DNA of 64,000 bases from contig CBDAOY010000006.1 of the NCBI GenBank assembly GCA_965198225.1, positions 448,001 through 512,000 of the forward strand, in the 5' to 3' direction. The stretch is from Terriglobia bacterium. Lineage in GTDB: Bacteria; Acidobacteriota; Terriglobia; 20CM-2-55-15. Position 1 is the stretch's first letter. Each line of letters begins with the position of its first letter. The notes under the pieces are model-generated. The model was given only the letters and a program-made list of their open reading frames with translations. It searched no databases and was not told where the DNA came from. Below are positions 1 through 64,000 of the stretch, one piece after another. Both the position numbers and the translations under genes were made by a program.

Positions 1-42
1 ACAGATCCGGGCCGGGATAGTCGAACCCGGCGACTCGCTGCG

Positions 43-1314
43 GTGGCCTGCGCGACCGTCCTCATCCCAGCCGGTCTGCTGGCCGGGTTGCAACTCCGTT
101 ACGACACGGAATACCCCGCCATCCCATACTCGACCGGCACACCAGAGGACGACGTCAGCCGACTGCGGCAGAGGATCGAAAGCGGGGACGCGCAGCTCCA
201 ACATGACGGCGACAATGGATATCTGGCCTCCTTGCTTCGCGAGTTGGAAATAGACGTGGCCTCGCAGGTGCTCGTCTTTACCAAGACCAGCAACCAGATC
301 GGTCGGATACTGCCAGAGAGACCACGGGCCCTCTACTTCAAGGACGACGCTTACGTCGGCTGGGTGCAGGGCGGCCGCGTCATCGAGGTCTCCGCACTGG
401 ATCCAGAGCTGGGCCCGATCTTCTATAGTCTCGATCAGCAGACAGAATCCCCGCCCGAGTTCCGGCGCGAGACGTTTCGTTGTCTCCGATGCCACGACAG
501 CTATTCGCTGACCGGCGGAGGGGTACCCCGCTACCTGATGGGCTCGATGTTCCCCGACGCCAATGGCGAGGCCGTTTCCCACGAAGGCTGGTTTCTGACA
601 AACGACCAGAGCCCGATCCGGGAACGATGGGGCGGATGGTACGTCACCGGCACGCACGGCGACCAACGCCACATGGGCAACCTGGTCGTCGCGGACCCCA
701 CCGACAGGAGCCAGTTCGATCTGGATCGAGGCGCGAATGTGACCGCACTCGATTCGCTCATCGACACCGCGCCCTACCTGAGCAAGCACAGCGACATCGT
801 CGCGCTCCTCATCCTCGAACACCAGGTCTACGTCCAGAATCTGATCATCGGGTTGAACTGGCAGGCGCGGTCCGCTCTCTATGAGCCGGGGGCCGGAGGA
901 TCGGAAGACGATGACAGCGCCACGATGAAGCGGATCGAAGATGCGGCCGAACCGCTCGTGCGGGCCATGGTCTTCGTCGGCGAAGCTCCGCTCGCCGGAC
1001 CGATCTCTGGCACGTCCGGCTTCTCGTCCGTATTCATGAGCCGGGGCCGGAGCGATCCCGAGGGCCGCTCCCTACGCGAGTTGGATCTCACCGACCGGCT
1101 GTTCCGCTACCCGATGAGCTACCTCATCTACTCCGACGCTTTCGACGCCTTGCCGGACCCGGCCAAAGACTACGTTTACTGGCGGCTGCGCGAGGTTCTC
1201 GGCGGAACGGATAGGAGCGAAGACTTCACCCACCTCTCCGACACGGACCGGACAGCGATCCTGGAGATTCTGGAAGCCACCAAGCCCGACTTCGCCGCGT
1301 CTCTGGGAGGCTGA
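43..1314 (+). CDS. Conserved hypothetical protein with a single CxxCH (putative c-type heme) motif; start may lie upstream
   Basis: 423-aa ORF with CLRCH and a WGGWYVTG motif, resembling Acidobacteria/Planctomycetes exported hypothetical proteins. Confidence 0.65.
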   Translation: MACATVLIPAGLLAGLQLRYDTEYPAIPYSTGTPEDDVSRLRQRIESGDAQLQHDGDNGYLASLLRELEIDVASQVLVFTKTSNQIGRILPERPRALYFKDDAYVGWVQGGRVIEVSALDPELGPIFYSLDQQTESPPEFRRETFRCLRCHDSYSLTGGGVPRYLMGSMFPDANGEAVSHEGWFLTNDQSPIRERWGGWYVTGTHGDQRHMGNLVVADPTDRSQFDLDRGANVTALDSLIDTAPYLSKHSDIVALLILEHQVYVQNLIIGLNWQARSALYEPGAGGSEDDDSATMKRIEDAAEPLVRAMVFVGEAPLAGPISGTSGFSSVFMSRGRSDPEGRSLRELDLTDRLFRYPMSYLIYSDAFDALPDPAKDYVYWRLREVLGGTDRSEDFTHLSDTDRTAILEILEATKPDFAASLGG

Positions 1315-1483
1315 AGAAGGCCCGCGTGGCAGGAACAGATTCCGACTCGTAACTTGTCGCTCGTCACTTCGGCGTTACACGCGGGGAATAGACGCGGCGG
1401 TGTTTTTCCTTTCAAAATGTGCCCGTCGGGGCATTTTCCCGGTAATGCGGACTTTCGATTGGACGCTATCGGTAAATTGTCCG

Positions 1484-1639
1484 GCGATCGAGGCGGGGCT
1501 CGACGCGGACCTCCTCGCGTTCGACAGGAACCCACTCGAGCAGCCGTCGGTGCTGCATAACCCACTGCTGGTGATGAGCAACGGCCGGGTCGGTGTGAAC
1601 CGCCAGGTGGGGTTGAGGAAGGTTCTGCCGAATCATTGA
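1484..1639 (+). pseudogene. C-terminal remnant of an amidohydrolase-family gene
   Basis: IEAGLDADLLAFDRNPL...LLVMSNGRV matches the typical amidohydrolase C-terminus; no upstream body. Confidence 0.55.
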
Positions 1640-1707
1640 ATCTGAATGCCGGGAGGCAGGATAAATAGCTTTGCCAAAACTCTGCCCGCCGGCTCTGCTC
1701 GAGCGCA

Positions 1708-2121
1708 ATGGATTCGACAGCAGGGCATAAGCCTCTCATTCTGTTCGACGGCGTATGCCATCTGTGCAGCGGGGCGGTGGTTTTCATCCTGAGACGAGAC
1801 CGGTCCCGGCGGTTCGCGTTCGCGCCGCTGCAATCGGAGGTCGGACAGAAGATTCTCGGCCGGCTCGGGATGCCCCTCCATGAAAACGAAACGCTGGTCC
1901 TGGTCGAAGGGAACAGTTACAGGATCAAGAGCTCGGCAGCGCTCCGTATTGCCCGGCGGCTCTCCGGTTTCTGGCCTCTCCTCTACGTTCTTCTGATCGT
2001 GCCGAGGCCGTTGCGCGACTTCTGCTACGACGTCGTCGCGCGAAATCGATACCGCTGGTTCGGTCGCCGAAACGAATGCTATGTCCCGACAGAAGAGCAG
2101 CGGGACCGTTTCCTGGCTTGA
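1708..2121 (+). CDS. DCC1-like thiol-disulfide oxidoreductase (DUF393/YuxK family)
   Basis: LFDGVCHLC (DxxCxxC), FAPLQS and YDVVARNRYRWFG motifs. Confidence 0.9.
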   Translation: MDSTAGHKPLILFDGVCHLCSGAVVFILRRDRSRRFAFAPLQSEVGQKILGRLGMPLHENETLVLVEGNSYRIKSSAALRIARRLSGFWPLLYVLLIVPRPLRDFCYDVVARNRYRWFGRRNECYVPTEEQRDRFLA

Positions 2122-2200
2122 CGGTGATCCTCTCCTGAGACCCAGCCTGCGCCGTTCTTCGGAGAATCTCGGGCGTGAGAGGGCCGAACTTCAGGATCGG

Positions 2201-2270
2201 GTGTAGGGGCGCTCTATGAGCGCACATCGTTTCGGCTCGAAGAATGTGCGGTCATAGACCGCACCTACAC
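2201..2270 (+). repeat. REP doublet (REPIN-like), GTAG family
   Basis: GTAG-GGGCGCTC-TAT-GAGCGCAC, spacer, then inverted GTGCGGTC-ATA-GACCGCAC-CTAC; recurs at five loci. Confidence 0.85.
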
Positions 2271-2304
2271 CTCCGGGTTGGAACTCGGTGCTAGAATCTG
2301 CCGT

Positions 2305-3969
2305 GCAAGAACGAATACCTCGCCTGGATGAAGAACCTCGGTTGCATCGGTTGTCATCAACTGGGTCAACTCTCGACGCGAACCATCCCTGAGGGCCTGG
2401 GCGAGTTCGAGTCCTCCGAGAAGGCCTGGCTGCGCCGTATTCAGTCCGGCCAGGCCGGCGGACAGATGCTTCGACAGGTTACCGGACTGCTGCAGGGCCT
2501 TCCCGCCAAATACCTCGCCGACTGGACCGACCGTCTCGCCGCCGGCGAGCTTCCGTCAACCCAACCGGAACGCCCGTCCGGTCTCGAACGCAATATCGTA
2601 GCCACCGTCCGGGACTGGTCAACCAACTCGGCCTACCTGCACGACCTGATATCCACCGACCGGCGCGACCCGACCGTCAACGGCTACGGCCCCATCTATG
2701 GAGCGCCAGAACTCAGCACCGACGACTTTCCGATCCTCGATCCGGTGGCCAACTCGGCAACCGATTTCAGGGCCACCGTCCTAGAGGCCGACACCCCGAC
2801 GACCGGCAGCACTCCGCCGACCGCGCCATCGCCCTACTGGGGCGATGAGGTCATCTGGAACAGCCAGGCGAACGCTCATAACCCCATGATCGATCAAGAG
2901 GGTCGGGTCTGGTATACGGCGAGAGTCCGCCCTGCCCAGACCCCCGACTTCTGCCAGGAAGGCTCCGACCATCCGTCTGCGAAACTGTTTCCCAGTGTCA
3001 GGGCGGGACGGCACCTGTCGCTCTACGACCCGGAAAACGGGCGAGTACACGCCCATTCCGACCTGTTTCGGAACGCATCACCTGCAGTTTGCCGAGGACG
3101 AAAACCACACGCTGTGGACCAGCGGCGGCGGCCCGGTCGTCGGCTGGCTCAACACGAAGATGTACGACGAGACCGGGGACCCGGCCGCGTCTCAAGGTTG
3201 GGCGCCGTTCATCCTGGATACCAACGGAAACGGCAAACAGGATGCCTGGGTGGAGCCGAACGAACCGGTGGATCCAGCGCGCGACAAACGCATCAACGCC
3301 GGCTTCTACGCCGTGATGCCCAACCCGGCCGACGGCTCGATCTGGGGATCGAACAGCTTTCGCTATCCCGGCTCCATCGTCAGGCTGGATCCCGGTCCCA
3401 ACCCCCCGGAAACCGCACTCGGCGAGATCTACAACGTGCCCTTGCCCGGGTTCGGTGTCCGCGGCGCCGACATCGACCGTAACGGCGTCGTCTGGGTGTC
3501 TCTAGGGAGCGGCCACCTCGGTGAATTCGACCGGCGGAAGTGCGCAGGCTCTCTCAACGGTCCCATCGCTACCGGCGACCACTGCCCGGAGGGCTGGACT
3601 TTCCACAGGTTGCCGGGACCGGGGTTCGACGACCTGCCGGAGTTCAGCATCGAGTCGAGCTACTACACCTGGGTCGATCAGCGCAACGCCTCGGGGCTTG
3701 GCGCTAACGTACCGATCGCCACAGGCAACCTGATGGACGGGGTCCACGCGCTTGTGGACGGCGCGTTCGTCACGCTTCGCATCCCGTATCCCCTCGGTTT
3801 TTACAGCAAGGGTTTCGACGGCCGCATCGACGACCCCGAAGCCGGCTGGAAAGGCCGGGGACTGTGGGTCTCGGAAGGCGACCGAACGCCCTGGCTCATG
3901 GAAGGCGGCAAGGCCAACAAACCCCGGGTCGTTCACTTCCAGGTCCGGCCGGACCCGCTCGCAAACTAA
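2305..3969 (+). pseudogene. 5'-truncated, frameshifted CxxCH/beta-propeller-like exported protein (carboxypeptidase-regulatory-domain/Vgb-like family)
   Basis: ORF 2328-3482 (CIGCHQLG...HLSLYDP) continues in ORF 2995-3969 (TGEYTPIPTCFGTHHLQF...FQVRPDPLAN) after a frameshift near 3035; no signal peptide or N-terminal domain. Confidence 0.7.
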
Positions 3970-4058
3970 GGGGCTTTGTGCGGCCACCCTCGGCTTCCTT
4001 CAGGCCCGACCGCATGTGGGAGGCGGCGCGAATGGCTGTGTCTTCTCCCGTCGTCTCC

Positions 4059-4526
4059 CTACTTTGCGGCGATTTTCATTGCAGCCGCAGGGATGGCGCG
4101 AATACCACGTCTCGGAGAGCCATCACCGTTCAGAAAGACGCCGGGCTCGACATTGAAGTATTTTGCCAGCTTCTGAATGTGCGTGCGGTTGATCGGCCGC
4201 TTTCCGGACACGAGCTCGGACATCGTTGACACGGCGATGCCCGACTCGAGGGCGACCTGGCGCTTGCTCGCGCCACGGGCCTCGATCAGATGCTGGAGCA
4301 TTTCACGATCGGAGACCGGCTCGATCTCATGGTGCTCTGTTTCATACTGCTCGATCAGCGTGCCCAGTACATCGAGGTAGGCATCTTCGTCCTTCTTCAG
4401 CTTGCGATCAACCAGCTCATCAACCAGTTTGCTTGCCATTTTCAGCTCTCGGTCCGATCGAATCGGGCGGAGCGGAAACCTCCCTATCAATCCCAGGTAT
4501 TCGCCGGATGCGGTCCTCGAAGCCAC
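4059..4526 (-). CDS. higA: HigA-type antitoxin (Xre HTH)
   Basis: FPLRPIRSD...LDVLGTLIEQYE...HTH (STMSELVSGKRPIN...KLAKYFNV), directly downstream of higB. Confidence 0.9.
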   Translation of the reverse strand: MASRTASGEYLGLIGRFPLRPIRSDRELKMASKLVDELVDRKLKKDEDAYLDVLGTLIEQYETEHHEIEPVSDREMLQHLIEARGASKRQVALESGIAVSTMSELVSGKRPINRTHIQKLAKYFNVEPGVFLNGDGSPRRGIRAIPAAAMKIAAK

Positions 4527-4573
4527 GTCTCTCTCCCTCCCAAAAGTGGATACAGCATCAGGAACGACCGATA

Positions 4574-4861
4574 CTACTTCCTCCAGTCGCCCTGATCGTA
4601 TTCGGCATGGGTGAGCACATGGCGGATGAAGATCCTGCCTTTCTTGTAGCGGATGGTGACGATGAGGCGGTATTTGTTGCCGCTGATATTGAACACCGTC
4701 AGCCCGTCCACGTAGTCGGCGGAAGGGTAGGTTTTTCGAACATCCACCAGACTAGTCCAGCTGGCCTGCTTTGCCACGCGGTACCACGCTCTCAATGGCG
4801 TTTCCGCGTCCTGATGCTTCTCCCAGAATCCTTTCAGTCGTTTGAGGGAAACTATGTGCAT
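4574..4861 (-). CDS. higB: HigB-type mRNA interferase toxin
   Basis: MHIVSLKRLKGFWEKH...PLRAWY...VFNISGNKYRLIV...LTHAEYD; toxin-first gene order. Confidence 0.92.
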   Translation of the reverse strand: MHIVSLKRLKGFWEKHQDAETPLRAWYRVAKQASWTSLVDVRKTYPSADYVDGLTVFNISGNKYRLIVTIRYKKGRIFIRHVLTHAEYDQGDWRK

Positions 4862-5018
4862 CAGGTTTTGTGCGACCGAATACAAACCCAGAATATTCGC
4901 ATTCTGCGATAATGTCAATCGGGATGTTCGCGAATTGCGAAACATGCGAAGAAGGATAGCAGACCAGGAGGGGCGTCGAACGTTGAAAGAGAATTCCCTC
5001 ATCCTCCAACTTTTCTGC

Positions 5019-5053
5019 TTGACGCGATAAGTGTCCTAGGCGTACTAGTACAC
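5019..5053 (+). promoter_or_regulatory. Promoter (-35 TTGACG, -10 TACTAG) overlapped by a YtrA-type palindromic operator
   Basis: Imperfect inverted repeat GTGTCCTAG-GCGTA-CTAGTACAC at 5031-5053, 2 nt before the ATG; no SD sequence. Confidence 0.65.
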
Positions 5054-5055
5054 AT

Positions 5056-5463
5056 ATGATCCCGTTCCGACTGACATTCCAACCTGGTGTCGCCATCTAC
5101 GAGCAGGTTGTCTACGCGGCCAAGAAGGCTTTCATTTCCGGCCAGATGCGACCCGGTGAAGCCTTTCCGTCAGTTCGGGCCCTGAGCAAGGCGCTCAAGA
5201 TCAACCCCAACACGGCACACAAGGTCGTTGCCCAGCTCGTGGACGAAGGGCTGATCGAGGTCCGGCCCGGGCGCGGCACCGTCGTGACGGCGCGGCCGCC
5301 ATCGACCGCCGCCGAACGGGGCAACCTGCTCCAGAAAGAATTGGAGCAGCTCGTCGTCGAGGCCAAGCGGCTCGGTCTCGAGCGAGAGGATGTGAACGGG
5401 GCGATCGAGGCACACTGGTACCGGCTGGACGGAGCGAACACAGCGACGAGGAGGAAGCCGTGA
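5056..5463 (+). CDS. GntR-family (YtrA subfamily) transcriptional regulator
   Basis: IYEQV...PGEAFPSVRALS...INPNT...GRGTVV wHTH plus short helical C-terminus. Confidence 0.92.
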   Translation: MIPFRLTFQPGVAIYEQVVYAAKKAFISGQMRPGEAFPSVRALSKALKINPNTAHKVVAQLVDEGLIEVRPGRGTVVTARPPSTAAERGNLLQKELEQLVVEAKRLGLEREDVNGAIEAHWYRLDGANTATRRKP

Positions 5464-5938
5464 CACTCGTCATCCACACCGAAGACCTGGCGAAACTTCT
5501 TTCGCGGGGGCGTCGACGCCCTCAACGGTCTGAATCTGGACGTCTCGGAAGGCAGCGTCTTCTGGCTAGCCCGTGGATCTTCGACGCTGTCTGCAGTGTT
5601 TCTCACAGCAACTTCGGTTCATATCTGAGATAGGTGTCACGTGTCGTCTGCCTTTCCGCACTCCATCATTTCAGATGTCCCTTCGGCTCGACGACGAAGA
5701 GATTGGGGACATGGAGGGCGCGTCCACCTATTCGCCGTTTCCAGCAGGCATTGATCTCAACCGCGTCTGGAGGCGCCCGGTTCTCGGTTACAGGCGAATT
5801 GTCGACGGCGAACTGGTCAGCTACGGTCTGAGAGACGGCCAGCAGATCACGGTGATATACCGGGAGCCGGTCGCGCACATCCGGCGGGATTTCACGATGA
5901 CCATCGACCTGGACGACTTCGTGGTGAGCAGTTACTGA
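5460..5938 (+). pseudogene. Collapsed remnant of the ABC operon regulated by the GntR: ATPase 5' end joined to a distal 3' fragment
   Basis: GTG overlaps the GntR stop; TLVIHTEDLAK...DALNGLNLDVSEGSVF breaks off before Walker A near 5570; unrelated C-terminal-like frame ends at 5938. Confidence 0.6.
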
Positions 5939-6325
5939 GCGGGCGCAGTCGCGGGGCACCGATCAATTCGACCTGGACCCAGCGCCCGTTGACCCTGGCG
6001 GACGCGTTTCGGTTTCGGTTGTCTCGGAGTGCGACGCCATCAACGGAGCGAGGATCGAGGGGATCACTGCAGCCAGGAGGGCCAGCCACAGAATCGTCTT
6101 CGCGTTGCTCATGCTCTCTTAGACAATCGGTCGTCGTTGAGATAGTTCCGTCGAGTTGCGGGCCGGATTCATGATGTACCCTCCATAGCGAGAACATGTC
6201 CCAGTCGGAAATTCCGGTGGAGTTAACTAAATGAATCACGCGCTGAAGTTGGCGCAAACCCGCATAAACGAAACAATTTGACAAGTTGACTGAGTTAACT
6301 CAGTCTTTCACAACATTCGTAAAGC

Positions 6326-6382
6326 GACTCAAAATCTGGCGGGGGGTGACTCCCGTGGGGGTTCAAGTCCCCCCCTCCGGCA
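6326..6382 (+). mobile_element. 3' half of tRNA-Leu(CAA), a probable att site of an integrated element
   Basis: GACTCAAAATCTGG anticodon loop, long variable arm, GGGGGTTCAAGTCCCCC T-arm, CTCCGGCA acceptor strand; 5' half absent. Confidence 0.8.
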
Positions 6383-6470
6383 TTGATAGCTACTGTAAGG
6401 ACCGAACCTTGAGCCGGCTGCTCGAGCGGTACAGCGTGCCGAGGTCGTCCGCGCTTCCCGAGGAGGTCCG

Positions 6471-8813
6471 ATGTCCCCCATTCGATGGCTCGCCAATTCC
6501 GTCATTCCGACTTTGTTTCTTATCGCGACCGGCTGCGCAGGACTCACCGATGAGTCGTCCGTTCCGGCCACACTGGACGAGCTCGCGCGGCAATCCCTGG
6601 CTCGGATCGACGGGGATCTCACCGTGCCAGGGTTGCGGCAGCCCGTCGAGGTCATCCGAGACCAGTGGGGCATGCCGCACATCTACGCCCAGAACACGGA
6701 CGACCTCTTCTTCGCGCAGGGGTACGTCATGGCTCAGGATCGGCTCTGGCAGATGGAGCTGTGGCGTCGTTGGCATGAAGGGCGCCTCTCCGAGATTTTC
6801 GGCCCGGAGGCCTTCGAGTACGACCGGCGGACGCGGCTCATGATGTTCCGGGGTCCCTGGGACGTGGAGGAGTGGTCGCGCTACCACCCCGAGGCGGAAC
6901 AAATCTTCACTGCTTACGCCAACGGGGTGAATGCGTTCATCGAACAGAACGCCGATAACCTGCCTTTGGAGTTCAAGCTCACTGGAGTTCGCCCGGATCC
7001 CTGGACAGCGCAAACGGTGGTCCTTCGCTGGGCCCAGATCGGCTTGTCGAGCGTTCGCGGGCACGCCATAAGCGAAATCCAACTCGCGATGAACGTGGCC
7101 CGTTACGGCGCGGAGGAAGCCAACCGACGCGCGTCACCCGATCCCTACGCGGACCTGGTCGTGCCCGACGGCCTCGACGTGAACCTGATCACGCAGGAGG
7201 TTCTGAGCGTCGCGCGCGCGGGTGACGGAGATCCGTTCGCGGGGTCGAACCTTCCCGCGCTCGAGGTCGTCGAGCCCTATCGATCTCTTCTCTCGGAGGT
7301 CCGCACGGCGATGGTTTCGGCCCCGTGGGACCCGGCGGACGCGGGGAGCAACAACTGGGTGGTGAGCGGTGAGCGGAGCTCGACCGGGGTGCCGATCCTG
7401 TCGAACGACCCACATAGGCGCATCGAGATGCCAGCGCTCCGCTACTTCGTGCATCTGAACGCTCCCGGCTGGAGCCTGATCGGGGGCGGTGAGCCCCCCT
7501 TCGTGGGCACGATGGCTGGGAACAACGAGAATGTGGCGTGGGGGTTTACCTTTGCCGGTACCGACATGGTGGACCTCTACGTGGAAGAGTTGAACCCGGA
7601 CGATCCGACCCGGGTGCGGTGGCAGGACGGATGGGAGCCCATCCGCGAGATCGAGGAAGAGATCCGGGTCAAGGGCGAAGTCGAGCCGCGCACGGTTGTC
7701 CTCAAGTTCAGCCGCCACGGCCCGATCTTCCACGAGGATATTGAGAATGACCTGGCGTACGCCGCGCGCTCCGTGAACCAGGAGCACGGGACGGCTCCCT
7801 ACCTGGGCAGCTTCAAGCTCGCCCAGGCGACCAGCTGTGAGGACTTCTTCGAACGGGCTATGTACTGGGTGGTGCCCACCCACAACCTGATTTGCGGAGA
7901 CAGCGAGGGAAACATCGCCCTCCAGGTGACGGGGCTTACCCCCGATCGGGATGGCTGGAACGGCCGTCTGCCCGTGCCCGGAAACGGTCAATACGAGTGG
8001 AGGGGCTTCAGGGACGACCTCCCGCGCGAATTCAATCCGGCTCGGGGTTACATCGCGACGGCGAACAACAATACGCATCCTGATGGCTACCAGGGCCGCC
8101 CTGTGTTCTACCACTCGACCCGGGGCGTGGAGACCTCGCGCATCACGCGACTCCATCAGATCTTCGCATCGCAAGAGATCCTTTCCGTCGAGGATCACAA
8201 GCGGATCCAGATGGACGCATACATCCTCCGGACCGCGCGGGACATCCCCTACTTTCAGGGCTGGACTTCCCAGGACCCACAAGTAGAGCGGGCGCGCGCC
8301 ATGATCGCGGACTGGGATGGCGTGTTGGGTCGCGAGAGCGTTCCCGCCGCGGTTTACAGACGCTGGACGAGCGAGGCCGACGAGGCAATCCAGGCCCCAC
8401 AGACCCCGGCTGCCCAGAAGCAGGCGATGGTCGAGGACGGCCTCCGAACGGCCCTCGCCAGACTTACGAGCGATTATGGGGAGGATTGGTCCGAGTGGCG
8501 CTACGGAAGGATCAACCAGAGCAACCTCGGGCACACGTTCATTCCGGAGTTCGATTTGCCTCCGGTCGAGCGGCCCGGCGCCTTTGGATCCCTGAACGCC
8601 AGCGGGGCGAACTTCAGGCGCATCATCGATCTGTCGAATCTCGACAACTCCGTCTGGACGAACGCCCCCGGACAATCGGGTCAGCCGGGAAGCCCATACT
8701 ACGGCGACATGCGCGAGTACCTTGGAAACGGAGAGCATGCCCCGCTCCTGTTCACGAGGGGCGCGGTGGAAGGAGCGGCAGCCCACCGGTTGAACCTTCT
8801 TCCCGGGAGCTAG
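6471..8813 (+). CDS. Penicillin acylase family (S45) Ntn-hydrolase, probable lipoprotein
   Basis: RDQWGMPHIYA, AQDRLWQME, catalytic GSNNW, NDPH, PGQSG motifs; LIATGC lipobox. Confidence 0.95.
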   Translation: MSPIRWLANSVIPTLFLIATGCAGLTDESSVPATLDELARQSLARIDGDLTVPGLRQPVEVIRDQWGMPHIYAQNTDDLFFAQGYVMAQDRLWQMELWRRWHEGRLSEIFGPEAFEYDRRTRLMMFRGPWDVEEWSRYHPEAEQIFTAYANGVNAFIEQNADNLPLEFKLTGVRPDPWTAQTVVLRWAQIGLSSVRGHAISEIQLAMNVARYGAEEANRRASPDPYADLVVPDGLDVNLITQEVLSVARAGDGDPFAGSNLPALEVVEPYRSLLSEVRTAMVSAPWDPADAGSNNWVVSGERSSTGVPILSNDPHRRIEMPALRYFVHLNAPGWSLIGGGEPPFVGTMAGNNENVAWGFTFAGTDMVDLYVEELNPDDPTRVRWQDGWEPIREIEEEIRVKGEVEPRTVVLKFSRHGPIFHEDIENDLAYAARSVNQEHGTAPYLGSFKLAQATSCEDFFERAMYWVVPTHNLICGDSEGNIALQVTGLTPDRDGWNGRLPVPGNGQYEWRGFRDDLPREFNPARGYIATANNNTHPDGYQGRPVFYHSTRGVETSRITRLHQIFASQEILSVEDHKRIQMDAYILRTARDIPYFQGWTSQDPQVERARAMIADWDGVLGRESVPAAVYRRWTSEADEAIQAPQTPAAQKQAMVEDGLRTALARLTSDYGEDWSEWRYGRINQSNLGHTFIPEFDLPPVERPGAFGSLNASGANFRRIIDLSNLDNSVWTNAPGQSGQPGSPYYGDMREYLGNGEHAPLLFTRGAVEGAAAHRLNLLPGS

Positions 8814-9021
8814 TAGCCTGTAACAGAGATAGTGACAGCGTCGCAAGAACTGCCCCACATTCTCGCCGATTGCCCGCGGATCACCGATCTGGTCGTAGAA
8901 TATGGTCCACTTCTGTACCTGTACTTGAAGAGCTTTTCCCTCACAACCTGGGTTGCCCACAGACATAACTTGCGAGCCACGAGCTTATAGTTCACTCTGA
9001 GTCGAGATTCCTCATCGATTC

Positions 9022-10530
9022 TTGCCAATAGGAATTGAGTGCCCTATGCACGTGATCTCGGAAGACCCATCGCTCGGACCGGCTGCAGCGAATCGTAAAT
9101 CGTTCCTACTCCTGCGCTGGCTGCTGATCATACTTGCCGGGTATCTCACGATGTTTACGAATATCAACGAGGAGGCTCTGGTCGGCAATTTCCTTCTGGT
9201 CACCGCTTTCGCGTTATCGAATGTTCTGATAAGCCTTTCACCTTTACCACTAGTTGTGGCGCTCAAGTCGCGGCATATACTGGCAGCCATCGACGCGGTT
9301 TTTGTCTGCGCATTCCTCTACTACCTCCGCGTGGATCAGGCGTCGTTGCATCTGCCATTTATGGGTGTGGTCGTGCTGGCTATCCTCTGGCCAGACTTGC
9401 GAGTCGTTCTCTTCGCGTTGTTTGTCGTCAGCCTTCTGTTCGGACTGCTAACCAATTTCCAGCTGTTTGGTGCCGGCATCAATGTCCAGCTCGACGAGTT
9501 TCTGGCGCTGGCCCTTCTGTTTGTCGTCTCCATTTTCTATATCTTCATGGTCGACCGATTTGATCGCGACAGTGAGATTTCGGAAGCGTTGATCCAGGAA
9601 AAGCGCAACGCCGAGAACATCTCGGACATTACGCGAAAGTTATCGACTTCTCTGGAAGCCAAGGAAATCCTGACCATGCTGGTCGAGCGGTTCGCGGAAA
9701 TGATCCCCGCAGCAAAATGTTCGATTGTCAGGATGAGTCCCGCAGAAGATGCGGTGATCGTGGCGAGTTCCGACCCGGACATGGCGCCCAGGGTCTCTCT
9801 CGACGATGCTCCAGCGCTCCGAGAGGCCTTGGAAGGCAAAAAGAGGACCAGCGCCCCGCTGAAACCCGGAACGGACACGCTTGCAGTGCCCATGGTCAGT
9901 CGGGATGAAGTCATTGCATCGGTCTACTTCGAAAAGATTGTTGATCAAGATAGCCCGTGGGAAGGCAGTCTCAGTCTCATTGAGATCGTCGTCAGTACAG
10001 CGGCGAATGCCCTGGCTAACGCCGAGCGCTTCGACGAGCTGAAACTTCTGGCGAACACGGATTCTATGACGAAGCTTGCAAACTACGATTTCTTCAAGAC
10101 ACAGCTTTCCTACGAAATAGATCGAGCGAAAAGACATGACCGCACGGTCTCGCTACTTATGGTTGATTTGGATTGGCTCAAAAATATCAACGACGAGCTC
10201 GGTCACCCTGTCGGCGACCGCGTGATTCGATCGGTTGCAGATGCTATTCGTTCCAATTGCAGAGATATCGACGTGGGCGCCCGCTGCGGAGGAGAAGAGT
10301 TTGCCGTCATTCTTCCCGAAACAGACTTGGACGACGGAATGAAGGCAGCGGAGAGGCTGCGCCAACATATTGAGAAAATCGAGCGGTTCGACACCAAGAT
10401 TACCGTGTCAATCGGGGTTGCCAATTTTCCGGCCAACGCTGAAACCGGGGAAGATTTAGTCGCGGCTGCGGATGAGGCCCTGTATGCGGCTAAGCGTGGA
10501 GGTCGCAATCAAGTCGCTGCCCTTAACTAG
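9022..10530 (+). CDS. Membrane-bound GAF-GGDEF diguanylate cyclase
   Basis: N-terminal TM helices, GAF-like middle region, D..K.IND.LGH..GD, RDID I-site and GGEEF. Confidence 0.92.
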   Translation: MPIGIECPMHVISEDPSLGPAAANRKSFLLLRWLLIILAGYLTMFTNINEEALVGNFLLVTAFALSNVLISLSPLPLVVALKSRHILAAIDAVFVCAFLYYLRVDQASLHLPFMGVVVLAILWPDLRVVLFALFVVSLLFGLLTNFQLFGAGINVQLDEFLALALLFVVSIFYIFMVDRFDRDSEISEALIQEKRNAENISDITRKLSTSLEAKEILTMLVERFAEMIPAAKCSIVRMSPAEDAVIVASSDPDMAPRVSLDDAPALREALEGKKRTSAPLKPGTDTLAVPMVSRDEVIASVYFEKIVDQDSPWEGSLSLIEIVVSTAANALANAERFDELKLLANTDSMTKLANYDFFKTQLSYEIDRAKRHDRTVSLLMVDLDWLKNINDELGHPVGDRVIRSVADAIRSNCRDIDVGARCGGEEFAVILPETDLDDGMKAAERLRQHIEKIERFDTKITVSIGVANFPANAETGEDLVAAADEALYAAKRGGRNQVAALN

Positions 10531-10564
10531 CCCATCACCCTGGGCTACGGCGCACAAATCACAC

Positions 10565-12334
10565 CTACACAGACTTCAATCGCGCCAACTCTTCCTGTAC
10601 CACGCTTGGCTCAAGTTTTCGAAAGAGCGGTTTGGGTTCCTCGAGCCCCTGCCCTACGGCAAGTCGCCGGGGTTTCCAACGACAAGTGGAATCGTTGGAA
10701 CCATACTCGCCCCCAAGCACACTTCGCTCACCAAATGCGTCATGAACCCTTTCAACGGCTGGCTCGACGAGAGTGTCTCTGTAGCCCAACAGCCTGCTGA
10801 CCTGGTGGCTGCTGTGGGGCAAGAAGGGCGAGAGGACCACGCTGAGATGGTCGAGGGTTTGCAGAGCCGCGTATTGCACAGTGGCGGCTCGATCCGGATC
10901 AGTCTTCAGGAGCTTCCAGGGTTGTTGTTGAGTGAGATACAGGTTAGCCCGGTGCGCGAGAGCGAGCGCCTCCTGCAAAGCGGCTCGAATCTCGACCCTT
11001 TCGAGGCGAGACCCGACGGCCTGGAACGCTCTTTCGCCGGCCAGTAGAAGTTCCCGATCGCCGGGTTCCAGCGACCCCGGTTCAGGGACTCGACCGTATG
11101 AGCGCCAGGCCAGGCCGAGAATGCGATTGGCGAGGTTGCCCCACACACCAACCAACTCGTTGTTGTTGCGTTCAACGAAGTCCTTCCAGGACCAGTTCGC
11201 GTCTCGCGTCTCCGGCGCGTTTGCCGCAAGGTAGTACCGTAGCTGATCGGCCTGGTAACGATCCTCAATGTCAGAGAGGCTGAGGCCCCAGCCTTCGCTC
11301 GTACTCATTTTCTTGCCCTCGAGATTGAGGAACTCGTTCGCCGGCACGTCATAAGGCAGGACGAGACCGCCGTGACCCATCAGCAGGGCTGGCCAGATGA
11401 TCGTGTGGAACGGGATGTTGTCCTTGCCGATGAAGTAGTACGACCGAACCTGCTGTGCTTGCGCTTCGCCCGGATTCCACCAGGCGTGCCACTGATCGGC
11501 GTGTTGCCGTCCTTGCGCCCACTCGATGGACGCCGAAAGGTATCCGATCACCGCGTCGAACCAAACGTACAGTCTCTTCCGTTCAAAGCCCGTCTCAGTG
11601 ACCGGAACAGGGATTCCCCATTCGATATCCCGCGTGATCGCACGTTCCTCCAGGCCGCTGCTCAACCAGTTCCGGGTGAATGCGAGTGTGTTCTTGCGCC
11701 AATGGGATCGATCGATGCCGTTCAGCCATCCCGAGATGTCTGGTTCGATCCCCGGAAGATCGAGGAGAAAATGCTCTGTGTCGCGAAACGTAACAGGGGC
11801 ACCGTCCAGCGTTGACATTGGCCCGATCAAGTTCTCTGGATCGTGGACACGCCCACAGTTGTCACACTGGTCTCCCCGCGCCCGTTCGAAGCCGCAATTG
11901 GCACAGCGACCTTCGACGTAACGGTCGGGAAGGAACCGGCCCAGGGTCTCGGAATAGGAACCAGTGACGCTCCTTTTCGTCACGAAACCCTTTTCTGACA
12001 GGCGCAGGAAAAACTCCGAGGTGACCTGATAGTGATTCTCGGAATACGTCTGCGTGAAAAGATCGAAAGAGACCCCCAGCTTCGAAAAGGTAGTCAGAAA
12101 GGATTCGTGATATCTGCGGACCAAGTCACCGGGCGCCACTCCCTCCCGTTCAGCCCGGAGCGTGATGGGCGTTCCGTGACAGTCCGACCCGGAAACCATC
12201 AGGACTTCGTTCCCACAGAGCCGATGGAATCGGGCGAAAATATCGGCCGGCAAGTACGCCCCGGCAAGGTGTCCAACGTGCAACGGGCCATTTGCGTATG
12301 GCCAGGCTACACCCACGAAGATTCGGTCGGCCAT
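10565..12334 (-). CDS. metG: Methionyl-tRNA synthetase
   Basis: PYANGPLHVGH (HIGH), CANC/CDNC knuckle, YVWFDA, GKDNIPFH, KMSTS; ATG at 12334 with GAGGAGG RBS. Confidence 0.97.
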   Translation of the reverse strand: MADRIFVGVAWPYANGPLHVGHLAGAYLPADIFARFHRLCGNEVLMVSGSDCHGTPITLRAEREGVAPGDLVRRYHESFLTTFSKLGVSFDLFTQTYSENHYQVTSEFFLRLSEKGFVTKRSVTGSYSETLGRFLPDRYVEGRCANCGFERARGDQCDNCGRVHDPENLIGPMSTLDGAPVTFRDTEHFLLDLPGIEPDISGWLNGIDRSHWRKNTLAFTRNWLSSGLEERAITRDIEWGIPVPVTETGFERKRLYVWFDAVIGYLSASIEWAQGRQHADQWHAWWNPGEAQAQQVRSYYFIGKDNIPFHTIIWPALLMGHGGLVLPYDVPANEFLNLEGKKMSTSEGWGLSLSDIEDRYQADQLRYYLAANAPETRDANWSWKDFVERNNNELVGVWGNLANRILGLAWRSYGRVPEPGSLEPGDRELLLAGERAFQAVGSRLERVEIRAALQEALALAHRANLYLTQQQPWKLLKTDPDRAATVQYAALQTLDHLSVVLSPFLPHSSHQVSRLLGYRDTLVEPAVERVHDAFGERSVLGGEYGSNDSTCRWKPRRLAVGQGLEEPKPLFRKLEPSVVQEELARLKSV

Positions 12335-12379
12335 TGCGGCCTCCTCACAATTAGAACTGATTCTGTAAACGGACAATAG

Positions 12380-12426
12380 TGACCTGTAACAGTGCTATCG
12401 GTACCAGCGTTCACTGTTACAGGCCA
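12380..12426. mobile_element. Internally deleted MITE (terminal inverted repeats only)
   Basis: TGACCTGTAACAGTGCTATCGGTACCAGCGTT joined to CACTGTTACAGGCCA, flanked by ATAG/CTAG; same ends as 61199-61465. Confidence 0.8.
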
Positions 12427-12578
12427 CTAGATTGGGCGCAGAAAGTCTATAAGGCGGCGGGGGCCGCCATACTGAAGATACGGTGCGGGATGGGTTGGAC
12501 TCTGAGCATCACCTTGGATTTTAGCAGGGTAGGCCAACCTTGAACAACGGCGCGGGTAGCCCGATGGAGACAAACGAT

Positions 12579-14444
12579 TCAGTTGGTTTTCATCATTTCC
12601 GCCGCAGATCCGAGTGCCCTGGTCTCCGCGTCGCGGTGAAACTGCCGGGAGTACAATCGCGCGTAGGTGCCCTGACGCGCCAGCAGCGTGGCGTGGTCTC
12701 CTTCCTCGACCACACGACCCCGATCTATTACCAGGATGCGGTCCGCTGCGCGGATCGTCGAGAGCCGGTGCGCGATGATCAGGCTGATCCGGCCCTGGAG
12801 CACGGCTTCGATTCCCTTCTGGATCCGCCTTTCGCTTTCTGTATCCACCGATGATGTTGCCTCGTCGAGCACCAGGATCTGCGGATCGGCCAGCACCGCC
12901 CGTGCGAGAGATACGAACTGCTTCTGACCGGTAGACAACCGACTGCCACCCTCGCCGACCTCCGTCCCGTATCGGTCCCGAAGATCACCAATGAAAGTGT
13001 GGGCTCCGACGTGACGTGCTGCGGCGCGCACTTCCTCGTCCGTGGCGTCCAACCGTCCGTACCGAATGTTCTCGTGGATCGTCCCGCTGAACAGATGGGG
13101 TTCCTGCAAGACCATTCCCAGGTTCGATTGCAACCAGTGCAGGCTCCGCTGTCGGTAGTCGATGCCGTCGATCCGGATGGCGCCCAAAGTCGGTTCGTAG
13201 AAACGACACATGAGGCTCGCGATCGTGCTCTTGCCGCTTCCGGTCTCTCCGACCAGGGCAACGCTCTCACCCGCATGAATCTTGAAATCGATATCTCTAA
13301 GCACCGGCTCCTCATCGATGTAAGCGAAGTGGACGTGATCGAAGGCGATCTGACGGATGATCTCTTCTCCACCATCGAGGGCCCGACCGGGTCGAGGCTC
13401 GGCCCTCTGACGCTCCAGCGCCGCCTGCACTTCGGGAGCATCGTCGATCTCCGGCTCGGTGTCCAACAGCCCCTGCAACCGCTCCGCCGATGCCTGTGCC
13501 TCCTGCAGACCGGTGAAACGCTCTGCCATTTCCTGGATCGGCATGTGGAACAGGCCGGCGTACTGTATGAACGCCACCAGTTCACCGAGGCCGATGGCAC
13601 TGCCGACGACGAGGCCCCCACGCCACAGCGCCAGCCCTAAGCCGGCCGCACCCAGTGTCATGACGATCGGCAGGTACACCGCCGACTGGAGGGCACTCCG
13701 CAACGAATACCGGAACATCTGACGCGTCAGGACCTCGAACTCCTCCAGGTTCTCCTCCTCACGGACCAGTGCCCGGGTTGTTCGCACACCGACGATTCCT
13801 TCGTTGAAACCAGCGGTGATCCTGGAGTTCGCGCGCCGCGCCTGACGCTGCGCGCGAATGAGTTTCCTCTGATATACGACCGTCACCACCGACAGCGGTG
13901 GGACGATCACCAACACGAACAACGCCAGCCGCCAGTTCATCCAGAACATCATGGCCGTGACCCCCGACAGCAGGAACACGCCCCAAACGACGTCGAGCAG
14001 AGTCCAGGGAAGGATGCCCGAGATGCGGGCGCAATCCGATGTCATGCGTGCCATCAGCCATCCCACCGACCGTTTATCGTAGAAGGAGAACGACAGCTCC
14101 TGGAGCCGCGTGAACCCGGCGTGACGCAGGTCGTGTGCAACTCCCGTGGCCGCAATGCCGGCAAGGACGATGAACACCCAGACCATCGACGCCATGATGG
14201 CGGCCAGCGCGACGTAGACGCTTCCATAGATCCAGATTCGCCCTCCTCCGGCAGTGACGGCGTCATCGATGACGGCGGCGGTGATTCGCGGCAACAGGAC
14301 GTCGATCACGGCCACCACCATCCCGGCGAGCGCGAGTCCAGCCAGCGACCAGCGGTAGGGGCGGGCACGGGCGACGATTCGTTTCCACAGCTTTGGATCG
14401 ATCGGGTGATCGTAGTAGTCGTGTTCGTCCTGATAGGCGTTCAT
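12579..14444 (-). CDS. ABC exporter permease/ATPase, subunit 2 of a heterodimer
   Basis: TMD plus GETGSGKS, LSTGQKQ, ILVLDEATSSVD, IAHRLST. Confidence 0.95.
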   Translation of the reverse strand: MNAYQDEHDYYDHPIDPKLWKRIVARARPYRWSLAGLALAGMVVAVIDVLLPRITAAVIDDAVTAGGGRIWIYGSVYVALAAIMASMVWVFIVLAGIAATGVAHDLRHAGFTRLQELSFSFYDKRSVGWLMARMTSDCARISGILPWTLLDVVWGVFLLSGVTAMMFWMNWRLALFVLVIVPPLSVVTVVYQRKLIRAQRQARRANSRITAGFNEGIVGVRTTRALVREEENLEEFEVLTRQMFRYSLRSALQSAVYLPIVMTLGAAGLGLALWRGGLVVGSAIGLGELVAFIQYAGLFHMPIQEMAERFTGLQEAQASAERLQGLLDTEPEIDDAPEVQAALERQRAEPRPGRALDGGEEIIRQIAFDHVHFAYIDEEPVLRDIDFKIHAGESVALVGETGSGKSTIASLMCRFYEPTLGAIRIDGIDYRQRSLHWLQSNLGMVLQEPHLFSGTIHENIRYGRLDATDEEVRAAARHVGAHTFIGDLRDRYGTEVGEGGSRLSTGQKQFVSLARAVLADPQILVLDEATSSVDTESERRIQKGIEAVLQGRISLIIAHRLSTIRAADRILVIDRGRVVEEGDHATLLARQGTYARLYSRQFHRDAETRALGSAAEMMKTN

Positions 14445-16306
14445 GCTCCCCCCTGCTTGGTCGACCCTGCAGCCGCGTCAACATCACGCTGGAGTTCGTC
14501 TTCGAGCGCGTTCTGGATTTCCCAGATGCGTCGGTACATACCCGGACCGGCCACGAGCGTGCTGTGATCGCCCTGCTGGATCACACGCCCCTGGTCGAGC
14601 ACGAGGATGTGGTCGGCATTCATCAACGTGGACAGTCGGTGTGCGATTACGATAGTGGTTTGCCGCCCGCGCCGCTTGTCGAGCGCTTCGAGGATCAGGG
14701 CCTCGGTTTCAGTGTCCACCGCGCTCAGGGCATCGTCGAGAATGAGCAGTACCGGTTCCCTCACCAGCGCACGGGCCAAAGCCACCCTCTGGCGCTGACC
14801 TCCGGACAGGGTGACGCCGCGCTCTCCGACGAGGGTCTCGTAGCCCTTGTCAAATCGGACGATCGTGTCGTGAACGCACGCGGTCAAGGCGGCGTCGGCG
14901 ACCTCCTCCTTGGTGGCCGTCGTGCGGCCCAGCCGGATATTCTCACGCAGAGTCTTTGAAAACAGGAACGGCTCCTGCATGACGGCGGAGATCTGTGCGC
15001 GCACGTCCTTGCGGTCCATGGCAGTGATGTCCTGACCGTCGATCTCGATCGTTCCCTCGTCGGGATCGTAGAAACGGAGCAGGAGGTTGACGATCGTGGA
15101 CTTTCCCGAACCGGAAGGCCCGAGCAGCGCCAGCGTGCTGCCGGCCGCTGTTTGGAACGAAACTGCCGACAGGGCCGCTATCCCTGAGTCGTGCGAGTAG
15201 GTGACGTTTCGGAACACGATCTGGCCTGGTGTTTGAACCGTCGACGGCCTGACGCTCTCGACAGGATCCTTCTCTCTCGGATGTCCCAGGATCTCATTGA
15301 TGCGTCCGATGGCGACGGTCGCTTTTCCGAGTTCGGTCAGGATCCTGCCCATCATCCGGACCGGCCATATGAACATGTTTACGACCATCAAGAAGAAGAA
15401 GAACGCCCCGAGTCCCATGCTACCCGAGGCCAAACGCACGGCGCCGGTGAGGATAACGACCGCCACCTGTCCCATGCACAACACATCCGAGGCTGACCAG
15501 AACCCGGCCATCAGCCGATAGAGGCCGTAGTTCAGATCGCGATGCTCGCCGTTCCGCGCCGCGAACTTCTTGATCTCGTAGTCCTGCCGGGCGAACGCGC
15601 GTACGACCCGAATTCCGGTCAGGTTCTCCTGCAGGGTGCTGGTCATGCGTCCTTCGGCCTCGTCCACGGCCAGGAAGCGGGTCCGCACCCGCCGGAAGAA
15701 CGTCACCGAGAAACCAACGATCGGAAGCACCAGCACCAGCGAAACCAAAGTCATTCGGGCATCGATGGCGAACATCAGCGGAAGCGGGATCACCAGCATC
15801 ATCGATGCCCGTCCGATCTCGACGACCTGGCTCGCGAGGAACTGCCGGAGCGTGTCGACGTCGGATGTGCAACGCTGGATCAGATCCCCGGTCCGTGCCT
15901 CGTCATAGAAAGAACAAGGCAAATGCTGCAGCTGATCGTACAGACGGTCGCGGACTCGCCGCGTGATCTGTTCGCTCGCCAGAGCCGACCAGCGGCCGCG
16001 CAGGTAGGTGAAGACCCCGGCCAGCATGGTCAGCACAACTATGGCAACAGCCGACAGCCACAAGTTCGCGCCGAGGAAGTCCGCCCCACCCGACCACTCG
16101 AGGGCGCGCAGGACGAACGGGGACGCCGCAGCCGGGTCGGAGGCGAGCACGCCGTCGAGCACCATCGCCGGCACGAGAGGCACGAGGTAGAGAAAGCAGG
16201 ACGCCACCACCATCGCTGCAATCGCAGCTCCGTACCGAAGGCGTTCGCCTTCGCTGAGCTGCCATATCAATCTGTATCTTCTGTATTTCGAAGTCATCCC
16301 GTTCAC
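14441..16306 (-). CDS. ABC exporter permease/ATPase, subunit 1 of a heterodimer (degenerate site)
   Basis: TMD plus GPSGSGKS, LSGGQRQ, Walker B LILDD with Asp for the catalytic Glu; stop overlaps next start (ATGA). Confidence 0.95.
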   Translation of the reverse strand: MNGMTSKYRRYRLIWQLSEGERLRYGAAIAAMVVASCFLYLVPLVPAMVLDGVLASDPAAASPFVLRALEWSGGADFLGANLWLSAVAIVVLTMLAGVFTYLRGRWSALASEQITRRVRDRLYDQLQHLPCSFYDEARTGDLIQRCTSDVDTLRQFLASQVVEIGRASMMLVIPLPLMFAIDARMTLVSLVLVLPIVGFSVTFFRRVRTRFLAVDEAEGRMTSTLQENLTGIRVVRAFARQDYEIKKFAARNGEHRDLNYGLYRLMAGFWSASDVLCMGQVAVVILTGAVRLASGSMGLGAFFFFLMVVNMFIWPVRMMGRILTELGKATVAIGRINEILGHPREKDPVESVRPSTVQTPGQIVFRNVTYSHDSGIAALSAVSFQTAAGSTLALLGPSGSGKSTIVNLLLRFYDPDEGTIEIDGQDITAMDRKDVRAQISAVMQEPFLFSKTLRENIRLGRTTATKEEVADAALTACVHDTIVRFDKGYETLVGERGVTLSGGQRQRVALARALVREPVLLILDDALSAVDTETEALILEALDKRRGRQTTIVIAHRLSTLMNADHILVLDQGRVIQQGDHSTLVAGPGMYRRIWEIQNALEDELQRDVDAAAGSTKQGGA

Positions 16307-16429
16307 AAGACGTCGCTATGCCTGAACGACCAGGCGCTTGCAGAACACTCAACGAACGGGATTATCTCGGAATCGAAGGCCGGGATGGATGCCCGCTCGT
16401 CCTCGAGCGGGCAGATGGATCAGACTCCT

Positions 16430-16507
16430 CTACGCACCCGCTCGGGCTGCCATCGGCTGATCGCCGACCGCACCGACAAATGGGAATTTGATAGTGTGGA
16501 TGCGCAT
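16430..16507 (-). CDS. Putative 25-aa leader peptide MRIHTIKFPFVGAVGDQPMAARAGA
   Basis: ATG at 16507 with AGGAG 8 nt upstream, TAG at 16430-16432; lies between a promoter and hairpins upstream of the ABC genes; below the ORF-track cutoff. Confidence 0.7.
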   Translation of the reverse strand: MRIHTIKFPFVGAVGDQPMAARAGA

Positions 16508-16567
16508 CGAATTTGCTCCTGACCCACCGGTCAAAAAGATATTTAACCGCGCTGTCGCGATCTAAAT

Positions 16568-16596
16568 AATATAAGCCGATTCCCGAAGGAAGGCAA
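16568..16596 (-). promoter_or_regulatory. Sigma70-type promoter for the leader peptide/ABC operon
   Basis: TTGCCT-N17-TATATT on the minus strand in a locally AT-rich patch. Confidence 0.65.
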
Positions 16597-16773
16597 AACC
16601 TTTGAGGAGTGCGTATCCGGATCGAATCGCGTGGACTACGGCCTCGAACGCCTCGCGATTCTGCGCTACGACATCGACGACATCCGCAACGTCGAGGAGG
16701 CCGGCGTGGGTTAGGAATCGTCCTTTCGGCCTCGCTCCAGAGCCGCCCAAGCCAAACGAAACTTCGGGATCGG

Positions 16774-16861
16774 GTGTAGGTGCGCTCTATGAGCGCACGT
16801 GTTTCGGTTGGAAGAGAGTGTTTCGGTTCGGAAAGAGTGCGGTCATAGACCGCACCTACAC
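16774..16861 (+). repeat. REP doublet (REPIN-like) with a tandemly duplicated spacer
   Basis: GTAGGTGCGCTCTATGAGCGCAC ... GTGCGGTCATAGACCGCACCTAC; GTGTTTCGGTT occurs twice in the spacer. Confidence 0.88.
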
Positions 16862-17120
16862 CGTCGCCTCGAGCAGAATTGACCCTGAGAAGTCCCCATG
16901 AACCAGTCCATGATTCCGCTGCCACAACGGCTCAGAAGTCAGCTGGCGACCGACATGAAGAAACGACGGCCGAACCGGATGTAACCACCGCTCGGATTCT
17001 CGCCGCTAAGAAAGTCCCAGGACGGACCTTAGAGACCGAGAACTCGACAACAATTGCTAGCCGCGTATCCCATCAGTTGATAAGCTTTTCTCATATATCC
17101 TTTCCATTCGAGGGAGAAGC

Positions 17121-17681
17121 ATGCTTCGGATACTCGCGATCGTCGCATTGTTGGCAGCGCCGCTCCTTTCCCAGGAACGGCAGGAGGCGGGCGCGCCGGA
17201 ACTGGTCGACATCGGCCGCATCACGAAGATCAATGCCAGGGACCAGTGGTTTGAACTCCGGGTCCGGGCATCCGAACCGGCACAGGCTCGCAGGACCGGG
17301 TCTGGAGGATAGGGTGGAGAGGTTCATGTCGGACTCGGGCGTCGCCTTCCGCGCGAACGTGGTGTTCCCATCCCGAACGATCCCAGTACCGGTGAACCCG
17401 TACCCGACCCCCGCAATGACCCTCGGACCGGTTTGCCCGACCCACGCCTCGATCCCCGGGCTCCATCTCCTGTTCCGATACCCCTGCCGTCTGCACCATC
17501 GGAGCGTACGCGTTACGTCACCTCCCGCGTTTTCGTTACCGACGATACGGTCATCGAGCACGACGGCAAGGCAATTAGTTTCCGCCGCCTCAAAGTCGGC
17601 TTTACAGTTGCCGTGACGGGGTTGATCAGGGGGACGCTGACAGAAGCGAGAAAGATCGAAGTCCAGTTCACAAACCAGTAG
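17121..17681 (+). pseudogene. Exported Pro-rich, OB-fold/DUF5666-like protein interrupted by an in-frame TAG at 17310-17312
   Basis: ORFs 17121-17312 and 17433-17681 share a frame and the interval is open; signal peptide at start; VTDDTVI...LKVGFTVAVTG...ARKIEV at end. Confidence 0.6.
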
Positions 17682-17746
17682 CGGATTCTCGCGGGGAACT
17701 CCGCTCTGGACGACCACGTCAAGCGCGCTTTGGGGCGGACGGAAGG

Positions 17747-20700
17747 CTAGGGGGTCGCGCGATCCGTCGCCTCGGCTTTGCGGGGTTGGACCGATCCCTC
17801 CATCAACAGCACCGACGGAATTGACGCGGGATCCGCGAGCCTCAACAACTGATAGCCGATACCCGACGCGCCCTGGAAGAGACCGGGGGAATACGCACCT
17901 TTCGGGAGTGCCGTAACCAGGTGATAGCCGCCGGACTCCCGGGCCCTGCTCATCAACCGGGCCGCCTGCCCGAGCGCTTGATCCATCAGGTCCTGCCGGT
18001 CGAGCCGTTGCCCCGCCGTCCACAGGAACTCGATCCGTCCGAAACTCCCACAACAGAGGTTGTCCGCCCCCTGCAGGCCGAAATCCCGGGTTGTTTGTAA
18101 GGCGATCTCGATCTCGGTCCGGATCGCCGTGAGTCGCGTGAGCGGTGTTCCCGCCAGGCGGGCCAGGCCGATTCCTGGGGCACCGTGGCACCAGGTGGTC
18201 ATGAAGGTCGGTTCAGGCCGGCTATCATCGAATTGACGGAGATCCTCCCAATTCCCTTTCTCCGGAGAGAAAAGGGTTCGCTCGTAGGCCAGAAGGTCCT
18301 CGGCGGTCTCGAGAAACAGAGCGCTCCCGCTTGCGTTATGGAGTTGAGCCAGCGCATAGGCCATGCCCGCTGCGCCGTGGGATAGACCGCTCAACAGCAC
18401 GCCGTCTCTTCTACCTGCCACATTCCCGGCGAAGTCGTCGCGCCTGAGAAGCTGCGCACGCAGGTGCTCGCCACAGACGACAGATTGTCGCAAGAACTCT
18501 TCCTCATCCGTAGCGTCGTACAGGGCAAGCAACGCCAGGACAGCGCCGGCGGCTCCGGAGACGATATCGAGTGCGCTGTCGTTCTCTATCCGGTCTGGTG
18601 TCATCAGGGAGGCCGCTCGACAGGCGTCTCCGAGCAGGGAAGGGTCTCCCAGGAACCGTCCCGTCTGCACCAGAGTGAAGATCAACGCACCGAGGCCGGT
18701 CAACCCGCCGATGAGCGCGCCCCTGGCAAGAGCCTGGGCCTGCTCGGCGTCATGCAGCCGCTCGCGTACCGGCTGCAGAGCCGCTAGGGATAATTCCCGA
18801 AATCCCGCCCCGCTTGTCGTCTTCTCCAGGGCGGCAAGAAAAAGGGCCACACCGCAGACGCCGCCGTAGAGATCGACTCCCATGGGTTGAATCCGAAACT
18901 TGCCCGCGGGGGGGACGGGAGCCGAAGTAATCCAGGTCGCGCTGCCGTCGGGCGCCACGATCGCCCTTTCCTGCAGGTCCGAGGCGATGGCAACGGCTTC
19001 CGCGATCGCCTTCTCCGGAGTCAGGTTGACGATCTGCCGGGACAGTTCCGTGCTGAGCTCAGACGAGACAGCTCCAACCCGGGCCCGCGTATGGAAGGAA
19101 AGACGGATGACATCAATCTGGCGCTTCATGTCCCGCTCGTCGAGATCACCGATTCGGGCCGTCACGCGTTCAAGGCCCGATTCCTCGAACCAGTCATCGA
19201 TGGTCCGCCCGGCAGAGACCTTCAGGGACCTGCTTTCTGGCAAGACCGAGAAATAGGGGATATCCAGGTTTTCCAGGTCACGGATTTCCGTGTCGAGAAT
19301 AGGCCAGAAGGACGGCTTTGAACCTCCTCTCAAAAGATCGGCGGCGAGAGATTCCAACTCGATACTGCGATCAGCGCCATCCCGCATGTATTCGGGACGG
19401 AGGGTTTTCATGAAGAGCGCCCCGTAGGTCTTCGTCGGCCTGAAGATGAACCGCACCTCATGCTGGGCGAGGCCGCTCATGCATCGTTCGAAATCCGGCG
19501 CCGCACGGTGCTCGAGAATCAACCCGTACACCGTCTGAAACCCCAGCACGATGTCGTCGACGAACCGATCGGGAGAATGGCCCGTGCCGGAGATAAAAGG
19601 CACGTTCTGCGCTGCGGTGCGCTTGAGTTTCTGGTGCTCCAGCGTCATGGCGTCGGTGTTGATATGCTGCCAGTCAAGGTGCGCGAAATCGGTCTCCTGA
19701 TCCGACACGCCCCCCAAACCGCTGACGTCGAAACTTTCGCCTCTTGCGCCGACATGCCATAACGGCAGGAGACCGGTGTCGAGAACTGACTCGGAGAGCA
19801 TTCGATTCGCCAGAGCTTCCGCCCCGGACCGGACTCCCTCGTTCGGTCCTGCCGCGGGAAGGGGGCGCATCAACGTCTCCACGTCGATGAGGACCGGATG
19901 CTCACCGCTGGCGATCATGTTCTCGAAATGCAGGTCGTAGCCGTGAAGGGCGTGTGCCATCGCCAACAGCATCCCGGAGCGCCGATAGTAGCGTTCGAGC
20001 TCCTGCCGGTCGTCGGTGGGTTCGTGGACAACGTACTCGGCCCAGCCGTAGCCGGAGCAACTGAGAACTTTGAGACGCCTTAGTGGGGGCGCGGCGCCCC
20101 TGGCGTTCAGGCAATCGATCAAATCGCCGAAGGCCTGCTCGGAACCCATGTCTCTGGGCTTGTAGATTAACTGCAGCCCGCAAGAGAACACCAAGCCGAT
20201 CACGGCGTTCCCGCCCCGGTGCCGGTCGGAGAGAAAGGGTCCGAGTTCATCGATCACTCCAAGACCGGTGTCTTCACGTCCAAAGGTCTCCGCTATCAGC
20301 GGCCAGTCTTTCTCGAGACGAAGCAAGAACACGCTCATCGCCTCGATCCAGGTTTCGGTCAAGACAACAGAGAGACGGGCCAGAACAGCGTATTCCAGAA
20401 AGAACTCAATGAGGCCGCCTTCGACCATTCGAGACACGTAGGCGCGATAGAGAGTCCGCGATGATTCTTCCTCGGAAGATGACAAACGGTCAAAAACCGA
20501 AGACCGTCGCTGCGACAGGAAGATCGAGAACTCCAGTTGCAGGGAAGGGGCGGCGAAGTAAGACAGCCACTTCAAAAGACCCCGTTCCAGATCGGAACGG
20601 GCCCCGTGGCTTAGATGGGGATAACTGGAACCTGCTCGTTCCCGTAATCGCCTTCGGGCAACAGCGATGAAAGGCAGGAAAAGATCCTGGAAAGGGACAG

Positions 20701-21055
20701 GATCGTCGAATGGCAGGAGGCGGGACACTGCGGTTTCGTCGCCGTCCGGGGAAGCATCCGCCGCTTCCAGGACTTCCCGCAAGGTCGCCGGCCAGGAAAG
20801 TTTCGAACCGTCGGCCGGTTGGACGACGCCTAATACTTCTCGGGCTCGGATTTGGTCGAAGCCGTCCCAGGCAAGCCTTTTCTGCCATCGTTCGCGATCG
20901 CCGGTGGCCGCGTTCCTCGTCCACCGCTCCAGGCGAGCCCGGACGGTGTCGGCTCCGGTACTGCCACGGTCTGGCGTGTATTCAGGACCGAAGCGCTCCA
21001 GCAGCGTGCTGGCCCGGCCAGCGATGGTTCGCAGATCCGCCGCGGAGATTTTCAT
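17747..21055 (-). CDS. lanM: Class II lanthipeptide synthetase (DUF4135 dehydratase + LanC-like cyclase), ProcM-like CCG type
   Basis: IYKPR, DLHFEN, IDVET, FRPTKTY dehydratase motifs; GLSHGAAG, WCHGAPG, NLCCG cyclase motifs. Confidence 0.95.
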   Translation of the reverse strand: MKISAADLRTIAGRASTLLERFGPEYTPDRGSTGADTVRARLERWTRNAATGDRERWQKRLAWDGFDQIRAREVLGVVQPADGSKLSWPATLREVLEAADASPDGDETAVSRLLPFDDPVPFQDLFLPFIAVARRRLRERAGSSYPHLSHGARSDLERGLLKWLSYFAAPSLQLEFSIFLSQRRSSVFDRLSSSEEESSRTLYRAYVSRMVEGGLIEFFLEYAVLARLSVVLTETWIEAMSVFLLRLEKDWPLIAETFGREDTGLGVIDELGPFLSDRHRGGNAVIGLVFSCGLQLIYKPRDMGSEQAFGDLIDCLNARGAAPPLRRLKVLSCSGYGWAEYVVHEPTDDRQELERYYRRSGMLLAMAHALHGYDLHFENMIASGEHPVLIDVETLMRPLPAAGPNEGVRSGAEALANRMLSESVLDTGLLPLWHVGARGESFDVSGLGGVSDQETDFAHLDWQHINTDAMTLEHQKLKRTAAQNVPFISGTGHSPDRFVDDIVLGFQTVYGLILEHRAAPDFERCMSGLAQHEVRFIFRPTKTYGALFMKTLRPEYMRDGADRSIELESLAADLLRGGSKPSFWPILDTEIRDLENLDIPYFSVLPESRSLKVSAGRTIDDWFEESGLERVTARIGDLDERDMKRQIDVIRLSFHTRARVGAVSSELSTELSRQIVNLTPEKAIAEAVAIASDLQERAIVAPDGSATWITSAPVPPAGKFRIQPMGVDLYGGVCGVALFLAALEKTTSGAGFRELSLAALQPVRERLHDAEQAQALARGALIGGLTGLGALIFTLVQTGRFLGDPSLLGDACRAASLMTPDRIENDSALDIVSGAAGAVLALLALYDATDEEEFLRQSVVCGEHLRAQLLRRDDFAGNVAGRRDGVLLSGLSHGAAGMAYALAQLHNASGSALFLETAEDLLAYERTLFSPEKGNWEDLRQFDDSRPEPTFMTTWCHGAPGIGLARLAGTPLTRLTAIRTEIEIALQTTRDFGLQGADNLCCGSFGRIEFLWTAGQRLDRQDLMDQALGQAARLMSRARESGGYHLVTALPKGAYSPGLFQGASGIGYQLLRLADPASIPSVLLMEGSVQPRKAEATDRATP

Positions 21056-21222
21056 GAACGGTCAGGTGGGCTTGCGGTTGCATCAGACGGGAAAGACTTC
21101 TCGCCGCGGCGTGCCGGCCGACGTCCGCCCCCGTGTCTTTCATTCGGATGACGTTCGTCCGGCCGACCGGCGCGCCTTAGAGTCGTTGCGGACCCTCAGG
21201 CGACGCCATTCTTGCCGGGCAT

Positions 21223-21642
21223 CTACCCGCGGAAATCGTCGCAACCAAACACGGTGCATCCACCGCCGTACGCGCTGTAGCAAAAGGCGCTGTCGGTGAT
21301 GGCGCTATTGGTACCCGCTGCTTGGATCCTATCCACATCGATGCCCGGGCCGGGAATGCCGGATTGGCCAATGCCCCCCCTCCTAAAAGTCGGGTCTCCT
21401 CCTCCTCCGGCAACGGCATCGAGCGCATCGTCGCTCAAGAGGCCGCTCGGTATCTGCGGAAGCACAAAGTAGGCGATATTCTCCGCCTCCTCGACAACCT
21501 TGATCTCCAGACTGTCCGGAATCTGGGCCCCGGTCTCGCGGGCAATAACTCCCTTCGGGTCGTTGATCAACTCCTTCCTGAACGCCTCGTCCTTTAACGC
21601 TTTCGCGATGATATGCAGTCTTTGCTCCATCGTAGAAGCCAT
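21223..21642 (-). CDS. NHLP (nitrile-hydratase-like leader) RiPP precursor with a 59-aa core
   Basis: IIAKALKDEAFRKELINDPK...IKVVEE...YFVLP...LSDDALDAVAGG leader; core has 8 Ser/Thr and 3 Cys; AAGGAGG RBS; directly upstream of lanM. Confidence 0.93.
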   Translation of the reverse strand: MASTMEQRLHIIAKALKDEAFRKELINDPKGVIARETGAQIPDSLEIKVVEEAENIAYFVLPQIPSGLLSDDALDAVAGGGGDPTFRRGGIGQSGIPGPGIDVDRIQAAGTNSAITDSAFCYSAYGGGCTVFGCDDFRG

Positions 21643-21830
21643 ATTGTATCCTCCTTGTTGAGATGAATCCTCCCCATCGATATTCGAGTTTCCGAGAAGG
21701 TCATGTGCGGTTCAAGTAGAATCGGATACCGGCATTCAAAGCTCGGGAGTAAGCCTGAACGGGGACGCTGGACTCCCGTTGCGGGTAGAGGGATCCGGCC
21801 GACAAGCGAGCTCTCGATTCAGGAGGAGAT

Positions 21831-22661
21831 GTGACACCGACGAAGGCACCGGCGCCATCATTCATTTATGGAACGGCGTGGAAGAAGGAGGCCACGGCGG
21901 AGCTGGCCGGAACTGCGACGCGCGTCGGTTTCAAGGCGATCGACACGGCCAACCAGCCCAGGCACTACCAGGAGCCGCTGGTGGGCGAAGCACTGGAGTC
22001 GCTCGCCTCAGCCGGCACTCCGAGGGAGTCCCTGTGGGTGCAGACTAAATTCACTCCGTTTAACGGCCATGATCACCGGGTGCCTTATGACCCTGGCGTA
22101 GATCTGACGACGCAGGTGAGCCAGTCTTTCGAGTCCTCTCTTCGAAACCTGAGGACCGACTACGTCGATTCCTATCTCCTGCACGGTCCCTATTCCTATC
22201 CAGGGCTCGGAGACGACGACTGGGAGGTCTGGAGAGCCATCGAAGAAATACACAGGTCGGGTCACGCGGACATGATCGGTGTCAGCAACGTCATGCCCGG
22301 GCAGCTTCGCACGCTCGTGGAACAGGCTGAAGTCAAACCCATGGTCGTACAGAACCGGTGTTTTGCGGACCGCGGGTGGGATCGACAGGTCCGCGAGATC
22401 TGCCGAGCGAAGGGAATAATGTACCAGGGATTCTCCCTCCTGACGGCGAATCCCGACCTGCTCCGCCACCCGGAGGTGGTGTCTATCGCCGGAAGGCTCG
22501 GGGTCGAGCCCCAGCAGGTAATCTTCCGCTTCGCAATGCAGGCAGGAATGGTGCCGTTGACGGGAACCACTTCCGAACAGCACATGAGAGAGGACCTCAG
22601 CGTCTACGAGATCGAGCTGAGCGCCGATGAAGTCGGCCTTATTGAGTCCATCGCGGGATGA
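21831..22661 (+). CDS. Aldo/keto reductase
   Basis: YGTAWK, IDTA..Y, QTKF, SLRNLRTDYVDSYLLHGP, IGVSN motifs. Confidence 0.92.
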   Translation: MTPTKAPAPSFIYGTAWKKEATAELAGTATRVGFKAIDTANQPRHYQEPLVGEALESLASAGTPRESLWVQTKFTPFNGHDHRVPYDPGVDLTTQVSQSFESSLRNLRTDYVDSYLLHGPYSYPGLGDDDWEVWRAIEEIHRSGHADMIGVSNVMPGQLRTLVEQAEVKPMVVQNRCFADRGWDRQVREICRAKGIMYQGFSLLTANPDLLRHPEVVSIAGRLGVEPQQVIFRFAMQAGMVPLTGTTSEQHMREDLSVYEIELSADEVGLIESIAG

Positions 22662-22703
22662 GAGTGGAACGTTTCGAATCGGGCATAGGACAGGGCAACC
22701 TTC

Positions 22704-24122
22704 GTGGATGAAACCAATACCATCGAAAGACAGAGTCGTTTCGAGCTTCCCGACATCTATGTGATCCTGTTCAGCTTCATCGTTTTCGTTTCGATTCTGA
22801 CCTGGATTATTCCCGCCGGCGCCTACGAGCGAACCTTGCTGCCCAACGGCCGGGAAACGGTCGTGGCCGGTTCCTACCGCGTTATAGAGCAGACGCCCGT
22901 CGGCATCATGGATGTCGTGACGTCGATTCCGGACGGGCTGAGGGACGCGTCGAGCATCGTATTCCTGGTGCTGCTCGTCGGAGGGGCGGTCGGCGTCGTT
23001 CGCCGTACCGGCGTCATCGATCTGGGGATTCAGCGCTTGATGGCGCTCATGGGCTCCCGCGTGGAGCTGCTGATTCCAACTCTGATGGGCGGGTTCGCGT
23101 TGATAGCGGCCTTCATCGGAACACCGGAGCTGTCCCTGGCCTACCTGCCGATCATCCTCCCCCTGATGCTTCGCCTGGGATACGACACGTTGACCGCGAC
23201 GGCGATGGTTTTGTTGTCGACAACCCTTGGATTTGCTTTCGGGATCTCGGTGCCGGCCACGATTGGGATCGGCCACCTGTTGGCAGAGCTGCCGATGTTC
23301 TCCGGGGCATCGTATCGGACCGTGTTCTTCCTGGTGATCCAGGTTTCTTCTGCAGCGTTCGTGTTTCGGTACGCACGAGGGGTGAAGGCCAATCCGGAGA
23401 TCGCGCTGAACGCCGACGAAGACGCGAGACTCCGGGAGGAGTTGAGTGACGACGGCGACGCCCCCCAGACCTTTACCGCACGGCAGCGGGTGGCGGGGAT
23501 CGCGGCGCTGGGCATGTTCGTTGCTTTCGTCGTAGGTGTCCTGAGGCTCGGCCTGGGATTCGAAGAGATTTCCGGGTTGTTCGTTGCGATGGCCGTCATC
23601 ACCTCCCTGATTGCAGGCCACCGGCTCAACCAGATCTGCAGCAACTTCAACTTCGCGTTCAGAGAGATCCTTGTTGGAGCCCTGATCTGCGGCGTGGCTC
23701 GCGGGGTGTCGGTGGTCATGGTCCAGGGAAACATCATGGACACCGTGGTCTTTTACCTGAGCGGCCTGGTGGGATCGCTACCGGACGCGCTTACTGCTGT
23801 GGGGATTCTGCTGACCCAGGCGGTCTTCAACTTCCTGGTGCCTTCCGGCAGTGGCCAGAGTCTGATCACTCTCCCGATTCTCATCCCGCTGGCGGACCTG
23901 GTAGGGTTGACGCGTCAGGTCGTCGTGCTGGCGACTCACTGGGGTGATGGCATCACGAATATTGTTTTCCCGACGTCCGGCTATTTCATAGCCACACTCG
24001 TCATGGGTCGAGTCAGCCTCGGCAGGTGGCTCAAGTTCTATCTTCCGTTTTTCTGGTTTGTCCTGGTGGTCGCTGTAGTCGGATTGATCGTTGCGCAGAA
24101 CATCGCGCTCGGTCCTTTCTGA
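22704..24122 (+). CDS. YfcC/DcuC-like (ion transporter superfamily) membrane transporter
   Basis: LTWIIPAGAYER, NFLVPSGSGQ, GDGITN..FPT motifs; many TM helices. Confidence 0.88.
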   Translation: MDETNTIERQSRFELPDIYVILFSFIVFVSILTWIIPAGAYERTLLPNGRETVVAGSYRVIEQTPVGIMDVVTSIPDGLRDASSIVFLVLLVGGAVGVVRRTGVIDLGIQRLMALMGSRVELLIPTLMGGFALIAAFIGTPELSLAYLPIILPLMLRLGYDTLTATAMVLLSTTLGFAFGISVPATIGIGHLLAELPMFSGASYRTVFFLVIQVSSAAFVFRYARGVKANPEIALNADEDARLREELSDDGDAPQTFTARQRVAGIAALGMFVAFVVGVLRLGLGFEEISGLFVAMAVITSLIAGHRLNQICSNFNFAFREILVGALICGVARGVSVVMVQGNIMDTVVFYLSGLVGSLPDALTAVGILLTQAVFNFLVPSGSGQSLITLPILIPLADLVGLTRQVVVLATHWGDGITNIVFPTSGYFIATLVMGRVSLGRWLKFYLPFFWFVLVVAVVGLIVAQNIALGPF

Positions 24123-24160
24123 TCGGCAGATCGCCGCTTCACATAAAAGAGGAGGGTGCG

Positions 24161-24655
24161 TTGGCAAAGGTGCACAAACTGAAAGTCGAGCTGATGACGG
24201 CGGAGGCGTTCGCGCCATTCGGGGAAGTCATGGAAGCGAAGGAGCGGCCTTCGGACGAACGTCGGTTCTTTCCCATAACCTTCGATATCGACGGCAAGAC
24301 GACGGTGGACGTCATCTGGCAGCCCTATGAGGAACGTACGTTCACCACGCTGGAACGCCACTTCAACGTGACCCAGAGCTTCATCCCCCTGGAAGGATCG
24401 TTGGCCGTCGTCGCAGTGGCCCCACCGACGGATCTTGGCGACCGGGAAGCTGTTCCTGAACCAGACGAGGTGCGCGCTTTCATGATCGACCCCACCAAAG
24501 GCTTCGCCTACAAAACGGGAACCTGGCACTCTCTGAATCGATACATCCTCTCTCCGCCGGGGGCCAGTTTCATCATCCTGAACGTCGACCCCAATCCGAG
24601 CCAGGTGGTGGACTACGAGAAGGATTTCGGCGTCATCTTCGAGGTGGATATCTAG
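24161..24655 (+). CDS. Ureidoglycolate lyase (AllA-like cupin) family protein
   Basis: TAEAFAPFGEV, LERHFNVTQSFIPL, GTWH motifs; TTG start after GAGGAGG. Confidence 0.82.
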   Translation: MAKVHKLKVELMTAEAFAPFGEVMEAKERPSDERRFFPITFDIDGKTTVDVIWQPYEERTFTTLERHFNVTQSFIPLEGSLAVVAVAPPTDLGDREAVPEPDEVRAFMIDPTKGFAYKTGTWHSLNRYILSPPGASFIILNVDPNPSQVVDYEKDFGVIFEVDI

Positions 24656-24763
24656 CAACCCATTGGAGCTCGTTCGATCGCCGCCCCGGTCTGGATTGCT
24701 TGTCGGCAGACACCACACCGTCTAGAATACCGGCACTGGAGCAACCCTTTTGGAGGCAGCAAT

Positions 24764-25699
24764 ATGAAGTTAGTCAAGGTGTTGATTCTCTCGGTCATCG
24801 TTGTCCTGACCGCGTCTGCCCTCGCACCCGATTCCCTGGGACAGCGTGGCCGACGGGGACGTGGCCCCCTTACACCCGAACAGGAGGCCGCTCAGGCCGC
24901 TCGTCGGGCGGCTTCGGCACCGGACGCCCCGCGCCCGATCGACATGCTGGACACGGTCTGGATCGAGGAGATGTCCTGGATGGAAGTCCGCGATGCGATC
25001 GCTGCGGGCAAGACCACCGCCATCATCGGCAGCGGCGGACTCGAGCAGAACGGTCCGTATTCCCCGACAGGCAAGCACAACTACGTACTGCAGACGACCA
25101 CCGAGGCCATCGCCCGAAAACTGGGCAACGCCCTGATCGCCCCGATCGTGACGATGGAACCGGGCAACCCCGAGCGTGAGGACCTCTATCCCGGCAGCGT
25201 GTATATCACCCAGGACACGTTCAGGGCGGTTCTTACCGACATGTCGACCAGCCTGAAGACCATGGGATTCAAGAACATCATCATGGTCGCCGACAGCGGT
25301 AGCAACACAAGAGGAATGACGGAGGTCACGGCGGCGCTCAACGATAAGTGGAAGGGGAACCCGACACGGGTTTTCTACATCACGGAGTACTACACCGAAG
25401 ACCGCTGGAGCTACGACTACCTGAAAGAGATCGGCATCCACCAGCAGCCGGATGTCCAGTCCGCGACACGCTACGACATCCACGACGACTACCACTACGA
25501 GTCGCTGATCGCCGTCGTCGCCCCCGACCTGATCCACCCCGAGCAGCGCAAGAAGGCCGGGAAGTTCGTCATCAACGGTGTGGAAATGGAATCGATCGAG
25601 AAAGTCATCGAAAACGGAAAGAAACTCGCCGCCTACCGTGCCGAGATCACCGTCAGAGCGATCGAGAAAGCGATGGCGGATTGGGGGGCGCCGCAGTAG
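24764..25699 (+). CDS. Exported creatininase/amidohydrolase family protein
   Basis: EEMSWMEVRDAI, GGLEQNGP motifs; signal peptide. Confidence 0.85.
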   Translation: MKLVKVLILSVIVVLTASALAPDSLGQRGRRGRGPLTPEQEAAQAARRAASAPDAPRPIDMLDTVWIEEMSWMEVRDAIAAGKTTAIIGSGGLEQNGPYSPTGKHNYVLQTTTEAIARKLGNALIAPIVTMEPGNPEREDLYPGSVYITQDTFRAVLTDMSTSLKTMGFKNIIMVADSGSNTRGMTEVTAALNDKWKGNPTRVFYITEYYTEDRWSYDYLKEIGIHQQPDVQSATRYDIHDDYHYESLIAVVAPDLIHPEQRKKAGKFVINGVEMESIEKVIENGKKLAAYRAEITVRAIEKAMADWGAPQ

Positions 25700-25801
25700 C
25701 AGGATCCGTCAACCGGAACACCCTTAGTCGAGGCGACCCCGCGATCATGTGGGGTCGTCCCCACAGCCTGGAACCTTCACCGATCATCCTTGTCCAAATC
25801 C

Positions 25802-25871
25802 GTGTAGGTGCGGTCTATGACCGCACATTCTTCGATCCGACACAACGTGCGCTCATAGAGCGCACCTACAC
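25802..25871 (-). repeat. REP doublet (REPIN-like), inverted orientation
   Basis: GTAGGTGCGGTCTATGACCGCAC ... GTGCGCTCATAGAGCGCACCTAC. Confidence 0.88.
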
Positions 25872-26051
25872 CCGATCACCACCTCATTGTGCTCTGCCAG
25901 CGAGCTGACCTGCCGGGCGCGTGTGATTGATCCACACTTCCGCTACGAGCAGGTTGACGCCGAAGCCCAGCCAGAAGGAGACACCGAATATCTCCTCGAT
26001 CAAGGGTCGCGGGTTCAAATCCCTCCTTCGCGATCGGCAGCTAACAAATGG

Positions 26052-26075
26052 AAGGTCACCGATGGTGGCCTTTTT
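26052..26075 (+). terminator. Intrinsic terminator following a degenerate tRNA-like 3' fragment
   Basis: AAGGTCACC-GAT-GGTGGCCTT hairpin followed by a T run. Confidence 0.55.
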
Positions 26076-26164
26076 GTGCCTCTTACCACCTCCGCGGACC
26101 GTGTTATTCTCTGAAATTCCACGAGGCCGCGCACAACTAATGAGCCGGCCTGGCTGGGAGGCCT

Positions 26165-27109
26165 GTGAGCGGAAGGAACTTGGTTTTCACAAAGTCATTT
26201 GTCCAGAACGCGGAAGGGTTGGTGCGGAACATTGCACAGGCGGTCGTGGCCCCACCGGAAGTGATCCGTCTGAGCGTGGTGAGTCTGCTTGCAGGAGGAC
26301 ATCTGCTGCTGAACGATCTCCCGGGCTCGGGTAAGACGCTCCTGGCACGGTCTCTTGCGCGGTCGCTCGGCGGAAGCTTCAAGCGCATTCAGTTCAATCC
26401 GGACCTGTTGCCGACCGACATCACGGGGTCTTCGGTATTCAACCAGGCAGAGAATCGTTTCGAGTTCGAGGAGGGGCCGGTTTTCGCCAACGTCGTCCTG
26501 GCCGACGAAGTCAACCGCGGCAGTCCGCGGACTCAATCGGCGCTGTTGGAAGCCATGGCCGAAGGGCAGGTGACGGCGGATGGCACGAGCTATCCTTTGC
26601 CCGACCCATTCTGGGTCGTCGCCACGCAGAACGAGGTAGACGCGTACGGCACATTTCCGTTGCCCCAGGCCCAGCTCGACCGATTCATAATGTCGCTGAG
26701 CATCGGCTATGCAGACGCAGACCAGCAAGTGGAGATTCTGGAGCGCAACCAGCGCGGTGACCCTGTTGTCGGACAGCAAATCGATGGCGAAAGCATACGC
26801 GAGATGCAGGCACAGGTTCGAGAGGTGGAGGTCTCTCGTCCCGTCAGGGAATACCTCGCCAGAATCCTCGTATCTACCAGAAACCACCCCGCGATAGTCC
26901 TTGGCGTCAGTTCCCGCGGCGGCGTCCACCTTCAGCGCGCCGCGCAGGCGTTCGCCGCCATGCGAAGCGATGGGTTTGTCGCGCCGGAACACATCAAGGC
27001 TGTGGCGGGACAGGTCATGGCTCACCGCGTCATTGCCGCTCCCGGAACAGCCACTTCGCCCACGGAGGCTATCCATGAGGTGGTTGCCGGCGTCCCTGTG
27101 CCGATCTAG
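26165..27109 (+). CDS. moxR: MoxR-family AAA+ ATPase
   Basis: GHLLL.D.PGSGKT, RIQF.PDLLPTD, LADEVNR, TQSALLEAM, PQAQLDRF. Confidence 0.95.
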   Translation: MSGRNLVFTKSFVQNAEGLVRNIAQAVVAPPEVIRLSVVSLLAGGHLLLNDLPGSGKTLLARSLARSLGGSFKRIQFNPDLLPTDITGSSVFNQAENRFEFEEGPVFANVVLADEVNRGSPRTQSALLEAMAEGQVTADGTSYPLPDPFWVVATQNEVDAYGTFPLPQAQLDRFIMSLSIGYADADQQVEILERNQRGDPVVGQQIDGESIREMQAQVREVEVSRPVREYLARILVSTRNHPAIVLGVSSRGGVHLQRAAQAFAAMRSDGFVAPEHIKAVAGQVMAHRVIAAPGTATSPTEAIHEVVAGVPVPI

Positions 27110-27118
27110 GCGGACATC

Positions 27119-28357
27119 GTGTTGATCACCAAGCGCGGTGTTGCATTCCTAGCCGTAACCGGTACGCTTTACGGCCTGGCCTGGCTCACCCACATCGGCT
27201 GGTTCTACGTCGCCGTGTCTCCGGTACTGGCTGCCTTACTGGTGAACCTTCTGCTCCCCCCCCTCACGATTCGCGGCCTGGTCGCCGAGCGTCAGCTCAA
27301 GGGCGACAGGGATGGAAGGCATCAGCAGATATTCGAAGACGACACCGTGACTGTCGAGATTCGTTTATCGAACCGGTCTCTACTGCCAAAGATTGTCCTC
27401 ACGCTACACGACGATTGCCCCCTCGCCGCGCCCGGTGAGGAGCCGCGGGGATTCCTCATCGGCGCTCTGCGGCCCGGAGGCCGCACCGTGGCGAGCTACG
27501 AGGTCCAGTCTTATCGTCGGGGGCTTTATTCCTTCGCACCGCTCCGCGTAGAGACCGCGGCTCCTTTCGGCCTGTTTCGCTCAACGCGTAGTATCGCCGC
27601 ACCGCTGGAGGCGACGGTCTATCCCAAGGTGCTGCCCGTGGAGGCCTCCCCCTACCAGGGTGCTCTCCAGGGAGAATCAGCCGACCTACAAGTGCCGGGC
27701 CCCACTGGTGAGTTTCGAGGTTCCCGGGAGTTCCAGCATTCCGACTCTCTCCGGAATATCCACTGGAGGAACTCGGCAAGACGGGGAAGCCTTATGGTCC
27801 GGGAGTTCGACAAGACGCCTGAGGGGGAGTTGAGGATCGCCTTCAACCCTGGAGTCGATCTTGGCAAGGGTAGGGATACGACCCTGGAATATGCGATAAA
27901 GATTGCGGCCAGCATGGCCCGGCGGTCCTTCAGGGAAGGACGGCCGTTTCGTATCTGGCCGGGCTGGAGCCGGGCAAACCGGATCACGTGGCATGGCGTC
28001 CTCGAGCACCTGGCGCGGCTCCAGGCCGAGCCCGAACCAGCGGTCGCTGAACTCATTGCCTCCAAAGGCCTGCCCGGGAGCTCGGTGATCGTCGTTTCAG
28101 CCGCCGATGAAGACAGCATCAGGCAGCTTCGCCAGCTTGGATCCTCCGACTACGTCACGGTGGTGATGATGGAGGGATTTGACTCGTCGAGAGAGCACGC
28201 CGGGACGCGTGAGAGGCTGGCGAGTCGGGGCCTGAGGGTAGTGTCGTGCCGGGCCAACGGTCTTGAGAAGGCGTTGGCAGCTCTCGGCGCGGCCTTGGAA
28301 GCGCCGACTCTTCGAGCGCAACAACTGCCCGTGGCCCGGGCGTCAACAATGCGGTAG
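27119..28357 (+). CDS. DUF58 domain membrane protein
   Basis: EFRGSREF..SD.LRNIHW..SAR...LMVREF motif; follows moxR. Confidence 0.9.
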   Translation: MLITKRGVAFLAVTGTLYGLAWLTHIGWFYVAVSPVLAALLVNLLLPPLTIRGLVAERQLKGDRDGRHQQIFEDDTVTVEIRLSNRSLLPKIVLTLHDDCPLAAPGEEPRGFLIGALRPGGRTVASYEVQSYRRGLYSFAPLRVETAAPFGLFRSTRSIAAPLEATVYPKVLPVEASPYQGALQGESADLQVPGPTGEFRGSREFQHSDSLRNIHWRNSARRGSLMVREFDKTPEGELRIAFNPGVDLGKGRDTTLEYAIKIAASMARRSFREGRPFRIWPGWSRANRITWHGVLEHLARLQAEPEPAVAELIASKGLPGSSVIVVSAADEDSIRQLRQLGSSDYVTVVMMEGFDSSREHAGTRERLASRGLRVVSCRANGLEKALAALGAALEAPTLRAQQLPVARASTMR

Positions 28358-28360
28358 CGG

Positions 28361-30580
28361 ATGAACGAACCCTTGAAGTCAACCATCCTCAAATGGATCA
28401 CCGTGCCCTCCCGGGGCGACGCCTGGGAACGCAGCGGTTGGCGGGCCCGGTTCCTCCTGCACGCGCTCGCGTTCGCGGGAACGGCGGTGTCGCTGTGGGC
28501 CGTTTCGTGGGCGTCAGGCGGGCACCCGCTCTATCTTGTCTTAATAGCTGTCGTGGGCCTGGGACACCTCGTCTCCGCCAGGCGGGGCCAGCGGACGCTT
28601 CGCCTCACGATTGCTGTATACCCGGCCCTCGTGCTGGTTGTCTGGGCGATGCGGGCCGACGTCATAACCATCATCAGCGGGGGGTCCCTGTTCTTGATGG
28701 CGAGACTGCTGGCTGTGGTCCAGACGATTCTCAGCTTCAACATCCGCGACCTGCGCAGTCTCTACGATTCCTTTCTCCTCAGCTTGACGGTGATCCTGCT
28801 GGCAAGCGAAGCAGCGCTGTCTCCCTCTTTTGCTGTTTTCATAATCGCGTTTGGAGTCGTAGCACTGACCTTTTTGGCCGTGGCGCATCCCATCTGCGAA
28901 TCGACTGAAACTCGGGGATCGGGCTCGACTCGAATCGCGGGTCTTGCAGTCTCGGTTCCGGGCATCGTTCTGCTCATTCTGGTCGCTACGGTCGGCGTCT
29001 TTATCGCCGTTCCGCAGGCCTACCGAGTGCGCAATGCGGCGCCGCTGCCGAGCAGGTCGGACCTCACCATCGGCCGTCCCGTTGCGCCCGTGCCCCTCCC
29101 GCGCGGCGATGCCGTTTCGGGCAGCGGGTTCCTCCCTTCACGCGAAGGAGAAGGCGCCGGGGCCACACCCGAGGGCACAGGATCGATCGGCGAAGAGCTC
29201 TTGGATCCCGACGACTACGCCAGATTGGGGTATACCGGAGAGGGTGAGAACGACGTTGTGATGCAGGTCCGGAGTCCGCTGGCCAGCTTCTGGCGCGGCC
29301 AGATCCTGGAGGAATACGACGGACGAGGCTGGAAGACGACCGACAGCTCGGCCCAGATCGAATTGGATCGGTCAGGCACGCTGAAGTTCAAAGACGCTCC
29401 GGCGCTGGGACAAGGCACCGGGCGCTACGTACAGACCTTCTTCCCACGTGTCACACAACCCGAAGCGTTGTTCACGGGGTACAGCCCGGGCTACATTGCC
29501 GTGCTACACACGCCTGGCGATGGCATCGAGTATCTGCATGAAGCCGACAGCTACAGAGTCGTGTCGGCCGTGCCGGGTCTGGGGCCGGAGGACCTGATTC
29601 CTGACAACATCGATGGGAGCTACCTGCGAGGATATCCGGTTCCCGACGGACCGCAGCGAGTTCAAGACCTCGCCAACGCTATCATCGCTGGGGCCACGTC
29701 GGACTTCCAGAAGGCGAGTCGTCTGGAGCAGTATCTTCCCGTCAACTATGAGTACGACCTGCGCGTGCCACCCCTCTCCCCCTCCGGCGACGTCGTGGAC
29801 CAGTTTCTTTTTGAGCGGCAGGCCGGCTACTGCGCTCAGTTCGCCACTGCAATGGCGGTTATGGCGAGACTGGTCGGATTGCCGGCTCGGGTCGCCACGG
29901 GTTATGTGCCAGGCGTCTACGATAGCCTGACCGGTGCCCATACCGTGAGACTTCAGGACGCCCACGCGTGGGTCGAAATAAAGTTCATGGAGCATGGGTG
30001 GGTGGCCTTTGACCCTACTCCACGACCGGACTCACCCTGGGCTCTGGACGCGGGCTATACGCGTACCACGAGGACTCTTCAGGATGTCATGCGGGGCGCG
30101 CTCGGCGAGGGGGTGATGGGCGTACGCCTTGCGGCAGCCGACGCCGTCGCCGCACTGACGACCTTCACCGGCCTGCCGGCGGCTGCCTTCGCGCTTGTCG
30201 TGACCCTGGCAGTGGTTGCGTTGTGCATCTCGATGGCCCGGCTGGGCCTCCTCAACCGGGCACGCGCGAAAAACCGCGCGGGCTACTCCTTACTCCGCGG
30301 TGTCACGCGCGGCGAGGTGATGCGGGCTTACCATACAGCTCTGCATCTCATGGGGCGAAACGGGTATCCCCTCAGGCGGGAACACGAGAGCCCGGCCGAT
30401 TACCTCGCCATGCTCGGGTCGCAGGCTCTCCCTGTGCCACGAGCCTTCCGCCGCATCAGCAGCCTGGCCGCGCACGCCCTGTACGATCCGGCCCCACTCG
30501 ACTCCGGCCTAGCCCGTGAAGGTTGGGCCCACCTCAAGACCCTGCGGACGGTCCCCTTGGGCGCAAGGCAATCCGGGTAA
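28361..30580 (+). CDS. Transglutaminase-like membrane protein (DUF3488-TGc-DUF4129)
   Basis: GYCAQFATAM, HAWVE, FDPTP catalytic triad motifs; N-terminal TM helices. Confidence 0.92.
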   Translation: MNEPLKSTILKWITVPSRGDAWERSGWRARFLLHALAFAGTAVSLWAVSWASGGHPLYLVLIAVVGLGHLVSARRGQRTLRLTIAVYPALVLVVWAMRADVITIISGGSLFLMARLLAVVQTILSFNIRDLRSLYDSFLLSLTVILLASEAALSPSFAVFIIAFGVVALTFLAVAHPICESTETRGSGSTRIAGLAVSVPGIVLLILVATVGVFIAVPQAYRVRNAAPLPSRSDLTIGRPVAPVPLPRGDAVSGSGFLPSREGEGAGATPEGTGSIGEELLDPDDYARLGYTGEGENDVVMQVRSPLASFWRGQILEEYDGRGWKTTDSSAQIELDRSGTLKFKDAPALGQGTGRYVQTFFPRVTQPEALFTGYSPGYIAVLHTPGDGIEYLHEADSYRVVSAVPGLGPEDLIPDNIDGSYLRGYPVPDGPQRVQDLANAIIAGATSDFQKASRLEQYLPVNYEYDLRVPPLSPSGDVVDQFLFERQAGYCAQFATAMAVMARLVGLPARVATGYVPGVYDSLTGAHTVRLQDAHAWVEIKFMEHGWVAFDPTPRPDSPWALDAGYTRTTRTLQDVMRGALGEGVMGVRLAAADAVAALTTFTGLPAAAFALVVTLAVVALCISMARLGLLNRARAKNRAGYSLLRGVTRGEVMRAYHTALHLMGRNGYPLRREHESPADYLAMLGSQALPVPRAFRRISSLAAHALYDPAPLDSGLAREGWAHLKTLRTVPLGARQSG

Positions 30581-30716
30581 AGGTTTCGGGAATTCAAATC
30601 CTCCCCCGCAATCCGCTGGAGATTGCGGGCCGGCAACCTTTTTCCGATATCATGCTTGAGCACGGAACGTTTCTACTTGGTGCAACTTGAGGGGTGTCGA
30701 GGTTCGTCAGATCAGG

Positions 30717-33170
30717 ATGTCGTCTATCTATCAGGATTTGAGATACGCAATCCGGATGCTGCACGAACATCCGGGATTCAGCGCTACGGTCGTCCTGACG
30801 CTCGCTCTGGGCATCGGTGCCAACATCGCGATGTTCGGGGTCGTCAACGGCCTTCTCTTCTCGGCCCTGCCCTATCGCGATGCAGACCGTCTGGTGATGG
30901 TCTGGAATCGGCACACCAGCACGGGTGCGGAAAACGTCCAGATCTCGGGCCTCGACTTCCTGGATTACAAGGAGTTCACGTCTTCATTCGAAACATTCGT
31001 TGCGGTTCACGCCGCATCGGACAGATCGCTCTCCGATCAGGGGCCGGCTGAACAGATCGACGTCGGTGGCGTCTCCCCCGATTTCTTCCAATTCATCGGT
31101 CGGGAACCTTTTCTCGGACGGAGTTTCACCAGCGAAGACGAAGTGACCAGCAGCGGCACTGGTTCGGTGATCATAAGCCACGGCTTGTGGACGCGGCGCT
31201 TCGGCGCGGACCCGGCGTTGTTAGGTCGGACCATCCACATCAGCGGTCTCCCCGCAGTTGTTATCGGTGTGCTGCCGGCGGATTTCGACCTGGTCATGCC
31301 GGACCACGGGGTGGGTCCCCAGGGAGATGGCATGCCCCAGGTCATCGACGCTTGGCAACTCCTGTCCGAGGGCGTTTTCAGGTACAGCCGGACCATGGGG
31401 CTGTTCCGGGTGATCGGCCGGTTGCGTGAAGGTGTGACGATCCCAGAAGGACAAGAGGAAATGGATGGCCTGGCCGCCCGGCTGCGGGAAGAGTACCCGG
31501 TGCACGCGGACCGGGGTATGGAAATAGACCTGATTCCCATGCAAACCGACGTGGTTCGGGAGGTTCGACCCATCGTTCTCTCCCTCTTCGGTGCGGTGGG
31601 GTTCGTGCTGTTGATCGCGTGCGCCAACGTCGCCAACCTGATTCTCGTCAGGGCCGCGCACAGGCAGCGCGAAGTGGCGGTGCGGGCAGCGATGGGCGCG
31701 TCTCGCCTGCGACTCGTGCAGCAGCTAGTCACAGAGAACGCACTGCTCGCCTCGATCGGAACAGTCCTCGGGCTCCTCCTGGCGCGGGCGGGAACCGAAG
31801 CTATCAAACTGCTGGCGCCGGCAAACGTGCCCTTCCTGCATCAGATCGCCGTGGACGGTCCCGTGCTGGGGTTCGCCGTCGCTCTGGGAGGGTTCACCAT
31901 ACTGCTCTTCGGCATCGTACCAGCGCTGCGGGCTGCACATCCCGACCTCCGTGGCCAGCTCGCCGACGGCCCCGGGCCCATCGCGGGACGCACCCACCAC
32001 CTCCGTGACGCGCTGGTCGTTACCGAAGTGGCCCTCTCGCTCGTCCTTCTCGTCGGCGGTGGGCTCATGATTCGCAGCTTCATGGAGTTACAGGCTGCCC
32101 AGCTTGGTTTCAGACCGACCTCGGCAATGACCGTGAAGATTGCGTTGCCGCGCGGGCTCTATGACGCGGTCGAGCAACGCGCGAACTACTGGAGAAACCT
32201 CCGCAGCGAAGTGATGTTGTTGCCGGGGGTCGAAAGCGTTGCGTCCGCGTGGCCGCTTCCGTTCGCCGAAAGCGGGTCGGAAATACCCTATTCATCGACA
32301 GGTGCGACTTCGAGCGATGTCGGTCGTTTCATGACGACGACAACCCTGGTCTCGCCAGGTTACTTCGAGACGATGGGGGCCCGACTCCTGGACGGACGAC
32401 CCTTTTTGGAGGAGGATCTGACCCGGAACACGGCCATCGTAGTGGTCGACGACATCGTCGCAGAACGCCTCTATCCGGATCAGTCAGCAGTCGGTCAAAC
32501 GTTGTGGCTGGCACCCGAGGGCAGAGCCGAAAAGCTACCCCTGGAGATCATCGGGGTCGTCTCCCACATCCGGCACCAACGGATTGTGGGCGAGGAACGC
32601 GAGACGATCTACCGACTCACCGACGGCGCTTTCAGGATGGCTGCCGTTGTTCGGACCAGTGGCGACCCGCGCGCGGCGCTTGGAGGGATTCGCCAGGTCG
32701 CGGCCAGGCTCGATCCCGACGTGCCGATATTCGACGCGCGCACGTTTAGAGAGTACATCGACAAGGAAATCGCGCCGACTCGATTTACGATGACCCTGGC
32801 CGGCTTCTTCGCCATGGCCGCCCTGGTGCTGGCCGCAGTGGGACTCTACGGGGTCACCTCCTACTCGGTGGCACAACGCGAGTCGGAGCTCGGGGTGCGT
32901 GTCGCGCTCGGCGCACACCGCGGCAGGATCATGCGCTTGGTGCTCGGGCATGGTCTGGCCATGACCCTCATCGGGATCGCGATCGGCCTGGTCCTGTCCC
33001 TGGGTCTTTCCCTCGTGATTCAAAGCCTGCTCCTGGGTGTGTCGCCGACCGACCCTCTCACCCTGGTTGGCGTCTCCCTCCTCCTCGCGGCAGTCGCCAT
33101 GATCGCAAGCTACCTTCCGGCGCGTCGGGCCGCACGAGTGGATCCGCTCGTGGCGTTGCGGGGGGAGTAG
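30717..33170 (+). CDS. ADOP-family duplicated MacB/FtsX-like permease
   Basis: QDLRYAIRML, LALGIGAN, LLIACANVANL, E.AVR.A.GA twice, PARRAARVDP..ALR.E. Confidence 0.93.
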   Translation: MSSIYQDLRYAIRMLHEHPGFSATVVLTLALGIGANIAMFGVVNGLLFSALPYRDADRLVMVWNRHTSTGAENVQISGLDFLDYKEFTSSFETFVAVHAASDRSLSDQGPAEQIDVGGVSPDFFQFIGREPFLGRSFTSEDEVTSSGTGSVIISHGLWTRRFGADPALLGRTIHISGLPAVVIGVLPADFDLVMPDHGVGPQGDGMPQVIDAWQLLSEGVFRYSRTMGLFRVIGRLREGVTIPEGQEEMDGLAARLREEYPVHADRGMEIDLIPMQTDVVREVRPIVLSLFGAVGFVLLIACANVANLILVRAAHRQREVAVRAAMGASRLRLVQQLVTENALLASIGTVLGLLLARAGTEAIKLLAPANVPFLHQIAVDGPVLGFAVALGGFTILLFGIVPALRAAHPDLRGQLADGPGPIAGRTHHLRDALVVTEVALSLVLLVGGGLMIRSFMELQAAQLGFRPTSAMTVKIALPRGLYDAVEQRANYWRNLRSEVMLLPGVESVASAWPLPFAESGSEIPYSSTGATSSDVGRFMTTTTLVSPGYFETMGARLLDGRPFLEEDLTRNTAIVVVDDIVAERLYPDQSAVGQTLWLAPEGRAEKLPLEIIGVVSHIRHQRIVGEERETIYRLTDGAFRMAAVVRTSGDPRAALGGIRQVAARLDPDVPIFDARTFREYIDKEIAPTRFTMTLAGFFAMAALVLAAVGLYGVTSYSVAQRESELGVRVALGAHRGRIMRLVLGHGLAMTLIGIAIGLVLSLGLSLVIQSLLLGVSPTDPLTLVGVSLLLAAVAMIASYLPARRAARVDPLVALRGE

Positions 33171-33289
33171 GTCCACCCCTTTCGCGGATTTCACCCTTAC
33201 CCCTCGGAGATCTAGAAGCGTACCGGTCCGAAGCTCTGTCGTGGGGCGCTTATCACACACGAGAACTTGCTTCGACTCAATCGCTTGGA

Positions 33290-33355
33290 TGTAGGTGCGC
33301 TCCATGAGAGCACTGCTTCGGTGCGAAGGGAGTGCGGTCATAGACCGCACCTACA
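33290..33355 (+). repeat. REP doublet (REPIN-like)
   Basis: GTAGGTGCGCTCCATGAGAGCAC ... GTGCGGTCATAGACCGCACCTAC, between convergent genes. Confidence 0.85.
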
Positions 33356-33494
33356 AATTCCTGACGCCTCTCGCCTGCGGCCGGAGTAACAAGGGTCGGT
33401 GAGAAAGGCGGGCTAACTAACGGCGTCAATGTCGGAGTTCGAGTGAAGAGTCGTTGCGGCACGAAGCTGAGAGGGTGGCGTGTCGGCGAACTCC

Positions 33495-36131
33495 CTAGAA
33501 ATTGAATCGGACGGAAAGTCGGATGTGTCGGGCGCGACGCGCGCGCGTGGCTTGACCGAAGAGGGGGGAGGTCTGCACCCCGCTGAACCTCTGGAAGTTG
33601 ACCTGGTTCAGGAGGTTCTGGACATTGGCGCTCATCGTCATACGGATGCCTCGACGGCCGCCGTAGTAGCCGCCGCTGGCCGCCGGTCCGCTGCTCGCGG
33701 TCCGTGACTCTCGAAGCTGCACGGACTTGGACAGGTTCATGGAGACTTCAAAGAACCCCGGGCCTGTCAGTGAATTCCGGGGCACGCCGGGAGGGCGGTC
33801 GTTGGTGTTGGTGTCCTGGTTGTCGTCCCTGCCGGTTCGGAGGCTGTAGGGCCTTCCCGTGTTCCAATTGAAGCGGGTATTCGCGTTCACGCTCCAGGGC
33901 ATCCTGAAGTTGACTGAGGTGTTGAAGCGGCGTTTCGCACTCACGGGCGCCCACTCTGCCCCCAGATCATGGTTGTCCGCAGGAAGTCCGAACGGCCCGG
34001 TGGCGTCGGTGTAGTTGGACTCGAGAGTGTAGTTGCCGTTGATGTTGACGAAACTGAACCGCTGCCGGAAGCCCAACCTCAGGTTCTGGTTACGGGAAGT
34101 GCCTGTAGATTCCAGCTGAACGATTCTGCCTCGGGAGGGATCCGGCGGAAGGCAGGTCGCCTCGTTCTGATCCAGTTGGCAGGACCTGGCGATCGTCGAG
34201 GTGACGTCCAGGGGAGAGTTGAGGTTTCGGCCGCGGAAGAGATGGACACCGCGAACGAACCTGTAGGCGCCGGTCAGCACCAGACCCTCGGAGAAGCTGG
34301 TCTCGATCGACACCTCGAAATTCCAGGTATAGGGGGCCGCGAGGTCGTCGGCACGAACCCGGATCGACGAGGGCACGTCTATCGTGGTCTCGCCGTCCTC
34401 ACCGAGGAACGGATCCGGGTACGACGGATTCCGGATCGTCAGAGATCTCTGACGCGTCCCGTCAAACTGGATCAACTGTCCGACCGTTCCACGCCTCAGA
34501 CGCTGATGAAAGATACCGCTCCCGCCACGGATGACCGTGGACGAACCGATCGAGTATGCGAAGCCGAGCCTCGGATCGACGTTATTGAGGTCACCCAGGT
34601 TCGTCTGGGATTCGTAACGCAAGCCAAGGCCGACGGCGAGGCGGGGCGTGATCCTGAAATCGCTCTGAACGAAAGCAGCCGCTTCGAACTGGCTGACCCT
34701 CAGGTTTGGATCACCCTGATTGACGCTGTATTGAATGGGCCTTCCGGCAAGAAAGTCGTCGAGGCTCGAAAAGATGAAGCTCCCGTTGAAATTGCGCCTC
34801 GAAACTGAGTCTTCGCGGCTGTAACCCCCGTCGAACCCCAGTTTAACCGAGAGATTCCGGCCCGTGTACATCAGCAGGTCGCCGAACCCATAGTCGAGGT
34901 TCCGGTTCTCGCCGCTGTTGGGAGAACCTCCGCCCCTGAAGGCGTCGAGGACATTGATCAGAGGTCCGGAGTTCGCCGGGAACGATTCGTTGGAGTTCTT
35001 GCCGAAAAAGAAACGGACCTCGTTGTTGAGGGTACGCGACAGGATCGCCGTTTCCTTGATCTGGAAGCTGAAGTGTCTTCGGTCCCAGCTCGATGCCTGT
35101 TCGGGCAGCCCGAACCCCCCGACGCCGAGGTTCGCCATGTCAAAGGTCTCGAAACTGAAGCTCGTGTTGACCACGTGGCTATCGTTGAGCTGGGCGGTCG
35201 CCCGCGTCGTGAGACCGCGGTTCTTGCGGGGTTGCGTAATGGCATCGTTGATCAGGCCGTCCGGTGTGATCGCCCGGAGCGTTTCTCCTCTTTCATCCGT
35301 CTCGTGTTCGAAGCTGAGCGTCAGTGTCAGCCGTTCCCGGATGACGGGCCCACTGAGGTTGACCTCGAGGTTTCGCTCCTGGTACGGAGGACGGGATAAC
35401 GCGAACGCATTCCGAGCGTCGAGCTTCTCGTCGGCAAAGTCAAACTCGACATCGCCGTTGAAGCGTCCCGTCCCTCCACGGGTCACGATCTGAGTCTGCC
35501 CCCGACCCTGCCGGCTCTGCTCCGCGGTGAAGGAGTTTTCGTTGATCCGGATTTCCTGGATCTCGTCCCGATTCGGCATCCGACCGCCGCCGAACCCGTC
35601 GATGACCAACCCCCCTCCGCGCCCCGCCGGACTCCGAAGATCCCCCAGATACTCGCGCAGCTCGTCCTCGTCTTCGGGCAAGTCGCTGTTCCGCTCGCCC
35701 GCGATGTCTCTGGTCAGGGCGTAGCGCTGAGCGGGGTTGAGGAACTTCACCGCAGCAAGCAGCAACTGCTCCTCAAGGTCGCGGATGTTGTCGGAGAGCG
35801 ACGAACCGGCCACCTCGACGTCGGCTTCGATCACACGCCGTCGTTCCCGGTCATGAGCTTCCCAGACGGACTGGACCTGTGTTTCCTGGTCGAACGTCAG
35901 CGGTGCGACGCTGGCTTCCTCGAGGAGATCCTTCAAACCGGCCACGCCGTCGTTGAGCAACAGACGTCCTGCCTCGGCCCGGAACTGCGCGATCTCTTCC
36001 TCGGAAAGCTCAGTTTGCGCGGAAATCGGGGATGGAGCGGCCGGGCGGTCAGGACCCCTTTCCTGCCCGGCAAAGACCAGCAGAGGAAGGGCCAGTGAGA
36101 AGGCAACTACGCAAACGCTGCGGTGCACCAA
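33495..36131 (-). CDS. TonB-dependent/Oar-like outer-membrane beta-barrel with an N-terminal helical LTxxQ-like domain
   Basis: IQEIRINENSFTAE, LDARNAF, GLRYESQ, DPRLGFAY, terminal SVRFNF; TTG/GTG start at 36131/36128 after AAGGAG, then a signal-like peptide. Confidence 0.8.
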   Translation of the reverse strand: MVHRSVCVVAFSLALPLLVFAGQERGPDRPAAPSPISAQTELSEEEIAQFRAEAGRLLLNDGVAGLKDLLEEASVAPLTFDQETQVQSVWEAHDRERRRVIEADVEVAGSSLSDNIRDLEEQLLLAAVKFLNPAQRYALTRDIAGERNSDLPEDEDELREYLGDLRSPAGRGGGLVIDGFGGGRMPNRDEIQEIRINENSFTAEQSRQGRGQTQIVTRGGTGRFNGDVEFDFADEKLDARNAFALSRPPYQERNLEVNLSGPVIRERLTLTLSFEHETDERGETLRAITPDGLINDAITQPRKNRGLTTRATAQLNDSHVVNTSFSFETFDMANLGVGGFGLPEQASSWDRRHFSFQIKETAILSRTLNNEVRFFFGKNSNESFPANSGPLINVLDAFRGGGSPNSGENRNLDYGFGDLLMYTGRNLSVKLGFDGGYSREDSVSRRNFNGSFIFSSLDDFLAGRPIQYSVNQGDPNLRVSQFEAAAFVQSDFRITPRLAVGLGLRYESQTNLGDLNNVDPRLGFAYSIGSSTVIRGGSGIFHQRLRRGTVGQLIQFDGTRQRSLTIRNPSYPDPFLGEDGETTIDVPSSIRVRADDLAAPYTWNFEVSIETSFSEGLVLTGAYRFVRGVHLFRGRNLNSPLDVTSTIARSCQLDQNEATCLPPDPSRGRIVQLESTGTSRNQNLRLGFRQRFSFVNINGNYTLESNYTDATGPFGLPADNHDLGAEWAPVSAKRRFNTSVNFRMPWSVNANTRFNWNTGRPYSLRTGRDDNQDTNTNDRPPGVPRNSLTGPGFFEVSMNLSKSVQLRESRTASSGPAASGGYYGGRRGIRMTMSANVQNLLNQVNFQRFSGVQTSPLFGQATRARRARHIRLSVRFNF

Positions 36132-36840
36132 CGGGTTGCTCCTTCGTGTCTCTTCGATCGGTCCGCACTCGACGTCCTGCTGGCTGACCTCACAGGGGAA
36201 CTCCAATGATAGCGAAAATGCTCAGTCAGGACGGCAATTTCGTTATCGAAAGCGCCGCTATGACGTTCGTTAGCTGCATCCCGTCTCTCTCAACTAGGAC
36301 ACCGCGGAAGCCCCGACAGTTCCCGACATCCATCGAGTGTTCCGATGTCAGACTGGGAGTTCTGCGTTTTGTCACCAAGATCGTCATCAGGATCGGTGAA
36401 CGCTCGAGTGGGGCTTCAGATCACCTGCGGGCGGCACATCCGTTGACTCCTCCGAAACTCCCGAATAACATCGACCCCAATGCTCTCCATGACCTCGGTG
36501 CACCTTCCGGATCACAACGGCGCTCATGGGCGACATATTCGGAGTATCGAACTCGGAATCCTGAGATTCGAAGAGAAGGATGCTGCGAGAGGTGAACCTG
36601 CTCGACGCCCCGGAAGCTGATCTCCGAAGTATGCGGCTGGAGGAGATCTTCCGACAGGAGTGCGACCATGTGGACCAACACCTGGGCGATGTCAAGGCAA
36701 CCTTAAAGACGCATCATCCTCCATCGGCCTGACCGTCTAAACCCTCATGGGCTCTCCAGCCCCGCCCACCCGGCGTTGGCTCAGTCATCCTCATCCTTTC
36801 GAAGCTTTCGAAGAGGCCCGACGTTGTCCAGCAATGCGGC

Positions 36841-37035
36841 CTATTCGTTCTGATCCCAGTCCCCGGTCGGGTGCGTCGGCCCCCCTCCGCGAACGTGTCG
36901 GACGAATCGATGCGCCTCCTCCAGCCAGGCGAGTTTCTCGGATAGAGGAAGTTGGGCCAGGCGAGCTAGCTGGCGCCGCTCATGGTCTTTCCAGCCCCGC
37001 TCCCAGACCCGCTCATCCGGCGTTGGCTCAGTCAT
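36841..37035 (-). CDS. Small partner protein of the nucleotidyltransferase (putative antitoxin-like)
   Basis: 64 aa, ATG overlaps the NTase stop (ATGACTGA); WERGWKDH...LPLSEKLAWLEEA. Confidence 0.6.
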   Translation of the reverse strand: MTEPTPDERVWERGWKDHERRQLARLAQLPLSEKLAWLEEAHRFVRHVRGGGPTHPTGDWDQNE

Positions 37036-37534
37036 CCACATCCTTTCGAAGCTGAATCAGACTCTGAACATCCTCCCGATCACGAGGTCGGCCGGCCCGT
37101 GTTTTCATCTCGATCAAGTCCTCCAGGCTGCAGAACACCGCCTCCACACCCGGCGCCGCCGGCTGTCTCACAGCTTTCTCATAGGCCTCTCTAAAATCGA
37201 TGGGCGGTTCCAGAAACAGGGCAACCTCGGTGGCTCGATGTGCGTCGGAGAAAAGCGAAAACACGGTCATGTCCTTCTCCTGCGCCCACTGTCGACGCGC
37301 CGAGCGGTCGACGAAGTCGTCGAACTCCACCGGCGCGCGGGGACGGTAACCGAGCCCCTTCAGTGCCGCGACCGCGCGCGTGAGGTTTGCTGTGTCCATC
37401 GACAGCATCAGATCGACGTCGGCGGTGAACCGGACGTATCCGTGCGCAACGACCGCGAGCCCGCCAACGATCAGGTATTGGACCTGGTTCTCGTTCAGCG
37501 CCGCTACAATTGCCGCCAGGCTTCCGCGCTCCAT
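37028..37534 (-). CDS. Nucleotidyltransferase (DUF6036/AbiEii-like) family protein
   Basis: YLIVGGLAV..HG..R.T.DVDL and DLIEMK...GRPRD..DV motifs. Confidence 0.85.
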   Translation of the reverse strand: MERGSLAAIVAALNENQVQYLIVGGLAVVAHGYVRFTADVDLMLSMDTANLTRAVAALKGLGYRPRAPVEFDDFVDRSARRQWAQEKDMTVFSLFSDAHRATEVALFLEPPIDFREAYEKAVRQPAAPGVEAVFCSLEDLIEMKTRAGRPRDREDVQSLIQLRKDVDD

Positions 37535-37567
37535 GCCGGTGCGATTATAGCGTGAGCGGCACGCGGC

Positions 37568-39655
37568 CTAGCGGAACTGATTCCGCTGCTCACCTCCAGA
37601 GTCGTCCGAAGTTGCGAGCGGTTCGTGGGTGCCCCACTTCTCGAACCACTTCCTCAGGTAGAGCTGGGTCCGGAGGAAGTTCGAAGGCCGGGAAGTCGTG
37701 CCATGCCACTCTTCCTGGAATCGGATCATGACGGTAGGTACGCCTACGTACTGCAGTGCCTGGTAGAACTCTTCGGTCTGGCCCATCGGGGTGCGCAGGT
37801 CGTTCTCACCCGTCATGAGCATGGTCGGCGTCGTAACGTTCTCCACGTAGAAGATCGATGAGCGATCGATCCATTCCGCGGCGTCTTCCCAGAACGGCTT
37901 CTCGAAGGTACGCAGGTAGCTGATGGCGTCGGATGTTCCCATGGCAGACATCCAGTTGACGATGGGGCAGTTCGCCGAGGCGGCCCGGAAGCGATCGGTA
38001 TTGCCGACGATGTAGCTCGTCAGGATGCCGCCACCGGAACATCCGTAAACAAACAGGTTGTCTTCGTCGACGTAGCCGGTCGCGAGTGCCTCGTCGACGC
38101 CGCGCATGAGGTCCTGCATGTCGATACCGGGATAGTCGTGGTTGATAGCGTTTGCAAAGGCCGTCCCGAAGCCGGTGCTCCCCCGGGGATTGGTGTAAAG
38201 GACCACGTAATCGTTGGCGGCATGCTCCTGAAACGCGAAGTTGAAGCCGCCGTTGTACATCCCGTGCGGGCCGCCGTGGATCGCCAGCATCATGGGATAG
38301 GCGCGGTTCGGATCGAAGCTGGGGGGCTTCACGATCCAGCCCTGGACGCGGAAAGGATCCGAGTCATACCAGATTTCTTCCACCTCGCCAAGAGTGACGC
38401 CGTGGAGGACGTCGGCGTTCACCTCGGTCAGGCGGGTGACGTCGCTCGGACTCGCCAGGTCGAACCGGTAGATGTCGCCGGGCTCGTGCGCGCTCGAGAT
38501 CGTGCCGACCGCAATACCGCCGCCGGAAAACGACGATAGCGAAAGGAGCTGCTTACCTTCGGTGAGCTGCGTGACGCCCCCATCGATCGATACGAAGTGA
38601 AGGCCACGATACCCCTCGCGCGAAACACTGAAGTAAAGGCCGCTTCCGTCCGGTGCCCACTCAAGCCCGCGCGACTGGCGGTCGTAGTCGCCGGAGATCG
38701 CACGCGACCCGGACCCGTCGCGGTTCATCACATAGATTTTCTGATTCCGGTAGGTATCCTGGTGGGCCTCGATACCGGTGTAAGCGATCAGGCGCCCGTC
38801 GGCTGACGGCACCGGTCCGTTGTCGGGGCCGCGCCGGTCCGTAAGCTGAGTTACCTCCCCCGAAGCCACCGCGACCGCATAGATCTCCGATTCCTGCCAG
38901 TGGTCCGGTCGGTCCCAGTCCTCGGCGCGATAGGACGTGAAGTAGATCTCGGTTCCGTCGGGGCTCCACGCAATGTTCGAGTGGTTCCAATCGCCGTCGG
39001 TGAGCTGCCGGGCGGTTCCGCCTTCGGCCGGCACCACGAAGACGTGCGTCCATCCCGTATCGATGTAACCCCGGCGGTCGCGCTTGTAGCCGGCCCGTTC
39101 GACGATCTTGGGTTCTTCCACCCATTTCGCCCCGTCCGGTCGCGAGGGAAGTCCGACTCCGGAGAAATCCGCCTTGTCGTTCACTCGAGCGGCGAAAGCC
39201 ACCGAATTACCATCGGGAGACCAGCGCGCCCCCGATGGCCCGTTCTCCAGCCGGGTGATCTGAGTCACGGATCCTTCATCGTCCATCCAACGGACGAAGA
39301 TCTGTGAACCCTCCGGTTCCCCCTCTTTCGTGAAGAGGATTCTAGTACCGTCGGGAGACCAGCGCGCTCCACTACCGTCGATCAGTTGCCGATTCCTGGT
39401 GCCGTCGCCGTTCATGATCCATAGCGACGATTCGCGACGGTCGTTGACCTTGTCCACCCACTGGCGCGTGTAGATGATCCGGGCCCCATCGGGTGAGATC
39501 TGAGGATCTGAAACGGACTCCATGTCCAGGTACTTCTCGAGCGAGAGCCGCTGATCCTGAGCGCTGACTTCCGAGGCCAGGAGAAAAGCGCCGACAGAAA
39601 CCGCAAGCGCAAGGCAACCAAACCGACAGGCTCGGCGACCGTTCGTCCGTTTCAT
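37568..39655 (-). CDS. S9 family peptidase (acylaminoacyl/dipeptidyl aminopeptidase) with a PD40 propeller
   Basis: WSPDG repeats, IHGGPH, NPRGSTG, GCSGGG nucleophile, GENDLR, EWHG. Confidence 0.95.
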   Translation of the reverse strand: MKRTNGRRACRFGCLALAVSVGAFLLASEVSAQDQRLSLEKYLDMESVSDPQISPDGARIIYTRQWVDKVNDRRESSLWIMNGDGTRNRQLIDGSGARWSPDGTRILFTKEGEPEGSQIFVRWMDDEGSVTQITRLENGPSGARWSPDGNSVAFAARVNDKADFSGVGLPSRPDGAKWVEEPKIVERAGYKRDRRGYIDTGWTHVFVVPAEGGTARQLTDGDWNHSNIAWSPDGTEIYFTSYRAEDWDRPDHWQESEIYAVAVASGEVTQLTDRRGPDNGPVPSADGRLIAYTGIEAHQDTYRNQKIYVMNRDGSGSRAISGDYDRQSRGLEWAPDGSGLYFSVSREGYRGLHFVSIDGGVTQLTEGKQLLSLSSFSGGGIAVGTISSAHEPGDIYRFDLASPSDVTRLTEVNADVLHGVTLGEVEEIWYDSDPFRVQGWIVKPPSFDPNRAYPMMLAIHGGPHGMYNGGFNFAFQEHAANDYVVLYTNPRGSTGFGTAFANAINHDYPGIDMQDLMRGVDEALATGYVDEDNLFVYGCSGGGILTSYIVGNTDRFRAASANCPIVNWMSAMGTSDAISYLRTFEKPFWEDAAEWIDRSSIFYVENVTTPTMLMTGENDLRTPMGQTEEFYQALQYVGVPTVMIRFQEEWHGTTSRPSNFLRTQLYLRKWFEKWGTHEPLATSDDSGGEQRNQFR

Positions 39656-39913
39656 TTCAAACCCCCTTTCAGCGAATGATGTGTGCCACGCGGCGCGTCT
39701 AGCTCGACGTAGTGCTGGAAGAGCTGGCGCCGGACCCAGCCTCCACGGATTCTACTCTCGCCGGGATGCCGGAGTCACCAAAACCCAGGGGCAGGAAGAA
39801 CCAGAGACCTACTGCCTGAGAGGAATCAGACTTGTTCCTACGTGACAGAGCGGTCGGCAGCAGACGTCAAGCACTCCCGATTCAGACGAGCAGTCTCAGT
39901 TCCATCGAAATCC

Positions 39914-39942
39914 TTGACAGGTCGGCGGTGGAAGGGTAAAAC
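39914..39942 (+). promoter_or_regulatory. Sigma70-type promoter
   Basis: TTGACA-N17-TAAAAC about 50 nt upstream of ORF 39991. Confidence 0.55.
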
Positions 39943-39990
39943 CGGCTGAACCAGAGGCACGAAGCTGAACCCTCGCAGCCAGTCGATAAG

Positions 39991-40455
39991 ATGGAGCGAT
40001 ATCGATCGATCATCATCAAGAGCGTCACCTGGACATGCGGTGTCGGGTCAGTTTATTTTCTGTACCAGATTGTCGCAGTCGATGTGAGCACGACTCCCGA
40101 ACCCTTCTGGGAGCTTTTCGTCGACAGCGAAGCAGACAACGCGAGAGCCGCATTAACGTACATCCTGGTGGGCATTTTCCTTGGCCTTTTTGCGCTCCTC
40201 ATGGTGGCGCTGGCAGCAAAGTTTGCCTATAACATGGTTCACGGCGCCCTCAGCAAGATCGTCCCGCACGATTGGCGGTCACTCATCCTTCCAGTTGTTC
40301 TCCTGGCCACACTCTTCACTCTCCAGGGCTGGAAGGGGCCCATCAAACACGCGGCGATTTCGGCCTACCTGCAGGTAGACGAGATCATCGCTGTCGCCGG
40401 CGGCTATGACCCCGGGGTGACGGGCGAAGTGCCGGAGACTCCAGATAATCCTTAG
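39991..40455 (+). CDS. Hypothetical membrane protein (about 3 TM helices)
   Basis: 154-aa ORF with hydrophobic segments and an upstream promoter. Confidence 0.6.
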   Translation: MERYRSIIIKSVTWTCGVGSVYFLYQIVAVDVSTTPEPFWELFVDSEADNARAALTYILVGIFLGLFALLMVALAAKFAYNMVHGALSKIVPHDWRSLILPVVLLATLFTLQGWKGPIKHAAISAYLQVDEIIAVAGGYDPGVTGEVPETPDNP

Positions 40456-40803
40456 GCGCGAGCGAGGAGTTCGAGCGCCACGATCACACCCGAGTCGACT
40501 TCCGGCGGGTGCGAAAGAGCGCTACGCTCAGTTTTCCTGCGCTTTTCCTGCAAGCTTCTCTGTCAGTGAGGTCCCAAAAGACTCCGCCGACAGCACCGAC
40601 CGCACTCCGTCCGGCGCAACGAGCATTTCGTCGCTCATGTGGCTTCCACACTGGGAGCATTGAGGCCGCCGGAAATGCTAATTCACATGCGATACCGCGG
40701 CTGCATCTCTTCCATAGCACGGTTTTTGAACTGTCAGCCACGCAACACCAGGATCTCGGAATTGAGATTGGTCAGTCCCTGCACTCCCTCGATGGCCCGC
40801 ACT

Positions 40804-41769
40804 TCAAAAGACATGGGTGTAGATCATCGTCGTCCGAACGTCGCGGTGGCCGAGCAGTTCCTGGACCGTTCGTATGTCGTAGCCATCTTCGAGAAGGTGC
40901 GTCGCGAACGAGTGACGGAATGTGTGGCAACTGGCCGGTTTTGTGATTCCTGCCTTCCTCACGGCAGTCTGAACCGCTCGCCCGACAGCGGATTCGTGCA
41001 GGTGATGGCGGCGTTTTCGCCCCGTTTCCTTATGAAAGTAGATTCTGGTGGCAGGGAAAACCCATTGCCATGCCCACTCTGTTCCGGCGTTCGGGTATTT
41101 CCGGGCAAGTGCATAAGGTAATTCGACCCAACCGGCGCCTCTGCGAAGATCCTGTCTGTGCAGGTCCCGTTTCTTCAGCACATGAACCGAAAGAGGAGCA
41201 CGCACGAGGGACGGCAGGACGGTGACTCGATCCTTGTTGCCTTTGCCGCTCCGTACCGTAATCCGGCTGTCGCCGAACTCGATGTCCTTCACTCTCAATC
41301 TCAGGCATTCCAGCAGTCTGAGGCCAGAACCGTACAACAGAGTGGCAACCAGCCAAGGGACTCCGTCCAAAACCGCGAGAATCGATCGGACCTCTTCGCG
41401 TGTGAGAACGACCGGCAACCGCGCGGGACGCTTCGCTCTGGTGATCCGATTCAGCCAGGGCAACTCCATTCGCAAAACGTCGCGATAGAGAAAGAGGATT
41501 GCGGCCAGAGCTTGGTTCTGGGTGGACGCGCTGACCTGATGTCTGACGGCGAGCGATGACAGGAAGGCCGTTGCTTCCTCTTCGCCCATTTCAGAGGGAT
41601 GTCGCTTCCCATGGTAGATGATGAACCGGCGAATCCACCGGAGGTATGCTTTCTCGGTGCTGCGGCTGTAGTGCCGCATGCGGATCGCCGCGCGAACGGC
41701 CTCCATGAGTCTCGGCTTCTTGACGGGCTTGGCGAAATCTTCGCCGTCGCCCGATGGGATGTGACGCAC
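40804..41769 (-). CDS. intI: Integron integrase (C-terminal tail shortened)
   Basis: [26 protein letters not shown], IntI-specific insert ([18 protein letters not shown]...RRHH), [24 protein letters not shown]. Confidence 0.95.
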
Positions 41770-43358
41770 CGGGAGTTTGACCGAACAGGAAGGGCACTAA
41801 CCCCTATATTTCACGGATAGGACCAGAAAAGGCCGCCCTGTTTGGCATAAAGCGTTTGACGAGAAACGTTTAAAAACCCAAACGGAGACGGCCCTTATGA
41901 GAACAGAGTGTAAGCAAGCCACGTTCGAATTTCACGGACTTTTTCAACGGAAAGTGAAGGCGCGATTCGACGGCGGAAAGATCACCTCCGACGCGGGTGT
42001 TCTGCTGTTGAGGGAAGTCGAGAAGCGGACGGGTTTGATCGCCGGACTGGAGCAGTGTTTTACCGATCACCGGGACCCGAGGTTGATCGAACACAGCGTG
42101 AAGGAGTTGTTGGGCCAGCGGATTTATGGACTGTGCTTGGGCTATGAGGACCTGAACGACCACGACCAGCTACGGACCGATCCGATGCTGGCCGTGGCGG
42201 TGGAGAAGGCCGATCCACTGGGAAAAAACCGGCGGCAGGCCGGAGACCGGGGAAAGGCGTTGGCAGGCAAGTGCACGCTGAACCGGTTGGAACTGACCGC
42301 AGAGCAGGTCGATGGCCAGGAGCGGTACAAGAAGATCGCCATGGATGGCGACAAGATCGACCGGTGGATGGTCGACGCGTTTATCGCGGCCCACGAATCG
42401 GAGCCCTCTGAGATCGTTCTGGACCTGGATGCCACCGACGATACGATCCATGGCAACCAGGAAGGACGGTTCTTTCACGGCTACTACGGCAACTACTGCT
42501 ACCTGCCGTTGTACATCTTCTCGGGAGAACATCTGCTGTGCGCCCGGCTCCGGCGTTCCAACATTGACGGGGCCGACGGAGCGGTGGATGAGTTAGAGCG
42601 CATCGTCGGTCAGATCCGACAGGTGTGGCCCACAGTATCGATCATCATCCGGGCCGACTCGGGCTTTTGCAGGGATGAACTGCTCGCCTGGTGTGAATCC
42701 CATCCGGTCGATTATGTGATCGGGTTGGCCAAGAACAGTCGTCTCAAGCAAGAAATCGCTGAAGAAATGGTTCAGGCGGAAGCGGAGTTTAACGCCACCG
42801 GGAAACCGGCGCGGGTGTTTAAGGATTTCCAGTACCGGACTCTAAACAGCTGGACCCGCGCGCGACGCGTCGTCGGCAAGGCGGAGTTCCTGGACAAGGG
42901 CGCCAATCCCCGATTATCGTGTGCCGCCGGAACGCTTCCAAGCCCGCGCTTTGTATGAGGACTTCTACTGCGCGCGGGGCGACATGGAGAACCGTATCAA
43001 GGAACAGCAGTTGGACCTATTTGCGGACCGGACCAGCGCGGCGACCATGCGCGCCAATCAGCTCCGGCTCTATCTCTCCTCAGCTGCGTACATGCTCATG
43101 CATGCCCTGCGACGCCTCGGGCTCAAACGCGATGGCCCATGCCCAGTGCGGGACCATCCGCTGAAGCTTCTCAAAACGGCCCGAATCCGCCTGACGGTCC
43201 GCAACGTCTGGATCTCGATGTCGGAGGGAAACCTTCGCCCTTATCATGCGGACAGGATTCCGCTTCGTTGCTGACGACACGCGAAAAACTCATCATTCGC
43301 CGTCGCCCGATGGGATGACTGACGCACCGGGAGTTTGACCGAACAGGAAGGGCACTAA
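41740..43358. repeat. About 61-bp direct repeats flanking the IS1380 (41740-41800 and 43296-43358)
   Basis: TTCGCCGTCGCCCGATGGGATG(AC)TGACGCACCGGGAGTTTGACCGAACAGGAAGGGCACTAA is present on both sides. Confidence 0.9.
41801..43290 (+). mobile_element. IS1380-family insertion sequence, transposase frameshifted in its 3' part, right IR not found
   Basis: FDGGKITSDAG, GYEDLNDH, LDLDATDD..HGNQEG, IRADSGF, YCARGDMENRIKE; left end CCCTATATTTCAC. Confidence 0.92.
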
Positions 43359-43525
43359 AACGATACTCCGGTCCGATGGACATCCGCAAGGGGACGCGGG
43401 ACCTTGAGAGACGTCATCCCCCATCTAATTCGCTTGAAATCCACTCCCGGCGGCCCTATGGTCGGTTCAATTCACTCACGGCAAAAGCGAGAGACCAGAC
43501 AGTTCACCTCAAGCAGGAGGACATC

Positions 43526-44194
43526 ATGGCCAGCAAGACGGATGGGACAGGACGTGGCGGCGACGAGCGCGGTATTTCACGACGCGAACTGCTGAAGCGT
43601 GCCGGGTTTGTCGGAGCGGCGGTGGCCTTTCCCGTTCCGGCGCTCACCCCGGGAGCAGCATCGGAGCAGGAGCGGGAACCGTTCGAGACGCTTACTGCCG
43701 CTGAGTCCGACACGCTGGAAGCGATGGTGGCGCGACTGATCCCCACAGACGACAATGGACCGGGGGCCGCCGAAGCCCGTGCGGCGCACTACATCGATCG
43801 CGCGCTGACCGGCCCCCTCGCGTCTTCACGCGACGCTTACTCGGCAGGTCTCGAGGCGGTCAACACTTACGCCCGAACCTCGAGGGGCGCTCCGTTCCGA
43901 GAGCTACAGGCCGAGGACCAGGATGCGGTCCTGACCGACATGGAGACCGGCGTCGCCACCGGCTTTAGGCCCGACTCGTCGCAATTCTTCGACCTGCTTC
44001 GGACACACACCATCCAGGGCACGTTCTGCGATCCCTACTATGGGGGAAACGCAAATTTCGTCGGCTGGGATCTCATCGACTACCCGGGCGTGAGAACCGC
44101 AGTATCCGCGGATCAGCAGCGCCTGGATACTGACCTCGAGCCGAACCACAGATCGGCGTACGACTACCGAATGTTTACCAAGAGGGGCAGGTGA
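43526..44194 (+). CDS. Gluconate 2-dehydrogenase subunit 3-like protein (Tat-exported)
   Basis: SRRELLK Tat motif, RLIP.DD..PGA, G.F.DP.YGGN...GW..I.YPG; AGGAGG RBS. Confidence 0.9.
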   Translation: MASKTDGTGRGGDERGISRRELLKRAGFVGAAVAFPVPALTPGAASEQEREPFETLTAAESDTLEAMVARLIPTDDNGPGAAEARAAHYIDRALTGPLASSRDAYSAGLEAVNTYARTSRGAPFRELQAEDQDAVLTDMETGVATGFRPDSSQFFDLLRTHTIQGTFCDPYYGGNANFVGWDLIDYPGVRTAVSADQQRLDTDLEPNHRSAYDYRMFTKRGR

Positions 44195-44197
44195 GCC

Positions 44198-45904
44198 ATG
44201 GCCGTCACACAGGAAAAAACAGACGTCGTCATCGTCGGACTCGGGGCCGTCGGAGGTGTGGCAGCCCTTCCGCTCACGCAGGCCGGGCTGGATGTGATCG
44301 GTCTCGAGGCGGGGACCTGGCTCAGCACGCGCGATTTCGCTCCGGACGAACTACGGAACAACGTGCGCGGGTGGCCTCAGTCGGCACAGAAGGCGAATCG
44401 TGAGATACCCACTCACAGGCGGAGCGCCGCGGCGCCGTACTCGCCCCGCCAATCGGTGCATCCGATGATGAACGCAGTCGGTGGCACCTCGCTCCACTAC
44501 TGGGGGCAGAGCTGGCGCCTCAACCCGTGGGACTTCAAGGTCGTCAGCGAAACGACCCGGCGCTACGGGGCTTCGCGAATCCCCGCCGGCTCGACCGTAG
44601 AGGACTGGCCGTTCGGACTGGAGGAGCTCGAGCCCTACTACGACAAGGCGGAGTATGAGGTCGGAGTTTCCGGTCAGGCCGGAAACCTCAACGGGACGAT
44701 CGACCGGCGCGGCAACATTTTCGAGGGGTCGCGCAGCCGTGAATACCCCATGCCTCCCCTCCGGAGTACGGGGTTCACCGAGGGGATGGGGGCGGCGGCC
44801 CGGAGGCTTGGATGGGATCCGTTCCCGGGGCCAGCGGCGATCAACAGTCAGAGATATCAGAACCGATCCGGGTGTGTGTACCACGGGTTCTGTAGCCGCG
44901 GCGGCTGCCACGTGGATGCGAAGAGTTCGACGGCGGTGTCCACGATCCCGAAGGCAATAGAAACAGGGCGTCTGACGGTCGTCACACAGGCGCACACGAC
45001 CACGATCGAGGTCGACGCCGACGGTCGCGCCACCGGTGTGAACTACATCAAGAACGGTGAGGAATACTTCCAGCCGGCGGATGTCGTATTGCTCGCCAGC
45101 TACGTATACGAGAACGTGCGCATGCTCCTGCTCTCGAAGTCGGACCCGTATCCGAACGGCCTGGGCAACAACCGCGGCCAGGTCGGTCGGCACTACCTCA
45201 GCCACAACACCGGCGCAGGCGTAACCGCCCTGTTTCCGTTCGATCTGAACAACTGGTACGGCACTCCCTCACAGGGTGTCGCCATCGACAACTGGGCCGA
45301 CGACAACTTCGACCACGGCGATCTCGACTTCATCGGCGGCGGAAACCTCTGGGTCTACACCGAGCGACGGCCGATAACGGCCGCGAGCATGAGCACGTTC
45401 GGCAGGGCGCCACGGTGGGGCTCCGCCTGGAAGGCCTTCATCAAGGAAAACGCCGACCGTTGGACGCGCACCTATATCCAGAAGACGACGCTGCCGTACG
45501 AAGACAACTACCTGGACCTGGATCCGACGGTGAAGGACCCTCTCGGCTTTCCCGTGTGCCGGATCACAGCAGACTTCAAGGAAAACGAAAAGAAGGTCGC
45601 GGTATTCACTCAGGACAAGATGGTCGAGTGGTTCATGGCGGCAGGCGCGATCGACACGCTGCGAGGCGGGATCGGCACGATGGGGCCGACGACCCACGCT
45701 TACGGCGGTACCCGCATGGGAGACAACCCGGACACGAACGTCGTCGACCGGTGGGGCTTCTCTCACGAGGCGCCGAACCTGGGCGTCCTTGGCGCCTCGC
45801 TCATGGGCACGAGCGGCGCCCGCAACCCCACGCTGACAGCCCAGGCCCTGGCGTGGCGAACGGCCGAGCACCTGGCCGAGAACTGGAAGACCATCGCCGA
45901 ATGA
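44198..45904 (+). CDS. GMC oxidoreductase (gluconate 2-dehydrogenase flavoprotein-like)
   Basis: VIVGLGAVGG FAD motif, VGGTSLHY, C...GFC...GC, HAYGGTRMG, NPTLT. Confidence 0.93.
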   Translation: MAVTQEKTDVVIVGLGAVGGVAALPLTQAGLDVIGLEAGTWLSTRDFAPDELRNNVRGWPQSAQKANREIPTHRRSAAAPYSPRQSVHPMMNAVGGTSLHYWGQSWRLNPWDFKVVSETTRRYGASRIPAGSTVEDWPFGLEELEPYYDKAEYEVGVSGQAGNLNGTIDRRGNIFEGSRSREYPMPPLRSTGFTEGMGAAARRLGWDPFPGPAAINSQRYQNRSGCVYHGFCSRGGCHVDAKSSTAVSTIPKAIETGRLTVVTQAHTTTIEVDADGRATGVNYIKNGEEYFQPADVVLLASYVYENVRMLLLSKSDPYPNGLGNNRGQVGRHYLSHNTGAGVTALFPFDLNNWYGTPSQGVAIDNWADDNFDHGDLDFIGGGNLWVYTERRPITAASMSTFGRAPRWGSAWKAFIKENADRWTRTYIQKTTLPYEDNYLDLDPTVKDPLGFPVCRITADFKENEKKVAVFTQDKMVEWFMAAGAIDTLRGGIGTMGPTTHAYGGTRMGDNPDTNVVDRWGFSHEAPNLGVLGASLMGTSGARNPTLTAQALAWRTAEHLAENWKTIAE

Positions 45905-45966
45905 AGACGGGCGATCGGCTGTTTCCGAAGACCCCGGTCCGTCATTTAGGTTGAACCGTCGGTCTT

Positions 45967-47013
45967 GTGAGGACCATAATTCGCGACATGTTTACGGGTT
46001 CCTCATGCGTCTACCGCCCTGCTCGACTTCCGGTCTGGCTCTTTTTCCTCGCGGCGATGCTTCTGCTCGTCAGTTGCGGAGAGAATTCCTCAGAGAGCGG
46101 CGTCATCGAGCTTCAGATCGGAACCGTCACCGCACCCGGATCGCTGGTTTCCGCAAGTTCCGAGGAGTTTGCCCGGCGGATCAACGAACGCCTCGAGGGC
46201 CGCGTCCGCGTGGAGTTCTTTGGATCCAGCCAACTGGGTAACGACGAAGTTCTGGTCCAGAAACTGAAGCTGGGAACGCTCGACTTCGCCGTCCCGTCGA
46301 CGATCATGTCTTCGCTGGTCGACGAATTCGGGTTGTTCGAGATGCCGTACCTGGTTCGGGATCGGGATCACATGCGACGCATCGGCGAGGAGATCTTCTG
46401 GCCGTCGCTGGCCCCCGCGGCCGAGGTAGCAGGTTACCGGGTCCTCGGGCTATGGGAGAACGGGTTCCGGCATATCACCAACAACACGCGCCCCATCTAC
46501 ACGCCCGAGGATCTCAGCGGGATCAAGCTGCGAACGCCGCGAGGGGAGTGGCGGTTCAAGCTGTTCCGGGTGTTTGGAGCCAACCCGACGCCGATGCCGC
46601 TGGCGGAGGTGTTCGTTGCCCTTCAGACCGGCGTGATCGACGGTCAGGAGAATCCGTTCGCACAGCTGGCAAGCCTCAAGTTCCACGAGGTCCAGGACTA
46701 CCTGTCGCTGACCGGTCATGTCTACAGCCCGTCGTATCTCCTGACAGGGGTGAACCGCTGGAACCGCCTGCCCGTCGATATCCGCGGGGTGATCGAGCAG
46801 ACGGCGAGAGAGATGCAGGATTTCGTCTACTCCGAGGCCGAACGTATGGACCGCGAGCTCCTGGAGGAGCTGCGGGGATCCGGTATCCAGATCAATGAGG
46901 CCGACCGCGACCGATTCCTCGAGGCCAGCGGTCCGATATACGAAGAATTCGGGAACGCGGTGTCGGGCGGGGCCGACTTGATCCAGACGGCGATCCGACT
47001 CACCAACCCGTGA
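45967..47013 (+). CDS. dctP: TRAP transporter solute-binding protein (lipoprotein)
   Basis: SQLG, ENGFRHIT, DLSGIKLR, GANPTPM, ALQTGVIDGQENP, EVQDYLSLTGH. Confidence 0.93.
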   Translation: MRTIIRDMFTGSSCVYRPARLPVWLFFLAAMLLLVSCGENSSESGVIELQIGTVTAPGSLVSASSEEFARRINERLEGRVRVEFFGSSQLGNDEVLVQKLKLGTLDFAVPSTIMSSLVDEFGLFEMPYLVRDRDHMRRIGEEIFWPSLAPAAEVAGYRVLGLWENGFRHITNNTRPIYTPEDLSGIKLRTPRGEWRFKLFRVFGANPTPMPLAEVFVALQTGVIDGQENPFAQLASLKFHEVQDYLSLTGHVYSPSYLLTGVNRWNRLPVDIRGVIEQTAREMQDFVYSEAERMDRELLEELRGSGIQINEADRDRFLEASGPIYEEFGNAVSGGADLIQTAIRLTNP

Positions 47014-47088
47014 GAGCCACGGCTGCCAGGCCGCATCGGACACCGCACCGAGGTGGTATACTGACCGCCAAAGAGGAGAATTCCGCCA

Positions 47089-47937
47089 GTGCAGATCGAC
47101 CACAAAAAATGTGTGGCCTGTGCCAACTGCGTCCCCGTGTGCCCGATGGGTGCGATCCATGTGGACGCCACGATCAACCGCGCCACCATCGACTATGACG
47201 AGTGCGTCGAGTGTGGGACCTGCTACCGCGGGATGAGCCAGGAACACCTGAACCCGACCATGGTTCGGGCCGTTCGGGGACTGGCCAAGATGTTCCGATT
47301 CCGTTTCGATCCGGAGCCCGACGTTTGCCCGACCGGCGCGTTCGTGATGGAAGATCTGGAATGGCCCCGTATCGCCCGTCGGGTGTTCAGCGATCCTCTC
47401 GTCGAACACAAGTCCACGGGAATCACGGGCCGCGGCACGGAAGAGGTCAAGACGAACGACGTGGCCCACCGCGTCGGTGTCGGCGAAGTGGGATACGTGA
47501 TCGAGTTTGGGCGGCCCGGAACCGGCGTCCGATTCCACCAGATACAGTCGATGACGATGGCGCTCGCCGGCATCAGAGTCACCTTCGAACCGAACAACCC
47601 GATCACGCATCTGATGACCGACAAAGGCGTCGGCACGCTCAAGGAAGATCTGCTGAACGAAAAGATCCTGTCGGCGATCGTCGAAATCAAGACGCCGCTG
47701 GCGGAGGTGAAGAGAGTGCTCGACACCGTCATGGACGTGTCGAAGCAGATCGATACCGTCATCGCGATCGGAGTCTCGACGCGCTGTGACGATGCGGGAG
47801 AGGATCCGCTGCTGGCATCGTTGCTCGACGAGCTGGGCTACTCGTTCGAGCGCTCCAAGACCAACATGGGCCTGGGCCGCGTCACGAATGTCGCCGAGGA
47901 GGGCACGGGTGACGAACACCTTGCATCGGTACGGTAA
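47089..47937 (+). CDS. 2x[4Fe-4S] dicluster domain protein with an uncharacterised C-terminal domain
   Basis: CVACANCVPVCP and CVECGTC...DVCPTG; GRGTEEVKTNDV and EFGRPG motifs. Confidence 0.85.
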   Translation: MQIDHKKCVACANCVPVCPMGAIHVDATINRATIDYDECVECGTCYRGMSQEHLNPTMVRAVRGLAKMFRFRFDPEPDVCPTGAFVMEDLEWPRIARRVFSDPLVEHKSTGITGRGTEEVKTNDVAHRVGVGEVGYVIEFGRPGTGVRFHQIQSMTMALAGIRVTFEPNNPITHLMTDKGVGTLKEDLLNEKILSAIVEIKTPLAEVKRVLDTVMDVSKQIDTVIAIGVSTRCDDAGEDPLLASLLDELGYSFERSKTNMGLGRVTNVAEEGTGDEHLASVR

Positions 47938-48580
47938 GGCCGAGGCTTTCCGCGACGACTACATCATCTTCGCCATACCATCGAAGGGCAAGAATGATCA
48001 GGGCGCGCTCGATAAGCTCAGGACCTTCCTCAGGATCTGTGTCCGGCATCAGCCTTCCAACATCGGCGCCTCGGGGAAGAGCAGCTTTCGCCCCTCGCCC
48101 AACCTCAACCCTTCCGTCCACTGGAAGCGGGACCTGCAGCCGGATTTCGACGTTGTCATCGACGGCGTGAAACGGGCCGGAACCGTAGGAGCCGTGTTTG
48201 ATTCGCGCGACAAGGCCGTGGCCTGTCTCCGCGAGGTCATTGACGCCGACCTTGGCTTGTCAGTCAACATCAGCACGTCAGTGGAAGGCGCGAAGGATGT
48301 CGGCCAGGCATGCGGGGTCCCGCGGCACAGCGTCGAGTACTCGCTGGGTTTCACCGATCCGCACGACCACCTGCCCCGAAGCCGGATTCTCGAACTCGCC
48401 ACGATGTGCGGCCATGGCATGATCTCGTTCCACCTGGTCCAGAAGATGGTCGACATGGTTCGGGAGGGCCGTCGTACACCGGCGCAGGCCGTGGCGACGC
48501 TGACCCGCTTCTGCCCTTGCGGCGTCTACAATCCGTCCCGCGCTTTGCGGCTTTTGGAAGAGAGTCATACGCAGCAGTAG
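47909..48580 (+). CDS. Conserved Cys-motif hypothetical protein coupled to the ferredoxin-domain gene
   Basis: GTG start after GAGGAGG, overlapping the upstream gene; MTNTLHR, TMCGHGM, CPCGVYNP motifs. Confidence 0.75.
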   Translation: MTNTLHRYGKAEAFRDDYIIFAIPSKGKNDQGALDKLRTFLRICVRHQPSNIGASGKSSFRPSPNLNPSVHWKRDLQPDFDVVIDGVKRAGTVGAVFDSRDKAVACLREVIDADLGLSVNISTSVEGAKDVGQACGVPRHSVEYSLGFTDPHDHLPRSRILELATMCGHGMISFHLVQKMVDMVREGRRTPAQAVATLTRFCPCGVYNPSRALRLLEESHTQQ

Positions 48581-48619
48581 GCCGCTGTCATTGGTTTATA
48601 GTCCGTCAAGTAATCGTCC

Positions 48620-49240
48620 CTGTCACTTTCGAGTTGTCGCTCGTCTACACGACGACTGAAGCTGAAAACGTGGTCAACCATCCTGTCCGGCGTCGGATCG
48701 TGATGCTTCTCATGATGGTAGGCAACGTCGGAATCGTCACAACGGTTGCTTCACTTCTGATGTCCTCCACCGGAGCTGCGGGGCCGGCTGCGTGGTTCCC
48801 GCGCTTGACGACGTTGTTGGCGGGACTCGGGACGCTCTACCTCGCAACGAAGATCCCGGTGGTCGACCGGGGCATCCATCGTTTCATCGAGTTCCTGCTC
48901 CGGAGGTTCAATTCGCTCCATCCCCGAGACTATGCTCGGCTGGTTTCATTGCCCGGCGATTACGGGGTAACGGAACTGCAAGTTCAGGCAGAGGATTGGC
49001 TGGCAAAACGAACGCTGGGTGACGCCGATCTCCACCGAGAAGGACTTCTCGTGCTGGGCACACCGGGTTGGCGGTGACTACGAGGGATTGCCCAGGCTGC
49101 CACGCGGATCTTTCCACACGATCGCTTGATCATCTACGGCCGCTCCGGCCAGCTGGGAGACTTGGATTGCCGATGCGCAGGAGAGGAGGGCGACAGGCGA
49201 CATGCGGTGGCCTGCGGCCGGACCGGAGAATCAAGTTGAT
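48620..49240 (+). pseudogene. Remnant of a TrkA-C domain membrane protein
   Basis: TTTEAENVVNHPVRRRIVMLLM..GN.G and YGVTELQV...WLA..TL....L..EGLLVLG; no start, frameshifted. Confidence 0.65.
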
Positions 49241-49257
49241 TGGTGGATTCGATCACG

Positions 49258-49422
49258 AGAGCACATGGGTCTTCGACGAAAGCGTGCGGTCATAGACCGC
49301 ACCTACACTTCCCCTCAGATCTCAACTCAACCCTGCCGCCACATCTTCCGTCTTGTGTAGGTGCGCTCTATGAGCGCACGACGCTTCGGCTCGAGGAATG
49401 TCCGGTCACAGAACCGCACCCC
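49258..49422. repeat. Two partly degenerate REP doublets
   Basis: GTGCGGTCATAGACCGCACCTAC at 49284 and GTAGGTGCGCTCTATGAGCGCAC at 49357, with degenerate partners. Confidence 0.8.
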
Positions 49423-49510
49423 ATTCCTGATTGCTTTGCCCCATCGCGTTAGGTAGTCTGTCTCCAAATTCTTTCCACCCGGTGACAGGGCGGTTTCTCC
49501 TGAGGAGGTA

Positions 49511-51460
49511 GTGACTATGAAACGCCACTCCAGAGCAGGCTACGGCCGGTCTGTGACGCTGTGCGGCGTCTGGCTGCTGGTGTCCGCCTCCATGCTCGTC
49601 GGCTTCCAGGCTTCAGCGCCGAAACAAGCTGATTCCTCTTACGACGTCATTCTGTTTGCGAAAGATGTCATGGTCCCGATGCGGGACGGTGTCCGACTGG
49701 CGACCGACGTCTATCGTCCTGCCCGCAACGGTGAGCCGGTTGAAGAAAAACTCCCAATCCTCCTGCAGCGGACGCCGTACAACAAGGAAGGCCGCGGGCT
49801 CGTCGAGAGTGCCCGATACTTCGTCCACCAGGGCTACGTGGTCGCGCTGCAGGACATCCGCGGTCGGTACAAATCCGAGGGGAGCTTCAGCAAGTACGCC
49901 TACGTCACCGCGCCCGACGGGTACGACACTCTAGGGTGGCTGGGAGCGCTTGCCTACGCCGATGGCCAGGTCGGCATGTGGGGCACATCCTACGGCGCAC
50001 ACACCCAGGCCGATGCCGCCAAGACGAATCCACCCAACCTCCGGACCGTCCTGCTCAACTTCGGAGGCCTCCACAACGGATGGGAGATCAAGGTCCGCAA
50101 CCACGGTGCCTTCGAGCTGGGACAGCAACTCGGCTGGGCTTTCGGCCAGGTCGCGGCGGGATCAGAGGATCCAGTGGTCCTCGAGATGATGGAAGCCGAG
50201 CCAGTAGAGAAATGGTTTGCCGCTATGCCGCTCCGCAAAGGGCTCAATCCGCTTTCGGTGGCGCCCGAGTTCGAGAGCTACGTCCTGGAGATGCTGACGC
50301 ACGGGGACTATGACGAATACTGGCGGGGTTTAGGTGTCAACTGGAGCGAGCACTATGCCGGAACTGCCGACATCCCGATGCTGCACGTCGGCGGCTGGTA
50401 CGACACCTATGCCGGGAGCACGTTCAAGAATTACGCGGGCCTCGCAAAGGCCAAGCAATCCCCGATACGACTGCTCGTAGGCCCCTGGGTCCACGGCGGC
50501 AATGCTCGCTCTAACGCGGGCGACGTCGAGTTCGGACCCGAAGCGGCAATCAACGATTTCGCCCGCGAGTTTCATTTGCGCTGGTTCGACCACTACTTGA
50601 AAGCCGCCCCGACAGGTGTCGGCGAGTGGCCGGCGATCAAGCTCTTCGTTATGGGAACAGGGGACGGCCACAAGGACGCGAACGGCAGGCTCTACCACGG
50701 TGGGTACTGGCGCGAGGAAACCTCATGGCCCCTGCCCGATACCGAGTTCGTAAAGTATTACTTCCACGCCGACGGAAGCCTGAATGCGGCGGGGCCGGTC
50801 GCGGATGTTTCGCCGACAACGTATCCTTACGATCCCGACGACCCCGTGCCGACAATCGGCGGGTCGTTTTCCGGCGCCCTGAAGAGGGGCGCCTACGACC
50901 AGCGCGAAAGAGAATTCAAGAGCCTCGGAGGTGGATCCGAGAACGGGTTCTACGGATCGAAACCGCCGTATTTACCGCTCAAGACCCGGTCCGATGTCGT
51001 GGTCTTTCAGACCGAACCGCTGGCAGAGGACGTCGAAGTGGTCGGCCCGATCCGCGTGACACTTTTCGCCGCGTCGACCGCGCTGGACACGGATTTCACG
51101 GCCAAGCTGATCGATGTCTACCCACCCAGCCGGGACTTCCCGTCCGGATTCGACATGAACCTCACCGACGGCATCGTTCGGGCCCGTTACCGGAATTCTC
51201 CCGAACGCCAGGAGCTCATGACGCCCGGTCAGATCTACGAGTTCGTTATCGAGCCGTTCCCGACAGGGAACGTCTTCAAGAAAGGACACCGGATCAGGAT
51301 CGACATCTCGAGCAGCAACTTTCCCCGCTTCGACGTGAACCCGAATACCGGGGAGCCGCTGGGCAAGCACAGGCGCATGATTGTGGCCGACAACTCGATC
51401 TATCACGATGCCGCTCACCCTTCCCACATCGTGCTTCCGATCGTGCCGGCTGGACGGTGA
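49511..51460 (+). CDS. CocE/NonD family hydrolase (S15)
   Basis: MRDGVRLATDVY, RTPY, QDIRGRY.SEG, GTSYG, GWYD, GPWVH, SSSNFPRFD.N.NTG. Confidence 0.95.
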   Translation: MTMKRHSRAGYGRSVTLCGVWLLVSASMLVGFQASAPKQADSSYDVILFAKDVMVPMRDGVRLATDVYRPARNGEPVEEKLPILLQRTPYNKEGRGLVESARYFVHQGYVVALQDIRGRYKSEGSFSKYAYVTAPDGYDTLGWLGALAYADGQVGMWGTSYGAHTQADAAKTNPPNLRTVLLNFGGLHNGWEIKVRNHGAFELGQQLGWAFGQVAAGSEDPVVLEMMEAEPVEKWFAAMPLRKGLNPLSVAPEFESYVLEMLTHGDYDEYWRGLGVNWSEHYAGTADIPMLHVGGWYDTYAGSTFKNYAGLAKAKQSPIRLLVGPWVHGGNARSNAGDVEFGPEAAINDFAREFHLRWFDHYLKAAPTGVGEWPAIKLFVMGTGDGHKDANGRLYHGGYWREETSWPLPDTEFVKYYFHADGSLNAAGPVADVSPTTYPYDPDDPVPTIGGSFSGALKRGAYDQREREFKSLGGGSENGFYGSKPPYLPLKTRSDVVVFQTEPLAEDVEVVGPIRVTLFAASTALDTDFTAKLIDVYPPSRDFPSGFDMNLTDGIVRARYRNSPERQELMTPGQIYEFVIEPFPTGNVFKKGHRIRIDISSSNFPRFDVNPNTGEPLGKHRRMIVADNSIYHDAAHPSHIVLPIVPAGR

Positions 51461-51535
51461 ACTGACGGTTGGGACGAATTCCAAGGGTGGTCCGACCGCG
51501 ACCCGGGGGAGTCCGGGAGCAATCAGGAGTCTTCT

Positions 51536-53017
51536 ATGATTTTACGTATCGTTTCGGTGATCCTTCTCCTGTCGTTGACGGGAACGCTGTCCGCCCAGCA
51601 GGCGGAACGCTACGACTACCTGGAGCCGACCGACCGACTCATCACGGCCGGAGTACAGGCGCTGATGATCTGCAACGGTCTTTTCGTTTCCAACCGCACG
51701 CTGGACCAGATCTATGAACAGGAGCTGAAACTGGACCGGATGCCCATCCTGCCTCCGCGACAGGTCCGGATTGATCGAGAAAGAAAGGCCGTGGTCGTGG
51801 GCGGCAAGGGCAGCAACGCGCTACCTGCGATGCGCGCCGCCTACCGAACCGGATTGGGTTGCATCGTCATGGCGCCCGACCAGACGCTCGAGGACATCGA
51901 CACGTTGCCGAAGCTCGAAATGCCTCCGCTGGCCGGGGACCCGACGACGATTCCATGGCCGGACGGGGACCTCGTAGAAGAAAAGCCGTTGCCGGCTACC
52001 ATCGACCGACGCGCGATCGAAGCGGCCGCGGACTGGGCCTTCGAGCGTCCCCGGTCGCAGATCACGTTGAGCCTCCTCATCGTGCACAAGGGTGACGTCA
52101 TCCTCGAGCGATATGCGTCGGGCGTCGATATGACGACTCGAACCCGAACCTGGTCGACGGCGAAGAGCATCGCCAGCACGCTCATCGGCATGATGGTCGG
52201 GCGAGGCGAGCTGACGCTCGACGGCCCCCTCCCGTACTCGGACTGGGGATCGTCACTCAACGATCGCGAAACCGCGGGCAACGATCCTCGGAGGAAGATC
52301 ACGCTGCGGGATGTTCTCCACATGTCCAGTGGCCTGTACCCGGTCGACAACAGCAGCTGGAAGGTTCCCTCCCACGTCAGCTATTTCGGCGGCGCGAGCT
52401 CGGTTCGAGGAGCGTTGGACCGCGGAGTAGTGCGAGAACCCGGAACGGTGTGGGACTACGAGAACTACGACACCCTCCTGGCGATCTACGCGCTCAAGAC
52501 CGCCATCGGGGATCCGCAGAAGTACCTCGAGTTCCCACGAAACGAGTTGTTCGACAAGATCGGCATGCGCAACACCCTGCCCGGGGTCGACCGCTTCGGG
52601 GATTTCATCCTCAGCAGCCAGGTGTACACGAATGCCAGGGATCTGGCGCGTCTGGGCCTGCTGTACCTGAACGAAGGGGTTTGGAACGGCGAACGGATTC
52701 TGCCCGAAAGCTGGATCCGGTTCGTCCGCACGCCGGCACCTTCGACCGCGACCAGCGGCCGGTTCTACGGCGGACAGTGGTGGCTCGTTCCCGATAACCG
52801 GACCGAAGTTCCTCAGGACGCATACACCACTTCGGGCAACAGGGGCCAGTACACGATCGTCATCCCGTCCTACGACCTGGTCATCGTCCGGCGAGGGTTG
52901 GACTGGGGTTCACCCGGATTCCCTCGATGGGACCTGGTTGTCGAAGTGTTGAAGGCGTTCCCAGAGCGTGAAGGCGGAGACAAACTGAGCGTCCCATCGC
53001 GCAATCGTCGCCAATAG
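51536..53017 (+). CDS. Exported serine hydrolase, beta-lactamase class C-like
   Basis: WSTAKS (SxxK), L.MSSGL, YEN, ARDLARLG.LYL..G.W.G. Confidence 0.92.
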   Translation: MILRIVSVILLLSLTGTLSAQQAERYDYLEPTDRLITAGVQALMICNGLFVSNRTLDQIYEQELKLDRMPILPPRQVRIDRERKAVVVGGKGSNALPAMRAAYRTGLGCIVMAPDQTLEDIDTLPKLEMPPLAGDPTTIPWPDGDLVEEKPLPATIDRRAIEAAADWAFERPRSQITLSLLIVHKGDVILERYASGVDMTTRTRTWSTAKSIASTLIGMMVGRGELTLDGPLPYSDWGSSLNDRETAGNDPRRKITLRDVLHMSSGLYPVDNSSWKVPSHVSYFGGASSVRGALDRGVVREPGTVWDYENYDTLLAIYALKTAIGDPQKYLEFPRNELFDKIGMRNTLPGVDRFGDFILSSQVYTNARDLARLGLLYLNEGVWNGERILPESWIRFVRTPAPSTATSGRFYGGQWWLVPDNRTEVPQDAYTTSGNRGQYTIVIPSYDLVIVRRGLDWGSPGFPRWDLVVEVLKAFPEREGGDKLSVPSRNRRQ

Positions 53018-53067
53018 CGGAAACGGCGCTAATAGCGGAATCGTCGCCAATCGCGCAATCGCCGGTA
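52996..53067. repeat. Four imperfect tandem 18-bp units
   Basis: ATCGCGCAATCGTCGCCA / ATAGCGGAAACGGCGCTA / ATAGCGGAATCGTCGCCA / ATCGCGCAATCGCCGGTA. Confidence 0.75.
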
Positions 53068-53121
53068 AGGGGGCCCGATAGTCTGCGAGGACACGAAGGC
53101 CCACGGATAAGTTGGGGCGAT

Positions 53122-53550
53122 TTGGATCTAGTCACACTACGATCGACAACGGACGACAAGCTCGCGGGAGGCATCCGTCTGATGCTGGCCGTGATCTTCC
53201 TGATGAGCGGTCCGATGAAGGTGCTCGTGCCCAGCCTGGCCGAGGCGTGGGCCGGCCAACTCGTCGCCGCCCAGATTCCGTTTGCCGTGTTGTCGCGGGT
53301 GACCGTGCCCTACCTTGAATTGTTTCTGGGTATCGTGCTTGCCGTCGGAGTCTTCGTACGTCCCGCGGCGTTCGTCGTCATCAACATCATGATCGTCGCG
53401 ACCTACGTGCACCTGGTCGTAGACGATCCGTCCCTGTTCCCGCTACAACCCACCGAACCCATCATCCCGGTCTTGGTGATAATCGGTAGCATCTATCTGC
53501 TCTGGCGCGGAGGCGGTGCCTGGAGCCGGGACTTGAAAGCGACACCGTAG
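53122..53550 (+). CDS. DoxX family membrane protein
   Basis: RLMLAVIFLMSG..K, ELFLG, GGGAWS.D motifs. Confidence 0.85.
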   Translation: MDLVTLRSTTDDKLAGGIRLMLAVIFLMSGPMKVLVPSLAEAWAGQLVAAQIPFAVLSRVTVPYLELFLGIVLAVGVFVRPAAFVVINIMIVATYVHLVVDDPSLFPLQPTEPIIPVLVIIGSIYLLWRGGGAWSRDLKATP

Positions 53551-53634
53551 ATTTCGGGACTTCCTATCGAAGAGTCGTCGGCCTTTAGTCAACAAGCACG
53601 GGATACAAGGAAGCGGTCGTTTGTTCGACACATC

Positions 53635-56578
53635 CTAGGGAAGGGGCGTAACAGGGAGTGTTGTGAATTGACCTGCCGAAGAGCCGATCTCCAGAGCAGT
53701 GCCGACGATCTGGCCGCTGCCTGCAGTAATCTCCGCTGTCATCGTGCCGCGGAAAGCCTCCGTCTGAGCGCTCGGGAACAGTTCGGCGATAAAGCGCGCC
53801 AGGTGACCTCGAGCGACCAGGTCTGCTGTGGTCTCGCCGCCCTCCACGAGAACCCCGGCTTCGTTACGGATTCGCAGCCTCACCGTCAGTGCCGTTAGGC
53901 TGGTGTTGGCGATCGCGATGCCGGTATCAATACCGGAGGCGGAGTTGCGGAGAGCCGGAACGATAAAACCGCTGCTCGTCGGAACGCTCTGACCGACACC
54001 GACCACGCCGATACCGGGCAGCGTGAATCGGACCACGCCGCCCAGGGCGCCACCAGAGTCGACGGAGGCCGAGCCGGCGACGAGATCGCCCTGACCATCC
54101 GACGGCACCGCTGCTCGTCGGAACGCTCTGACCGACACCGACCACGCCGATACCGGGCAGCGTGAATCGGACCACGCCGCCCAGGGCGCCACCAGAGTCG
54201 ACGGAGGCCGAGCCGGCGACGAGATCGCCCTGACCATCCGACGGCAGCGTCACCGACCCCAGCGCAGGAACCGAAAAACTGGTCGGGCCTCCCAGTCCCA
54301 GAGGCTGGGTGCTCAGCGGGGATCCGTTGTCGTCGAAGAGGCTCACGGTTCCGGTCACCGACGCGCCCGCCACGGGGTTCGTCAGCACCACATCCGACTT
54401 CACCCCGAGCCCATCTGCGTAATGGGCAAAGAACAGGTCGCCGGCAGGAGTGGCGTTCAGCTGGGTCACGGGCATCGTGGTGAACTGCCCCGGAATCGTT
54501 CCCAACTCCATTACGATACCGGCCAGCTGAGTGGAACCGCCGGCTGCGGTCAGCGTACCGCTAAAATCGACAGGATCCAGGTTGAACAGCTCGCCCACGA
54601 ATGCCGATAGATGGCCGGATGGCTGCAGGGTACGCGAGGTCGAACCGACTGAGAGGCCGTTGGCGTCACGCAACGTCAGAGCTAGAGTCGCGGCGTCGCT
54701 GCCAAGATTCAATATCGCAACACCGGTGTCCAGGTTGGTGGACGCTACCCTCCGTACCGGTGAGATAAAATCTGTCACGGGTGCACTCGCGCCAACCCCT
54801 GCGACCCCGATTCCCGGAATACTGAACTTGACCACGCCACCGACTGGATGTGTGGAGCTGACCTTCACCGATCCCGCAACTAGGTCTCCCTGGCCGTCCG
54901 TGTGGACCGTGAAGGAGCCGAGCGGGGCGATGGTGAAGGTGGTTTCGTCCCGCTCCAGGCGATCGAGCAGGCCAGTCTCCAGGGCCTGGCCGCTGTCGTT
55001 CACGAAGGCAATCTGTCCGGTTACAAACGCCGCCGGCGAAGGGTTCGTCAGGACAACCGTCGAGACGATGCCAGCGCCGTTGGCGAACTGTGCCAGAAAC
55101 GTCGGTTCGGGCACCACGATCACAGCACCGTTGAGGATGGACCGACCCCCAGGAGTCGTTGCGGTAAGCGTGCGCGGTCCCGGAGTCGCATCGGCCGCCA
55201 CCGCGAGCTGCAGCAAAAAGTCGCTGCTTCTGACTTGCTGTGATTCGATGGTCACGCCGTCGCCACTGATCTCGAACATCGTCCCGGAGAGGAACGCCGA
55301 CTCTCCGACCAGATTTTCCCCGAAAAACAGCGCAAGAAAAGGCGAAGTTCCGACGGTTACGACGGCAGGAGCCTCGAAACTCCCGCCGGCTAGAGCCGCA
55401 TACGAGACCGTGTCGAGGTTGGGAGAAGTCTCGGAGCGTGGTTCGACTTCGACCGGCCCCAGGGCGACGGTCGCGCCGGCGATAACGGAAACCGGACCTG
55501 CAGGCGCCGAGGCCGTGACGTCGTTCTCGACCAACAGGCCGGTTCCTCCATCGCCAAAGGGCGCACGCATCTGAATATCCGCGGGGCCATCCAGTGGCTC
55601 CACAACTATCGAATAGGTTCCGGGAAGCAGTCCGGCGATACGAAAATCTCCGCTGGATGACGCGTAGCCGTTCGGCACGGCGTTGGCGTCGTAACTGGAC
55701 GCTCCCGATATCGAGCTCCCCACCACGATGCCGGCTTCGTTGAGCGCCGATACCTGCAAGCCGAAGGCAGGACTGCCGGACTTCGTCACGGAACCTGAAA
55801 TGGAACCCCGCTGCTCGAGGAAGGCATCGGTAGGGTAGCTGGCCGAGGCGCCGATGATGTCCACGTCATGGAGGGCCCGGCCAATGAACGTTCCGCCCAA
55901 TGAGAAGTACCCGTACATTATCGATCCAATGATCGCATTGTGCCCCAGACCGATAAAGTGTCCGACTTCGTGAGTCACGGTTCTCCAAATATCCTTACCC
56001 TCCAGGGACCGGTCGAGGCTGAACTCCGTCGTCGGATTGACCACTATGTCCACATCGAAGATCTCGCCGGCAGTGGCTTCCAGAACGGCACCGTTCGGAA
56101 GGTTCACGGGGCCATCCTCCAGGGCGTAGCGCATTCGTGCGGATGCCGAGGCCTCGTCGGGCCCGCTGAAGTCCGTGGGTGAGAACGTCACGACGTTGTT
56201 CCCATCGGCTTCGTTTGTGAGGGTAGTCGTTCCCTCATAGCTGAATCGAATTCTGGAGGTGGGAACATCCTGCCAGGTCAGAAACGCCGCGCGCACGACA
56301 CGAACCAGATCGTCGGCCGTGGTCCCGGCCGGCTGGAGCGCGGTGGCATCTTCCGGCCGAGTCGGATTGATCAGGTAAGGTATGCTCCCGCCCTGTCGTG
56401 ACAGATTCCATCTGTTCACCACGCCCTCGGAGTCCCCCCTGGAAACGGTGAGGGGAATGTAGGCCGATCCTGAGACAGCAAAGGGGGCTAGCGCCAGGCC
56501 GCCGAGCATCAGTCGGAGAAGAAGAGTAAATAGATCGGTACCGCTGCGAGTCGGTCTCTTGGACAGTGACATCCACAC
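53635..56578 (-). pseudogene. Exported matrixin-like metzincin with Ig-like and repeated C-terminal beta domains, frameshifted by a 139-bp tandem duplication
   Basis: HEVGHFIGLGH plus SIMY Met-turn; removing one repeat copy joins ORFs 53927-56578 and 53635-54237 into 934 aa. Confidence 0.85.
53969..54246. repeat. Exact 139-bp tandem duplication (53969-54107, 54108-54246)
   Basis: CCGCTGCTCGTCGGAACG...CCATCCGACGGCA occurs twice head to tail. Confidence 0.92.
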
Positions 56579-56615
56579 TCCGGGCAGGAGAGCCGCGTGA
56601 CTCTGGGGCTCCGTC

Positions 56616-57122
56616 CTAGGGTCGCGTCGAAACGACCCGCTCGATGTCCTCGATGACGCGCCGGAGAGGTCTGCGACCGATCGTTTTCGTGCCCGTTTCG
56701 GGTCGCACCCGAATCAGATACTTGCCCTGGGCCCCGCCGACAACACGGACTGCGCCGGCGACGAGCCTCGCAAACAGAATCACTTCCTCATCCTCACGGA
56801 ACTGGGCCATCCCGGGTGCGACCATGCCGAAGTTTCGTTCCGGCAGTTCACCTCCCGGGACGATGAGGGTCAAACGTGATCCTCCACTTCCTTTCAGATA
56901 GCGCGCGACCTCCAGCGTCACGTCGGTAAGGATCATTCGGGCTTCGTTGTCCCACCGACTCCGGGTCGACACACATGTTCCGACCAGGACCATGTCCGCG
57001 CGGGCAACCAGCGAACGAATCTCCGAAGGCGCTGTTCCTTGTGTGAGAACGGTCGCAACGCTTGCTCCAGACAGCAGAGCGGCCAGACTCACCTTCCGAA
57101 GCAGGGATTTGCGCCACGCCAT
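56616..57122 (-). CDS. Exported OB-fold/TIMP-like hypothetical protein upstream of the metalloprotease
   Basis: Signal peptide; ADMVLVG.C....RW...I.T.V...V...LKG...PGG...F...EEVILF...QGKY. Confidence 0.7.
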   Translation of the reverse strand: MAWRKSLLRKVSLAALLSGASVATVLTQGTAPSEIRSLVARADMVLVGTCVSTRSRWDNEARMILTDVTLEVARYLKGSGGSRLTLIVPGGELPERNFGMVAPGMAQFREDEEVILFARLVAGAVRVVGGAQGKYLIRVRPETGTKTIGRRPLRRVIEDIERVVSTRP

Positions 57123-57338
57123 GCGGCCTCCTCAGGCTGTTCACGTTCAGGGTTGGCGAAAGTGTGGCATAGCGCCGTCCGAGCACAAAACGATATTGCG
57201 GTCCGACACTTGTTCAGGATCGGACCAAACGAACCCCAGAACGGCTATTTTCGGCCCTCGAAACATGTTCTGATTCCATCTTCTTTGCGGCATTATGAAT
57301 TTAATCGCCACAACGTAGATCTTCCGGGAGGTGTCTCG

Positions 57339-60176
57339 ATGAAAGTCGCCCGCACCTCGACTATGGTTCTCGTGATGATGGCCCTGGGGGCCTGCGGAAC
57401 GACGGACCCCGAGCCGACCGATGCCACAGGGTTGCGGACCGACTTCGAGAAGTACGAACTCGACAACGGCCTCGACGTGGTGCTCCACCACGACGACTCG
57501 GACCCGATCGTCGCGGTCGCTCTCCTCTACCATGTGGGCTCGGCGCGGGAAAAGCCCGGTCGCACGGGTTTCGCGCACCTGTTCGAGCATCTGCTTTTCC
57601 AGAACTCTGAAAACGTCGGAGAGGGCGGCTTCATCAACGGCATCCCGGCGCTGGGCGGCACGTTCAACGGTGGTACTTCGAACGATTCGACCATCTACTT
57701 TGAAGTCGTCCCCAACGATGCGCTGGAACGGGTTCTCTGGATGGAATCGGACCGGCTCGGGTTCTTCATCAACACGGTCAACGAGCCGAATCTCGAGAAA
57801 GAAAAGCAGGTCGTTAAGAACGAGAAGCGACAGGGGGTGGACAACAACCCGTACGGACACACCAACTCGGTTCTCGACTCCAACCTCTACCCGCCCGATC
57901 ACCCATACCATTGGCAGGTCATCGGTTCGCTCGAAGATCTTCAAGCCGCGACGCTCACCGATGCCCGGGAGTTCTATGACAGGTTCTACGGCCCTCAGAA
58001 CTGCACCCTCGTGCTTGCCGGCGACTTCGACGCGGCGGAGGCGAAGAGGCTGGTCGAGATGTACTTCGGCGAGATCCCCGCAGGCGATGAAGTCGGGCCG
58101 GTCGAAGTGCCCCCCGTCGTACTCGAATCAACCAGCAAGCTCTATCACGAAGACAATTTCGCGAGTATGCCGGCCCTGACACTCGCGTGGCCCACGGTGG
58201 AGCAGTACCACCCCGATTCCTACCCCCTAAACGCCCTCGGCCGACTCCTGACCGACGGGAAGAGCTCGCCCTTCTACGACGTTGTGGTGGAGGAAGCCAA
58301 ACTGGCACCGTCGGTGTCCGGCTTCAATCAGGCTGCCGAGCTTGCAGGCAAATTCCGGCTGCAGGCGAGGGCCTTTCCGGGCACGGACCTGAACCACCTG
58401 ATGGGCGCCTTCGACGACGCTTTCGCCCGTTTCGAGTCCGAGGGGATCACCGAGGAGGATCTCGATCGGATCAAGGCCGGACTGGAGACGGGCTTCTACA
58501 ACGGCATCTCCAGCGTGCTCGGCAAGTCATTCCAGCTCGCCTGGTACAACGTCTTCACCGGCGATCCCGGGTTCGTCGGCGAGGACCTGGACAACATCAT
58601 GGCAGTCACTATCGACGACGTCCGGCGTGTCTACGAAACCTACGTCCAGGGCAAGCCGTACGTGGCCACGAGCTTCGTTCCCAAGGGCCAGGCCGACCTC
58701 GTGTTGGCGGATTCCGAGAGAGCTGAAGTCTATGTGGAAGAGATCGTGCGAGGAGCCGAAGCCCCCGTCGCGGAGACAGGAGTGACGGCCGTCGAGCTGA
58801 CCCCCTCGGCTATCGATCGATCGACGGCCCCGCCGCTGGGCGAAACGCCGACGTTAGCCATCCCGCAGATCTGGAACGCGGAACTCGCCAACGGCATGAG
58901 GGTTTACGGCATCGAACACCGGGAGCTGCCGCTGATCCGATTCAGCATCCGGCTGGACGGCGGGCATCTGCTGGACGACCCCAATAAGGTTGGTGTCGCC
59001 AACCTTGTGACCGACATCCTCATGGAAGGCACGGCCAATCGGACACCCGAGGAGCTCGAGCAGGCGATCGACGATCTGGGTGCCTCGATCAACATGTCCA
59101 CCTCGAGCCAGGCGATTACCATCACCGGCAACTCTCTGTCACGGAACTACGATGCGACGCTGGCGCTGGTCGAGGAGATACTTCTCGAACCCCGGTGGGA
59201 CGAGGAGGCGTTCGAACTCGTCAAACAGAGGACCCTCAGCGGGATCCGACAGCGGTCGTCGTCACCGCAGGCGATCGCGACCCGCGTGTTCAACAAGCTC
59301 GTCTACGGAAGCGATCATATTCTCTCCAGCAGCGTGCCCGGTACGGAGGACGAGGTCGAGTCCATCACGATCGACGATCTCAGGAGCTACTACGCCTCGA
59401 ACTTCTCTCCTTCAGTCGCTGCGATCCACATCGCGGGGGCCATCTCCGAGGAGCGCGCCGTGGGGTCGCTTGCGAGTCTGACCTCCAGATGGGAGGCAGA
59501 GCCGGTGGCGTTCCCGGACTACGAGCTGCCGCCACCGACGAACGAAGCGGCAGTCTACTTCGTCGACGTCCCCAACGCACCACAGTCGGTCATCATGGTC
59601 GGAAGGCTGACGCTTGCGCAAACCGATCCGGACTACTATCCGGCGGTTGTGATGAACCATCAGTTGGGCGGCGGTATCACGGGTCGCCTATTTCAGATCC
59701 TCCGGCTCGAGAAGGGCTACACCTACGGCGCCGGGGCCGGCTTCGCCGGCACGACCATCCCCGGTCCCTTCAGAGCGTCCACAAGCGTCCGGGCCAATGT
59801 GACGTACGAGTCGGCTGCATTGATCAAGGAGATCATGGAATCGTACGGTCCTGAGTTCTCCGAGGAGGACCTGACGGCCACGAAGGACGCCCTGGTTCGC
59901 AACAACTACCGGTCGTTTGAAACCCTTGCCGCCCTTATACGGGTGTTGCAGAACATCAGCCGCTACGACCTTCCGTTCGACTATATCCGGCAGCGAGAAC
60001 ATGTCGTCAGCGGAATGACGATTCCTCGCGTCCGAGATCTGGCGGACCGGTTCATCGATCCCGACGCGATGATTTACGTCGTGGTGGGTGATGCGACGTC
60101 CCAGCTTGCCAGGCTTTCGGGGCTGGGGTATGGAGAACCGATCCTCCTCGACCGCGACGCGAATCCGCCGGAATAG
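57339..60176 (+). CDS. M16 (pitrilysin) zinc peptidase, lipoprotein
   Basis: GFAHLFEHLLF (HxxEH), LWMESDRLG, LRLEKGYTYG; LGAC lipobox; GGAGG RBS. Confidence 0.95.
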   Translation: MKVARTSTMVLVMMALGACGTTDPEPTDATGLRTDFEKYELDNGLDVVLHHDDSDPIVAVALLYHVGSAREKPGRTGFAHLFEHLLFQNSENVGEGGFINGIPALGGTFNGGTSNDSTIYFEVVPNDALERVLWMESDRLGFFINTVNEPNLEKEKQVVKNEKRQGVDNNPYGHTNSVLDSNLYPPDHPYHWQVIGSLEDLQAATLTDAREFYDRFYGPQNCTLVLAGDFDAAEAKRLVEMYFGEIPAGDEVGPVEVPPVVLESTSKLYHEDNFASMPALTLAWPTVEQYHPDSYPLNALGRLLTDGKSSPFYDVVVEEAKLAPSVSGFNQAAELAGKFRLQARAFPGTDLNHLMGAFDDAFARFESEGITEEDLDRIKAGLETGFYNGISSVLGKSFQLAWYNVFTGDPGFVGEDLDNIMAVTIDDVRRVYETYVQGKPYVATSFVPKGQADLVLADSERAEVYVEEIVRGAEAPVAETGVTAVELTPSAIDRSTAPPLGETPTLAIPQIWNAELANGMRVYGIEHRELPLIRFSIRLDGGHLLDDPNKVGVANLVTDILMEGTANRTPEELEQAIDDLGASINMSTSSQAITITGNSLSRNYDATLALVEEILLEPRWDEEAFELVKQRTLSGIRQRSSSPQAIATRVFNKLVYGSDHILSSSVPGTEDEVESITIDDLRSYYASNFSPSVAAIHIAGAISEERAVGSLASLTSRWEAEPVAFPDYELPPPTNEAAVYFVDVPNAPQSVIMVGRLTLAQTDPDYYPAVVMNHQLGGGITGRLFQILRLEKGYTYGAGAGFAGTTIPGPFRASTSVRANVTYESAALIKEIMESYGPEFSEEDLTATKDALVRNNYRSFETLAALIRVLQNISRYDLPFDYIRQREHVVSGMTIPRVRDLADRFIDPDAMIYVVVGDATSQLARLSGLGYGEPILLDRDANPPE

Positions 60177-60361
60177 ATCTGGGCCTGGCTCTCCTGCCGC
60201 CGCGGTGGGCTGCTTCGTTGTTCGGCGGCGTCAGTACTGGAGCCATCCAACACCGTGCTCAACGAAGTCGAGTTGCGCCCGCGCGGGCCTGGATATGTTT
60301 GACGGAGTGTTGCAAGATGAATCTGCCGTCGAAAAACTTCTCAACCTCAGGGGCCGACCTT

Positions 60362-61198
60362 ATGACCTGCAATCGACCGATTCTCACACTGATCGCCATC
60401 CTCCTGACTGCAGGTTGCTTCACGCCGACCTATGCCCAGGACGACGTGAGGGAGCATCCCGTGATCAAGCCCATGACCGGAGCGACACTGGGTCCGGGCT
60501 CCACCTTCGTGGAGTTCGGCCGGCTGCCGCTGAATTTCCGGGAGGGAGGCCGGTCGGTGCGGATGGAGGCGGAAGGCAATCACTGGCGCCTGGAGTATCA
60601 GCTCGATGACACGACGAAGAGCCGAGACGAGGTCATGGCCAACTACGAGTCGGAAGCCCGTCGGATCGGGGGTGACGTCCTCAACAGAACGGGGACGCGG
60701 CTGCTCTTCCGGCTGCCGCGTCCGGGCGGCGGGTTCACCTGGTGTCGGCTCGATACGCGGTCGGGCGGCCGATATGTTCTCGAGATCATCGACGAGGCCG
60801 GGCTGGACCTGAGCGTCGAGTTCGATGCAGACGCGTTGCTCGAGGCCCTGGACCGCGACGGCCAGGTGGCCATCTACGGAATCCTGTTCGACGTCGACCG
60901 GGCCGACCTGAGGCCCGGCAGCGGGCAGGTGCTCGACACGATCGCGACGATTCTGAAGGCGGATTCCGGGCTCCGCATCGAAGTGGCCGGCCACACCGAC
61001 GCGACCGGTTCGGCCGAACGCAACCGTGAGCTGTCGCTCGAGCGTGCGCGCGCCGTCGTCAACGCGCTGGCGCTGTATGGTATCGACCGGGCTCGACTCA
61101 TCCCACGCGGTTACGGCCCGGATCAGCCCGTCGCGGACAACGCCACAGAGGAAGGGCGCCAGCAAAATCGAAGAGTGGAGCTGACCAAGCAGCCCTAG
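60362..61198 (+). CDS. OmpA-family peptidoglycan-binding protein
   Basis: YGILFD, GHTD..G....N..LS..RA, G.GP..PVA.N....GR..NRRVE. Confidence 0.92.
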   Translation: MTCNRPILTLIAILLTAGCFTPTYAQDDVREHPVIKPMTGATLGPGSTFVEFGRLPLNFREGGRSVRMEAEGNHWRLEYQLDDTTKSRDEVMANYESEARRIGGDVLNRTGTRLLFRLPRPGGGFTWCRLDTRSGGRYVLEIIDEAGLDLSVEFDADALLEALDRDGQVAIYGILFDVDRADLRPGSGQVLDTIATILKADSGLRIEVAGHTDATGSAERNRELSLERARAVVNALALYGIDRARLIPRGYGPDQPVADNATEEGRQQNRRVELTKQP

Positions 61199-61465
61199 TG
61201 ACCTGTAGCGGTGCTATCGGTACCAGCGTTCGGCGGAACGGCGTCGTATTCTAGGAGTGACGCTCGAGCCAATGCTGTTTCATTGCGAGGGCGTTACGAC
61301 AGCGAAGACGGCGCCGTTGGGCCGAACCCTTCGGGCCGATGGGGGTTGCGGGCGATCTCTTTGTCGGAAGCCGTCACCGATGGAAGAGCATCGCTTTCCG
61401 TCTCCCTCCTCGACCTCGCCCGCAAGACCTATCGGCGATGGTGCCGATAGCACTGTTACAGGCCA
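61199..61465. mobile_element. Full-length 267-bp MITE with about 27-bp imperfect TIRs, inserted at CTAG
   Basis: Left TGACCTGTAGCGGTGCTATCGGTACCA, right TGGTGCCGATAGCACTGTTACAGGCCA; flanks CTAG/CCAG; two long internal hairpins. Confidence 0.85.
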
Positions 61466-61650
61466 CCAGACCGGCCCGAGGAGATCGACGACCGCGGTAC
61501 CGTCGGGCACCTCTTCATTCCGCGCTCCCATTGCCCCACGGCCTGCGCAAGAGCAAGCAGCGTTTAACCCTACGTGAGCGTAGGAAATGGCGTGGCCACG
61601 GTTGGCCATCGGTTATACACTTCCGTGAAAACTTCCAGTCAGGAGGTTCC

Positions 61651-62679
61651 ATGAAATCAGTCACCGTGTGCATGATGCTTCTGCTGTTTGCGATCCCGGC
61701 CCTCGCACAGGAAGCTGCCCGGCCCTACGATTTCGATGATGCCGAGACGTGGTACGCCACGTTCTCGATCGTTGCGTTCGATCCGGAGACCGACGACCTG
61801 GGCGTTGCCGTGGCATCACGGCCGGTTGGGGCGGGGGCCGCCGTCCTGTGGGCCGAAGCGGGTGTCGGCGCAATCGCGACGCAGGCGGGTGCGAACAGAA
61901 CCTACGGGCCCAAGTCGATCGCCTTGCTCATGGAAGGGCTGAACCCCGCGGAAGTCGTTAAGAAGATCACGGACGAAGATCCCGGTCGTGATCGCCGGCA
62001 GGTTGCCGTGATCGACATGAAGGGACGGACGGGAGTGTTTACGTCGGACAGGATACTGAACCGCGGCGGCGGAAGGTATGCCGGATCGATCGAAGGAACG
62101 AATTACTCGGTTCAGGGCAACACGCTGGCTGGCGCCAGTGTCCTGACAGCCATGGCCGCAGCGTATGAAGACGGTGAAGGCAGGCCGATCGAGGAACGAC
62201 TGATGGACGCCCTGGACGCCGGAAACGCCGAGGGAGGCGACGCGCGCGGCATGGGATCGGCCGGGATGCTGGTCGTCCGTCCGGTGCCGCCGGATTCGAC
62301 ATCGATCGGCCGTCGCGTCGACCTGCGGGTCGATCACAGCCTCGACAATCCGTTCGTCGAATTGCGTCGCATTCTGAATCTGCGCTATCTGTCGCGCTAT
62401 TATGCCGGTCGGGCGACAGAACTGGCGGAGCAGGGTGACCCTCGCGAGGCGCTTGAAACACAAAAAAAAGCTGTCGAGATGAACCCGACGAGCGGAGGGC
62501 TCCGTTACACTCTTGCGGAGCGGTATGCACAGGTTGGAGAACTCCTGAATGCGTTGCTGGCTCTACGCGAAGCTGTCGAGCTGCAGGGAGGTCTCAGGGA
62601 GCAGGCGGCGGCGAACCCGGCCTTCGCCGAGATCAAGGAGACGGTCGAGTTCAAGCGCGTGGTTGGCCAGCAGGATTGA
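61651..62679 (+). CDS. Exported DUF1028 (Ntn-hydrolase-like) protein with C-terminal TPR
   Basis: TFSIVA.D, GVGAIATQ, RQVAVID, VQGN.L, GGDARG..SA, DLRVD; helical TPR tail; AGGAGG RBS. Confidence 0.9.
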   Translation: MKSVTVCMMLLLFAIPALAQEAARPYDFDDAETWYATFSIVAFDPETDDLGVAVASRPVGAGAAVLWAEAGVGAIATQAGANRTYGPKSIALLMEGLNPAEVVKKITDEDPGRDRRQVAVIDMKGRTGVFTSDRILNRGGGRYAGSIEGTNYSVQGNTLAGASVLTAMAAAYEDGEGRPIEERLMDALDAGNAEGGDARGMGSAGMLVVRPVPPDSTSIGRRVDLRVDHSLDNPFVELRRILNLRYLSRYYAGRATELAEQGDPREALETQKKAVEMNPTSGGLRYTLAERYAQVGELLNALLALREAVELQGGLREQAAANPAFAEIKETVEFKRVVGQQD

Positions 62680-62780
62680 AGCTCCAGGCGGAGGTGCCTC
62701 CTGACCGGCGAAATATTTCCCTGGATGGACGTCGTGGTTTCGCCTCGATTTGTCCGTCACTAGTCCGAATTGCGGACCCG

Positions 62781-63443
62781 ATGGCCACATCAGCTCAGCG
62801 TGTGCGTGCGGTAGGGGACTCGGCGACTGTTCGTATCGCCGACATGGCGTCGTCTTTGCGCAGAGAGGGCCTCGACGTTCTCGACTTTTCGGCCGGTCGG
62901 GCGGCGGAACATACGCCGGCTTACATCTCGGAAGCGGCCATTCAAGCCATACGGGATGGGGATACACACCAGACAGTCGCGCGGGGGACACTCGCCTTCC
63001 GCAAGGCCTGCGCCCGCAAGCTGGACCGCGAGAACGGCCTCGTTGTCGACCCGGATTCGGGGATCGTCGCGACGATGGGGTGCAAGCAGGGCCTTCTCCT
63101 GACCCTGATGGCAACCCTTGACCCGGGGGATGAGGTTGTCGTCGAAGATCCCTGTTTCGTAAGCTACCAGCCGACGATTCGTTTATGTGGTGGTGAACCC
63201 GTTGCGGTGCCGCTGAGCGCCGATAAGGGCTTCCGGTGGCAGGTCGACGACCTCGAAAAGGCCCGCACCGATCGGACCCGCGCTATTCTCTTCTGCTCCC
63301 CTCACAACCCAGCCGGCGCCGTGCACACTCCCGACGATCTCGACGTGATTGGCGACTTCGCCAAACGGCACGATCTCATCGTGATTGCAGACGAAACCTA
63401 CGAAAGGTTGACCTGGGGAGCTGATCGCCGCCGACACGGATGA
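62781..63443 (+). pseudogene. 5' half of a class I/II PLP aminotransferase, truncated before the catalytic Lys
   Basis: G.KQGL, DPGDEV...DP.F..Y, CSPHNPAG, ADETYE, then homology ends near 63417. Confidence 0.85.
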
Positions 63444-64000
63444 GAAACTGTTCTATGCGCTGGTCAAGATCGGTAACGCGCGCAAGGACAGACACCTGAC
63501 CCTGAACCCGATCGAGGGTGGAATCCTTCTGGACCACTGGGGGCCGCTGGAGAACCTCGAGGTGTTCATGCAGGCGCCCATCCGGTTCGCGACCGACTAC
63601 GGTACATCGGGCGATTTCTTCGTCTTCGTCGCTGACCTTGCGGAAGACATCGAAGATTACATTGGGTCGGAGAGGGTCAATCCGGGCGATCGACTGCTGG
63701 CGGTCAACGACCAGCCCTTCGCCGACTACGTCACGGCGATCGAACCTTACATCCGGTACTCCACGGTGGATGGTTTCTGGTGGAAGATGGCCGAGGGGAT
63801 ACCCGAGAAGCACTACGACGTCTCGCCGGAGTTTTACCGCGACGACATCACGTTCCGCCTCCAGCGCGCCGACGGGTCGCAGTATGCCCTGACGTTGCCG
63901 TATCTCGGTCCGGAATCGATAACCTGGTCCGGACACGGGGCGCGGCGGTACCCTGGCTTCAACCTCGTCTCGGATCGGCACACGTTCGACCTGTGGGTCC
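63418..64000 (+). pseudogene. Start-less fragment of a PDZ/S41-peptidase-like gene running off the window
   Basis: Open frame ELIAADTDEKLFYALVKIGNARKDRHL...PGDRLLAVND...; begins abruptly at the aminotransferase junction. Confidence 0.55.

Follow-up and report, generated by a model that had tools for sequence, protein, structure and literature searches.

The lanA–lanM locus

Two adjacent genes on the minus strand, lanA and lanM, occupy positions 17747–21642 of the window, the term used here for the whole 64-kb stretch of DNA that was analysed. Read from its sequence, this 3.9 kb region is a two-gene class II lanthipeptide locus with both open reading frames (ORFs) intact. The host is a soil-type bacterium. 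The first-pass annotation had paired an NHLP precursor with a CCG-type LanM in a lanthipeptide locus, and its assignment holds, the class being II: TIGR03793 and TIGR03897 are both matched above cut-off, and neither match is due to chance. The locus is a further example of a well-known type of system and brings no new biosynthetic principle. It is a routine genome-mining find, which standard genome-mining software should pick up.

Table 1. Features of the lanA–lanM locus and its neighbouring exporter genes (window positions).
Feature	Position	Strand	Basis or remark
Shine–Dalgarno-like AAGGAGG	21650..21656	-	read from sequence; 7 nt 5' of lanA ATG
lanA, 139-aa NHLP-type lanthipeptide precursor	21223..21642	-	translation; TIGR03793; stop codon 21223-21225
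Leader, residues 1-80, AVAGG end	21403..21642	-	TIGR03793 match stops at residue 80
Gly/Pro-rich spacer, residues 81-110, weakly conserved	21313..21402	-	comparison with P0126
Predicted mature core, residues 111-139, TNSAITDSAFCYSAYGGGCTVFGCDDFRG	21226..21312	-	alignment of 10 precursors
lanA–lanM intergenic spacer, 167 nt	21056..21222	-	RNA fold, no significant structure
lanM, 1102-aa class II lanthipeptide synthetase	17747..21055	-	no internal stop; 167 bp downstream of lanA
Dehydratase domain DUF4135, residues 222-604	19244..20392	-	Pfam PF13575, E 4.2e-113
LanC-like cyclase domain, residues 724-1084	17804..18886	-	Pfam PF05147 (LANC_like), E 3e-57
ABC exporter gene 1, 621 aa	14441-16306	-	ABC_membrane + ABC_tran; no C39 domain
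ABC exporter gene 2, 621 aa	12579-14444	-	ABC_membrane + ABC_tran; no C39 domain

The N-terminal part of the lanA product is an NHLP leader. Residues 9–80 match TIGR03793 over model positions 7–77 of 77 (87.8 bits, cut-off 50.9, E 3.1e-25), and the Pfam model NHase_alpha is also matched (35.7 bits, cut-off 27.2). When 1325 six-frame pieces of the window were searched, lanA alone matched the NHLP profile (E 7.5e-50; runner-up E 3.6). Residues 69–80 read LSDDALDAVAGG, in agreement with the earlier annotation, and place the hydrophobic residues V77, L74 and L69 at -4, -7 and -12 from the Gly-Gly boundary. Section 6 of PMC12537861 gives the -4/-7/-12 pattern of hydrophobic residues as a rule for cleavage by C39 peptidase domains; V77, L74 and L69 fill the positions expected for C39 cleavage, which counts in favour of the main reading set out below. 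G79 and G80 are both invariant, in 9/9 precursors of one alignment and 10/10 of another. The 80-aa leader upstream of an intact LanM, as described in the first-pass annotation, agrees with the ORFs, the leader end and the CCG motif, but what follows the leader is a stretch of 59 residues and not a short core.

These 59 residues fall into two unequal parts. Relative to the most distant orthologue, P0126 from Terriglobia, 24 of 29 core residues are identical, compared with 57 of 80 leader residues and 11 of 30 spacer residues. A few spacer residues (T85, G92, P97, G98, G100 and D102) stay invariant in all 10 precursors, so that the spacer is possibly functional rather than discarded. The core contains five Ser/Thr (S113, T116, S118, S123, T130) and three Cys (C121, C129, C134). 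All are invariant in 10 precursors save C121, which is conserved in 9/10; Tyr replaces it in precursor P0145, 99 % identical. A core-only search of 1.84 billion representative proteins returned nothing outside the core's own cluster, and the product would therefore be a new scaffold.

The lanM product matches TIGR03897 over model positions 2–932 of 932 (862.4 bits, cut-off 304). The 1102-aa start is preferred over an 893-aa call (P0005) because the orthologues are conserved starting at M1; no obvious Shine–Dalgarno sequence was seen for lanM. In HMMER alignments D277, H279, K299, D374 and H376 correspond to CylM D252, H254, K274, D347 and H349, and N379, D391, R535 and T541 to CylM N352, D364, R506 and T512. 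The phosphorylation and elimination set listed in the CylM paper is thus present in full (9/9). The cyclase domain has H893 and the zinc ligands C956, C1001 and C1002. The third zinc motif, C1001-C1002-G1003 (CCG; window 18047–18055), is also that of 112 of the 121 nearest LanMs; CWG occurs in 8, CNG in 1 and CHG in none. In a FastTree phylogeny built without ProcM, SyncM, OspM, DprM, MppM and RosM, and for which the program warned of long branches, LanM belongs to a four-member clade on a long stem (0.59), with all 24 named cyanobacterial rows across the midpoint root.

A promoter and terminator scan gave no site usefully placed for a lanA–lanM operon. It found no sigma-70-like promoter in the 188 bp that precede lanA, the 3 sites across 16000–22200 all being elsewhere. 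An attenuator hairpin between the genes was considered and is not supported (z-score -1.09; of 200 shuffled sequences, 31 fold equally well). Rfam (at gathering threshold) and tRNA scans of the whole window found nothing.

Neighbouring genes and orthologous loci

Downstream of lanM, at a distance of 1.4 kb and on the same strand, come two ABC exporter genes (12579–16306) that overlap each other by 4 bp; a MetRS gene follows directly. Between the pair and lanM are a convergent plus-strand ORF pair (17121–17681) and a REP-like palindrome (16773–16862). An Atlas search with the small ORF 17433–17681 gave leads all below 0.9 save one cluster at 0.90. Both ABC proteins fall below cut-off for the NHLP-export models: gene 1 scores 313.5 and 310.1 bits, gene 2 274.2 and 305.0, against cut-offs of 709.4 and 853.3. 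The 25 top-listed NCBIfam models for each protein (185 matched) are likewise all below cut-off; generic MsbA-related and cyanophycin-associated models, at 393–410 bits, score above the NHLP-export models. Beside lanA there is thus no export system of the NHLP type (TIGR03794, TIGR03796, TIGR03797) that carries a C39 peptidase domain. Peptidase_C39, HlyD, Radical_SAM and YcaO had no match in any of the 174 window ORFs of at least 100 aa that were scanned, a set without the end-open ORF 1–822 (minus strand). The absence of C39, radical SAM and YcaO genes noted in the first pass is thus confirmed for these ORFs, but its description of the locus as minimal and without an immunity gene ignores the two ABC exporter genes.

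The precursor–LanM pair was found in three further lineages, in which LanM is 88, 81 and 66 % identical and the precursor 89, 83 and 67 %; precursor and LanM sit on contigs of equal length. A profile scan of contigs with a four-orthologue LanM alignment gave three loci (L001–L003) among 68 pattern matches, the genomes of the 88 % and 81 % orthologues not being among them. L002 and L003 were set aside as guides to the cassette as too distant (36 % and 32 %). L001, in a relative from a Terriglobia MAG, shares DNA homology with the window at 21657–21230 and 21082–17798 and nowhere else, the lanA–lanM intergenic spacer showing no DNA-level conservation. At the protein level lanA and lanM alone are shared, besides one GGDEF domain-level match. 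Within 10 kb of its lanM, L001 has neither a transporter nor a peptidase. In some assemblies LanM is in pieces (P0146+P0148, P0140+P0141, P0138+P0142); with these fragments and the one precursor lacking C121, some copies may be decaying or mis-assembled.

An acidobacterial origin, given earlier as probable, is likely, because the one named close relative is a Terriglobia MAG and the window encodes an ADOP-family permease (850 bits, cut-off 622). MetRS, tried as a taxonomic marker, is ambiguous and points the other way, its nearest named relatives being Chloroflexota (60–63 %) and then Acidobacteriota (57 %).

Predicted maturation and alternative readings

The preferred reading, to which a probability of roughly 0.7 is assigned, is that the locus forms a self-contained lanA–lanM cassette, with a class II lanthipeptide as the predicted product of a dedicated enzyme. 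The proposed route is as follows. (i) The folded NHLP leader (residues 1–80) of the 139-aa precursor would bind LanM, which would be devoted to this single substrate. (ii) The kinase-like domain would phosphorylate Ser and Thr residues of the core and then eliminate the phosphate. (iii) In the LanC-like domain, with its three-cysteine zinc site (CCG), C121, C129 and C134 would each add to a dehydro residue lying upstream. In the simplest topology without overlap, rings would join T116 or S118 to C121, S123 to C129 and T130 to C134, leaving S113 and one of T116/S118 as dehydro residues, a pattern we infer as the simplest reading of the core sequence. (iv) A C39-type protease encoded elsewhere would cut the leader at G79-G80. 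(v) A second protease would trim the 30-residue Gly/Pro spacer, leaving a peptide some 29 residues long that would be specific to the Terriglobia-like lineage. A three-ring product of this size, putatively bioactive and freed by two successive cleavages with proteases whose genes lie elsewhere, is predicted because the core is the most conserved and the Gly/Pro spacer the least conserved part of the precursor.

The second cleavage could be dispensed with if the final product were the whole 59-residue peptide left by the Gly-Gly cut, with its Gly/Pro tail retained. One protease would then be enough, in keeping with the lack of a second protease nearby and with the six invariant spacer positions. 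This reading is judged rather unlikely: the spacer is the part that diverges most, and NHLP precursors beside LanMs are reported in PMC2887384 to have a mean of 26 residues after Gly-Gly, which fits the 29-residue conserved part. That the genes are a decaying or silent relic yielding no product is very improbable. LanM fragments in several assemblies, the precursor variant without C121 and the absence of a promoter-like site upstream of lanA would suit a relic, but the fragments may be MAG assembly errors, and the window ORFs are intact with a full set of catalytic residues. Purifying conservation of the core, although LanMs are just 66 % identical, argues for function.

Removal of the leader in trans, as first suggested, is a fair inference from the window, which has no C39 match, and from L001; export in trans is uncertain given the ABC pair nearby. 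Some actinobacterial lanthipeptide clusters are served by heterodimeric ABC exporters that lack a C39 domain. The pair could belong to the locus as exporter or self-protection pump (lanA-lanM-T1-T2), with the protease alone acting in trans; its strand, proximity and 4 bp overlap, and scores of 274–313 bits against NHLP-bacteriocin export models, speak for this. Against it stand the higher scores of MsbA-related and cyanophycin-associated models with every model among the best 25 below cut-off, the plus-strand ORFs and palindrome that part the pair from lanM, and the lack of an ABC-pair homologue in L001 at 10 kb or less from lanM. The MetRS gene right behind the pair suggests a housekeeping setting. 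A link to lanA–lanM is possible but unproven, and membership of the pair in the locus is regarded as unlikely.

The CCG motif invites a further reading, in which the adjacent precursor is one of many genome-scattered substrates of a ProcM-style diversity system. CCG has been linked in the literature to LanMs of promiscuous habit, ProcM and SyncM among them, and L002, a more distant CCG relative, has no adjoining precursor. The counts oppose it: a single NHLP precursor is present in the 64-kb window and one in the 23 kb of L001. Searched by word index against 5.8 billion protein clusters, the precursor gave 9 matches, in which four orthologue clusters are followed by a next match of 57 % over half the query; no family of paralogues that share a nearly identical leader is apparent. 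The core is moreover the best conserved part across four lineages, whereas prochlorosin-type cores are hypervariable. A diversity system is accordingly considered quite improbable, and the suggestion of more precursors elsewhere in the genome finds no support. One precursor with a conserved core accompanies LanM in four lineages, which argues for a LanM dedicated to that precursor rather than a many-substrate enzyme.

A more far-reaching form of the preferred reading holds that a dedicated single-substrate CCG-type LanM co-evolves with a conserved three-ring core, that an unusually long bipartite N-terminal region of 110 residues, made up of the folded NHLP leader and a disposable Gly/Pro spacer, is removed by two trans-encoded proteases, and that the scaffold is restricted to the Terriglobia lineage as a portable two-gene cassette. 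It is offered tentatively, the odds being somewhat against it as a whole. If true, a dedicated CCG LanM would run counter to the common view that CCG signals promiscuity, and the locus is a simple test case for whether this zinc site implies substrate promiscuity. With two genes in 3.9 kb it is small enough for direct expression. Acidobacteriota lanthipeptides are little explored, and a literature search found no characterized example.

Comparison with known systems

Mersacidin-like lipid II-binding lantibiotics share a conserved CTxTxEC ring motif. The core was compared with them and a mersacidin-like identity rejected: the ring in C129-T-V-F-G-C134 lacks the Glu and is shorter by one residue, and the resemblance goes no further than a Gly-rich ring with a C-T ring immediately after it. 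Proteusins, which combine an NHLP precursor with a radical SAM epimerase or heavy tailoring, are not a match either, with Radical_SAM absent from the 174 window ORFs and from 16 flanking ORFs of L001.

LanM has the two-domain architecture of the structurally solved LanMs LicM2 (PDB 6st5; residues 190–1086 align, E 3e-85) and CylM (PDB 5dzt; residues 198–865 align, E 1.9e-41), with catalytic residues conserved at distant sequence similarity. The third zinc motif is C-H in LicM2 by alignment and in CylM (described as Cys911/His912), as against C-C here, and the substrates of both enzymes have short leaders, unlike lanA. The prochlorosin synthetases ProcM and SyncM are alike in the CCG zinc site, in a long protein-like Gly-Gly leader and in a protease and transporter that are not adjacent. 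Prochlorosin precursors, as described in the literature, have Nif11 leaders, hypervariable cores and tens of copies, in contrast to the NHLP leader and single conserved-core precursor found here.

The earlier statement that NHLP–LanM pairings are mostly cyanobacterial is too narrow, pairs being described in Actinobacteria (the roseocin family), Azospirillum and Desulfotomaculum. According to PMC10027976, roseocin-family lanthipeptides, which occur in Actinobacteria and other phyla, share the NHLP leader and a lanA upstream of a single lanM, but their LanMs are CHG and their clusters include a peptidase-domain transporter; the present LanM is CCG, with no such transporter. OspA/OspM (landornamide) and DprE/DprM (Desulfotomaculum), already characterized pairs described in PMC12537861, resemble the locus in their long folded NHLP leader with a Gly-Gly end and -4/-7/-12 hydrophobics, and in a class II LanM acting on a C-terminal core. 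Their clusters also encode tailoring enzymes (radical SAM or others) and a C39 transporter, and contain several precursors. By these descriptions, the present locus is set apart by its two genes, one precursor, 30-residue spacer and three core Cys.

The precursor and its synthetase

The lanA–lanM pair is a real and intact class II lanthipeptide cassette. A strong Shine–Dalgarno-like sequence (AAGGAGG) can be read 7 nt 5' of the lanA ATG, and a 167-nt gap separates lanA from lanM. Residues 9–80 of the precursor fit TIGR03793, NCBIfam's model for NHLP leaders, at 87.8 bits (cut-off 50.9, E 3.1e-25), and the leader also matches NHase_alpha in the Pfam scan. The TIGR03793 match stops at AVAGG, the glycine pair being G79–G80. 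V77, L74 and L69 occupy positions −4, −7 and −12, which direct C39 peptidase domains according to section 6 of PMC12537861.

The synthetase matches TIGR03897 (LanM) end to end (862.4 bits, cut-off 304) and contains DUF4135 and LANC_like domains (Pfam scan). A stored gene call for the same enzyme (P0005) has 893 aa and starts about 209 residues further downstream; the 1102-aa start is the better one because orthologues are conserved from Met1 onward. Catalytic residues were mapped by alignment to CylM and from the CylM paper (PMC4550811). All nine CylM dehydration residues identified in this way are present: D277, H279, K299, D374, H376, N379, D391, R535 and T541. For zinc binding the cyclase domain has C956, C1001 and C1002, so the Cys-Cys-Gly (CCG) motif reported by the first-pass annotation is borne out at C1001–C1002. 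When the query is taken together with the 120 best homologues listed, the motif is CCG in 112 of 121, CWG in eight, CNG in one and CHG in none. In eight of these 121 proteins Ala replaces the first zinc Cys, and in eight the His of SHG is replaced by Gln. The CWG enzymes, probably P0080, P0084, P0086, P0089, P0091, P0093, P0115 and P0119, look like a subfamily whose cyclase site is dead; they may coincide with a starred tree clade of eight rows.

The precursor alignment comprises 10 sequences from four lineages. Identity to the most distant orthologue, the Terriglobia protein P0126, contrasts sharply between regions (see table). S113, T116, S118, S123, C129, T130 and C134 are invariant, and C121 is kept in nine of the 10. 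NHLPs adjoining LanMs extend on average 26 residues past Gly-Gly according to Haft et al. (PMC2887384), in agreement with the conserved 29-mer and not with the entire 59-mer. Together, these observations suggest that residues 111–139 form the mature core and residues 81–110 a spacer. The long spacer implies two-step maturation, in which it would be cut away in the second step. As predicted from sequence only, the simplest pattern would have three rings, joining T116 or S118 to C121, S123 to C129 and T130 to C134. When phmmer compared the last 59 residues with 1.84 billion representatives, it gave no match beyond their own cluster; at this level of comparison the core has no detectable relatives elsewhere.

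Features of the window (nucleotides) and regions of the precursor (residues)
Feature	Position	Strand	Remarks
lanA, 139 aa	21223-21642	-	translated ORF
lanA leader	residues 1-80		57/80 identical to P0126 (pairwise count)
lanA Gly/Pro-rich stretch	residues 81-110		11/30 identical to P0126 (pairwise count)
lanA C-terminal core (proposed)	residues 111-139		24/29 identical to P0126 (pairwise count)
lanM, 1102 aa	17747-21055	-	translated ORF, uninterrupted
ABC exporter gene 1, 621 aa	14441-16306	-	ORF and domain scan
ABC exporter gene 2, 621 aa	12579-14444	-	ORF and domain scan
Small ORFs	17121-17312, 17433-17681	+	same frame, split by one TAG (17310-17312)
ADOP-family duplicated permease	30687-33170		850.2 bits, cut-off 622.3
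Tyrosine recombinase	40804-41769	-	adjoins split DDE transposase
DDE transposase, part 1	41897-42958		profile 3-307
DDE transposase, part 2	42921-43274		profile 316-415
HTH/Xre-type ORF	4059-4526	-	adjoins toxin ORF
HigB-like toxin ORF	4574-5002	-
Secreted-type peptidase/amidase	6471-8813	+
Secreted-type peptidase/amidase	37568-39655	-
Secreted-type peptidase/amidase	49511-51460	+
Secreted-type peptidase/amidase	53927-56578	-
Secreted-type peptidase/amidase	57039-60176	+
REP-like palindrome	2200-2271
REP-like palindrome	16773-16862
REP-like palindrome	25801-25872
REP-like palindrome	33288-33313
REP-like palindrome	49284-49379

Relatives and the conserved unit

The LanM search returned 330 matches at E <= 0.001 from 8000 candidates; in the best 120 of these, three relatives are 88, 81 and 66 % identical and the rest at most 45 %. 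The precursor search gave nine matches in all from 41 candidates: full-length relatives stand at 89, 83 and 67 %, the others being leader-level matches of at most 57 %. Precursor and LanM clusters lie on contigs of equal length, so that the pair travels together in four lineages. DNA homology to the Terriglobia locus carrying the 66 % orthologue (L001) is confined to 21657–21230 and 21082–17798. At protein level the two loci have only lanA and lanM in common, if antisense shadows and a domain match to GGDEF are set aside. What is conserved is therefore the cassette of two genes. L001 has a single precursor, and its flanks contain no transporter or protease in 16 scanned ORFs, all of them unrelated housekeeping or signalling genes. 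A profile built from nine NHLP precursors and run over 1325 six-frame pieces of the window picks out a single precursor (E 7.5e-50, runner-up E 3.6). This CCG enzyme appears to be tied to one conserved substrate.

LanM phylogeny was examined in a midpoint-rooted FastTree tree of 120 sequences with SH-like support only and long-branch warnings, in which ProcM, SyncM, OspM and DprM are absent. The four orthologues form a clade with 100 % support and a long stem, inside a 31-row group that also holds the rows named as Dehalococcoidia and Ardenticatenales. Every one of the 24 rows named as cyanobacterial lies across the midpoint root.

LanM is called in two pieces (P0146/P0148, P0138/P0142, P0140/P0141) in some assemblies, which come from the same lineages or from sister ones. 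P0145, a 99 % identical precursor with Tyr for C121, shares a 123,710-bp contig with P0146 and P0148. The split calls and lost C121 reflect either cassette decay or assembly error. A more distant locus, L002, encodes a CCG LanM 36 % identical to the window's (9983–13183) without an adjoining precursor, flanked by a large TPR/unknown protein and a catalase-peroxidase; its NHLP-profile match is weak (E 0.009) and lies 8 kb upstream.

Surroundings of the locus

The Pfam scan covered 174 ORFs of at least 100 aa (24 + 30 + 120), excluding the end-open ORF 1–822. None contains Peptidase_C39, HlyD, Radical_SAM, YcaO or stand-alone LanC, in line with the first-pass annotation, which saw no C39, radical SAM or YcaO gene adjacent. 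Its description of the locus as minimal holds for the conserved two-gene unit, but it overlooked two ABC exporter genes close by, which overlap each other on the lanM strand. Neither exporter has a C39 domain, and neither reaches the cut-off of any NCBIfam model, NHLP-export included, in the best 25 of 185 matches apiece; MsbA-related and cyanophycin-associated models outscore the NHLP-export models. We infer that the leader is removed in trans. The same may hold for export, less certainly because the ABC pair adjoins the locus. The window's secreted-type enzymes, of S9, S15, M10-like, M16 and penicillin amidase kinds, lie at distances of 9 to 36 kb and have no evident tie to the locus, although proteases of such kinds could carry out the second trimming step.

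A small plus-strand ORF pair and a REP-like palindrome separate the ABC genes from lanM; a MetRS gene follows the ABC pair, and a divergent aldo-keto reductase gene (start 21831) lies upstream of lanA. The small ORFs, convergent with lanM, encode first 63 aa, which begin like a signal peptide and have GAGGGAG as ribosome-binding site, and then 82 aa; either these are two genes, or a stop interrupts a single gene of about 186 aa. They have no Pfam or NCBIfam match, and an Atlas search gave weak leads only (DUF5666 at 0.82). The palindromes have 26-nt arms, mostly in inverted pairs 20–44 nt apart, with nine arm matches (<=3 mismatches), where 100 shuffles lead one to expect 0; one copy falls in the long stretch that separates the small ORFs from the ABC genes.

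The source is probably an acidobacterium. In favour, L001 is assigned to Terriglobia, ADOP-family permeases are typical of Acidobacteria and the window encodes one, together with outer-membrane proteins. Evidence against comes from its MetRS, whose nearest named relatives are Chloroflexota (60–63 %), a named Acidobacteriota row standing at 57 %. The region 40804–43274, where the transposase is split over two frames, probably represents an IS element with a frameshift, at 20 kb from lanA–lanM, and 4059–5002 a likely toxin–antitoxin pair.

Comparison with known systems

Judged by the titles that literature searches on Acidobacteria and lanthipeptides brought up, and by passages of PMC10027976 and PMC13642348, neither this peptide nor any characterized acidobacterial NHLP lanthipeptide has been described there. 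NHLP precursors adjoining LanM-like enzymes have been known since 2010 from Nostoc and Azospirillum (PMC2887384), and OspM and DprM are characterized LanMs that modify NHLPs (PMC12537861, abstract and section 6). PMC10027976 associates CCG LanMs with Nif11 leaders, and according to PMC8524650 CCG marks ProcM-like enzymes. Of modest interest are a CCG enzyme apparently tied to a single conserved substrate, a long spacer, a core whose only relatives belong to its own cluster and a portable two-gene format. As described in PMC10027976, the roseocin family combines NHLP leaders with CHG LanMs in several phyla, whereas the LanM encoded here accompanies an NHLP leader with CCG.
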